Part shown: positions 1 to 64,000 of the stretch, piece after piece
How the letters are laid out: every line of letters begins with the position of its first letter
Position numbering within the stretch: the stretch's first letter is position 1
Source: Tubulanus polymorphus
Taxonomy: Eukaryota; Animalia; Nemertea
Direction of reading: 5' to 3'
DNA: 64,000 bases
Assembly: GCF_964204645.1 (NCBI RefSeq)
Contig: NC_134026.1
Coordinates: forward strand, 10,067,950 to 10,131,949
Made by a program: the position numbers and the translations under genes
The notes under the pieces: generated by a model
Told to the model about the DNA's origin: nothing
What the model saw: the letters and a program-made list of their open reading frames with translations, nothing else
Databases searched by the model: none

Positions 1-467
1 GTTGGAGATCACAGGGGCCCGTTTCATTGAACGATTTTTCATTAGTCGCATGGACTCTCGTTTTAGAGTCATGATTAGTCATTATACCCAAGTGCGAGAG
101 AAGTGGTTTGATTTTCAGTCAGTAAATATCAACGAAAGCTACTAAGACCCACTACACGGTACATCAAATATCCTCGGCCACGGAATTCATAAGCAGCTTT
201 CTCAAATTTTCAATTTTTAGAAGAAAATATTAGCCCGTACTTTATTTTTCAATCTAAAAACTGCACACGTTCTTATGTTTTACAAAAATATTCTTTTTAA
301 ATCTGTACTAACATAAATATTACGGCCCTAGCACTTTAACGGAGTAATGCTGTGTCTGCTTTTCAGTTGGTTGTTCTCTGTGGAAATATCCCCGTCTTCT
401 ACGAAGACGGAGAATGTTGCGTTTTACGAGAAACGACGGCTGAACAACCACAAAAGAGTGGCAGTTT

Positions 468-752
468 AGAAGAAAATCCCTAGGATTCCTTTCAAATATT
501 TACGCCACGTAAACTTTTATTTCTAACGCCACGTGGAGCTTTTCGATATATACAAAATTGGTTGAGGTTGCGTCTCAATATTGGAAAATTTTGATATGGC
601 CACGCAAGAATGAAAAGTTAGTTCTAACGTGGCGTTAAAGCGAGAAAGAAAAAACGAAACATTTAAACGAAAAATTGGTTTTTAACTAAGGCGTTTAAAA
701 TAAAAATTAACGTGGTGTTAGTATTTGAAAGAAATCCTAGGAATTTTCTTCT
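468..752. mobile_element. MITE-like foldback element
   Basis: Long imperfect terminal inverted repeats (AGAAGAAAATCCCTAGGATTCCTTTCAAATA ... TATTTGAAAGAAATCCTAGGAATTTTCTTCT) with internal TTTAACG(C/T)(C/G)ACG-type motifs. Confidence 0.6.
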
Positions 753-1076
753 TTACGACTTGTTGCGTTTATATGTAAAAGAAAACTGGTAGAGATAATC
801 ACATTTTTTTTCTTATTTGGCCTGAATTAGGTACAATTAAGATCGAAGGAGTTCGTTTAAAATATTTAAAAAATAGTTAAACCAAAGTTGCATAGTATAA
901 CAAACGTTTATTTCATACGCATCATGTTCGTATATAGCATCGAGATACATGAATATAGATAATTGTACGAAAACCGCTATAATAATCATATGTTGAAATT
1001 TGCAAGAGAAAAAGGAAAATAAGCAACAAATGGAATCTCACACCGCCAAAACGTACCGATTTGCGGATATGGTTGC

Positions 1077-1104
<28 letters not shown>
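1077..1104. repeat. (TA)n microsatellite
   Basis: Pure TA run. Confidence 0.95.
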
Positions 1105-1107
<3 letters not shown>

Positions 1108-1370
1108 AAGTTTGATGAAATGATTAGCTTTAGTATAATGTAATTTCCATTACAAAATGAAATGTAAATATGTAATACAAATTGAAAATAATGTATACAT
1201 AATATTATCATTATTGTGTTACTTGAACGTAGGCAGGCTATGAGGAACAGTTAGAAGGAGAACACATTCCATAAAATATTTCATATGCTATCGTCATAAA
1301 AATGTATCTACATGTATTATCTATTTTCTATACGGAAATTATAGAATGTCTGCAAGCATTAGACTTTTTA

Positions 1371-3053
1371 TTAAGGAATGTATCCGAGGCTTTCGTTCAG
1401 TTTACTAAACGGGATCACGTGATCATCAGACGGCAAACTGTGCGGTCTAGGATTTAGTACAGCCGGTAGTGACGACGATCTGATGTGTACGCCAACGTCG
1501 CCGTAATCCGGGGCCATCTCTGGATTCTTCACGAGATCATACGCGGAGACAGGTGACCCGAAATCATAATCCTGCTGAATAGATCTAGCAAATGCTCGTT
1601 GGTTAGTGAACCTATCTCCGCTGACCGACGCACGTTTGGTTGAAGTACCAAATTCATTGTCTCTTAAGACAAATTCTTTTTGTACCGCGTTATCGATAGT
1701 CGTGTCCATAAATTGCTTCGATAGTCGCCTGTTATCTTCTTGACCGGACGCAGTCCTATTGTAGGAAAACCAATATTCTTCGAAGTTGTCGTAATCAGGA
1801 GGTGGTGTCTCGGGAGGAACTGATCCGGCGGGAGCGGACATCGGTCTTTGTCTAACAGGGGACGACGATTTGCTCCTCTTTCTGTGAGTCTTCGACGACC
1901 TTCTCGAATGACTTGGTGACGGCGACCGATGTCGATGACGTTCCAATGAACGTCGTCGATTTGAGGAGGTCTTCTTTTTCGATTTTCGGTACATCGATTC
2001 TCTTTCGCCTCCAAATGACCGAGTCTGAAACGTGCTCGGTTTGTTCCCGCGCTGCATTTGCCGCGTTTCTGTGTTCTTTTTGTATCGTCTCGCTTTCTTT
2101 GTCGTGCCTTGTTGAGATACGGAATCCACGTGCGAGTCGGCATATTCGTGCGGTTGTATTGGGCGGTAGTCGTTCCGGCGCTGTTGTTCCCGATGGACGA
2201 CCAATGCGGCAGGTGCCAGCACCACTCTAGCACCCGGTGGAAGAGTTCCAGATGGAGGAATATGGTCGAGAGGAATTGCGTTCTCGGGAAGATAGCTCGT
2301 TATTTCTGGGTATCTCGGCCTTAATGTCGGATAGTTTGGATCGCGGTTGGCCGAGAATCCTTTAGGTAGCCACAAACCAAAGCGTTTAGTGTATTTTTCA
2401 CCACCAGCGAGAAAATATCCGCCGATATCGGGAGGGACGCCTTCGTGATCCTTCATCCATTTTTGGAAATTGTTCTCCTCTGTGTTTATAAGTTTCGTGG
2501 TGTGAAGCCCCCCGGACGAGTCGGAATCACTTGATAGCACGGTTTCAGCGGTATCATCGATACTTTCATACGCTTGCGTGCAGCAATTCACCAAAGCCAT
2601 GGCCGCCTCGTCAGATTTCGTAATGAAACAGTGGCACTCGAGAACTTTGATACCGCGGATTCGCCGAGTTATCAGGCCGAACATCGGCGGGCTTTTCACA
2701 TTCGCATTGGGCGTCAAGGCATCCATGGCGACGAACCGATGAACTACCTCCGCAGAACTATCTCTAACGGCGTTTACGCATTTTACCGCGGCACCGACTC
2801 GGAGCGATGAAATCGGGAACCAAATAACCGTCTGCGGAGCACTTACGTATTGTAACTGTATTCCGTTTGAATAGACGATCAGCCGAGAATCGATTCCTTG
2901 CGTATCGTCAATAGAGATGTAACGTTCTCGGAATGGTTTTTGTACCGCTTCAACGCCTACCGACGACTCGGTCGGTAGAGCCGTCCCTATGTACAGTACA
3001 CGACACTTACACAGCGGCAGAGCTTCTCCGCTACCACCAGTTTTATCCTCCAT
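1371..3053 (-). CDS. PTB/PID-like domain protein with a long disordered Arg/Ser/Pro-rich C-terminus (560 aa, single coding exon)
   Basis: Uninterrupted 560-codon ORF in GC-richer sequence. The N-terminal ~165 aa have a PTB/PH-fold pattern (CRVLYIGTA...GVEAVQKP...WFPISSL...LECHCFITKSDEAAMALVNCCTQAY). A splice acceptor lies just upstream of the ATG. Confidence 0.8.
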   Translation of the reverse strand: MEDKTGGSGEALPLCKCRVLYIGTALPTESSVGVEAVQKPFRERYISIDDTQGIDSRLIVYSNGIQLQYVSAPQTVIWFPISSLRVGAAVKCVNAVRDSSAEVVHRFVAMDALTPNANVKSPPMFGLITRRIRGIKVLECHCFITKSDEAAMALVNCCTQAYESIDDTAETVLSSDSDSSGGLHTTKLINTEENNFQKWMKDHEGVPPDIGGYFLAGGEKYTKRFGLWLPKGFSANRDPNYPTLRPRYPEITSYLPENAIPLDHIPPSGTLPPGARVVLAPAALVVHREQQRRNDYRPIQPHEYADSHVDSVSQQGTTKKARRYKKNTETRQMQRGNKPSTFQTRSFGGERESMYRKSKKKTSSNRRRSLERHRHRSPSPSHSRRSSKTHRKRSKSSSPVRQRPMSAPAGSVPPETPPPDYDNFEEYWFSYNRTASGQEDNRRLSKQFMDTTIDNAVQKEFVLRDNEFGTSTKRASVSGDRFTNQRAFARSIQQDYDFGSPVSAYDLVKNPEMAPDYGDVGVHIRSSSLPAVLNPRPHSLPSDDHVIPFSKLNESLGYIP

Positions 3054-3246
3054 GCTGTGGATACTGTCGAAAAAAGTGTCAGCTCTCGATACGAACAGTT
3101 CTATTCACTATTCTCATCACAAAAATATCTTACGGCGAGATTTAAAACGAGTCACGCCTTATTCACAACGATGATCCTTTGTGCAAAATATAGTTACGAT
3201 CAAGCCAAGAACCGGTCTTCAGAGTATTTGCTCTAGAATATGAATA

Positions 3247-3377
<131 letters not shown>

Positions 3378-3953
3378 CCACAAATACCGACAGGCCTATA
3401 AATGTATTCTAAAATATATACGTATAAGACGGATCAGTAACGAGGTTATTTTCATACCTACGTGGATTGACAACGATTTTGTAATCGCTGTTCCGCCACG
3501 CGTGACAGAGGAAAAATATATGCATTCCTGGCTGTCGACCTGACGACGGTAAAAACGTAATATTTACATTAGTTGATCAATCATTCAGAAGCTTACCGTA
3601 TAGTCCATTCACCATCATATATTGACTCGCATATGGCAAATAGCAGTTGAATCATCAAACATTTTTTCTCAGTTTCTGCTGCGTACAGAATCCTAGAATA
3701 CCGTACACGAGAAAACGCAATTTCCCCCGTTTTGAAATGTAGATTACGAGAAATTGAGGCCACAAAAAGAACTTCTCTTTTTATCTTGAAAATTCAAATT
3801 TCATACTCAAAATATTTTGATTCCAATATCTTGCGATCTGTCTATTCGCGAACTTTTTCTTTTAACTCGAAATTACGCACTCCAAAATTCCGACAAGATT
3901 TTTACATTTTCAAACACGAGATACAGTATATATGTGCAGCAGTCAGGGTGTAG

Positions 3954-4281
3954 TATGATGGCTGATTCGGGCCACATTAAAAAATAAAAATATAATGACA
4001 CTCGATCCCCAACAATTTTTACATTTTACACTTTTCCGTTCGCCAGGTTAAAACCAGTTTTTCGTTTGAACATAATCGTTTTAACGCCAAGTTAAAACCA
4101 ACTTTTCTAAAACGAAAGAGACCACGTTTAAACGAAAGACTGACGCTTTAACGCGGCGTTAAAGCGAAAGATTGGGTTTAACGTGGCTTTAAAACGAAAC
4201 AGTAAAATGTAAAAAAAAAACAATTGGCGGAGATCGAGTGGCATATTTCTTACTTCTAGGTGGACCGAATCGGCCATCATA
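3954..4281. mobile_element. MITE-like element
   Basis: TIRs TATGATGGCTGATTCGGGCCAC / GTGGACCGAATCGGCCATCATA. Internal TTTAACGC..GTTAAA motifs resemble those of the 468-752 element. Confidence 0.6.
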
Positions 4282-6818
4282 GCATTTTGGTTTTCGTAGC
4301 TAGTCGACTAGTGGGAACTAATAACCGAAAGCACTTGTTCGGCCGTAACTCATTTCACAGTGTTGACCATCCTGGAACTAGGTCCGAATTACAGGGACCG
4401 CGCTCTATCCCGTGGTCTAGACTGTAGTTCCGACTAACTGACATTCGATTTCACTTGGTTTGACTATAGTCGACTTTCTCCGATAATCTAAGTTCGCTCA
4501 TGTATCCCTAACTGGAGAACATACAGTGACCGGAGTCCAGTTATTCTAAAAATTTTTAGATGTCTGGTAACGTCTTGAGACTACAGAATTTCGACTTCCA
4601 AGTTAAAAAGTCTATAGACACTGGTGGAACTTTCTAGTTTTAAAAATTAACATTTTGTGGTAAATAGTTTAACCCAACCGTAAAAATTGTACGTATTTGT
4701 CAAATACATATCAAAATTCCACGACCCCATTATCATTATCAGGCATGCGAGTTCCGCGCAATGGATGTACACGTAGACCATATCATCACCCTTGCAATGA
4801 TCTCGCCAAGCACGAGAAAGTCTTTTCTAATCACGATTTCTTTCTATACGAAACTTATGTACATGCTGATGAGAAACTTCCATAGGTAGATTTTTGGCTG
4901 ACCAACCGATAAAACAGTAATAGTGGGTTACTGGCGGAAACATATGCCTACATAAAAAAAACCGCCAAAATGTAGGTTCGAATCCCAGGGTTAAAACTTC
5001 ATTAGCGCAAACTGGCATTGGACGGAAAATCAGACCATTTTATGAGAATAGCTTTAGTTACCAGTTTCTTTTTTATTAATCAAACATAACAAAACATGCT
5101 TTTGAAAATGCAATTAACAATCATTTTGAATTAGGATGATAAATACGCGTAATACGTGTTTTGACGAACAGTTTCCACACATGATAATCAGCGGTTGAGC
5201 TAGGTCGTGTAAAATGCATAGTATACAATTCAATGAAGTAGAAATACATAAGATATTTAAATCTACATATCAAAACTTCTAAAACCAGTAAATGTCCAGC
5301 TAAACTACAACATATACCACACAGGCCAATTTTAATGTCACACCTTTTGTACCTATTCAGTCTCGAGCAATCATCTCGATGTTGAGATAATTGCTTGTAG
5401 GTCTCACATTGTATAATCCTGTCAGTAGAAGGCGATCGTTTTACTTCTAAAAATATCGCTTTCAACTTTTTTCAAGCCCTGCACACACAGTTGTGATCCA
5501 CGAATCATCCATGAAGAATGTAGCGGAATCCAGAGCCGATTTTATTGTACCACCTGAGATCAAATTTGCTCGCTATTGCGTACGAGGGCGGTTCATTGTA
5601 ATAACTTAAATCCTAAACAAAAAACGAAAATACTCCAGCGCCAATCATGGCATGGGATGAAGTAAGCTTTTTCAAATGATACAAATAACCTCTTAGCTAT
5701 TTCCAACTTAAATATATTAATGGGTAGTAAAATAAAGTGCCATCAGTGGCTTGCTACTTCATGGCTACTGGAAGATTGTTTACCGAACCGGGAAAGAAAG
5801 AATACTCTGATTTCAACCAAAAATTCTGACTATACGATCTTCCAAAGCCTCCTGTTTCATTCTGGGAGGCGCGGGGCGGGATTTGTAAGGGGCAAGTAAA
5901 CAAGTATGATTTGTGTGGCGTTGCAGTCAGATAATCATTAAGCAGAGCCCTACATAGCAGGGGCAATTTTGGGAAAGAGCCCTTTTTGAAAATATTAACA
6001 AAATAAAATCCCATTATAGATTCAACCAAAAACGAAAAGTTCCACAGTAAAATGGTATATATTTCGGCCATTGATAAATACTATTAGCCATCATCCGGCG
6101 TATCACTCTAGTTTCCGTCTTTGTTTTTAAATTACTTCAACTTGTATTATATTACCCCTTCTGTTGTTTTTCGGTTTTTTGTAATATTCATCTCAATGTA
6201 ATATTTCATTCGGTTCTCAGTCTGATTATGGCTATAGTATTCAGCGGAAACGTTGCTCGTTGAAATATATACCACTTTACTATAGAACTTCTTTTTTTTG
6301 GTTGAGTTATTGTGGGATTTCTCTCGTTATTCATCTTAACACGGATATGGTGTACCTTCTCGACTCATCTTGAAAATACTGTTGTCATATCCAATAGAAC
6401 GGCCCTTTTTGGGGTTTCTTTGCCCCTCCCCAAACAAAAAAATGTTATTGTTAGGAAGGGCCCTGCTTAGGCGTGTGGGATCGATAAAGAATTTATCGCT
6501 GCATTACCGATATAACAATATGATGCAGGTTTCATTTAAATCACAAAAGGGTGCATTGTCATGGCCTCTATCTTAAATTTAGCTTATTTGATACCAATAT
6601 AAATAGTCTGGTTTCGGAGAAATCCGGATAAAACATCATATACGTGTATTTCACATACCTCTTTTCACATGGAACTAGGACCTAGTTCCACAGTTGGCAG
6701 TTAAGTTTCACTCAAGAATAGGACTAAATCAGTTGATTCTCAGTTTTCACCGAGGAGTCAAATTGTAACTTCTAGCCGTGGAACTGAATCTAGATTTCGA
6801 TTAAAATTTGATTCGTTA

Positions 6819-9800
6819 TTACCAATCGTCGTTGTTGATATCATCTCTCTGAACATTATACATATAGAGACAGAATATGATAGTTATTTGCAGCAAACGA
6901 CCAGGAATCACGCCGACTGGCAGAAGTTTCATATACCACGCGATTAACGACGTCGTTTCACTGCGCGGTAACGTCGTACGATGAATGTGATTCGTTACGA
7001 GTTGCGTGTAAACGAATATAGCGACTAATCGTAGAATTAATGGTGACTTCCACGCTGAATATTCACTGACATTGTTATCGTTGTCATTATTGTGCAAGTA
7101 AACGTTTTCGGATTCATCCACCTGAAATGATAACCGATGAACCGTTTCCCCATAATCAATGTAATCAGTCGGGACTTTTTTTGGACCGTGAACATAATGA
7201 AAAATTCATTTCTTTTATGGTTATTTTCTAAAATATGAAGACTCCTTGCACATGTAACTAGATTGCATCTTCGGACTGACAAATGGACGGATGGATGAAG
7301 GTTTGGACAGCAGACAAGAAATGAACCCAATTAGTCTGCAGGATTATAATCCTAAAAATTACCCATGATTCATGACAGCTCTTACCTCATAGTCGCTTTT
7401 ATTGTCAGGGAACCATTTCGATAATTGACTTGATACGAAAGTCATCACTGTAGCTAAACGTACAACCGATAACAAAACAAAATACGGTGACACGATTTTC
7501 TTCAAGAATTCAAGTCCTGTGTTAAATGACCCTGAAATAAACACAATAATGAACCGTCAACAAATCGGTGTGTTATCGATGTGTTATTCAAATATTTAAA
7601 GCTTTCAAAAAGTTCTGTAATTCTGACTGCCGATCACATAACTATATCTGTACTTCGATTTCTGATTTCAAAATCAAACCCCCAGTTTCATTCCCGGCAG
7701 GTGTGGTGGGTTTGTAAGGGACACCAAATAAAAAAATTTCAAATTCAAATTCAAAATCCATTCTAACAATTAAATAGATAACAGGGTCAATCCCTATTTT
7801 AAGATCAGAAACCATGCCAGAGCAAGTTAATTCGCTTTGTTAATCTATAAGGTCATCAGGTAGGCAGGCAAGTGATTCAAAAGAATTTTTTTCTAAAAAC
7901 AAATTTGTGGATATTTTGCACCACGCAGGCAGGATTTAAACAATTTTGTGGAGGATTTCACTGATACTGAAAGCAAATAAAGAAAGCAAAATGTGATCAT
8001 ACAAGAAAGTGTCAGTGTCTAATATTTAACTTGATGAAGAAGCAGACTGATGAACAGCCAAAAGACCGGGGGATTCGACAGCACAACATTGGAGGATTGT
8101 TAGAACATTATTGGTTGAGCTTCCCAAAACATTGGTGGACGATTCCCATTACAGAACACCCTGCAAATTTCAGTGCAAAATCTGTCATTGCAGATGTCGT
8201 GCTATAAATTTGCTTTTGAGAATGAAATAACGAATTCTTCCTGAGAATTTAGCATCTGCTATTCATGCTTGTACTTATAATGGCAACAAACTTGTGAAAT
8301 GTATTTATTAGATTTTGAGATGTCAGTGAACCCGATAGAAAAAAAATCAAAAAGTCAAATAACAACCACAGCGAGCGCACTGTCAGTGGCAACCACTTCT
8401 GTCGTATGTATGTACGTGGCTACTCGATGCATTAGTGTGCGGCGCGGCTGTCTCAAAACGCAACAAAAAATAAATAGGGGCTATATATATTTACTTATGT
8501 TTGAAAAAACCATTAATTGGCGGATAATTGCGGGAATATACTATGGAAAAAGCACTTATGCAACTAAGATACCGTGGTGGATGATCGTAAGCGAATTTGG
8601 CAAATAATTGAACACAAATTACATTAGGAAAATCCGTACACAGGCATTTTACTGCGGATAGCCAGAATGGCGGTTAATTGGAGGGCGGATAATCGAGGGT
8701 AGACTGTAAAGGGGCATCTCAAGATTTCAATAGTTGCGTCAATAAGAATAACTGTCTAATTCGATTAAACCCTCCACCCCACCCCCCTTTGATCAGACAC
8801 ATGCCAATTTTGGAACTATTGATTTTCTAATGAGAGGCACAGACTAAGATTAGACATTCTCACGAGTGTATATTGATCATTACTTTTAATTGAAAAAAAA
8901 ATTAGCTAAAGTACAAGTGGAAAACCTATCAAACTCTAGTAGACTTTATAAACAAAATCAAATATATCTAAAATACCAACAGCATCTAAAAGAGAGATGG
9001 TTAAATCTACTGCTAGTAATATATATATTTGAAACTGCAATTCGATTCAATGTTATCTTTATTGAACTGCAATAAATCGATAGTTCCGCAGTCGTGATGA
9101 ATCCGCAGGAGGGCCTCCAGCCCAATCCACTTCCACGGTTATTCTAATTGAAATAACCAATGAAATTTTGAGATGCTCCCTGAAGTAGACTGGGAGATCC
9201 ATATTCGATGTCAGATGTGTCCTAGGATAATGCTTGGAATTTTTTTCTACGAGTTCTATCAAAGCTCAATGGTCTTCTGAATAATGGATGATTATGTAAT
9301 ATCACTATATTCAACCACGAGATAACTCATAAGCCGCGATCACACAAGCATTTTTGGCAAATTTGGCCCGGAACAACTGTTCACACAGGTGCCAAATGGG
9401 CCCGAACCAGTTTGGCCCGACCAAAAACGTCGGACAAGACCCAAGCCTAATTTTAGCACCAGACAAATGATTGTGTTTGAATTGCAACTGGCACGGGAAA
9501 TGATCCACTTCGCTTTGTTTGAGCATTGTTGAGTATCGAGTGAACGGTTTGCGTGTGAACACGCTCTCTAATTAGGCATGGGCCAAATTTGGCCCGAGCT
9601 TGATCGGCACCAATTTGGGCCTGGCCAAATTTTTTCCGTGTGATCGTGGCTATCGGAGCACCTGGATAGATAGTTAGTTATCTAATCGTTAGTTGTAAGC
9701 TTTTATTATCGGATGGGCTTTTTGTATGAAACTAAACCAGACAGGTTACTGACTACTGGATAGACTGATCATGACAGCAGCAAATGTGTAACTGTTGAAA

Positions 9801-12800
9801 TATAAAAGCATTCAAGATATATCATCATCCCCTGAATGGGATTCAAAACTGATGGCCTGCGTACTGGGCTATCAGACATGGAATTGTGCCGTAGCAATGT
9901 CTCGTCAATGCAATCATGTTTGGATCCTAACCGAGGGAGGATGTAAAGAAATATACCTGCAGCAGATGTCATCATGGTAAGGAAAAGTTGAACGAAAGAT
10001 TGGTTCGAAGCGCTAAAAAAGGATAATTTTGTTGAATTAATATCAATGAATAAGAATAGTGGTAGTACAGTATTGAATGTCTACCACCCTGTGGAGGAAA
10101 GCAAAATTCACAAATCAAGATTAAAGATGAATAATGACTGGATAAAAATTGGGGTAAATCTGATATGGTTTGATAAACACATCAGACTCTATTCTACTCT
10201 TCCATTTGATAAATATTGGATAATGCAACATAAGTAACAAAATTACACACTTATGACTAATTACATTTCAAAACAATCTGACTTATTCTTAATTATCCAC
10301 TATCTTTTCTTACATCGAGCTCATTTTTACCTGTCTATTGGTTGAACTGATGGCATCTTTAGGCTGCTAGACATCTCACTGGACATGGCATATAGTAAGA
10401 AAAAACAGTAGAAACTCAAACCAGCAGCATCTGATATGGTGCCTTAAAAGAAACAAACTTACGTCTAACTCCCTTTAAAAATTGAAAAACATTAGTTATG
10501 CCCTTGATGATTTCATGAGCACATTCAAATTGAGCATATTCTTATACATATATGTTATTATTTGCAAATGAAAATACTAGTTTACCAGGTTCTGACATCC
10601 ACATATAAAGATGCATCACGATTGTTGCAACAATAAGAATGATCGTAAATCTGAAAATGAAAAGAAAACTCAAAGTATTTTTCAGACCATAACACAAAAA
10701 ATACTGCCACAGATAGAAACAACTTAGCACCTTTACCCTTAAACTCTATACCAAACAAGAAATGATTCTCTCAGATAAATTCTATGCAAGGAGGTTATTC
10801 TGAACCTGGTCAACAGTTCACGGTTGACTTACAAGCAAAAACATTGGAAAAAAAATTATCTAATTCTAATGAGTCAAACGTAACAAAGAGTGTTACTGAC
10901 TGCAGTATATAGGAAGCATCTTCCACCATACATCATCCCCTGGCGGGGATTTGAACCTAATAACTCATGGTCACCAGAACATGGAAATGCAAATCGAATT
11001 TAGACTAGTGGCCGTCCATAAAAGACATCCACCCTGTAGGGGGAGGGGTTTTTAGATTTTTTTTTACTTTTGTGGACAAGGGGGAAGGGGAGGGGGGTTC
11101 CCTCTGATATAGATGTCCATCTTGAAAGGGGGAGGGGGATCACTAGTTTAGGGACATCTTTCGTGGATAAAAGTATCACTCAATCCTCCAATGACTAGTT
11201 ACCAGAACTTTACAAGTTAAAATTATAATACCAGGTTGAGGGAATGAATGCAAATACGTTAATAAAAGTTATGTTTTTTTATGCTGCATCAAAATTTATC
11301 AAGAGTGAAACTTAAGGTCTACTGTCCGTTGGACAAGGGGGGTCAAGCTGATATGGATTTAATGTGGACATAGAGGAAGGGTCAGATTTTCCATATTTTG
11401 TGTGGATGTCTTTTATGTCGAAAACTATGGAAAAGCCTAGTTTTAATCTTAACCCGCGGTTTTGTTCAATTTGTATTTTTGGGGAGGGGAGCTATAAAAT
11501 ACGGTCCAAATTGACAAGTTACTCGGGCATTTGCTCGGTCGATCATTAAATCAGAAAGTTGTTTACTCGGCCTAGTGATTGTTCGAATTGGTTAGGGAAA
11601 GAGTCAGTGAAAGTCCATTCTGAAAATTGTTCAATGAATGAAACCATGCATGATGGAATAATTAAGCTAATTAAATGTAATTCTACCTGCATTTATTTGT
11701 TCACATGTGTTTTTTATTCTTTCATGTATCCCAAACAAATCAATATGACAGTGCTTAATATCATTTTAGTTTATTATCGACCGACTACAGGATCGTGTGA
11801 CTGTAGCTTCATTTTGATGACAGCGAAGAGTTGCTGATTAATTTAGACAATGCATATTTTGTAGATTATCAGCTATTGTTTAGATATTTACATCTGATGG
11901 TTGAGCAACCCATTGTCAACATTTCAAAGGTATGCTATCGAACTGTACATAAAAATGGAACGAAAAAAAGTGAAATCTTAATCAAGATTTTCGTGAAGAT
12001 TTTAAACGAAGAAATATTATTATCATCAGAGTCATCACTAATTTCTGGAACTAAACATCTAGACCATGTATTTGTCCCATTGACTAAAGCTAGAAAGCTT
12101 TTTTGGCAGTATGCGGGTGGTCAGGTAGCTGGATCAGCTGAGAAGGTACCTAAGGTACCAGTTCCGTTAACACAGGCACAAAAACGGACCTGAATAACTG
12201 TCTACAGAAGGAACATCTTCGTAGCTTATCCACCTTAATTTATGAAAATAAATCGTTGACTGCAAAGGAAAACAAGAGAGAATTGTTCAGAGCGCTTTCT
12301 TGTAATGGGCCTGTTTGTGCCCTTGTTCAGTCAAATAATGTAGAATTGGCTTTACAATTACTACAGTCCTGCTTGAGGCAGGTTGACTTTTTTCAAGTCG
12401 AGTGAGATTGCGAAATTGGATCAGTCACTCAGCTGAGTAAACAACTTTTTAAAATGATGCTCGGCCGAGTGGACCGGCGAATTCTATCGTTAGCTTGGCC
12501 GAGTAAAGGAATTACTATACTGTTAGCTTGGCTGAGTGGACCAGCGAATTTAACCACTCACTCCGCCGAGCAAATAACTTTTTCAATTATGCTCGGCCGA
12601 GCAAATGCCCGAGTAACTTGTCAATTTAGTACCTATTATATACCTGGGGAGGGGGGTTGTTCAGTGAAACCCGAAAAAGGGTAGTTCTATAGGATAAAAC
12701 AATATTTGCAAAAAGGGCACTTTTCCAAAACTTTTTCTAACGTAGCATATAAATATGAAGGCTGCATCATGTAGGTCTGTATTTTAGTATCAAATTTGAC

Positions 12801-14268
12801 CACCAGTCAACCAACTTGAATGCAAATACCCCTGAAATAGATAAATCCCTTTTTATCAAAGGGAAGGATGTACTTCAACACTGTATCCTGGGGGTTGGAA
12901 AAGCGGTTTTTCAAAAATTCAATATGGCTGCCAGTCAACCAACTTGATAAAAGTCTACAATTGTTTGCCAGATTACTACTGGTACTGTAAAAGGAATGCA
13001 ATGCTCACCCACTAATGACACTTGATTCAGCAAATAGTGTTTTAGGTATCAACCATGCAGTCATCAAATAGGAAATACCAGCTATTGAGAGTATAATGCC
13101 CTGAAAATAAATAAGATGTAATTATATCTATCTTAGCTCAACTGTTATAGACTAAAAGAGTGGAAGATAGATATGAAAAAAACATGCCAGTCATCAGATT
13201 TTTGCTCACCAGTTAAAGCACAATAGATGGCAAATTAGACCTTGATATTTGTCTTGATATTTGGTTTGTAGTTATATTTTATTGTCTTTGGTGCATTATC
13301 TTGATATTTTGCTATACTATAATGTACCTACCCTTGATGCATCTGCAGATTTAATTAGAATCTCAGTGGCCAACTGGTGGCCATTTATGTTCACCAAAAT
13401 CAGGATTTATTGCACATGTTTTAAGTTTTCCTTCTTGAGGATGTTATGATCAACTGTCTTGAGGTTCGCTATGTATATGTACCCCCTAGGTTGAATTAGC
13501 TAGCTAGTATTCGGTTCCAAGTGGGCATGGTCTCCCTGGACCCCTAGTTTTTAAATGAATGCATATTATAGTTCATTCTGAGGTTCCGGGCGAATATTTT
13601 ACTCTTTTACTACACATATACAACTCTAACCAGAAGAATTCCAGTTCATTGCACATGAACGAGTGTCTTTTAAGAGATTGAATTGACCAGGGTCGATCAT
13701 CCTCCCCTGCCAGGGAATCAAACCTGCTGGCATCGAGATTGACACAGTACGAAACCCTGCCACACTAGACCGAGTGCACAGCTACACGCACAGCTTAGAA
13801 GATGTCATTATTAGCCAATCTAATATCCCGTTTTATTTTAGCCCGGATTTTCCAATTAATATTTCTTCCCTGAAATATACCTCAGCGATTATACAAAGAG
13901 CAATCTGATTGGTGCCGCCAATTTTCATGCGGTAATCCTGCGCACCCGGCCTAGTGTGGCAGGGATTCGTGCCATGAATCAGTATAGCCATGCCATCAGG
14001 TTTGAATCCCTGCCGAGGGAGGATGAGGGTCGATGTGTTGCAAACATACCTTGAACATGAATTCATTTTCCTCTATGTTCTGCACTAAGACCTTGCTTAT
14101 CACCATGCACAAGTAAACTATCTGCCAACCTTCAATGATAAGCCATGCCGGTTCTGTGAGCCATAATACTGTATCATAAAGTGCCACAATTGTCCATGGA
14201 ATGAAGTTCACTGGAAGCGATACTAAACCAACAAAAATTCCCAGCTGTAGTAATGGAATCATAGATAC
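6819..14268 (-). CDS. Multi-exon multipass membrane protein, SERINC/Ice2-superfamily-like. Exons 14268-14050, 13100-13009, 10650-10586, 10442-10331, 9791-9754, 7531-7386, 7121-6819; the 5' end may lie further upstream.
   Basis: Seven exons with GT-AG boundaries and matching phases (0,2,1,2,1,0) join into a 975-nt stop-free frame: VSMIPLLQLGIFVGLVSLPVNFIPW...EPAWLIIEGWQ...GIILSIAGISY...FTIILIVATIVMH...GTISDAAGLSFYCFFLLY...LKKIVSPYFVLLSVVRL...SPLILRLVAIFVYTQL...GRLLQITIIFCLY. The 38-nt exon is the least certain. The family call is by motif resemblance. Confidence 0.8.
8711..9181. mobile_element. MITE
   Basis: Inverted ends GGGGCATCTCAAGATTTCAATAGTTG / CAATGAAATTTTGAGATGCTCCCT. Confidence 0.5.
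9332..9651. mobile_element. MITE (PIF/Harbinger-like)
   Basis: TIRs AGCCGCGATCACAC / GTGTGATCGTGGCT with internal TTTGGCCCG repeats. Confidence 0.6.
11503..12633. mobile_element. Non-autonomous DNA transposon
   Basis: ~40 bp TIRs (AAATTGACAAGTTACTCGGGCATTTGCTCGG and its reverse complement) with subterminal GGCCGAGT repeats. Confidence 0.7.
13690..14030. mobile_element. Inverted pair of tRNA-derived SINE-like heads
   Basis: The + copy (~13930-14030) has A-box-like GGCCTAGTGTGG and B-box-like GGTTTGAATCCC. A diverged reverse copy lies at ~13690-13790, with related fragments near 9820-9950 and 10930-10965. Confidence 0.5.
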
Positions 14269-16079
14269 CTGAAATCAAAATTTAAAGTTGATCTATACAT
14301 GTACATTGGTAGATAATTTTATACACATTTCACTTTTTCTATGCAAACGGTCTGGTGAAGCAGTTTTCATTGAAAATGAATTGAGTACCGGTGTGTCAAC
14401 AAGGCACAAACATTGGCTGTTGAACCAATAGTGTTGATTTTTGGTATAATGGTTTGGCTCAATGAGTTCTCAAGCTCACAAAAATTTCATAGTGATCGAG
14501 TTATTTTAAGGGGACTTATTCTTGAAAAACACGTAAAAACCCTGCTTTTTAGCACTAAGTCATGGCGCGTTTTTAAATATGACAATTTGCATACTTGGAA
14601 TTGAAATATATAAAAGTTCAATCCTTCCTGGAAGTGTTGCCGTTTTTTGTGCGACTCATCTTGATGTACTTTTCGACCTACAAGCCCTTACTTTATAAAC
14701 CCCCTAAATTTTCTCGCTTCTATTTATCTGAGTTGACCTTGTTACCTGAGCTACAATGAATGTGATTGGCTGTTTGTGGGATACATGGTTTCACGTCGAA
14801 ACCAGTCTTTCTTTCTTTTTCTTGTCAAAGTTTTCCTATTGTTTTAATCTCTGTTTTGTTTTTCCTGCTGATGGGTTAGGACCCACTTTTCTTCACTGTA
14901 TTTCTTTCGAGTTCTGATATATTGCCGCGTCGCGTTAGATTTGGCATCGTTTTGGTAAGCTTTGACCCCATATTAATAGTTTAGTTGCTAGTCTACTTAG
15001 TTCTCATATCGTTATCAGTATCATCAGTAGCATTTAGGTTTATATATATTCAGAATTCCTAGTTTTAATATCGTGTAAACATATATCCTATCGTGTAGAG
15101 GGCAGCATCTCCTACAGTGCTGCCCCGTAGTAACTTGCTTCCATTACTTTTATAACTACTTTGTATTTTTTACTGTTTTTAGTTAATCCTTTCTTGTCTG
15201 GTGCTGATGTTCTGTGGTCGTGTAATGAAATAAAGCCTCAGCCTGACAATCGATCTAATGAGATGCATTTTTTGAGACTTAATATTTTCGCTTGAGGAAT
15301 CTATTACCCCACATTCTATTAACAAAAAGCGAGTTCGTCATGACCGAAGCTATGAATGGTCGCGTAGCTGCGTGGGTTAAACTTTCCTCTTCGCAAGTCG
15401 ATCGGCCCGAGAATGGAGATAACGTTGAACAACGTTCAATTAAATCAGCGAAATCCTCCTCATCAACCAGATCTCAATGGATGAGAGAAAGGAGGGAACG
15501 AGTATCGCTGGACGCTGAATTGCAATCGCTGAAGCGTAAGCAAGAAATAGCTTTACAACGTCTACAACTGCAACAGGAAGAGGAAGAACTCGATTTAAAA
15601 ACAAGATTGACCGTAGCCGCCACTTACGCTGCACTGTTGAAGGAACAGGAATTCGCCGAAGAGAATCGATGTGTCATTTCCTCCAGCAGCCCGCCTGCCG
15701 TTTTCAAACAGGAACTTACTCCGCAGATTGTTCCCGGTCAATCAGGTCCCACGGCTGGTGCGTCGCCACGCGGATCACCGCTGTCCGCAAAGGATTTCGT
15801 TATCGTGCGTGAATAACGGAAACTTAAAACCAACATCAAAAGATTCTCCGGAGATACAATCGAGTACCATAAATTCCTTCGTCAGTTCGAAAGTCAGATT
15901 GTCCGATAAACAACTGACGTGTGCGAATGTTTGAACTATCTGGAACAATTTACCGACGGCGAAGCTCGCGATATTATCTGCGGTTACAGCTATATCGATC
16001 CAGAGCTTGGCTACAATGCAGCTCTGGCCGAATTCGAAGCCTATGGCGGGCGATAACCACCAAAATATATCATTACTTT

Positions 16080-16325
16080 GAAAGATAACAAAAAGATGAT
16101 GAAAAGATAGTGAAAAGATGTTGAAAAGATAGTAAAATGATGATAAAAAGATAGTGAAATGATGATAAAAAGATAGTGAAATGATGATGAAAAGATAGTG
16201 AAATGATGATAAAAAGACTAAAGATACACGGTGATAAAAAGATGAAACGATGGAAAGGTGAAACAATGAAAAGGTAAAAAGATGAACAAATGAAAGGACC
16301 CCGAGTGAAATGATGAAATGAAATA
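16080..16325. repeat. Degenerate ~21-bp tandem repeat (AAAAGATAGTGAAATGATGAT)
   Basis: Visible tandem units inside the insertion that splits the BEL gag. Confidence 0.8.
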
Positions 16326-16425
16326 GAATTGTTGATCACACGCTGTAACGTTTTTACAATTTTACAATGTAAAATGCAATGATATTTACACTGTATCGTA
16401 TCTAATCAAGCGATGCAATGCTGTA

Positions 16426-17156
16426 AGACTCGACCGTAAGATTGCAAAAACCGTAAAGTTTCCCAAGTTTCCGTTTTTCTAGCTAACGAATGCGCATTAG
16501 TCAATGCTGGCAAATGATCCAAGTCGAGAAATCGGCAAAGTGCGCATGCGACCCTACATATGAACATGTGAACTTTGATGACTACAAGTCACTGTAGTCT
16601 TTATAAACTTCAAATCCCATAAAAATATTGATCTTGTTCATCTTATGGCGGCGTTATAAGGTTCGAATCCCGAAAATTACTGATTGTATTTCAAGCGTTA
16701 CGATATGAACTTTTATGACGCTGGTTTATAGTTTGCTGAGTAAAAAAGTTATAGCATCCCGAATATGAAATAATAAACTTTAATAGCCCCAGGGTTTACT
16801 TGTATGTGCTAGGTTCGAATCCCGAATGTGTAATAGAAAAATACATTCATTCATTTTAATATACCGATATACATTATATCTTAGATTTTCAGCTTACAGT
16901 AAAGACCATTTGAACACTTGTCATCGCTAAAAATACAAATGATTCTCTTAAGTGACCAAACAAACTGTACTTTCACGTTGAAAAAGTTCAGACAGGTTCA
17001 TTTCAGCGTACTGCTATGACCCAGTTTAGAAAAAAATTCACATGTAGTGATGCATGCACACGCTCACAATTTCTGGACTTAGAGAGGATTTCCCTAACAC
17101 TTATTAATGCGCATGCGTTATAAACAGAGACTTGGGAAACTTTACGGTTGTGTCTC
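16426..17156. mobile_element. MITE nested in BEL gag
   Basis: Inverted ACCGTAAAGTTTCCCAAGT...TGCGCATTA (~16450-16500) versus TAATGCGCA...ACTTGGGAAACTTTACGGT (~17105-17150). Confidence 0.6.
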
Positions 17157-18289
17157 TAACACCAAATTAAATCACTATAGCTGGTACATAATAATCTTCT
17201 TACTGGAATGCCTCCATGCCATCCGGCATATCGATGGTTGTCAAGTGTTACAATACTCAGCTAATATGAAAGCGCTGGTGGACAAGCTTCCGTTCTACCT
17301 ACATGATCGCTTGCATGGTGTCGTCAAAGGGTAGGGGCCGTGAAATTTGATTTCGTTCGTAAGGATGGTCAAAGGCGAACGATCCGGTCTATGGTCGCAC
17401 GGCCTTTCCTAAGAAAGACAACCGGAAGCCGAAAGCGTCATTTGCGATCATCCACGACGAACCCGTGAAATCCAGAGATTCTGAAAGTACCGGCAGTGGC
17501 ATGAATACCTTTCGGAATGGCCTTAACAAGCCCTGCTTGCACTGCGACTCGACGAATCACGCCATGGTCAATTGTGACTCTTTCGGTCATCTGGATTCGG
17601 TCGAACAAACCAAAAAGCTTAGAGCGGAGAATCTATGCTTCGGCTGCTTACGCACCGGTCGCCGTAAGCTGCACTGTAAGAATTTAGCCACCCGCAGTAA
17701 ATGTCACCGGAGACATCCAACAGTACTACACTTTGACAGTCAGTCCGATAGCCCTTCACGCAAGGAAAGTGCTAAGGAGCAGTCGACTGACACGATAAGA
17801 TGGCGTGTAGAACCATGGGGGCTGGTGACCAGTGCACTCTGGCGATCATCCCAGTTAAAGTTGGGTTGAAAGACGGCACGAAATTCGTCAATACGTACAC
17901 TTTCTTGGACCCTGGTAGCACCGTCAACCTGTGTAGCGAATCATTGTTGCAGCAGTTAGGGTATCCAGGCCAACCAAAATCGTTAACACTAAAAACTGTG
18001 AGTACCTCGCATAAGATCCCTACATACCTGATGCGCTATGTGGTGATTAAAAACTTTAGCTCTGACGAGAGTGTAGTTCTGTCGTCTGTGTATAGCAAGG
18101 ATTAATTGAATATTTCGAAGGAACACATCCTGCCACGCAACGACGTTTCTCGGTGGCCTCATCTATCCGACATCGAGTTGGAAGAGGATCAAGGTTTTCG
18201 AAATCGGACTCCTTATCGGCAACAATGCGCCCGACGTCTATTCACCTTAAGATGTATGTACCGGCCCACCGGGATCGCCTCACGACCTC

Positions 18290-20887
18290 CATGCCTCAGA
18301 GGTAAGATATTATATTTCATCAAATTTTGCATGTGCCAACTGGTCAAATCCACTAATGCGCCTGATATAATGAGATAAAATAAAGTAGAGAACACATTGA
18401 CACTGTTGTTTTAGTTTGAAATCATCAATACAGAGAAAAAAATTACTTTGTATCGCAGTGACCATCATGCATATAGTTGCTTAGTGGTTTGGTCACCACA
18501 GTAGCCATCACGCACAAATGGCATGTAATTTTTATGAATTGTTATGACACTTGTGTAAGACCTTACTCCTTCATTTCAGCACTCGTAAACGAACACGTAC
18601 AGTAGACGAAATAGTCGATGAGATCGCCATCGATGAAGATGACGATTATCATCGGGTAGTGATGACGATCGATTTTCAGATGGTGAAGATGACGATAGAG
18701 ATGTTATTGGCGCCGAAGCAGAAGAGGAAGATTCTGAAAGTGATAGTGAGCCTCCTGAAAGTGAAGGGGAAGAAACAGACACAGCCACAGACACAGACAA
18801 CGAAGAGCCAAGGCCAAGTCAAAGCAGGCCTACTACTGCCAAAAAACAGCCAGCCATGAAAAAATCAAAAACGTAAGTTGCGATACTCATTTCCTCTATC
18901 ACGTGATACAACAAATCGATCGAAAATATATACAGTCAATTTATGATTGCTTCTTGTTTGTATTTCAGCAATGCACGCAAGTGGAAATTGGAAAAGAAGG
19001 ACTTACAAAAATTTGTCAATGACGGAGTTGGGTCTAAACTTGCCGCAAAAGGCACAGCGTCACAGGCACAAACTGAAATGGAATACCTCATGGAATTATT
19101 TAGTGATGATATTATAGACAATTTGACCTTCGAATCAAATAGACTAAAACTGCAAACAAACCAGGTTAGACTAAAACGTGTCACTAATGAGGAAATGAGA
19201 AAGTTTCTGGGTATCGTTTTATACATGTCTGTCATCCGTGTACCATACCGGCCTGAGTATTGGTCAAGACAAACACGCATTCCTACCATGGCAAATGCTA
19301 TGTCTGTCAATAGATTTGATGAGATAATGTCATCACTTCATTGCAATGACAATAACCTACTTGTTGCTAGAGGTGAACAGGGCTACGATCGCCTATACAA
19401 GGTACGCCCTCTAATAAAAAAGTTAGGTGAAAATTCTGAAGCATGTGCGGAAAAAGAGTTGCACTCAGCGATCGATGAACAGGTTGTTCCCTTCAAAGGA
19501 AGGAGTACCCTTAAAACGTACAACAAAAAAAACCCCAAGAAATGGGGGTATAAGATCTGGGCATTAGCAGGCGAAAGTGGTTATGTTCACCGGTTTTATT
19601 TTTATGGTGACAATCAAATCCCAGACAACATTGATTTCCCAGACATAGGCAAAAGTGGACAAGTTGTTCTGAATTTATGTGCCGATTTACCATTAGAGAT
19701 ACATTCCTCTATTTTGATAATTATTTTGCCTCACCAGCTCTGCTTCTAGAGTTGAAGAATAAGGGATTATATGGTACTTGTACAATCAGGTCTGACCGTA
19801 TTGCCAACTGCACTCTCACAACAGAAAAAAATCTGGTCGTGGCAGTCTTGATTTCAAATCCTCAGATGGTATAATAATTTGTCGTTGGTATGACAATAGA
19901 TCTGTCAACCTAGGTTCAAACAAGCATTCTGTTGCTCTTCTGAATGTTATAAAGCGCTGGGACAAGAAAACAAAAGACTTGGTCAATGTCCAGAGACCAA
20001 ATATTGTCAGTGCATACGACAAAAAGATAGAGGAGGAGTAGACAGATGTGACATGGTGTTGGCCCTGTATCGTAATACTCTGAAAACAAGAAAGTGGTAT
20101 AAACGTATCATATTTCATTTGCTCGACCTAGCTGTATCCAACGCCTGGGCCCTCTTTCGAGCAGATGGTACAAATAAGATGCCATTTCACAAGTTCAAGA
20201 TAGCTGTTGCAGAGGGTCTTATTGAAAACCAGATGATGGAGACAAATGATGAGAATGGTAATGCCCCTGCGTTACGGGCAGCCGATGTCCCCGATTCGGT
20301 CAGATACAACAACAAAGGTCATTTGCCAATGCAACAGGAGACCAAAAAGGTGTCGTCAAAATGGATGTAAAAGAAGGTCAACATATTTGTGTAAGAAATG
20401 CAATGTGTACCTGTGTATTGATAAGCATAGTAGCTGCTTCTATCATTACCATACTAAGTAATAAATGGAGTATTTGTAAACAAAGGTCGACTTATGTGTA
20501 TAATGAGATGTATTATTGTGACAGAAACAGCCGATATGCTTATCAATGCAGTACTTGGCCTGTTTAAACAAGATCGACTTATGTGTATAATGAGATGTAT
20601 TATTGTGACAGAAACAGCTGATATGCTTGTAAATTCATCACCATATTAAGTAAAGTTCAATAAAAGCAGTTTGAGTGAGTTTTGCAATTATCTTTGTTGA
20701 CATTTTTTATGGATTTTCATTACCTTCTTGCATGATGGCTACTAGAGTAGCATGGCCCGACCCACAATATGGGGGGGGGGGGCAAATTTTGAATTGTGTT
20801 TGGGAGTCTTTATTTGGTGTCATATAGGTAAAGTAAAAGCAGTGGTAAGGAAATCTGAAGGGTTGGAGGGGGCCATGCAACATAGGG
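18290..20887 (+). mobile_element. piggyBac transposon with an intron-containing, frameshifted transposase; left end apparently lost
   Basis: DDE_Tnp_1_7 motifs IDEQVVPFKGR, KKWGYKIW, YFDNYF, GVD..D, KWYKRI and a C-terminal Cys-rich domain. Acidic first coding exon 18580-18872 followed by a GTAAGT intron. Right end AGGG plus TTAA at 20888-20891. Confidence 0.9.
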
Positions 20888-22972
20888 TTAAGTCAGATCT
20901 GTTGTTAGGGGGGTCGATATATGATCGACCTCCCGTTCAGGTCTGAGGGTAGCCGTCTACCAAATAACATTGACCAAGCTCTTAACCGTCTATATTCGCT
21001 GAAGAAACGGTTCATTCGAGATGAGACATACCGTCTAGACGATAAATCGTTTATGGATAACATGATCTCTGCTGGTCATGCCGAATTAGTTGCAGACAAC
21101 ACTTCTTCGCCAGGGCACACCTGGTATCTACCGCACCAAAGTCAACTCGAATAAGATCCGTGTCGTTTTCGATGGCTCTGCCCAGTATTGTGGCTCCTCA
21201 TTGAACGAGGCACTGTTGCTGTACCATCCCTAACCAGTTCGCTGATATCGGTACTGTAACGTTTCCATCAGGAAAAGATCGCATTTATGGCAGACATCGA
21301 GAAAATATTCCTACAGGTCGTCGTTCCGCCGAAAGATCGTGACGCGCTGCGCTTCCTGTGATGGCCGGAGGGTGATATCAGTCGCGACCCTTCCACCTAC
21401 CGAATGATTTGACACTTCTTCGGAGCCATATCATCACCTAGTTGCGCGAATTCAGCATTCCGCAGACGGCTAAAGATAACGAAGCGGATTTCGATCCGTC
21501 AGTAACCGAATTGATTCAGAGAATCTTTTACATGGACGATTTCTTGAAATCCGTTGATGGCATCGAGGAAGCTATATCAATTGTTCAGGAAACGACTTCT
21601 CTCTGTAGTAGGGGCGGTTTCAATTTTTGTGGCAGGGTTAGCAACACTCCCCAGTTGAGGGCTCTCTTAAGCCCCGAGCTGCAAGTAGATTCTGCCCAGG
21701 AGATGGACCTCGATTTCGATAAGACTTGAGAACGAGTTCTGGGTATCTCGTGGTCGCTGAGTTCGGACACATTCGTGTTCAACAGATCAATCCCCGAACG
21801 ACCAGCAACTCGTTACGGCATCCTCTCGGTTGTAAGCTCGATCTATGATCCGTTGCTGGCACCCTTCGTCTTGCCGGCGAAGATGTTGCTACAGAACTTA
21901 TGTTTGCGCAAGGCTGGTTGGGATGAAGAGCTGACTGCAGATGAACTTTCCGAGTGGAAAAAATGGTACAGGTCATCTCCGATCTAAATCAGGTCCGCGT
22001 ACCACGTTGCTACAAGCCAACTGGCTTCGGGAAGGTCATGAATTGCGAAATACACAATACAAAATTCCGACGCTTCGGGGGTCGGTTACGGGTCAGCTAC
22101 GTACGTATACAGATACCGCAGGTGACGTTTTGTGTGCGCTTATGTTCGGCAAGTCATGGGTCACCCCCTTGGAATCGATCTCTATTCCGCGCCTAGGATT
22201 GACGGCTAGCGCCATGGCTGTCCGTCTCTGCAATAGGCTGCTCAAGGAGACCGAACTGAGGGTAGATAAGATTCATTTTTGGACGGACAGTACAATCGTG
22301 TTATGTCACATCAGAAATGAATCATGGTTAGCTCTGCACCACAACCGCGTTCGTATAATGTCTGAATCAGGACAATATTATCGTAGAAATAGGCGTCATT
22401 TGAACAGAACACAGGAGGAACACTTCCTGACAACCATCAAGGACTTGTCTGTTCCAGAGTCAATGACTACGGCTTCGGATGATGTACAACCTGAACTAAC
22501 TACGCGCGCAACACACACGCGCGGCAACAGTAAGTAGGCCTATATACATTACTACTGTTGCTGCGCGCGCGTGTCTGCAACCGATCGATAAAATAAATAC
22601 ACACTCATCGTAGTACAAATGTAGTAGTGCTGCCATCTAGATTGTAGGATAATGGCTGCCACGTAGACTGTAGTAAGAAGAGAAATAAAAAACTAGAAAT
22701 CAAGTTTAATGATGTGTTACTTGTTCGTTATGTTACAGTAAACACGTAAGCAGTAGTGATATTTTTATCTGCTCTACAAGTCGATTGTTGAATTAGGACA
22801 TTGCTCGACTGAACGCAACTGAGGAATTTTTGTAGCTTGTTTGTGTCGTATACACAAGTAAGAGAGCATCATATATAGCTTCGAATTCGGCAACACAAGT
22901 TAGAGAGCATCATACATAGGCTTTAATACTTCGGATTCGGCTAGTAACAAGAATATTGCATATCAATACTCC

Positions 22973-24866
22973 TTAACCATTGGAGATGAATTGTGGTTGC
23001 AACGAGCGATTAGTAGACCTTAACAGGACGCTTGTATTGATGTATGGTATAACTATGTACCTCATATGGTTCTCCAATAGCGCCACCTCTAAGACGCTGG
23101 AAAACTCATTTTCATTTATATCGACTAAGGGTATCAATGCATTTCTATAAAAATTGATACACATGTACCTGGTTACTAAATGCAAAGAACCCCTCACATG
23201 ATTAGTTCTTATTTTAACCACTAGGGGGCGTAAATTTTGAAAAATCGATTTCAGCATCCATTTTTCGCATGTAATGCGGTCTGTTTATTATTAAAATCAC
23301 AAAACTTGGCATAAGTACAAAGACATGTGTGTAATGTGCCAACCTGCATGATTAGTTCATACAACTTCCACCAGGGGAGTGTGAAAACAACGATTTTTGC
23401 TCCTAGGTCCTTAACCGTTGGTGATAGAATCAAGGTTGCAATGTGTGGTCAGTAGCCCTTTACAAGACACTTGTATTGATGTATGGTTTAAAGGCCGACT
23501 TAAATGGAGGTCCAAAAACCCACTGGTTGGTACTTGAGATTTGCAGTGCAGGCCACATCCCACTAGCAACTAGCTAGCGGTAGTTTGTTTAAAGTGTTTA
23601 CTGGAACACATCTGGCTCACACCAGTATCACACAGTATCACAGTGACACATAAAAAAACTTTTTTCGTATATGTTTGATATCATTTTGGTCATAGTAATC
23701 TTATTAATTAGAATTCGCTGATTTTGTAGATGTTTTTTGATAAGTATTCCTCCAGTAATAATGGAGTTGAACATAAAATCTGTATTTTCAATTTATTCAA
23801 TTTTTGTCCGATTTTGATGAAATTTTCACACATTGTTACTGATAAGGAGTTAAGATGATATATAAATTTTCAGTTTGATACAACTTTCAGGTCAAAAGTT
23901 TTCTAACCCCCAAAATTATGCACTAGAGCTGCAACTGTTTTGTTTATATAGGTTTATGACTACAGGTCACTGTGCTCTCTGTGGTGAGGTGAGTAACTCC
24001 TCCCAGCTTGTCATTCAAAGATTTGAAAATTTGAAGAATGCACTGAGTAAATTGCTAATTTATGCATGAAGGAGGGCTTAAACTAAATTTTAAGCCATAG
24101 ATATGACTATATTACATGTTTACACATATCCCTGACAAAAAGGAGGGTCCAAATCGGTTAACTGACGGAGATATTAGGGAAATACCAGTTTCAACGCTGG
24201 AGCTCTTGACTGCTCCATGGGTTCAGAGATACTGCCATGTCTGACAGATGATGGGCCTTTTATACTTGAAGTCGGCCTTTAAGTAGGTAACTCATAAGGT
24301 GCTCCAGTAGCACCACCTACAAGTTGTTGGAAATGCATTTTCATTGATATCTATTAATCGGATAGAGGGATTTCTATGAAAATTGATACACATGTACTTT
24401 GATATGAGATACAACGAAATTCTCACATAATTAGTTCCTATTCTAATCACTAGGGGGCGTTAATCTTGAAAAGTCATTCTAGCATCCGTTTTTCGCGTGC
24501 AATTCTGCCATTTTATTATAGATATCACAAAACCTGGTGTGAGTACATGTACATAGGTATACCTGGCTAACCAGCTGAATTAGTTGATACAACTGCTATG
24601 AGGGAATGGTAGAACACTGTATCACCTATTTTCTCGAAGTTATTTTCCCTAAACTTGGTACATTATTACTTTGCACTTAAGAGCCATGGGTCAATACATA
24701 TCCATGATATGGGCTGACCAATGATACAGGCTGACCCCTAGGTGGCGCTTCTTCACAGATTGTGGTACGTAATGAACTGATTTCAGTGAAATCTTTTGCA
24801 ACCTTCCTAGTACGGTATTTAACCCGGCAAGGCAGAAACCCGTTATCACTGCTATGCAGCTATATT
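22973..24866. repeat. Tandem ~450-bp repeat units ending in a Helentron-associated (HINE/DINE-like) terminus
   Basis: Unit 22973-23420 recurs at ~23420-23490 plus 24283-24620 (AAAATTGATACACATGTAC, CACTAGGGGGCG). The end has GCAGAAACCC and a CTGCTATGCAG hairpin. A new start-like motif (TTAGAGTTTCTG...CAGAAACCCTATTG, then an ATT microsatellite) begins at ~24878. Confidence 0.5.
23492..24278. mobile_element. Non-autonomous Kolobok-type element
   Basis: TTAA TSD (23488-23491 and 24279-24282) and TIR AGGCCGACTT / AAGTCGGCCT. Confidence 0.75.
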
Positions 24867-26068
24867 TATTATTATTATCATTAGAGTTTCTGCTGCTTTC
24901 TCAGAAACCCTATTGTAATTCTGCTGATTATTATTATTATCATTATTATTATTATTATTATTATTATATTCTCTTTCACACTACATTTTACTGGATCATA
25001 ATAAATGACCTTATTTTACTCTCATTCTCCGTGAAAGCAAAACGTACCCTTAGAACTCAAATGCTTTGACAAATACTGCACGTGTAATTCATCAGACCCT
25101 TACCGTTTAGTAACTGTAATCGTCTAAACAGTGCAAATTAACGCCGTAGTGACAGCCATTGGTCTGACAGCCACGTAATTCGTGAATGTGGAGTTTGTTG
25201 CCTATACAGCTATAATCCCGGAACTAAATAAATACAAATCAAATTCAAATGGTGTAATTTATTGTTTCTTCTTTCAATTGACCGATTTACATGAAACATA
25301 TGTCATATTTCCAAGTGGAGCCCAATCTTTAAATATGATTAATGATACGTTATAGTGTTTGCAATGCTATAGTCAATTTCGGGGTGTTATGCTGGTCGTC
25401 GGAATGTTGCGCGGATCGGACTATCGTCCGAGTGCCGTCTGTTTCGTATGCCATTGCCGATTCCCTACAACAGCAATTCAATTCAACTTAAGGCCGATCA
25501 CCATTTTGTGTTCGTTGAAAGTGATCCTTCTTGCGCTAACTTTCTGTTTGTTTGTGAGAAGCGTCGCTGTGAACAATCGTATCGTTTCACTTAGCTCCCA
25601 GTAAACTGGTAAACTACACGCGCACAAGCGCCGCAGCTAGGCCCACTGAGTGGGTGAATTGTATCGACGAAATTTAGGGAGAGAAGGAATGCGGTCTTAT
25701 TCCTCTCGACTCGTCTTACTCCCCAGTTCTAACTTAGCGTACGTGTTAATAAACCTGGCGTCGGATTTTCTCCGCATTAGGGATATAGGCCTTTGAATTT
25801 GATAGGTAGGTTAATCAGAAAAAAGTACTTTATTCTGGGTATGCTAATTAGCGGAGCGTCAACAAGTTTCAACGTTTTGCGTCAAGATTTAAGCGTCAAC
25901 AAGCGACAATCAATAATAACTTAATAGCATTTTAAATAAATAAATTTTCTGCCAGGAATGACGATAGGCCTAAGTCAATCGACAATGTAGGCTTATCTTG
26001 CAGTACCTTAGAGTCATTTTCCACGAATTACTTATTTTGGTCAGTTTAGATTTTAATTCATGTTTCTG

Positions 26069-26403
26069 TAGGGGCACACAAGCGTAATCTTTGGCCCGAT
26101 CGCCGCAAATTTATAAATCGCTTCACCCGATTATTTAAGGCGGTGATCGGATTGTGCGCAAATTTGCTCGTCTGCCCGCACTCGGCGAATTCCGCCGAGT
26201 GATCCATTAAATGGCATTTTTATCAATGTGGGATGCATTGTTGATATCATGTGATTTGTTAACTCTCTCACACTAAGTTGCAGTCACTGACAGAATTTTG
26301 GTTTGATCGCTACGTGTACCCGCTCGTATCGGACGTACAAATTCGCTGGCAAATATAATCCTCGCGATCGGGCGAAAAAATACGCTCGTTTGTGTGTCCC
26401 TAA
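26069..26403. mobile_element. MITE
   Basis: Inverted ends TAGGGGCACACAAGCGTA..GCCCGATCGC / GCGATCGGGC..TACGCT..TTGTGTGTCCCTA. Confidence 0.5.
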
Positions 26404-27019
26404 CCTTAGATAGACTTTGGTTCCTAAATCAACTCCTTGACATTGAATTCTGACCGGTTGACGCTGGATGACGCTTGTTGACACTAATTTAGTATGACCG
26501 CTTTATTCTAACGATCATGCATGGCCTATAGGCATTGCCTGCCCGCCCTGCGAGCAAGTAAGTGGATATTTTGCTGAAAACGCAATATTCCAATTAGCAT
26601 TTACAGGTAAATTTCGATGTAATTTTTGTTGTAATTACTAAAATAATGTTGCAGCAGCAAAATATCCACTTACTTCAGCAGTGTTTTCTACAAGAAATTA
26701 ACAAGCCAGGTCCCTTTGAAAAAGAGGAGGGTCCCATATGTCACAGTCCCTGGAACGAAAGCTGGTTTAAAAAAACAGGCAGGACCTTTACAAACGACAG
26801 ACAGATCTGGGACCTGGGACCTGGCTCTTATTGAAAACACTGTTCAGTGGCCAATTCAGACTTCCTTCTGCTGTTACAGGCGTATGCAATTTCAGATCAG
26901 CGATGATGTCATTGATCCGGGGTGAAGAGGTATATTTTGTTATCACAATCAATTACAAAATAGTAGCTGCTGACAAGTTCTATAATTGTGGTGAGTTTCA
27001 AGGTCATTGGTTTTTGTAT

Positions 27020-27747
27020 ATGGTCACCAGGGGGCGTTGAATATTGAAAAGTCCGGCAAAACCAACCAAGTGGGGACTAATTGCAAAAACCGCTGCTTGT
27101 CCCCACTCTGGATCCTTACTCAGTGCTATCCTCTACTGCGGACGCGATGAGAATTTAGTCGTTGAAGATGGACTTGAACGTCGCAATATGTAATCGAAGT
27201 TTTGAAACCATTTGCAGGGCGGGGACATCACGTTTACTGTGATCGATTATATAGCTCCATTCCTCTTGCTGAAAACCTTTATAAAAAGGGGTTTCATTAC
27301 ACCGGAACAATAATGCTAAATCGAGTTGGCATCCCAGCGGAAATAAAATATCCAACGAGGATGCGTGTCGGTGATGTTGTCGCTTATCGTAGTGAGAATA
27401 CGTTGCAACTAAATTGGAGAGATAAGCGCGTTGTCTCCATGATTTCGTCATATGGAAAGGGAACTGAAATCGAAGAGATTTCTGTTCGACGCGATCCAAC
27501 AAAAAAAGTAAAAAAGCCTAGTGTCATTGTGGATTATAATAATCATATGTCGGGCGTTGACAAACACGATCAGCTCAATAAATATCATGAATCCACACGT
27601 AAGACCGTGAAGTGGTGGAAAAGGATCTTTTTTTGGCTCTTAGAAAGTTGCGTCACGAATTCGTATATTCTTTACAAACTGCACAGAGGATTTCAGATCA
27701 GAATTATATCAGAATTTCAATTTTGTTGTTGTTTTCATCAATTTTAA
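27020..27747 (+). pseudogene. piggyBac (PGBD4-like) transposase fragment
   Basis: KPTKWG, HHVYCDRLYSS, WRDKRVVSMIS, DYNNHMSGVDKHDQ, KWWKRIFFWL. A possible right end AAAGAG-TTAA lies at 28319-28328. Confidence 0.85.
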
Positions 27748-28392
27748 TTTTTGCAGCGCCCCCTGGTGTCTAAAAACCATATGTACCCAAGAAGGATGTC
27801 ACTGTTCTCTGAGATAATCAATCACACCTGAAATGAGCTGAAAAGGAATTCAATAGGAGGCAGAACAAACTGAGGAAATGGAAGGAGGCAGTTATTGTTC
27901 AGAGGATATTGTGACCCTTAGATGACCTTTGAATTTTGGGGGATTTGACCCCCGTAACATATCAAAACACAACCCCAAACCATGGATTTTTCTTCTAAAT
28001 GTCTTTTTGAATATTTTTGAATATATATCTCTAATTTCTTTTAGAAGTATTACATAGTAAATATATACTGCAAAATTTTACTGTTTTGAGGGGTCTACTT
28101 GACCCCCCATAGACCCCAAGACCCCAAATTGAATTTTTGAAAATAATATTCTGGTAGCTGAGGTCATAAGCTCCAAGAAAATTATAACTATTATTATGCT
28201 ATTTCCATTAGAACGACTGCAATAAGGCTTTGAAAAAAAATACTAAAAAATTGTTCTAAAACAATGAAACTAATTCATCACAGCTGAATACCATTAATCA
28301 ATAATATATTCAACACGGAAAGAGTTAACACGCATTTTTTTCAACAGGGCTAAAAATCATGTTTTACAGCACAGTGATCTACTTGTTTTTCA

Positions 28393-29072
28393 GGTAGAAG
28401 CTGACAACCTTGGGGAAGAAGGATTTGAAGCAAGAAGATTGATCTGTGACCATGTTCACAATGTGGGTGGTATAATGAATGTACAACTTTCACAAGCTCT
28501 AATTCTTTCTGTTTCGACTGCACGACAAAAGTATAGACAGCATCTTGAAGATGAGCAAAAGAAACGAGCAGAGGAGCAATAATCCTTAAAAAGAAAGACT
28601 TTAGAGGACCAAATTTCAGAAGCCAAAAACAAGAAAAAACGCCTTACCAAGGATGTAACCTCACTCGTTGAGGTAGCTGACAAATAAGCAGATAAGGCAG
28701 AGATCACAGGAAAACGGGAATTCTTAGTTGAATCAAATAGTTTGCGGCGTACTTCTAAAGCGAAAAAAACTGAACTCGATGAAAATGAGAAATATCTTGA
28801 TGGATTGCTTCTACAGTTAAAGGATGCTTAAATCAGTTGCTTAAATGGATCTATTTTTATTTACATATATCTGTTAAAATACATATGGTTTGCTTTTAAA
28901 ACAACCGTCTGAGATTTGTTTTTAAAACATTAATTTTATCGATCTGTTGCACACATTCTGAGATATTTAAGCATCGTTGGTCTCTGTGAAACCTGGAAAG
29001 TCATGGAATATTGGCTCTCAGGAGACATTGAAAATCATTGAATATGTTACTTGTTCAGGTGCATATACCCTG
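28393..29072 (+). mobile_element. 3' end of a hAT-like DNA transposon
   Basis: Coiled-coil C-terminal tail (CDHVHNVGGIMNV...ARQKYRQHLEDEQ...ESNSLRRTSK) typical of a widespread hAT-like family. Subterminal CCTGGAAAGTCATGGAA and terminal ...CCCTG. Confidence 0.55.
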
Positions 29073-31616
29073 TAGCAGATTATTATCACATATAGCCAGA
29101 TGTGGCGAAGGCAGCTAAGGGTACAATAACAGCACATATTGAAAATGAAACTAACGTAATACGCAACCAAAATGAAATGTTGAATGAGCCAGAAAGCACA
29201 GAATCGTTGTGGTCAACAGATACAGCCTCAATGACAAAGGCCATAGTACATGGAAATTGCCATCAAGGTCACCCAAAATTTGGTGTCCCCTCTGGTAAGC
29301 AATGTGTTGCTAACTCCTTAGCTGCTATTATTCATCCAATGAACAAGTCACTGATACACTGAACATCAAATGATGTTCATTCTGTCTTGATTACTGGTAA
29401 TGAATTATATGCAACATTGACAAGTATGAACACTTTATCTTATATCTACCTTTTAGTCAGTGAACTGCTGAATGCAATTGAAATATCTAATTATATGTAC
29501 GAAGTAAATGTTGGAATCTCATATGTTGCAATGCTTGTTTTAAGTGTTGAAATGAAAGCTGGAAAGTTTGGTGTAATTATGGAATTGTCTGAATGTTTAC
29601 ACACAGTACTAGATGAATATAATGCTTGCTTTGTTACATTTGCTGGTAATACATTTTGCGTTTTGAATCAGGATGGTGTGTACTGGGTATTCGACTCTCA
29701 TTCACGTGACTCAAATGGAATGATGACTGCTGATGGATTTGCCACGATAGTAAGTCATAGAAGTATAAATGAATTAGAAAAACATTGTCACAGACTTGCC
29801 GCTTCTATGAATTAAATTGATGAAATAACAGGTGTTAATATAATCTGCTCTGATCAAAAGGATCTTACAGGAGAAACATTATCCACACAGCCTCAATCAA
29901 CCAAAACCGTCTCATTTAAATGAAATCTATGATGATGATGTTATAGCTGTGGGTAGCTCCATACACCACACCTCACTAGTTTACATACCTCTAGAAAACG
30001 TTCAGTGTTTATCATTATGCTCTATTCTAGACATACCAACTCGATCTGTTATAGGTATTCCAATGGCTGAACTTGGATATGACAGTATGCCTGCTTATAC
30101 TGGACCGCTAGGCTCACCATGCAGTACCCATAAGATAAAAGGTGAAGGTAACTGTTTTTTCAGAGCTATCTCTTATTCTATCTGTGGTACTGAAAACTAT
30201 CACAGGGTAATACGTACAAAAGTAGTAAACCACATGAAACACAATGCAGAGAGGTTTCAACCCCATTTGAGAAATGCAGATATTACTGTAGAGCAATATA
30301 TTGAAGCATCCCAGATGAAATACGTACAGATATGGATGGGCGACTTAAGTTGAAATATTGGCCACAGCTGATTTACTGCATATAGATATCTATACGCATA
30401 TAGATGACAAATGGCAACAATTTTCGGATTCAGTTTTAGCCACTGTAAAACATCAATATGAATCCAATGGTAATATTTATCTTAGAAACAGTAGTGGTAT
30501 GCACTATGAGGTTGTTGTGTGCGTAAACTGTTCTGATGTATATGATAAAGTATGCGCATGGTGCGGGAACGAGTATAATTCAATGAATTATGCCACCGAT
30601 AACAAACGTGAAGATCAAATCAGGAACAGGAAATCAGTCAAAAGGCGTTATGATAATCAGCGCTATCGGCAGGATAAAATGTATCGCAACAAGATGATAA
30701 CGTATGCATCTCTAAAATATGAGAACGATGAATCTTATCGCCAAAACCAAAACACAGGGAAAAAAATGAAGTACAGTAGCAGTTTGGAATTCCGCCAGCA
30801 GATGAAATTTAATACTGTTAAGAAATACCACAATGATCGTAACTATTGTAATACTCTGAAAAGGAAAGCCGCTATGAACTATAAACAGAGAATGATGAAT
30901 TTCGAAACCAGGAGAAAGCGTTCAGTATACAGAAATATAAAAGTGACTCTCAGCATCGAGACCATGGACGTATAAACTAGAAGGAAGGCGCACCATTCAT
31001 CAAGATCAAAGGCCCCGCTGATAACAGCTGTTTGCACTGTATTTGCAAGTGCCCGTTGAACAGGTGCGCGTTGTTACTAGCAACCGCCTAGCGTCTCGGT
31101 ATAAAGGAAGCGGTGTATGGGGATGCGCAAGCGCAATAGAAGCTATTAATGTGCGTAATAGATGTGCGCAGTCGTCGCAAAAAGAAAGATGGCTTCGTGC
31201 TCGGCGTTTGAGTGAAAATTTTTCGAGAATACGTCAATTTTTTGCGAAACTACAGCAGATTAACTTATGGAAGCATATGATGACATTTTTTAAATATAAG
31301 GTGAATATAATGTCTAATTTCTCATAGTCACACTCTTTTCCTCTGTTTGTGAATTATACATTTAAATGAAGAAAGAGTCCATCGTATCGATCCAAATGGT
31401 TTACACGCCAAATTGTAGAAATTTCAATCAGAAAATTGATCAGTTTTGGTTATTCTACCGTCCATGTTATGGATTTTTGAAGAGAAATGATCACCTTTTC
31501 TCAACATAATCAGTAGCCTTCTTTATTATTTCAATGTTTTCCTATCTTAAACTGTCATAATTTACCTCTAAATTGTTTCTATTTTTCCAGACTTCAGACT
31601 ATATAAAAAACGAGCA

Positions 31617-34600
31617 ATGGATACGGAATGTTTAGCGCAAAGCTCAATAAAAATTGGTAGGTGACCTGTAAATCATCAAATCCATGGTATGAAAGTTATT
31701 ACCACTTATCAGGCATTTCAGAATTTTGATTTCATTTATTTTAGAGAAACATCGACAGAATCTGAGCTCCATTTGTCGACTGTGCAGGCAACACTTCGAA
31801 TGTGGCGGAGGGATTGATGTGAATGATAAGCGTTATGCGACAATCATTCAGGAATTCTTAAATATTACCGCTGCGGAAGATGGAAATGTTTTTCCGAGTT
31901 GTTTTGCAGCAAGATTTGTCGTAGGAAATTGGATCGTGCAAAAAAGCCAAGAAAAACAGAAGTACTGCAGTTTCGTGAACATGGTTCGGACTGCACAATT
32001 TGCGACTCGATGCATGAGGAGGTATCGGTGGAAGAACTAAAAGCCATTGCGGAGAGGAATAACTTTCACCATCAACGTAATGATGATGGATCACTATTTT
32101 TTCAGTTGTCAGCTAGTTTTCAGCGGTTGGAAATCAGTGTATTTTTGATGAATGATATGACTTGAACTATTAAAATCAGGGAAAGCGATTGTACGAATAG
32201 TGAGCTGTTTTCTGCACAACCGAAAATTATGACAACTTTTTCATTCGCGGAATTTTTGTGTGCGTTAAGATCATTTTATATTTGCTCTGGAAATGCTGAT
32301 TTTAAAGAACTATGCGAACAACAGAAAGTAGGAGAAGCTGGTATTTTCTTATCTCGCGAGAACAAAGTGACTACATTTGAAGAAATAAATTTCGATACAG
32401 AATCAACGGTGCGGCATATTTCGTGTTCGATGCTATTGAAGGAAAAACCTGGCAGATGTATTTACTGTGAACTGTATAGACCAAACTTGTTTTTGATGAA
32501 TTCGCAATTATCAAACAAACCTGCTGCTCCTGGATTACACCGTCGAAATGATAATTTGCCAAAGGCTACTTTGATTTCAAAATGTAAAAATATTCAAAAA
32601 GAGAAAGCGTCTCTCAAAAGAAAATTGAAAAACCTTGAGGAACAGGTGAAAAACAGAATGGAAAAAGATGGTATTTGTGTGAACAGTGAATTATCAGAGA
32701 GTTTGACCACCGTACTGAAATTGAACAAGGAATCTATATCAAGCTTACATGAAGAATCTCCTCAGCAAATCCTGTGGGAGCAACAAGCGGGCAATGAACT
32801 GGCACCCTGTACTCATTAAATGGTGTATTTCCCTGGCATACAACTCGTCATCTGCCTATGAACTATTGCAATCATCGCCATTTCTGAACTTGCCGCATAG
32901 AACTACATTGAGGGATTATACTCATCTTTGGAATAGTGTCTCTGGTGTCAATTTTTACCTCATCAACCAAATAAAGAATGAATTGAATTTTCATAATATG
33001 AAAGACTACTAAAAATGTGTGTCACTCGCCTGCGATGAAGTTAAGATCAAAGATGGTCTTGTTTACAGCCCAGAAACTGGCGAATTATTAGGATTTTGCG
33101 ACTTGGGCAACTTAAACAATGAACTTGCCACATTTTCGAATAGCTGCAAAGAAGAGGTAATTAATGTGAAGCCATTGCAACACACGTCATGGTATTTATG
33201 ATTCGTGTTTTATTTACTGAAATCCATAGCGTAATCGCCCATTATCCATGCGTCGGTTTTGACAGTAACCAGATATTTTGGGCGATACAAAGAGTGCTGC
33301 AAGCCGTTGAACTGTCTGGTTTTCTCGTAAAATCTTACCTTTGCGATGGTGCATTACCAAACAGACATTTTTTCAAACTACACCACGACATTGAACTTCA
33401 TGGCGATGGACCAGCATTTTGTACTCCCAACCCGTATCGTTCTGGATCAATGATATATGATATATCTGATCCATCGCACCTGATGAAAACGACGAGGAAC
33501 AATTGGGATGTCACAATTCTGGATGGCACAATAAAACAAGGAATTTAACGGTTAGTATTATATACAATTGAATTATTAATTGAATTATTAATCAAAATAT
33601 ATATTAATGTATTTTCATATTTATTATAGTTCAATGGTCAAGGAATTAAATGGCAGCAGCTCGTGTCCGTCGTAGAATGTGATGCAGGCATAGATGCTTT
33701 CGGCAAGGGAAATGCAGGAGGTCTTCGAATGCTGAGCAAAATTACGATGGACCATTTGCGATTCACACCTTCATTACGAATGAAAGTAAAACACGCTGTT
33801 CAGGTAAGAATGAACTGATTTTTCTTCAGTGATTTGAACAAGTAATCATTCAAATGTTTAAAAAGGTTTTCAATTTCTTTAAAGGTTCTGAGCCAGTCAG
33901 TTGCAGATGCATATGAAATATTTGACAGATTCAAGGATAGCACCAAATCGACGCGTAAATTTGTTTCGTATATGGACACTTTCTTTGATTGTTTAAATGC
34001 ATTCAAGACTGGATCAGCGGAAAAAATCCAAAAAAATAACAACAGTACCCTATCATAGAACGGATGACTGGCGTTTATCAATGAATAAGGTTTTAAAGCT
34101 CTGATATTCATCTAAGTTCTGAAATAGGAAAGAACTTTTTATCATTTCCAGTGGCTCGAAGAAGATTTCTTGCAATTCCTAGAGAACTGGCAAAGCCAAA
34201 GTCTGGCTCGTGATGATTTGACAAAAACAGAGAAGAGTCGCCTGTGCTTAAGTCAGCAAACACTAGAAGGATTTCAAATTACTGGTAATGACATATTTAT
34301 TTGAGACATACTTAAACAAAATTTACATTTACAACATATCATAAATATCTAAATTTTAGTTAAGTCGTTTGTACGCCTGACTCGAGAATTGGTGCTTGAA
34401 CCAGAAGTGCAGTTCTTTTTGAGTGGAAAGTTAAGCCAAGAGCCCCTGGAGATTTATTTCAGCAGACAGAGAGTTTGTGGAGGCAAACATGAAAACCCGA
34501 ACGTGCTCGATTTTCGGCAGAAAAATACTTGTCGCTGGGTCGAAAGCAATTCATGGATCGCCATATGGCAACTGCCAAGTCGACGATTACTCAGTAACGG

Positions 34601-34640
34601 ACGAAATCGATCTTCAACGAAGAAATCGAAGAAATGATCA
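31617..34640 (+). pseudogene. P-element/THAP9-like transposase, multi-exon, with an N-terminal RAG1-CND-like Cys/His domain; several stops and frameshifts
   Basis: WHPVLIKWC...AYELL...LPHRTTLRDYT, CDEVKIKDGLVY...LLGFCDLG, CDGALPNRHFF, SDPSHLMKTTRNNW, LSQEPLEIYFSRQR..GG..ENP. Introns at ~31657-31744, 33551-33629, 33804-33884 and 34285-34358. Confidence 0.85.
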
Positions 34641-36667
34641 CTAAGTATGTTTAATAATCTGATTTCTGCCGTTTTAACCTATGTTCTGGGAAGCACTTAA
34701 ACTTTTTCGAAGGCTTTTCTCCTTTGTTGCACCTGTTTTTGGGTTCAATTTCTGTTTCACAAACACGTATGAATTGACAAATCCTTTCATTCGAATTCAT
34801 ATCCAGCACCGAATAACTTGTTTTAGCATATATGTTTTCAATTCATCATTAACTAGGGGTGCTGATATGGAATTCCACGAGAACAGTATTGCCCGGTCAC
34901 TTAGTACAGTATCTTCAAGGATTTTTTTAACATTTCCTTTAACAGATTTACTGCATTTGATGTGGCAAGCAGTGGTTTTATTTTCAGTTGTAACAATTTG
35001 AAAAATTGATAAACACTGTCATTTACACAGAATAGTCCACCACGATTACAAATATCAATCAGTTGTTTAGTATAGTCGAGAAATGATGATGCACTTGAAA
35101 TATCTTCAGTTCTCCAAGAGGCAAAAAATGTTGCATAATTTGCCGCCATAACAGAATTCTCCTTTTTTGTTGATTTATAGCCTATGTAACGTTTTTTTAA
35201 GTTGAGATGCAACATATCCAGCTACATAACGAATAACTTGTTCTTCGTTTTTTTCTAGCTCAAACTTTGGTAGCTCTGGAGAAATAACAGCAGTTTCATT
35301 TTTTGTTTTCATTATGCGTTCCAACACTCCTAAGACATTAATAACAAATAGGCATTGATAACAAATGTTTTCTTTTCTAATTTTAGTTGATGACTATCAA
35401 AAAATATGCAGAACTCGGTCATGAAGTTGACATTGTGAATAAGCTTCAAATATGCTGTGCAGCTCTTGTAGTAGTCATTTTCACCCGGTATTCGCTTCTT
35501 CTCGACAAACAGACTTTTAACCAAATTATATATATAAGGAACAATTACTTTCAGCAAATTTTTTTGTCGTAGAGTTCTCATAATCACTTTGGAACAATGT
35601 ATATAATAGTTTCACATCAGCGCTGTATTCTATGTCGAGCTCACACATACCATCAAGTTTCATTGACAGAAGACCATCTCTTAGCATTTTTAAGGAGTCC
35701 ATGGTTGCACTGTCTTGATATGCTGATTCCGGTGCTGTAATTTAAATAATACATGTATATTAATCTTTCAAATTTTGTTAATAATGTATAGATAATAGAA
35801 TATAAGGAAGAATTAATCTTAATTCTTATATATTAATTCTTGTATATCTATCTTTCAAATTTTGTTAATAGTTTATACATAATAGAATATAAGGAAGAAT
35901 TGATCTTTAAAATACCTGTTTTCTTAACTTGAATGTTTTCCGGGCTTTTATTCGAGTGGATTGCATCGACGACCTCACTGAGCGCGGCTAAGTTGTTAAA
36001 ACCTGAAAAAATTGTATTCCGTTAGTGATCAAAGAAAAAATGAATGACAGTCAAAAATATTGAAATACAATAGATACCTCTGGAACATTGACTGCTGCAA
36101 TAACATTCACCACCGGGACCAAATGCACTGTCTTCAAAGCAAGCTACCAGAAAAGCTGACCCACATTTTTGACATATGACTAATTCGCTGTTCTTGCCAC
36201 AGTTGCACTTGAATGAGGTTCCCGCAGTGCACCTCAGGCATGCGAGTATTACAGATGGCGCGCACAACAGCGGGTCGTGTTGTACATTGTTATTGTATGT
36301 AAACGCTGTAGACCTATAGTACTGGTACAAACGATTTCTTTTAATAAATAATGAGTGAGCAAAATAGTAGATATGCGAATCTGACACTAGCCGAGATAAA
36401 AAAAGAACTACGAAAAAGGAATATCAAAGTGTCTGGCCGAAAAAATGACTTAGTTGAGAGGTAAATGGATTTTTATTGGGCATGTTTACATTTTCAATTT
36501 ACTTCCGGGTTTATGCACCGGTATTCTGTTCCTAATATAATGTTTATTGAAATGAGTAATTTATCTTAAATGAGGTGTTATTCAGATGTTATTTTCTAAT
36601 ATGAGAACGTTATTGAATATATTTATATTAGATATCGCAAAAATAGGTCTGTTGTTTATTTTTTCAG

Positions 36668-38434
36668 ACTACTTTTCCATGACAGAACTGCGTCTAATGA
36701 TGAGCCTGATGTGGAATACCACATGACAATACCAGATTTACCTTCTTTCAAGGATTTACATTCTGGAGACAAAAATTATATAAACCTTGATAAGAGTACA
36801 GTTATTGACTACTTTAGATGCTACAAAAAGGAATATGACCTTAAGTTTGAAGATCTGTATAATGAAAGGTAATTTAATAATATTCATAGAATTAAAAATT
36901 AAATGTTTACATGCTTATGGGCCTGTCTAAGATAAACACGTAGTTAAACTTATTTTGAAATATCATTTCAGGTACATAAGATATGCTCGAATTGCTTTCG
37001 AACAAACGGATGACACAGATGATGACAACAATTTCATTTATATAACATCAAATGTTTGGGCAGAAATGCGGAAATCTGTCTCTTACAAGGTCGACCTGCT
37101 ACTAACTAAGGAGGGAGGCATAGAAGAGACACAGTGTGAATGTGCTGTTGGCCAAGGACCGACAGCACATTGCAAGCATGTTGGATGTGTACTATATGGA
37201 TTGACATGCTTTTCTGAAAATTCAGAAATCTTAACTGAATTGACATGTACTCAGGTATGTATTTCTTCCTTTTTTGATTGGAGTTAATATTTTTTGAAGG
37301 GTATTTGACAATTTTATATTTTTGCCACAACTGATGGAAATTTCATTCTTTTCAGGTGCTTCAAACCTTCCACAAGGCTAAGCCTCTCAAGGGATCCCCA
37401 GTGAAGGCTTGCAATCTGGCAGCCATACGCGGGAAAGAAAATCCCCCAGTGGTTTTTGATCCAAGACCAACCAAATGGCGTAATGTTGGAACGACCGAAC
37501 AGAATCTCAGGAATTCAGTAATCAATTATCAAGCCCTCCACCCCAGCCATCGATTACCAGTCCTAAATTTATTTCCACCAGCCAATTTACGTGCTTGTGA
37601 CCATGACTACATGAAGCAAACCATGGAAGAAGATTTTCTACAAAAAATCAAAGTAAGTACAATTTGATTAAAAATTAATAGCACCTATGGCGTGTAGTTA
37701 TCTTTAATAGAATAAAACATGTTTTACATAAGAAATGTAATTCTTAATTTTAGGTCTCATCTATAACTGCTGACGATATCATAGACATTCAGTCAAAAAC
37801 AAAATTACAATCTTCTAGCAAATTGTGGAAAGAACAAAGACAATACAGAATAACATCATCTACATTTGGAACTATATGCAAGGCAACTGAAAGAAGGGAC
37901 ATCGAAAAATTACTTAACTCATTATTTGGCGATACAGAATTTACTTCATTAGCAACGAATCATGGCAAGAAATATGAAAATGTAGCTGTTAGAAAATTTG
38001 AAGCAGAAACCGGGAAAACTTCAGATTCATGCGGTATTTTTGTTTCAATCGAACGCCCCATGTTAGCCGCTTCTCCTGATCGTATTCTCAATTCAAATGC
38101 TGTGATTGAAGTTAAATGCCCATTTAGCGCAAGACAATTAAAAATCACTCCAAAATCTGTACCTTATTTATACATTAAAAACACTGGAGAACTAAGCCTA
38201 AAGGAAACTCATGATTACTATTATCAAATACAAGGCCAGTTGTATTGTACAGAAAGAAAATTATGTAAATTTGTAGTTTATACACTGAAAGATATGAAAA
38301 TTATTGATGTGAATTATGACCAAGAATTTATAAACAGCATGCTTCTTAAATTAGATGATTTTTATGTAAAGTTCTTTAAACCAGCATTGATTGAAAGATT
38401 CTTTTACCATTGTGAATCGAAATACAATTTCTAA
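36668..38434 (+). CDS. SWIM zinc finger plus YqaJ/lambda-exonuclease-like protein of ISL2EU (spliced; 5' end uncertain)
   Basis: CECAVGQGPTAHCKH (SWIM); W..QRQYRITSSTFG, GKKYE, LAASPD, IEVKCP, YYYQIQGQL (YqaJ). Exons are approximately 36668-36868, 36972-37254, 37356-37651 and 37753-38434. Confidence 0.85.
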
Positions 38435-38491
38435 AAAGTATAAATACATGTACATGAAAATTATGTCTTATTTTCTGGCTCTTAAACTTTT

Positions 38492-40146
38492 TCAGGCATC
38501 TCTCGGAACTATAGCCGACTTAAAGTTACATAAGAAAAAGCATACACTTATAATGGGATCTGCTAGTTCGGAGTCTGTATTGTTCATAGGCTGCTTTAGG
38601 ATTTTGAATGTCTTTGCCAGTCCTATCACTCTTTCGACTTGTACTCTTTTACTCGCAATTTTTCTGTCTTGTAGTACTGATGAGGCTGACATTCTATTTT
38701 TTTTCTTAAAAAATTCTGGGATATTGATGGCGACATTTACTGGAACGAATAAATCTTGCATGTTAAACCCTTTGTCAGCCATTATCGAATCTCCAGGGTC
38801 ACAGATTTGTAGGAGATTGCTACGCTCACAAATCTGTCGGTCACTCGCTGATCCACCATAAATGTCTGACACAAAACTGACCATCCCACCCGGAGTTACG
38901 CCTATCAGAGCCTTAACTGTATTTCGGTTTTTATATGTTGAGTATGTTGCTTGCTGGCCAACCGGTTGTTTCGGCTTCATTATTGGACACTCGGTGCCAT
39001 CGATAACAACTCTGGTGGTAGGATACTTGCGCCTGAAATCTACTGGCGAGTAGAATTTTACAATGTCTCGTGATGGCCACCAATTTATCTCCTTGAAATG
39101 CAAGTGTAAGAAATTTATCCATGTCACAAATATGTTCTTTACTTCTTTCTCAGAGCATCCAAACATAAGAGAAAGTTCATAATGTGGCCGAGCCAACCTT
39201 AACTTTGTAAGTGTTAGAAAGAACTGGTCCTCAATCGCTAATGGAGGTTTATTTTGATAATAATATCTCAGTTCATTCACAACTTGGCCAAATGATCCCA
39301 ATAAAAATCGAAAGAATTCATAACTGTTCATTCCTGTATAATAATGGAATGCCTCATCATTAAACATATAGTCCGAAGCCTTCATTCCCGGTTTTTTTTC
39401 AGTTTGCGTCATTACTTCCACAGTTGATACTTCTTCTGTTTGAATGAAAACTGAGCTTGTTTTTGAAGTCTCACCTGAAAAATTCAATTTAAAGTTCTAT
39501 GAAATCCAATTTCTATTCCAACTTCAAGATTAATGTAATTTGAATCAAAATGAATTATCCATAAATTATAATACTGTTTGCAGGTAAGTATAAATCAAAA
39601 TTTATTAAACCCACCTTCTTCAAAAGTTTCGACCTCTATTTCTATAGGCTCACATTCAGTCTGCCAAGATATAAGGGCTTCCATCTCGCGCTTTTCTTCT
39701 AATTTCTGTCTTTTATATGCTCTTTCCTTTCTCTCTGACAGAGACACATTTGGTGTTTTTTCCAAGAGAAAATGTGTGGGACCGCACCTGGTTTTAAGAC
39801 TTGATGTACAACATCATTCCCTGAAAAATAAAATACAAATGATGAATTCATCACAGACAATATAGCCTAAATAAATATTAATTTACGAATTTATTTACAA
39901 TAATTTACAAAAAATACACCATTTGAAACTGACTACAGAATTAAAACACCATAGTTGCATATCCTACCTTCTTTAGTGCTCCGAATATAATCATGTACGT
40001 CAAAATGTAATTTACATACTTTAGCCCACTTGCCAGGTTGCCATTTTCACTGCTAATATCCACTTTTGTCGTAATTCTAAATCTTTTGATGGAAATTGGT
40101 GACCTCCTTTACCGTTGCACAAAGGCACCGAACAATATATTGGCAT
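38492..40146 (-). CDS. THAP-HTH-DDE_Tnp_4 transposase of ISL2EU (spliced; THAP exon appears frameshifted)
   Basis: MPIYCSVPLC...HQFP...KW...VCKLHF (THAP); DQFFLTLTKLR (HTH); VIDGTE, YSTYKNRNTVK, GGSASD, IMADKGF, IASKRVQVERVIG (DDE). Confidence 0.88.
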
Positions 40147-40811
40147 TTTGACAGAATTTGAACTATTATCATGAGAAATTTCTATAGAATTCTATATTGA
40201 TGTGTTCAAGGAACCTCAGTTTACACATGAACCGTATCGTGGCGGCATCTAGTGGCAATTATGTGATACATTTCTTGGAATTTCTAGGATCTATATTGAA
40301 TTCTACTAGATCTAGTATATACTGCATCTATAGTTAAGCGACCCGCTGTTATGCGCGCCATCTATCGTGATAGCTGGATTGACGGGAACCTCATTGGCAC
40401 TCTATATTCGTTTTGGTTGTAATCTCGAGATTGAACGTATCTTGGCCAATAAATTGAGTGAAGTCCTGTTCAGAATAATTGCACAAAGTGTCTTCCAAGT
40501 CATCTAAAATTTGATCTAAACCAACCGCCATCATCGAATGTCTAAAACTGACAGCGTAACCAAGGATATACGTCAACGAACTGACATCGGATTTCAGCGG
40601 AATTAACCGATTATGCCCGAAGCTATTCCGGAAATAACCGGACATTACCGATCACAGCCGCAGCTACACGCATCCGCGCGCAGGTAGATGGGATTACGTT
40701 ATAGACAGAGATGTGTGAAGTGTTTACTCTGCGCTGACAAGTAGCGTCAGAAATACAGTTGATTCCTTTGAACCAGGCTGGTGCGCCCTCCTTCTAGTTT
40801 AAACGTCCATG

Positions 40812-41052
40812 TCCACATTACGTGGAGTCATTTTGATTTTATAGTCATCGATATAGAAATCGATTTAGTTCAATGTATCGTGGCTTTGTTTGATTCTATT
40901 TGACTGTAATAGCTGAAAAAAACGTCTTAAACTGCAACAATTTATCAAAAGGACATCAAGACTCAAGCCTCGTCTTTGTGCCCTTTTTTGGGACAGTGCC
41001 CTTCAGAAGATTGGTGAACCCAGCCCTTTCAGAAATCCTGTATCCGCCCCTG
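40812..41052. mobile_element. One end of a hAT-type MITE
   Basis: Ends in GAAATCCTGTATCCGCCCCTG (reverse complement CAGGGGCGGATACAGG) with subterminal TGCCCTT repeats. Confidence 0.55.
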
Positions 41053-43619
41053 CAGGATGATGAATTTTGAAACCAGGAGAAAGCGTTCAGTATACAGAAA
41101 TATAAAAGTGACTCTCAGCATCGAGACCAAGTCAGGATATACAGTATTGCAAAATATCAGAATGACACTTAGCATCGAGACCAAGTTAAGACGTACAGTA
41201 TTGAGAAATATTGAAAGGACATTCAGCATCAAGAAAGGGTCAAATGCTACAGCATTGACAAATACAAAACTAATTTGGACCATCAACATATTGTGAAGGC
41301 CCGCAGTATAGATAGGTATGCACACGACCCGATATTCAAAAATACTATCAAAGGCCAAAATAATTTGAGGCGGGAAAATGAAAAGGTGAAGAAATTGGAC
41401 GTCAATTATGTCATATCAATATTTCGGGACACAGCAAAGAGAGACCCTGAATATGTATGTGCTGTTTGTCAACGTCTACTTTTTCAAAATCAAGTGAAAA
41501 GATTGGATGTTAGCATGTATAGTACTCGCAGTTCCAAACACTCAGCTGTTGCGCGAGAATTTATAACAAATACCTATCTACATACATGTAGCAATACTTG
41601 CTCTCAGTCATGTACCTTGAAAGGGAAAATCATGGATATGTCATTGTTGCCACAGTAAATTACTGTCAGCTATAGTACCTTGTAAAGCTGCTGTTAATAA
41701 CTTGCAATTAGAAAGTATTCCCGATACGCTTACACAACTGAATTCGCTAGAAGTTCATCTCGTTTCAATTAACATACCATTCATTAAAATGATAGCTTTA
41801 CCGAAGCAAGGTCAGCACGGATCTCATGGGCCAGTCGTATGTGTACCGAGCAATGTAAAAAAAAAACAACGACATATTACAGCGAAATTATTCGGATGAT
41901 CAAATGATGAAGGTCAAATTGAAACGAAAACTTACATTCAAAGGACATAACAAGTATTAATTCGTTGAGCAGAAAAAGATAATGGATGCGTTGTGTACAT
42001 TGAAATCAATTAATCCACATTATCGTGATGTGAAATTAAACTATGAGTGGAATAACCCATTTGAAGAAGTCACTGAAGATCTGAGAGAGAATCACTTGAG
42101 GATGAGATATTAGATACAGAAACAATTGAAACTGAAGAACTGCCCGATCTTGACAACAATTCCACAGCACAAGGACAAAACGATGTCAACTGCCAGGAAG
42201 AAACTGATGTCAAAATCTGCATGGAATGTACATGAATTCCTGCCTGCAACCAATTAATATCGGCCAGGAAATTCTTGACGCACATTTCAATGACATTTTG
42301 TGTGTGGCTCCTGCTGAAGATGATAGCCCAATAAAGATTTTGACTGATACTGAGAATGAGGCCAGGTGTATCCCCACTCTCTTTCCGACCGGTAGATTTA
42401 CATATCATGATATTCGAGGACACAGGATTACTTTATCACGCTACTTACACACACGTTTAATGAATGCCGACCCCAGATTCTCGCGAAACAGATTACATAT
42501 TTTATGCACAGTTTTTGTCTGAAATCAACCAGGTCAACTCAAATGTCTCAATTGCATTGCGGAAAGGAGTGAAAGATGGTAAGAAAAGTTTGAATATTGA
42601 CTTGAATACTTTGAAAAACATTGAAAATATGAACGAATTGTTGAAACATAATGACGGTTATAAGTTTTTAAAACCTATCAGAGGAACCTATCTGGGAAGC
42701 TGCTCAAAAAGACTTGCTGGCTTAGACAATTAGGTGTGCCAACATTCTTTGTGTCATTCTCTGCAGCTGAAATGAGATGGGAGGACCATTTAGAGGCTAT
42801 AATGCGAGTTGATGGTTGTGATAAGCCAGTAAGAGACATGTCATGGTCCGAGAAATGTGGTATATTGAGACGAAACCCAGTAATTGCAGCCAGGATGTTT
42901 GATCATAGATTTCGTACGTTCCTTAACACTGTTATCAAGTCCCCTGCACAACCTATTGGTGAAATAAGGGACTACTTTTATCGGGTGGAATTCCAGATGC
43001 AGAGCAGCCCACATGTACATGCTTTGATATGGGTAAAAGATGATGACGTTGATGGCACTGAGTTTGTAGATAGATACATAACCTGCAGATTGCCTGAAGA
43101 ATCCGAAGATCCTGAATTGCATGAGGTTGTCACCAGTGTCCAAATGCATAGTAAAAGACATTCTAAAACATGTCGTAAAAAAGGTACTGTATGCAGGTTC
43201 AATTTCCCCAGAAATCCATCCCTACAAACATTTCTAACTCAGATGAAATATGAAGCCCCTCCAACAAGCGATGAACCAGATGAAGAAATTCAGCAAATAC
43301 AACATGATGCAGCTATGAATGCAATGACCCCAGCTAGAGCTAAAGAGATACTTGGAACTGTGTGGAAAATGATGAATACAGAGGGAACTGAGTTAACAAC
43401 AACAGAATCATTATTCAGATCAATTGGTATCACACAGGATATGTTTGAAGAAGCCTTTTGTAGTTTATTGCGTAAAAGTGGTGTCGTGTTGAAAAGAGAA
43501 CCAAATGAATGTTGGGTAAATCAATACAATCCTGCATTATTGAGAGCCTGGCAAGCAAACATGGACATCAAATGTGTGACTGATGCATTCGCATGCGTAG
43601 TATATATTGAAAATACATC

Positions 43620-44830
43620 AAAGCGAAGGGACATCGCGCCAGAGAAGATGACGAAACTGGTATTCTGAATATCTCAATTGGACAATCACCTAAGGTATGA
43701 AACAGTTTTTATTATTTTGTTCCTTCATAGTTTGTCAAATTGTATTTCTTAATCGTGATCTAAAAAAGGGCAAACTATTTGAAATTGATTGTCCCATTGC
43801 CAAGACATTGCTTTCAAAACTTTCTCCCTGCTCTTTCAGGTTTTCATTGGGTCTCCTTTTCCCATCAATGATGATATTATGTTGGCTTTAACAAACCCTC
43901 CATCCATTTCTATTTTGGAGACTCTGTCCAGTCCAAAAAAGAGAAGAGTCACCATCAAGGGCAAAGTCGAAAAAGTGAGTACTACATAAATATTCTCATC
44001 TATTTATCACTTTTCCTTCATGCTCAAGGGCCTGTCGCTCTGTAGTAGGTTTACGTTTTAACTGTAGAAAAATGGCATTTACTGACATATAAGTGACTAT
44101 AAGTGACATTTTTAATCCACCAGATTATCAACTATCAATTTTTCAACCATTGTCTTTAGAGGCCCTGCTATATTTGGCGTTTTAGCACAATCCCCTGCAG
44201 TAATATATCATATTTGATAGGCATTTTTCTCATCTCCAGGTGTTCCAAAGTTCTGGAAAAAGAACAGATGTGTTTGTGTCCGACGGCACAAATGATATTG
44301 TGGCCAAATTCTGGGAAGGGTCTACCATCACCAAAGGCTAATACCAGTCTACAAAACCAGGCCCAGAACTTATCGAAACAAATAACTCTAATAATTACCT
44401 CGCATGAAGTGCTTGCAGTGGACACCAGCTCCCTGCAGTTATTATATATTCCCACTATTATGGTATCATCTTTAACCTAGGGGCTTGAAAATGAATTCAG
44501 TCAGCCTCCCTGGACCCTGGTAAAAGATAATTCCTGTCTATAAATCTAGCTCCTGTAATGTTTTCATTGCACCCCTTTCACCACCAACTATGTACCTACA
44601 AGCATTTCTATTTGTTACTTCAAGGTAGAACAGTCTAACTACAGAAACGGCGTTTTGACTGACATAGATGACGAGGAAAAGCAGTTAATCGTGGATGACA
44701 ACATTATTGAATTCACACCTGGTATTTTAGAATTAGTCATGGAATCACAATACCACCTTCCAGTTAATGTGGACATAACATTGGAAGGAAATGTTATAAC
44801 AGAGATATGCAAATCATCGTAAGTACATGG
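43620..44830 (+). pseudogene. Spliced fragments of a possible OB-fold/RPA-like accessory gene
   Basis: Short exon-like blocks with GT-AG ends, e.g. 43841-43974 VFIGSPF...LSSPKKRRVTIKGKVEK followed by GTGAGT. The fold call is tentative. Confidence 0.35.
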
Positions 44831-46409
44831 TCGATCGACCAGTTAGATGAGGCTTTCTTCATCATTCGTCCAAATAACTTGACTGTCGCCATTTGTAAAC
44901 AAAATTGTCTAAATAGTGCTGCCATCTATAGATATCCTATTCAATTCAATAAACATTTATTGCAAATAAATGGCAGACTATATCTTTACCCCCTCCACGT
45001 CGACGATTGCAATCTGGCAACTTTATTCTGAAAGCAATATTTGAAATCATGCTTATATAGATTTATCTGTAAGAACCTTTTCGGACTCATGCACCGGACA
45101 TGATTTATATGAACTGTAGATTCTATTTCTACATTTTCATTTCAGATTGCCAATTCTGCATTGTAGTGTAAGTAGTGTAGCAGAGTCAACGCATTTGGTA
45201 TCTGTACCATCAACCGCCTTGCCTGGGCCCTCGGACGTTGAAAGTGCATCCGCAGAGTCGTCGCTCTCGGAAGCTGCACCATCATCCGCCGCCTCGCACT
45301 TGGACGCTCCGAAAAAAAGCCAGCGAAGTCGAGGAGATCGCTTAAGTTGTGAAGTAGCTCGCACATTACTTACATTTTACAGCTACGACTACGTTCAGTG
45401 AGCATTTTAATTAGCACTCGAAGTGCGAAACACATACCGCGGTAGATTATCACTATTACTATTTTATTCATACTCTATTTAAACTGTTTATGTTCAATTT
45501 ATCATATCAATAGGATACTTAATATCATATATTGTATCTCTCTTTATTTCAACGATTCAAAGGAAAGCGAACCCCAGTGTTCAATGAAAAATGATGGCAC
45601 TTTTTTTGTAAATATTTCTCTTATCTAATAAATCATATTCATTTCATCTTTTTGTTTAAGCCTTTTCCATTTCTTGTCTACTACGTTCTTTCCAACCACA
45701 GTGGAATCTTGTCATAACATCTTTTGGAATTTTACTATTTATTAGTTAACAAATAAGAGCTATGACAAACATATTTCTGCCCTCCCGTGTTCGGTGTGAC
45801 GAGGTTCCATGAACGTGTACTTAGTAGACCACAGTCAACCCTACACAGCAAAACAAAGCCTGGCGCGACGGAGATGAAAAAGTGTATGCATGTATCAACA
45901 ACATCTTTCCAAAAAACATTGATAATTAAATACCATAATAATTGGTTTAAAGAGATTGAAGGATTCATCGTCAATTTGATCAACGCACAGCGAGCGCCTA
46001 AGGCACTAGAAGATATTCTCGCCATAGAACTACAACGGCCTATCACTATGTTTATTATTGCTTGATTTATCATTAATCATACAGTTTGGGGACTTCAATA
46101 ATCTTACACGACAGTTATAGCAGCTGATATTATTGCAATCAGTTAGGTTACTATAAGTGGAGATGAGATAGGTCTTTAACAAACATTCGACGGATGATTT
46201 ACTTCGAAGGTCGATAACGTTTCACCATAATTGGCAATGTTCTCCATATATTTGCAAAATATTCTTTTGGTGATTTTGTTTCTTTAAAATGTGGGTTTGT
46301 AAGTGAAGAATAGTTGTGGTCGAGGTGAATGCTTTTAATGATTAGATAATTTGCCTTCTTCCCTGACGATAGTAAGAACTATTTTCTTTTCCAATAAAGA
46401 GCAGTCGCA

Positions 46410-46690
46410 ATAGAAATATTATCTGAATTTCTACACAGGAGTTATGGAGTTAGCCTCTCCATCTCAAGGTCAATTTATTTCGAGCATATTTGTTGTTCCT
46501 AAGAAGGATTCTGGAACTAGACCAATTTTGAATCTCACTCACTTTGACAAGTTCGTCAAATATTGTCGTTTTACAATGAATTCGTTGAATACTGTTCTGA
46601 ATTTAATGACTCTGGGTTGTGTTATGGTATCTCTTGATTTAAAGAATGCCTATTATTCCATTTCAATTTGTCCCGAAATAAGACTTGGAT
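46410..46690 (+). pseudogene. DIRS-type reverse transcriptase fragment
   Basis: FISSIFVVPKKDSGTRPILNL...FTMNSL...MVSLDLKNAYYSI. Confidence 0.75.
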
Positions 46691-46734
46691 AAACTTAAGG
46701 CAGGTTCACTTATTCAATCTTTGGCAATCAAATC

Positions 46735-47260
46735 TACTACGACATTGATGTTTCAGTAGACAGTTCGTGGCAAAAAGGGGACATAGTTAACACAATGGAG
46801 TTGCACTAGTTTGTCACTAGATGATATGTTTAGACATTGAGGTATTGTCAGATTTGTGCCTGTCATGCAAGGAATAGGAAAAAGATCAGAAACTGCTGAC
46901 TTTTATAAATGGAAGGTTACCCATAACTGTAAGATTAACTACAAAGGTAGCTCAAATAGCAAACTTTTAACAAGCTTTGTGAAATCAAGCCAAACCGATC
47001 CGCTATTGAAATTACCAAGAGGGAATGCATGTACAAAACGTGTCAGAGCACATTTGTGAGTGCTAAAAACATATTACCATGGAAAGAACCTGTCAGATAG
47101 ATAGGTGATAAGTGGAAATGGGCGGACTAAGTGATGTCAAAACAGACGTACTTCAGAATTATTATGGCCTTGCAATAAGGGGCATGTTGCAATCTGTTGA
47201 AGCCACAATAGAGCAATGAGTCAGTGTTTATCACATAGCATCGACTGCATAAAGTTTTCA
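46735..47260 (+). pseudogene. Kolobok/Mutator-like transposase fragment
   Basis: DIDVSVDSSWQKRGH, HNCKINYKGSS, LQNYYGLAIR. Confidence 0.65.
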
Positions 47261-48659
47261 TCATGACATACATTGAGTTACATGGAAATATTTAGCCACT
47301 AAAAATGTTAACTAAAGACACAAAATTGGTGATTGAAGGTTTATCTTTAACTAGCGAGAATTACTCATAAGCCAAAGACTTATTAATTCTGGTCAAGCAT
47401 ATAAAATTACCGAAGCCACTAAAAACTGTGGTCAACTAGTGGATCTCGAACCGCCGGTTTACCATCTACAATCGTTCCATGAGTTTTATGACATGATCGA
47501 GTAGTATACCGTAATTCGGAATCGTTTAATACTACTTCAGACTCGTATGGTTTTGCTATTAGTGCTGATTTTATTAAGTAAACTTCGTAAAGAAATATTA
47601 GGAGGAACATAGCTCGTTCACATGAAAATTCAGCTTTGTCACTTTCCAATCTTCGTTCTCCCTGTTTACAAAGATTGATGTCTTGACAACTAAGGTAAGA
47701 AAACACAATTTCATATTTCACTTTTGGCACTTCTGTATGAAATTAGATCTTCAGAAGGTAACAAATCACAAAAATACTCATGGGAGTTTCACGGGAGTGG
47801 AACCAGTAAACGTATATCCTTCAGAAATGGCAGCAGTATGGGAAACACTGTAGCAACAGTTATTGGAGAAACGAAAAAACTGTGATTCTGGCGGTCATTT
47901 GGCTAAATCAACATGTACAGACAGTATCATTGATCTTGTGAAAATTCTATGCATGGAATAGGTTCACCTTTTTGCTGTCGTAGGCGCACGAGGTGCACCA
48001 TGAGCTTTTTCCTTAATGCGTGGCACGTGCACCACTAGACTTGCTGCTGTTGAAAAATTCAATAGATCGCAAATGTATCCGCATATGTTTAGTTGTCTGA
48101 TAGAGCAGCATATTTAAGTGTTATCGATCGTACAGTCACTCCTACTTCAATAACACTCACTGTATGTGCACTGTGCTTGACCCCTCAGTGTATGAATGCG
48201 TGCTGTATAACCAGTAGTACAATAATACAGCCTACTCTGTAATACTGCAATACTATTCTATGGCATCTTGTCAAAGGTACTCAAGGCAATCAAACCAGGG
48301 ACCTCATACTACGATATGTAGAGGATGGAGATGATGAATCTAGTGAAAAACAATGATGATAAAACTGACAATCATGTTGACAGTGATGTCATAGACCCAA
48401 CCAATTCTGACAGTGAAAATGATGACAACACTGCACCAGTCACCCATAAAATGTCATTGATCAGTGGTGAGTCAACTGAAAATGAATGCCCACCAAGGAA
48501 CCGAGTGATGGGGCAAGCCAGGGGACAGCAAAACTCAAATCATCGGACAGGGCAGCCTGGCATAGTAAATTGCAACGAAGATCAAGATAGGGATTGGATG
48601 ACGTGAATGTCATGTTAGGCAAAATATAATCTGGATGGCTCCACGAGCAACCCCCAGAC

Positions 48660-48997
48660 CAAATGATTGCGATAATGTTAGTGAATCAGTTGAAACCCCA
48701 TTTAAGTGCACCGATGGATGCCAATGAAATACATGGATTGAATTTGGCCCTTGTAGATTTCCTGGAAGTCAGAAAATACTGGTCAACATCGTGGGATTTG
48801 CATGCCCCATTTTTCAACAATTCTGATCCAAACAATCCAGCTCGTGGTGAAAAAATTCATCCACGCATTGAGAAATTGGTGGAAAATTTCAACAAGTACT
48901 ATGCCCCACACAGAGCTGTCCATGGATGACAATATGATTGGTTATGAAGGCAGAGTGATTTTCAGGATGAATATGCCATAGAAGCTGTTTAAATGGT
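48660..48997 (+). pseudogene. piggyBac transposase fragment
   Basis: KYWST, KIHPRIEKLVENFNKYYAP, MIGYEGR; heavily decayed. Confidence 0.6.
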
Positions 48998-49379
48998 AGA
49001 TAAGTGGAAATGGGTGGACTAAGTGATGTCAAAACAGACGTACTTCAGAATTATTATGGCCTTGCAATAAGGGGCATGTTGCAATCTGTTGAAGCCACAA
49101 TAGAGCAATGAGTCAGTGTTTATCACATAGCATCGACTGCATAAAGTTTTCAAGAGTTTGATGTAGAAATTAGTCAATGAGTAAACATGAATTCATAGAA
49201 GAATAAGATAACAAATATGGATGGTTGCCTTTTTGCCAAAGTGAACTTTTGTTTTTGTCCCTAATTTACCCGTTTTAGTAACTGCGAGTGTCTGTCCTAG
49301 AATTTCATATAATTCACTACAGTCTTCTAGTTTGTGTTTTAGTTTCTACCCTTAGTTAACGCAGGCCTATTATGTGTCG

Positions 49380-50090
49380 TCACTACAACTGCTTCATCTT
49401 TATACTGGAGATGCACAAAACAAAGCAGCAAGGCCTGTTAATTGGTTTTGGTAACAGATCACAGCCATGCTCAAGTATTGGTAAAATCAAAGTTTCAAAT
49501 GCCAAACAGCTCATGAAAACTAAGGCTACTACCACTGCTACTAAACCAAGTACTGTATATGCAGAAGTTCTAAGCACGGACGAAGAAGCCAGCATGCTGT
49601 TAACTTCCACAAGATTTCTGCAAGAAGATGTGTTGCATAATCATCATACTGCAGATATACTACCTTCTAGTCCAGCTACTCTTCACGATCTTGTAATAGA
49701 TGGCATATGGAATAGAACTAGGAATGAAAATGCATGGTGATATTTGCTGTATGACAACTGGAGTCTGATAAACAGTTGATTATATGATGTTCATGGATAT
49801 GATGTTTCTCTATGGCACCACCCCAATACTTGCAACTGTATGTAATCCAAACACCTGTTGGTGACCATTCAGCTTCCCTGGTCTACGATCTTATGCAGCG
49901 CAAATCCAAACATAGATGTAGAAAATATTTAATGTGATTTGATAGCACAGCTACCATGTTATTTTCGATTTCTAGAAGGCATTGATAATGTAATAAAAAG
50001 TGATTTTGGCGAAAAAAGTTGGCATTGAAGGGTGTTGTTACCACCTTTGCCAAGCTACATGGAGTGAATTACAGGAACTTTGATTGGGTA
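49380..50090 (+). pseudogene. MULE-like transposase fragment
   Basis: LYWRCT, LHDLVIDGIW, MDMMFLYG, L.R..K..Y, DF.KALI...K..F...I.GC.YH patterns across frameshifts. Confidence 0.5.
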
Positions 50091-50133
50091 ATCATTATTG
50101 CGATGATGCTTAATTCACCAGGGTATGGACAGG

Positions 50134-52441
50134 TGTAACAAAATTTCATTTCTCAAGACAGATACCTCTATCCCCTTGGTTATCAGCGACCGTGCAGAAG
50201 ATACATTTCCCCTTGCTTCAACTCCGGCGATAACCCGCGGCTCCTTAGTCCCGAAATTGTTCCCGGTGGTAAATAGTACCGCCGCTGTATTTATCTCGCC
50301 TTTTACACACTAAATAATTATCGAAAGTCATCATGTACGATACCGTTTGAAAGAGGATTATAAAGTCTTGACTCGGTGAAAGCATCTACTAATGTCATCG
50401 TTTTTTAGGCGACACGAGCTGTAGTTTGGTAGATGAACCGATTTCGCCGGTTTGTTTACTTCCGGTCCGGCCTCATGATCCGCTCGATAAGCGGGAGAGT
50501 TAAAGTTTCTACGATGACGTCTTGTTACTGTCACCATAACATATCACCTTAGTATTTAGTCACATAAATTAAGTTCTTAGATAATTATCATTATAACAAA
50601 CCTAGAAGATGATTTCGGCACCTTCGTGCCTTAAAGCTAATGAGTATTCGACGGTTAAACCTGCGATCTCGAACGCGGTCACGCATGACGACAGCCTTTC
50701 GGGACCTCACTTGTCTTTACGACCGAACTATCTAACACGAATTTCATATCATCGGAAAGTACAAGTTCCAACCTTTTTAATGGTATATTACTTCGATAAG
50801 AAGACAACGTAGTTCAGCAGCAAAGCGGCTCGGAAGAATCCTAGGAAGCACATCCGACGGGGCGGCCATTGTTGAGCGACCAGTGAAGCGACGCGGAGTG
50901 AAGATGCAACACATCGGAGTCGGCAATATCAGAATATAAGGCGCGCAGTTTTTCTCTTTCAGTTAGTTACTCGGAGAACGTCTTTAAGATGTAAGTCGGT
51001 CCGGGACAGCGCCGCCTGGCGGCGTTTCGGGTCTTGTACCCATTCGTCTCTGTTCCTTCTTTCTGAGTTAGAAATTAAGGGCCTTAGGCCCACAGAATCC
51101 CCCTTACTGTAAATACGTTACTAGTCTTGAGTATTACTCTTTGTTAAGCATTAAGCTACGGCAAAATCATAGTACGATTTCCTCACCTATGGCCATAAGC
51201 CATTGGGCATTACGTTTACCGTCCATACTTATGTATTATTGACGGGCCCTGTGTTTCTCGTTTGTCCTTAGGATCGTTGAACTATATATAATCCGTCAAT
51301 ACTTATGTATTAGGTATGGATTCTTGATACCAGGCCTTGGGTTCTTGTGTTACTCCCCGTTTATACTTAAGTATATAGAGACGGGTTTGACCATTACTTG
51401 TGCTTATAGCTTTATCAAACTATTATTCTGCCTTCATGTATGTGTGATATAGGTCCTTAAGACCAGCTTTCAGGCGCGTATCTTTAAGTTTCAATAAATT
51501 TTATATAGGTATAATGTTCGCGGTCTATATGTTCGTTGTATAAGTATGAAGCGTAACAGCATGTGTCAATCGCATTATCTTTTCCCTTTGTAAGTATGTA
51601 AGCATTTGTGGAGTATGAACCTGTCTTGTATTTGAGCATGACGTATGTCAGTTTCTGATAGACGAATAAAAGCTGCTGTCGCAGCACGTAATGGTATTAA
51701 CGATTTAGTAATAGATGTTGGGTAGTAAAACCGTGGAGTTGGTCGGAGCGTCCATGGTCTGTATAGAGGCTTACTCTCGGAAATGGTACAGTCCAGCGGA
51801 ACGTAGTGCAATCCCGTTCGGGTGACGGGCGGTTTCTGTTTATTCCGCTATCCAATTTAGGCTCAAGCGAGGAAATTCCACGTCGGGGGTGGGTGACGTG
51901 GTGTGTGATACGGTCGATTCGGGTTCATGTATAACTACGAGGCCGTATGTTATTGGGTGAACAGAAGGGTGCGCATCGCTATCTGTAGGTTCTAACATAG
52001 GGTTGGGCCCGATCCTTAGTTCCCGGAGGATAGTTTTCAAATCGACCCAGTCGTTACGTTCCTGGATCTATCAGCAATCTACACCCGGGGTTGCGGGAAT
52101 TGCTTACTCGTGTGTTAGGTCGAGTTAAGCCTGAGAGTCATTTATTATTCTACACACAAACATAACTTCCTGTGGTGGTCGTAGACCCCTTCATAAACAT
52201 CTTTCCCGTTGTTTACGTGACACAGGCGGACCCTTTGTAGCGGCGCCATTTTACATACATCTATTACATAAGTACACATTTACATATATACACTCTGAGG
52301 ACATATAAGAGGATCACGCTACCGCTATGATCGACTCTGGTGCGAGTGAGTGCACACACTCGCCCGGTGAGTATTTTCAGGTACTATGTGGATGAAGAAA
52401 CATGCTAAATTCTTAATGTATTCTAACTACGAAACGCTACA
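50134..52441 (+). repeat. 5' LTR (2308 bp)
   Basis: Direct repeat of 58094-60401 with about 7 substitutions counted by eye. Confidence 0.97.
50935..50996 (+). promoter_or_regulatory. LTR promoter (TATA-like plus Inr) and splice donor
   Basis: TATAAG at 50935, TCAGTT initiator at 50959-50964 (about 26 bp downstream), and consensus donor AT|GTAAGT at 50990/50991. Confidence 0.65.
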
Positions 52442-52445
52442 AAAT

Positions 52446-52463
52446 TGGTGGCAGCGGTGGGAT
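52446..52463 (+). other. Primer binding site (tRNA-Leu type)
   Basis: TGGTGGCAGCGGTGGGAT, a few nt after the 5' LTR, is complementary to the 3' end of tRNA-Leu. Confidence 0.85.
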
Positions 52464-52647
52464 AATAAATGTGCCATCTACATCAGAACTACCAGTGTTG
52501 TAAATGGTCATGCTCAGTACGTTTAGGTTACTCATGCTTACATACTCCTTTTATCGTTTACAGTCCCTTCCCTAAGGTAGTGAGTCTGTCATTCCTTTGC
52601 ATTATCTAATGGTTTGATTTTTCTTGTATCAGAATTCCTTTGCTGTG

Positions 52648-53730
52648 ATGGCTAGTGAAGCGTCTAAACGTCCTAATACGCGAGGTCTGAAGAGGACACC
52701 GGCAGTGTCCCGAAGTAGAAGTCACGATGCTGCAATGCGTGACGGCGAACTTTCTCTACCCGGCGATAGCCTTGGGGTCGGCAGTACCGACCGTGGTCGG
52801 AGCAATAATAGTCCCCTGTCCGTGCATTTTGATACCGGGGATAATACGAATATCCCGGTATCATTCCCTTTGCAGTCCCCCTTGCATTCTTTCCCTTCTA
52901 ATAGCGACGGTGGAGATAATGCCTCTACGTCGTTTAGTCGGCAGGATCGTGATTCTTTCTCTCTTGGTCGGCCTCAGTTCCGTGCGGTAGAGCCCGAGTC
53001 ATATTCTGGTGAAGGTGTATGGGAGGACTACCTCCAGGTTTTCATTACCGCATCCGAGGTGAATCAATGGAACGATTCTATGAAGGCGGCTATGCTTTTC
53101 ACTCATCTTAAGGGCGCGGCTCGTCAGTTGGCTTGTTCCTTACCTTTCTCCGACCAGAGGGATTTTTCGCGTCTTGTACAGGCTTTGCATAACAGATTCG
53201 GAGCTAGCAATCAATCGGAGCTCTATCTGGCTGAAATACGTAATCGTAAACGTCGTAGGAACGAGTCCCTTCGTGAGCTCGGCCAGGCACTTATAACCCT
53301 TTCTAACCGTGCATATCCAGGTATGGATATGTTGCAACATGACCGACTTTTGCGGACACACTTTCTTGATGCATTGGATGATAGTGATCTTAGAATGAAG
53401 CTCTTCATGAGCAAATGTCAGTCCTTAGATGAGCTCATTATTCTTGCAGTGGAGCTTGAGGGATATGCTAAGTTGGAGCAAGAACGATTAACTGGGGGAA
53501 GGATATTTGTTAAGAACGTAACCGGCAGAGAAAATGAGTCTACGGAGTTAGACCAGCTACGGGGGCAAGTAGCTGATTTGACCAAGGCTGTATCCAAGCT
53601 TTCCATACCCAATGCTGGACCTCGTGATCTTTCTACCGTTCGTTGTTTTAATTGCGATCGGATGGGCCATTTCAGACGTAATTGTCCTGATAGGTCGGGA
53701 AACTTCCGTCAGCGGGTCAAGCGGGAGTAA
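52648..53730 (+). CDS. gag: Gag (capsid plus CCHC knuckle)
   Basis: WEDYLQVF...NQW...LKGAA capsid motif and CFNCDRMGHFRRNC zinc knuckle. Confidence 0.92.
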   Translation: MASEASKRPNTRGLKRTPAVSRSRSHDAAMRDGELSLPGDSLGVGSTDRGRSNNSPLSVHFDTGDNTNIPVSFPLQSPLHSFPSNSDGGDNASTSFSRQDRDSFSLGRPQFRAVEPESYSGEGVWEDYLQVFITASEVNQWNDSMKAAMLFTHLKGAARQLACSLPFSDQRDFSRLVQALHNRFGASNQSELYLAEIRNRKRRRNESLRELGQALITLSNRAYPGMDMLQHDRLLRTHFLDALDDSDLRMKLFMSKCQSLDELIILAVELEGYAKLEQERLTGGRIFVKNVTGRENESTELDQLRGQVADLTKAVSKLSIPNAGPRDLSTVRCFNCDRMGHFRRNCPDRSGNFRQRVKRE

Positions 53731-56700
53731 GCCCTGCTGCTGACTTATCTCCCACTACACAAATGCACGAGACAGAGAAACCCATAGTAAAAGATTCTTT
53801 GAGACTTCCTATAATAGTCGAAGGTGTTAAACTCAATTGCCTTGTGGACACTGGAGCATCAGTGTCTATCCTAAATCATAACTGCTATTACCGGCTGGGT
53901 GAACATACGTCTTCGCCCCCCTTGTTGGATACTTCATTAAACCTCCTAACAGCTAATAAAACTCCCATTCGCTCGTTAGGCCACACGAATGTTGAAGTAA
54001 AGCTGTTCCAAAAACCTGTACATTGGGAAATTCGTGGTCGCAGATATCAGTGAAGATGTCATTTTAGGCATGGATTTCCTATCCTTCTTTGACTGTCAGA
54101 TCTTTCCTAAACGCCGGACCCTCATATGTGGCAATGAGCAACTTCATGCAAAATCTCCCAGTAACGGAGCTTGTCTCAATATTGTTTCCTCTTGTCAGAG
54201 AGTAGTTATAGGCCCCCGTTCGGAAGCGTTAATCGCGGGCATGGCTATGGATATCGAAGCCTATAGCAAGTGGGCATTAGTCGAACCTCGCATTTCTAGT
54301 AATATCACTGACGGTCTGATGGTTGCCCGCTGCCTTGTGGATACCGAAACTCATGCAATTCCCGTTCGAGTGTTCAACTCAACGGACCATCCAGTCACCG
54401 TCCCCCAGGGTTGTTCTATTGCTTCCATGGTCTCAATTGCGAGCCTCGATGACGCTCCGTCAGGCGAAGACGTACCTGACTCTTCAGATTCGCATTCAGT
54501 TAATCATATCAATTGCAACACCCCTGATCACCTTACAGATCTAATTGAACGCAGTTCTGAAGGATTTAATGATAAAGACGCTGCGAAGATTCGCGAGGTG
54601 ATTTCAAATTATTCGGACATATTCGTCCAATACGATATGGATCTTGGTACCGCTAAGGGTATAAAGCATACTATCGACGTTGGTAATGCTCGTCCCGTTA
54701 GACAGCGACCCCGTCGTCTGCCCCAGGTAAAACAAGACGAGGCTGATCGTCAAGTTAAAGAAATGCTCGAAAAAGGGGTCATAGAGCCATCCACCAGTCC
54801 TTGGGCAAGTCCCGTCGTCTTAGTTACCAAGAAAGACGGCAGTACCCGTTTCTGTATAGATTACCGAAGATTAAATGAAGTCACGTTAAAAGACGCGTAT
54901 CCCCTTCCTCGCATTGACGATTCTCTGAGATCCCTCCACGGTGCCAAGTATTTCTGTGTAATGGATTTAGCTAGTGGTTATTGGCAGGTCGAGCTCGACG
55001 AAGATGCAAAGGAAAAATCGGCGTTCGTGATGAGAAATGGCTTGTATCAGTTTAAGAAAATGCCTTTCGGCCTATGTAACGCAAGCGCCACGTTCGAACG
55101 CCTTATGGAGAACGTCCTATCCTCGTTGCAATACGAAATCTGTCTGGTTTATCTAGACGACGTGATAGTTTTTGGCTCGTCCCTTGATGCCACGTTAGAG
55201 AACCTTGGACGGGTATTTGAGCGCTTCCGCTTGTCTGGGTTAAAGTTAAAGCCTAAGAAGTGTCATTTCTTTCGAGCGTCGGTCCAATACTTAGGCCATA
55301 TCGTCTCCGAAGCTGGCGTTTCTTGCGATCCCGAAAAATTGAGAGCAGTGAGCGAGTGGCCTATTCCACGTACAGTCACAGGAGTCCGCTCTTTCATGGG
55401 TCTCGCATCGTATTACAGGTCTTTCTGTCCGAACTTTGCGGCCGTAGCTAAACCCCTCCATCGTCTAACCGAGAAGGGTAGAGAGTTCCTTTGGACTGCT
55501 GAGTGTCAACGAGCGTTTGAAACTTTGAAGTCGCTGCTCACTACATCCCCTGTACTAGCCTATCCTGATCTGAGAATTCCTTTTATCCTTGACACTGATG
55601 CAAGTGATACGGGCATCGGTGGTGTTCTTTCTCAGGTACACGCTGGTAGTGAAAGAGCCATAGCTTATGCCAGTCGTTCGTTGTCTAAAGAACAACGCAA
55701 TTATTGCGTAACCAGGAGAGAATTATTAGCCGTTGTCACGTTTGTCAAATATTTTCGACATTATCTATGGGGTACTCGCTTTACTTTGCGAACTGACCAC
55801 GGATCCCTTAGGTGGCTTACCTCCTTTAAAGAACCCGAAGGCCAAGTAGCTCGGTGGATAGCCGTCCTTAGCACGTACGATTATGAACTCCTTCACCGCC
55901 CCGGGCGAAACCACGGAAATGCCGACGCGTTATCACGTCAGAACTGTTCGCAGTGTCGTAGGATTGAGCATAAGAGTAGATCGCCCGCACCCTCTGACGA
56001 TGTAGGCGTTAATACTATCGGCAGTGTCACTACCACGATAGGTTTCTCTCTACTTCCGCATTGGTCAAAAAAAGAGTTAGCGTCCGCTCAGCGCTGTGAC
56101 CCGGAGTTCCGATGGATACTTCGCAAGTTGAAAGATAAGGTCCGCCCTACTCACGAAGAGTCTGCTTCTAAGGGCCCGTCTGACCGTTTCTATTCTACCC
56201 GTTGGGAGAACCTCCGTTTCGTGGATGGTTTGCTTCACATCATTAAGCACAGGGAAGGTCTCTCCGATTCGACTATCCTACTTTTACCGAAGCAGTTTCG
56301 ACAGGAGGTGCTCGAACATTTTCACGGCCACCTTGTTCGTGGGCACTTTGGCGTCAAGCGCACATTGACCGCAATACACGGCAGGTACTTTTGGTACGAT
56401 ATAAAGAGCGATGTCGCCGTTTGGTGCAGAAATTGTGAGTTGTGTCTCTCCCGGAAAAATCCTACTCGGCCAAATCACGGTCCTCTACAGTCCTCGGTAG
56501 TTGGGTTCCCTATGCAAAAAGTTGCCATGGACATCGTTGGTAATTTCCCTAGAACTAGCCGTGGTAATATCGCCATACTTGTCGTAGCCGACTACTTCAC
56601 TAAGTGGGTGGAGGCATATCCTATCGCCAACAAAGAAGCTGTCACGATAGCCGAAATTCTTACCCGTGAATTCTTCCCCCGTTTTGGAATACCTGATCAA

Positions 56701-57465
56701 TTACATTCCGATCAGGGTAGCAACTTCTTGTCTAAAATCATGAAGGAGGTATGCGAACTCCTCCGCATAAGGCAAACCCGTACTAGTCCTTATCACCCGC
56801 AATCCGACGGTCTCGTCGAGCGATTCCATCGCACATTAGTATCGGAGCTTTCTCTAGTAATTGAAGAAAGTCAAGATGATTGGGATCTGCAGCTTCCGTT
56901 CGTAACTATGGCTTATCGAGCCTCCAGGCACGATGCTACTGGTTTCACTCCTAACTTTCTTATGTTGGGTCGTGAGCTCCCTGCGCCTTTGGATCTTTTA
57001 TCCGGAAGATCGTTGTCTCTTGCACAAGAACAAACTTCTTATGCCCGTGAACTCCGCGAGCGTATTTCCACCGCTTACGACCGCACTCGGAACTCCTTAG
57101 GTCGACGTATAGTCTTCATGAAAAACCAGTATGACAAAAAGGCTCGAGGACACCCTTTTCGTGTCGATCAGTTAGTTTGGTTACATCAACCCGCCGTGCC
57201 TCTCGGTAAATCTCCGAAACTTTGGAAGCATTGGGTTGGTCCTTGTACTATCGTCCAAGTCCTGAATGACGTAACTTATCGTATCCGGTTGCCTAATGCC
57301 TCTGAGAAAGTGGTTCACTTCGATCGTCTCAAAATCCATCCTCGTCCGGATGAGGTCATTTCCCCTTCAGTCCCTCGTGCGATTGACACTGCTAATCCTC
57401 ATGTAGCAACGAAAACTCGTAGTGGAAGGGTCGTACACCGTCCCGTTCGATATTCGTGTACTTAA
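53697..57465 (+). CDS. pol: Pol (PR-RT-RNase H-IN), entered by -1 frameshift; one extra 1-nt frameshift at ~54028
   Basis: LVDTGAS, YLDDVIV, LDTDAS, H..HFG..C..C, DIVG / DQGSNF / GLVER and WVGPC. Slippery site G GGA AAC at 53697-53703. Confidence 0.93.
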
Positions 57466-57493
57466 CTCTTAACCCTTTCTTTTGTCTTCGCAG

Positions 57494-57845
57494 GCCTACG
57501 TGTAAAGTATGTGAAGGGGTTTTCCCCGCCTCTGCTATCGAGTCACACATGATGAAGTACCATAATAGCTCGGCGATCGAGGCACCCGTTAGTGCCACTC
57601 CCTCTACCAGTAAATTGGATCTCATCTTGTCACAGGTCACCGAGGCTGGAGCGGGAGGCGAACCAGCGCCGAAACTTATCACAGTAAAAAAACGGAAGCG
57701 GGTCCCCGTTTTACCTCCTCGTTTCCCGCCTAAAGAGCCAATCGTCCTTTCACCAAACGCAACGAGACGGGATGCTTCAACACAGACGGACGCCCCCGCC
57801 AATAGAGAGTATGTGCTATTGCACGAACACCTGGGTGTGAAGTGA
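57494..57845 (+). CDS. Third ORF: C2H2 zinc-finger/NLS protein, start codon predicted to form by splicing
   Basis: Branch point plus polypyrimidine tract plus CAG acceptor at 57493; PTCKVCEGVFPASAIESHMMKYH; KKRKR; AATAAA at 57928. Confidence 0.65.
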
Positions 57846-58081
57846 AGTATCTCGGCTACGCCGGGGATGCGGTTGACTGTGCGCAATGCCGCGTATACCT
57901 CGCACAGAACAAACATTTGTTGTAACCAATAAATAAACGCTGAATTTGACAAAATAATAGTAATTCCGTATTCTTCTTCTGAGGTATTATCCGTCTTCAA
58001 CGTTCGACTCAATTTGGAAATCTGTTGATCACCTCCCCTTGAGAAAATTTTGTTGCTATATTGTTCGACCTTGTTCGGTCT

Positions 58082-58091
58082 GGCAGGGGGG
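58082..58091 (+). other. Polypurine tract
   Basis: GGCAGGGGGG 2 nt before the 3' LTR. Confidence 0.8.
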
Positions 58092-58093
58092 TG

Positions 58094-60401
58094 TGTAACA
58101 AAATTTCATTTCTCAAGACAGATACCTCTATCCCCTTGGTTATCAGCGACCGTGCAGAAGATACATTTCCCCTTGCTTCAACTCCGGCGATAACCCGCGG
58201 CTCCTTAGTCCCGAAATTGTTCCCGGTGGTAAATAGTACCGCCGCTGTATTTATCTCGCCTTTTACACACTAAATAATTATCGAAAGTCATCATGTACGA
58301 TACCGTTTGAAAGAGGATTATAAAGTCTTGACTCGGTGAAAGCATCTACTAATGTCATCGTTTTTTAGGCGACACGAGTTGTAGTTTGGTAGATGAACCA
58401 ATTTCGCCGGTTTGTTTACTTCCGGTCCGGCCTCATGATCCGCTCGATAAGCGGGAGAGTTAAAGTTTCTACGATGACGTCTTGTTACTGTCACCATAAC
58501 ATATCACCTTAGTATTTAGTCACATAAATTAAGTTCTTAGATAATTATCATTATTACAAACCTAGAAGATGATTTCGGCACCTTCGTGCCTTAAAGCTAA
58601 TGAGTATTCGACGGTTAAACCTGCGATCTCGAACGCGGTCACGCATGACGACAGCCTTTCGGGACCTCACTTGTCTTTACGACCGAACTATCTAACACGA
58701 ATTTCATATCATCGGAAAGTACAAGTTCCAACCTTTTTAATGGTATATTACTTCGATAAGAAGACAACGTAGTTCAGCAGCAAAGCGGCTCGGAAGAATC
58801 CTAGGAAGCACATCCGACGGGGCGGCCATTGTTGAGCGACCAGTGAAGCGACGCGGAGTGAAGATGCAACACATCGGAGTCGGCAATATCAGAATATAAG
58901 GCGCGCAGTTTTTCTCTTTCAGTTAGTTACTCGGAGAACGTCTTTAAGATGTAAGTCGGTCCGGGACAGCGCCGCCTGGCGGCGTTTCGGGTCTTGTACC
59001 CGTTCGTCTCTGTTCCTTCTTTCTGAGTTAGAAATTAAGGGCCTTAGGCCCACAGAATCCCCCTTACTGTAAATACGTTACTAGTCTTGAGTATTACTCT
59101 TTGTTAAGCATTAAGCTACGGCAAAATCATAGTACGATTTCCTCACCTATGGCCATAAGCCATTGGGCATTACGTTTACCGTCCATACTTATGTATTATT
59201 GACGGGCCCTGTGTTTCTCGTTTGTCCTTAGGATCGTTGAACTATATATAATCCGTCAATACTTATGTATTAGGTATGGATTCTTGATACCAGGCCTTGG
59301 GTTCTTGTGTTACTCCCCGTTTATACTTAAGTATATAGAGACGGGTTTGACCATTACTTGTGCTTATAGCTTTATCAAACTATTATTCTGCCTTCATGTA
59401 TGTGTGATATAGGTCCTTAAGACCAGCTTTCAGGCGCGTATCTTTAAGTTTCAATAAATTTTATATAGGTATAATGTTCGCGGTCTATATGTTCGTTGTA
59501 TAAGTATGAAGCGTAACAGCATGTGTCAATCGCATTATCTTTTCCCTTTGTAAGTATGTAAGCATTTGTGGAGTATGAACCTGTCTTGTATTTGAGCATG
59601 ACATATGTCAGTTTCTGATAGACGAATAAAAGCTGCTGTCGCAGCACGTAATGGTATTAACGATTTAGTAATAGATGTTGGGTAGTAAAACCGTGGAGTT
59701 GGTCGGAGCGTCCATGGTCTGTATAGAGGCTTACTCTCGGAAATGGTAGAGTCCAGCGGAACGTAGTGCAATCCCGTTCGGGTGACGGGCGGTTTCTGTT
59801 TATTCCGCTATCCAATTTAGGCTCAAGCGAGGAAATTCCACGTCGGGGGTGGGTGACGTGGTGTGTGATACGGTCGATTCGGGTTCATGTATAACTACGA
59901 GGCCGTATGTTATTGGGTGAACAGAAGGGTGCGCATCGCTATCTGTAGGTTCTAACATAGGGTTGGGCCCGATCCTTAGTTCCCGGAGGATAGTTTTCGA
60001 ATCGACCCAGTCGTTACGTTCCTGGATCTATCAGCAATCTACACCCGGGGTTGCGGGAATTGCTTACTCGTGTGTTAGGTCGAGTTAAGCCTGAGAGTCA
60101 TTTATTATTCTACACACAAACATAACTTCCTGTGGTGGTCGTAGACCCCTTCATAAACATCTTTCCCGTTGTTTACGTGACACAGGCGGACCCTTTGTAG
60201 CGGCGCCATTTTACATACATCTATTACATAAGTACACATTTACATATATACACTCTGAGGACATATAAGAGGATCACGCTACCGCTATGATCGACTCTGG
60301 TGCGAGTGAGTGCACACACTCGCCCGGTGAGTATTTTCAGGTACTATGTGGATGAAGAAACATGCTAAATTCTTAATGTATTCTAACTACGAAACGCTAC
60401 A
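58094..60401 (+). repeat. 3' LTR (2308 bp)
   Basis: Direct repeat of 50134-52441. Confidence 0.97.
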
Positions 60402-61465
60402 CAGGGAAGGATTTTTGAGGGGGATGAAAGACCTCGGAGATGCAGATATTAATCCCAGTTCTATTGTCAATGACAGGCATATCCAAATAGAAAGTGTGAT
60501 CAATAGTACTTTTTCTCATATAAGTCATCAATTCGATATGTGGCATTTTGCTAAATCGATACTTAACCATTTAACCGGCAATCGGTCGCTAGCGACCGAT
60601 TTGACTAGACTAGCTATAGTGAATAGAATAGTCAAGTATTGATTTCAGTGAAGCATTCTAACTCATTTTCCTATGAGCAGATGGCAACACCAGACGGCCT
60701 ACAATGTCTAACAAAGTAGGAAAGAGACATATCATACATTTGGCATGTAGTAGGGGGTATAGAATCCACATATCACGTGGGTCGAATTGGATTTCCAAAA
60801 TTGAGAATATCGATAATAGTAATGGCCAATGCGCTTAAGATGTTCTCTAGTGAGTTTGGCTGATAATTCATAATGAGATGAATCTTATGACAGTGCTTGA
60901 TTATGGATGGCCCAAAAATCTGGATGACCTTGGAGTCAGACCCTGAAGGTAACCCCCAAAGTTTGCAAACATGGTATCATTTGAAAGCTTGTGAAAAGAG
61001 CTTTCATAAATACAAACAGTATGGGGTTATCCCTCATATCTACTGAGTTATTAATTTTTCCCATTGTAAGGTCCAAAATCTGTCATAGCCTGAAAAATAC
61101 TTGCCAGTTAAAGGGTTAAAATGATTAATAGAGATTGAAGAAAAAGGGAAATGAGTTGTTGGGAAAATCGAAACAGTCAGTTATAAAATATATGTGGAGG
61201 TGCGCATCAAGCTGTGATGGAGATGGAGATTGAGGAAAATGGGTGTCTTTACTGCATAATATTGTTAGTAAGCATGGATACAAATATGGATCGTTGTACC
61301 ATGAGTGTGCCAATACATGCCTTACTTGTAAACAAGTAAAAGAAACGAAGTGGATGACTGAAAAAAGTCAGTCCTTTGAATCCTTGAAATCTATTGTATT
61401 ATACAAGAATTTTGAAGCATATTGCTAAATCAAGTGAATTCTGTCATACAGGTGTACTTGAGGGC
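60402..61465 (+). pseudogene. Kolobok/Mutator-like transposase remnant, target of the Gypsy insertion
   Basis: GMDR|EGFLRG reads across the empty site, then NDRHIQI...HQFDMWHFAKSI and, after a nested MITE, W..ASSCDGD..KWVSLLH. Confidence 0.7.
60567..61115. mobile_element. Non-autonomous piggyBac-type element
   Basis: TTAA TSD (60563-60566 and 61116-61119); TIR CCATTTAACCGGCA / TGCCAGTTAAAGGG. Confidence 0.75.
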
Positions 61466-61530
61466 AACATTTCTTTAGAGTCCTCGTCAAAATTTCTGTA
61501 GGGTACAGGTAGACAGGAAAACTATTATAT

Positions 61531-64000
61531 CCCTTTGTTGCATATGGGTTACAATTGTTACCTTTTTTGGGGGGCCAAAAATAATTTTCAGTGAACAGAA
61601 TATTTTGTATGCATATACATCACAATTGTGACATTTGGTAGTTTATGTATCAATGGATAGATGGCGTAGGTAGTCTACTTTGGAAATCCAAGATGGCGGC
61701 GCCCATGTTAGGAAGGTGAGTTGAAAATTCTACAAATTTAAGGTCCCCTAAAATTTTGATAAGGCCAGGAATTGTGTCAATAACCAAATAAATGTGTTAT
61801 TAGGAACACAAAGACAATGCAGAATGCATTTTATGTATATTTAAAACTAAAAATTTGAAAAGGAGCTGTTTTATGGTTTGGTCACAATTGTGTCGTTCAT
61901 GCACACGAGCCGCATTAAGTAATGGTTACAATTGTGATAGCCATGCACTAGGACTTATTGTGTATTTTCTCACCTGTATATCATTAGATTACATTCTAAA
62001 ATTAGTACTGATATGTCTCCTTTGTCCTATATAGCACACCTAGATTGAGTTTACTCTATACTATGTTGTTTATGTTCCAGATTGAGTCGTCAAAGGCAGC
62101 GCCTTTCTACAAATGATGTAGTTCAGAACATTCTCAACAGTGATGATGACGATGACGGTGATATACCGTCTGGAAGTGAAGACGAACGGTTAGAAAGTGG
62201 CTCTTCAGCTGATGAAAGATATGATAGTGATGAAGACCCTGCATATAGTGAGGATGAAAATTCTGAAGGTTCTGTCGATGGCGATGAAAGCAAAGAGACA
62301 GACGATGATAACACTGATGATGTGCCGACTCAACCCGCTAAACATGCTAGGCATGCGGCAACTTCAAACAAGTAAGTTTGAGCTTTACATGGGGCCTAAT
62401 TACAGCTAAATTTATTTTATTCTAGCCAGGGGGTATAACCTAAACTTTGACTTGTGTCTTTCAGACCGAAGAGAAAAGTTTTGAAGTGGACGCATGCCGA
62501 TATAAAAGATTCAGGTGACCTACCAGAAAATGAATTATTGCCTAGGGGTGAGATAAAAAAAACTGCGAATCAGAAATTGACTATTTCTTATTGATGTTTG
62601 GCCAGGAGGCTATAGAACTGATAACACTGGAAACTAACCGATTTAGGTTACAACAAAAAAAGGACAAAACACCAGTAATTAGTGAACAGGAGATGCGTAT
62701 AGTTCTTGGAATCGTTATTTACACGTCAGTTGTTCATTTGCCTGGTCGAAGAGATTACTGGTCACAAGATATTCAACAAGAACTTGTAAAAAATGCCATG
62801 TCGGTTAATCGTTTTGAACAAATACTTGCAGTTTTCCATGTTAGCAACAATGATTTAGAGGTGAAACATGGTCAACCCGGTTATGACAGGCTCCATAAAG
62901 TCAGGCCACTGCTGAAAATAATCCAAACAAATTTTGATAAAAATGCTGAGCCTGAAAGGTTCATGTCTGTAGATGAGCAAATTGTTCCATTCAAGGGACA
63001 CCATAGTCTCAAAGTCTATATGGAAAAAAAGCCAAAAAAATGGGGCTATAAAATAAGGGGACTAGCCGGTCAATCCAGCTATATGCACAAATTTTACATA
63101 CAGGGTGATCCCTGATTTAGAACCAGGCATAGGTAAGAGTGATGAAGTTGTTTTGAATTTGGTACATCTCCTTCGTCAAGGCACTCACATTTTCTTTGAC
63201 AACTATTTTGCATCCCCAGAACTACTCCTAGAGCTAAAACGTCGAGGCTATCATGCGACCTGTACGATGCGTAAAAATAGGCGTGCTAAATGTCCCTTAA
63301 AGAGTGAAAAGGAATTAAAAAACAGGGCGGGGGTTCCTTTGACTACCAATCAGCCTAAGGAATCGTTATAACAGCCTGGTTTGACAATAAGGTTGTTACA
63401 GTTGGTTCAAACTTGTGTTCAGTCACGCCAACCCAGTATGTACGTCGGTATAATGCCAAAGAAAAAATAAACATGTAGAAATTGAGTGCCCAAGTATTAT
63501 AAAAACCTATAACCAAAACATGGGCGGTGTTGACCGTTGTGACATGTTATTGTCTTTTTATCGGATTAGAATGAACAGCAAGAAGTGGTACAAACGCATT
63601 ATCTTCCACTTATTAGATATGAGTTGTGTAAATGCCTGGACTATTGGCAGAAAAAATGGAAGTATTCAAACCAAGAGTAACAAGTTATACAGATTCAAAC
63701 TTGCCATTGCCCACTGCCTAATTTTGGGTGTTCCCAATCCTGAACCTGTGCTGAGAATCGAATCTGAAAAGGATGTACACAGGGCAAAGTTTGTGCCTGA
63801 CCACATACGCCTTGATGGTCATGGGCATTTGCCAAAATGGTTAGCTGAGGTCCCTAAACGCTGCAAAAACCCTACTTGTAATCGATGTACCAGATTCTTC
63901 TGTATGAAATGCAACGTATATTTGTGCATCGACAAACACAGCGATTGCTTTTATGACTTCCATGTAACTAACTAAAAATGACAGTGTAGATGTAATATCA
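61531..64000 (+). mobile_element. piggyBac transposon with an intron-containing, frameshifted transposase (62081-63975); extends past the window
   Basis: Left end CCCTTTGTTGCAT resembles the 20887 terminus. Acidic exon 62081-62371, then intron, then VDEQIVPFKG, KKWGYK, FFDNYF, MGGVDRCD, KWYKRI and a Cys-rich C-terminus. Confidence 0.9.

Follow-up and report, generated by a model that had tools for sequence, protein, structure and literature searches.

A two-gene P-superfamily transposon in Tubulanus polymorphus with a predicted CTD-like partner gene facing its transposase

The window analysed, 64,000 nucleotides of contig NC_134026.1 of the nemertean Tubulanus polymorphus (assembly GCF_964204645.1, positions 10,067,950 to 10,131,949), contains a 9.85-kb transposon enclosed by TIRs. 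Two convergent genes, termed gene 1 and gene 2 here, face each other within it, and a second transposon is nested in gene 2. The features, numbered from the first letter of the window, are the following.

30963..30995, plus strand: left TIR, 33 bp, starting CATGGAC
31617..34644, plus strand: gene 1, a P-type transposase without CTD, with several frameshifts and at least two stops
31750..32003, plus strand: two-zinc motif set like that of the RAG1 NZD and Chapa, a likeness at the level of motifs only
32030..32816, plus strand: middle domain shared across the lineage, containing Cys motifs and followed by a coiled coil; matches 120 of 120 gene-1 relatives
32788..34550, plus strand: HTH, RNase H and GTP-binding insertion (Pfam PF12017, PF21787, PF21788, PF21789)
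34674..40534, minus strand: gene 2, with an acidic start, a Cys-rich finger, a helical domain and a P-type CTD, interrupted by stops and frameshifts
34674..35240, minus strand: the detached P-transposase CTD, with YVAGYV at 35228, RGGL at 35044, a third helix near 34811 and a basic tail
36082..36255, minus strand: Cys-rich finger at the position of the PHD of some homologues, with Leu at the His position
36257..40359, no strand assigned: nested ISL2EU transposon, with 21-bp TIRs (20/21 identical) starting GG and an AT duplication
about 36679-38434, plus strand: YqaJ gene of the nested ISL2EU
about 40134-38492, minus strand: THAP/HTH/DDE_Tnp_4 gene of the nested ISL2EU
40779..40811, minus strand: right TIR, 33 bp
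40812..41127: right flank, rearranged; unrelated DNA for 241 bp, then a second copy of ~74 bp of the left flank (30889-30962)

The TIRs are identical at 31 of 33 positions (the TIR search gave two matches where 0.01 were expected), and their length fits the ~30 bp of the P superfamily. Other copies stop at exactly 30963, and one other copy at exactly 40811, each with different flanking DNA. No 7- or 8-bp target duplication was found at this insertion, which is rearranged, and no clear shared subterminal binding site. The host DNA around the element is a decayed Helitron. The copy itself is dead and decayed; an assembly error as the source of its lesions is ruled out, the contigs agreeing with the window.

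The first-pass annotation described TIRs enclosing two spliced genes placed tail to tail. The TIRs and the two convergent spliced genes are there, and the 3' ends are as close as it held, with 29 bp between the stops at 34642-34644 and 34676-34674. Four genes lie between the TIRs, however, two of them belonging to the nested ISL2EU, which that annotation did not mention. This insertion takes up 4.1 kb and sits in exon 1 of gene 2, splitting the gene. Like known ISL2EU elements (PHIS superfamily), it has an AT duplication, GG termini, a THAP/HTH/DDE gene and a YqaJ gene, but its target reads G-AT-C instead of the usual A-AT-T. Spliced contigs for it are present in run X2.

Four introns of gene 1 (31657-31744, 33551-33629, 33804-33884 and 34285-34359) are skipped in contigs of run X2, and an additional one near 34070-34151 is predicted only. 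One X2 contig has a splice that leads from the gene 1 stop into gene 2 in antisense. The RNase H of gene 1, with its GTP-binding insertion, carries the D, D, (C/D)xxH, E residues of the P superfamily (D33034, D33345, DxxH at 33468 and E34449), and a family profile matches the Drosophila chain 6p5a_A with E 7.7e-9. The core scores as P only, not as a Transib/RAG1-type core. Gene-1 pieces gave no match to a THAP domain, in a search that did detect the THAP piece of the nested ISL2EU. The Pfam P domains and this negative result bear out the earlier reading of a P-type core without THAP. No matches came from single-sequence word searches with gene 1 or from phage and viral collections, and PDB sequence searches with pieces of the window gave no relevant match.

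In canonical P and THAP9 transposases an N-terminal THAP and the CTD are part of the same polypeptide, and gene 1 has neither. Its stop comes 68 codons past the QEPLE glutamine (counted across one frameshift), about 65 past the catalytic glutamate; the CTD of Drosophila P transposase comprises residues 567-751. In nine related loci the frame that starts at QDP(L/I)E and runs to the stop is unbroken and 70-77 aa long, and gene 1 of the related loci finishes with a conserved basic tail and a stop. The CTD motifs of this element lie on the opposite strand, in gene 2.

Gene 2 has predicted exons at 40534-40362 plus 36256-36078 (the two parts split by ISL2EU), 36002-35916 and 35734-34674, with introns placed from GT-AG sites and phase. 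No contig covers these introns, and none has a join that skips the nested ISL2EU, an absence that carries no information. The three P-CTD motifs occur in it in order, the CTD region reaches E 0.011 against PF12596, and the gene-2 family HMM aligns collinearly over 35714-34686. Weak PF12596 matches also appear in five of 54 gene-2 homologues (67-535 aa), and in none of the 54 is a P RNase H or GBD matched. The gene-2 family HMM matches none of the 120 gene-1 relatives, but their ORFs end before the catalytic Glu, and the result carries no weight. Gene 2 is under purifying selection, as judged from substitution rates (dN 0.123 and dS 0.667 in the sole closely related pair, dS being saturated or nearly so in nine of ten gene-2 pairs).

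Structure modelling predicts that the gene 2 protein folds as a P CTD. The model of a homologue, P0005 (pLDDT 88), has an all-helical family core, and its best match among 48,161 chains is 6p5a_B, the Drosophila P CTD (Z 11.5, rmsd 2.7, 115 of 118 residues; next best Z 8.5). This match is that of the homologue and not of the present copy, and its Z lies below the caution line of the tool for helical domains, about 13. Foldseek with the same model ranks 6p5a_B 25th (E 0.7, prob 0.93, TM 0.56). A sequence profile of the gene-2 family found no match to the P structure in the PDB, and P0036 gave no usable match in the ESM Atlas. Gene 2 is a detached piece of P transposase itself, a CTD together with an extra helical domain of ~150 aa. 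The earlier view of gene 2 as an acquired PHD-bearing partner is not supported; its main domain is the CTD that gene 1 lacks.

The pairing of the two genes recurs. Of 24 related loci, 20 (14 sequence groups, the 24 loci forming 18 groups at 80% identity) have a P-type transposase or the tail of one pointing at gene 2; tblastn gives the linkage in 18 loci and tail motifs in two more, and the other four have only 8-276 bp downstream, too short to tell. The earlier suggestion that the partner belongs to the element is supported. It could be supposed that an ordinary P element with a single gene suffered an accidental inversion of its last exon in this copy, or that two RNAs are trans-spliced into one protein, and the heavy decay of the copy and its rearranged flank would suit such an accident. 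This is extremely unlikely: the orientation common to the 20 loci and to a diverged family copy contradicts a chance inversion, RefSeq models from echinoderms and amphioxus give gene 2 a start and an N-terminus of its own, and the conserved tail and stop end gene 1. These elements form a two-gene, split P lineage. No description of the split layout was found in the literature, a search that lay outside Repbase and the original N-RAG-TP paper.

The PHD finger that the first-pass annotation assigned to gene 2 fares poorly. The Cys-rich finger of this copy lacks the C4-H-C3 ligand set, with Leu in place of His, and has no Pfam match. Against a PHD profile built from five family sequences, 247 of 2000 shuffles reach its score, and the finger folded alone reaches pLDDT 50 with meaningless matches. 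A PHD in this copy is unproven. Three of the 54 gene-2 homologues do have a Pfam PHD, and a PHD or a C2H2 finger occurs in some relatives; those with a PHD have gained it, probably for chromatin reading. No kelch match was found among the 54, the family core is all-helical where the ProtoRAG/RAGL partner has a six-bladed kelch propeller, and RAG2 homology of gene 2 is rejected, in agreement with the original reading that the partner is not RAG2.

The N-terminal Cys/His pattern of gene 1 lies where it was first reported, with one frameshift near 31905. All eight ligands of the RAG1 NZD and type I Chapa (H, CxxC, CxxC, H-x3-CxxC) are present, at H31750, C31774, C31783, C31905, C31917, H31980, C31992 and C32001, with spacings of +8, +3, +4, +4 and +3. 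The second Cys pair, at the frameshift, is spaced +4 where RAG1 has +3. The patterns of the two halves occur in 0.7% and 0.014% of shuffles. No Pfam or PDB sequence match to either half was found, no RING is seen, and the motifs appear in none of 120 gene-1 relatives. The front end of gene 1 likely resembles the RAG1 zinc domain; the claim of a RAG1-like module stands at the level of published motifs, while a profile or structure match is lacking and one spacing differs. In this branch, gene 1 likely gained a two-zinc head of the RAG1-NZD/Chapa type in the usual THAP position, probably for contacts with DNA ends or proteins. Published statements (PMC4411706; 10.64898/2026.01.24.700457) restrict the NZD to RAG1 and Chapaev elements. 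If the head were a true NZD, it would contradict this restriction and bear on the origin of the RAG1 N-terminus.

The convergent layout, the fit of the zinc ligands to the RAG1 NZD and the PHD of the three homologues speak for a ProtoRAG-like element, in which a P core took up the N-terminus of RAG1 and, separately, a PHD-bearing partner as the counterpart of RAG2. This reading is very unlikely, and as to the origin of gene 2 it is largely refuted. Gene 2 resembles the CTD, being all-helical, and is no kelch protein, and the finger of this copy fails the PHD shuffle test. The complete relatives L009 and L014, which have TIRs and 7-bp target duplications, keep the two-gene layout with neither a PHD nor a RAG1-like head. 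The RAG look is that of two add-ons on a split P scaffold, and both the zinc head and the PHD are optional in the lineage.

We consider it probable that this is a two-gene P-superfamily lineage with a CTD-less catalytic subunit and a CTD-like gene-2 protein that likely docks in trans, a likely RAG1-type head and a PHD being optional additions. Gene 1 would give the catalytic subunit, and the convergent gene 2 a protein with the predicted fold of the missing CTD. The latter would dock on the transpososome as an accessory subunit, contact DNA and tune or target integration, a role that we infer along with the trans binding. Deletion of the CTD leaves Drosophila transposase active, and the CTD is inhibitory in human THAP9 (preprint 10.64898/2026.08.31.747927). 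Gene 2 therefore need not be an obligatory subunit. The same dispensability would suit a CTD-derived protein acting apart from the transpososome, which could bind element DNA as a repressor or serve as a chromatin anti-silencing factor; the extra helical domain, the fingers of some relatives and the convergent, overlapping transcript, which suggests mutual regulation, would fit as well. Such a separate role nevertheless seems unlikely. The predicted CTD fold of gene 2 is complete and its basic tail helix is retained; in Drosophila both lie packed on the enzyme and DNA. Wherever a locus leaves room for the test, gene 2 is linked to gene 1.

Descriptions of P and THAP9 transposases give each as one polypeptide. 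With the CTD on a gene of its own, this natural lineage makes the role of that domain testable, since one protein can be added or left out, and a split CTD could yield a switchable or retargetable transposase. The lineage also accounts for a set of related proteins of echinoderms and amphioxus that are listed as 'uncharacterized'. A wider reading, possible but doubtful, would make this two-subunit P transposase a widespread and undescribed one, its CTD subunit turned into a targeting partner that reads chromatin and its catalytic subunit equipped with the two-zinc head of RAG1; the RAG1/RAG2 design would then have been reached independently, and the RAG1 N-terminal zinc domain would have moved between transposon superfamilies. 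On this reading the two-gene form could even be ancestral to the fused P/THAP9 enzyme.

The P superfamily transposes by GTP-dependent cut-and-paste with 17-nt 3' extensions. Its target duplication is 8 bp in Drosophila and zebrafish, and 7 bp in some members. The present lineage shares with Drosophila P transposase (PDB 6P5A/6PE2) and vertebrate THAP9 the HTH, the split RNase H with a GTP-binding insertion and D-D-DxxH-E, TIRs of ~31-34 bp starting CAT, internally deleted copies, and a helical CTD with the same three motifs. It differs in having the CTD on a separate convergent gene, no THAP and an extra middle domain, and in the 7-bp instead of 8-bp duplications of two relatives. The zinc head is like the RAG1 NZD and type I Chapa in the order of a His with CxxC, a second Cys pair and then His-x3-CxxC; published motifs 1 and 3 match and motif 2 matches in part, but the head sits on a P-type core and not on a Transib/RAG1 or Chapaev core. 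According to the second-hand description in PMC8355894, N-RAG-TP of Aplysia (Panchin and Moroz 2008) is likewise a non-RAG transposon with RAG1 N-terminal-like sequence, but made entirely of such sequence. ProtoRAG and RAGL elements (RAG1L and RAG2L) also have two convergent genes inside TIRs and an NZD-like head on the catalytic gene, whereas here the catalytic core is that of P and the partner is a CTD-like helical protein instead of a kelch propeller.

Gene 1, on the plus strand, encodes a P-type transposase core, as the first-pass annotation had claimed: its pieces match the P-type HTH, RNase H N, GTP-binding and RNase H C models, and a profile of its relatives matches the Drosophila P transposase (PDB chain 6p5a_A) at E 7.7e-9. 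Four GT-AG introns of the gene are skipped in contigs of sequencing run X2, which has no recorded library type and is taken to be RNA because of these joints. Frameshifts and stops interrupt the gene, and the contigs show these same lesions. Its stop lies at 34642-34644, 68 codons past the QEPLE glutamine. The C-terminal domain (CTD), residues 567-751 of the Drosophila protein according to a preprint (10.64898/2026.08.31.747927), has no equivalent after QEPLE in gene 1.

Gene 2, convergent on the minus strand, is very probably homologous to the P CTD, since motifs, Pfam and the modelled fold agree. All three CTD motifs defined in that preprint (10.64898/2026.08.31.747927) occur in order on the minus strand, and a gene-2 piece matches Tnp_P_element_C weakly (E 0.011). 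The family HMM spans 35714-34686 in three collinear pieces; an 87-bp tandem duplication (35747-35907) makes up most of the predicted second intron. A search of 1.84 billion representatives gave 54 homologues of 67-535 aa, many of them single-exon fragments, so that length alone is weak proof. The P models for RNase H and GTP binding match none of the 54; five match PF12596 weakly, three have a Pfam PHD and one a C2H2 finger. RefSeq gene models exist for 8 of the 20 homologues looked up, from echinoderms and amphioxus, all 'uncharacterized'. The predicted structure of one homologue, P0005 (32 sequences, pLDDT 88), has the P CTD (6p5a_B) as its best match among 48,161 chains (rmsd 2.7, 115 of 118 residues), with Z 11.5 against 8.5 for the runner-up. 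For helical domains the tool advises caution at Z values as low as this 11.5. Foldseek placed the same chain 25th (E 0.7, prob 0.93, TM 0.56), and the gene-2 sequence profile did not find it in a PDB search.

The convergent layout is conserved. Scanning metagenome contigs with 12 gene-2 homologues gave 24 loci (18 groups at 80% identity), and 18 of these have a P-type core on the opposite strand just downstream of gene 2. Gene-1 tail motifs lie opposite gene 2 in two further loci, and the remaining four have 8-276 bases of sequence downstream. Where the gene-1 frame is unbroken it ends in a basic tail without a CTD, 70-77 aa past QDP(L/I)E in nine loci and 93 aa past it in one. Two of the loci, L009 and L014, hold a complete element each, roughly 5 kb long, whose termini read CATAGA and which is flanked by 7-bp duplications. 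A diverged copy of the window's own family also keeps both 3' ends together. In the one close pair, the gene-2 values (dN 0.123, dS 0.667) are close to those of gene 1 (dN 0.077, dS 0.788), other gene-2 pairs being saturated or nearly so. Among the related loci, L001 (1819-2205) is an internally deleted element in which gene 2 survives along with the two ends of gene 1, and L007 (11172-11283) is deleted and rearranged, adjoining a 112-bp inverted repeat.

On the simplest reading, the CTD would be provided in trans by gene 2. Gene 1 would do the cutting and pasting, and the gene-2 protein would be a subunit that tunes or targets the reaction, reader fingers being optional. In Drosophila, deleting the CTD costs nothing, whereas in THAP9 the domain is a restraint (10.64898/2026.08.31.747927). 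One X2 contig shows a splice across the two genes:

34645-35386, GT-AG intron, from right after the gene 1 stop into the antisense of the last exon of gene 2

This splice allows antisense cross-regulation of the two genes.

The element (30963-40811) ends in 33-bp terminal inverted repeats, 31 of 33 positions identical, and a 21-base pattern drawn from them is present at two places in the window, where 0.01 occurrences would be expected, confirming that such repeats enclose it. Other copies appear in contigs of a single study (four runs): they stop at 30963 next to a variety of flanks or, in one case, at 40811. Internal-deletion derivatives (joints 31821-32809 and 33568-34092) are also among these contigs. 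The early description of two convergent genes within these repeats holds, but it missed a second transposon inside gene 2.

29363-30962 and 41054-43668, decayed Helitron hosting the element, with OTU protease, DUF6570 and Helitron_like_N domains
36257-40359, nested ISL2EU transposon inside gene 2, bounded by 21-bp inverted repeats of its own that begin with GG, and with AT on both sides

Excising the nested transposon restores the reading frame of the first exon of gene 2 and leaves an element of 5,744 bp. The nested transposon has two genes: one is YqaJ (E 6e-19), and the other (DDE_Tnp_4, E 2e-39; HTH_Tnp_4, E 1e-12) begins with a THAP domain (E 0.003). These match the ISL2EU features listed in PMC4482050, but the bases beside AT differ. 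The THAP exon has a frameshift, and X2 contigs skip the introns of the nested transposase (39472-39611 and the 39820-39966 region).

No target duplication is present at this insertion. The right flank has 241 unrelated bases (40812-41052) and then about 74 bases repeating the left flank; the insertion site is therefore rearranged. In three runs 41008-41052 has loose ends, as if a further repeat terminated there, and the Helitron contains a 54-bp tandem unit at 41088-41249. Elsewhere in the window, by eye, are a Gypsy-like LTR retrotransposon with long open gag-like and pol-like frames (52618-57465), BEL/Pao-like debris (15283-22537), three piggyBac-like transposase fragments (18907-20370, 27178-27747, 62552-63975) and a 577-aa open frame resembling a host phosphotyrosine-interaction-domain gene (1371-3104, minus strand).

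The proposed PHD finger of gene 2 is not supported in this copy. The finger has Leu at the His position and no Pfam match, and its predicted model is poor. Scored against a profile built from five family PHDs, it is equalled or beaten by 247 of 2000 shuffles. It is possibly a degenerate PHD, because it sits where homologues carry theirs. The complete relatives L009 and L014 have no PHD. In the amphioxus homologue P0041 a C2H2 finger (residues 69-92) takes the PHD position; the N-terminal reader module is therefore exchangeable.

The RAG1 N-terminal zinc domain (NZD) is told apart from the one-zinc ZAD by its outer His and His-x3-CxxC. The zinc head of gene 1 is probably a true NZD, judging from its ligands and motifs. 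The claimed RAG1 likeness is supported at motif level; Pfam and PDB sequence searches gave the head no match. Its ligand set is H, C (+8), C (+3), C, C (+4), H, C (+4), C (+3); in mouse, the two zincs of the NZD are coordinated by H102, C110, C113, C175, C178, H206, C210 and C213 (10.64898/2026.01.24.700457). Motifs 1 and 3, as given in PMC1131882, match with single substitutions, and 31786 is G in other copies, so that motif 1 has its final Gly there. Motif 1 occurs once across the window's six frames. The ligand patterns, taken from the literature yet applied after the fact, arise by chance in 0.7% and 0.014% of 200,000 shuffles for the two halves. Among 120 gene-1 relatives, a set biased toward loci used as query, none has the zinc-head motifs; in 18 of them the protein opens on basic residues, GRP(R/K/P), in their place.

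A full-text literature search found no two-gene P element in the text it covered; Repbase and the N-RAG-TP paper lay outside its scope, so novelty is provisional. The element belongs to the P superfamily as a provisionally novel variant, dead in this copy, and its split enzyme is of greater interest than its RAG resemblance. Among known systems, the related Chapa domain of Chapaev is described as occurring in no other known transposable elements (PMC4411706), and Chapaev as the only lineage retaining the NZD (10.64898/2026.01.24.700457).
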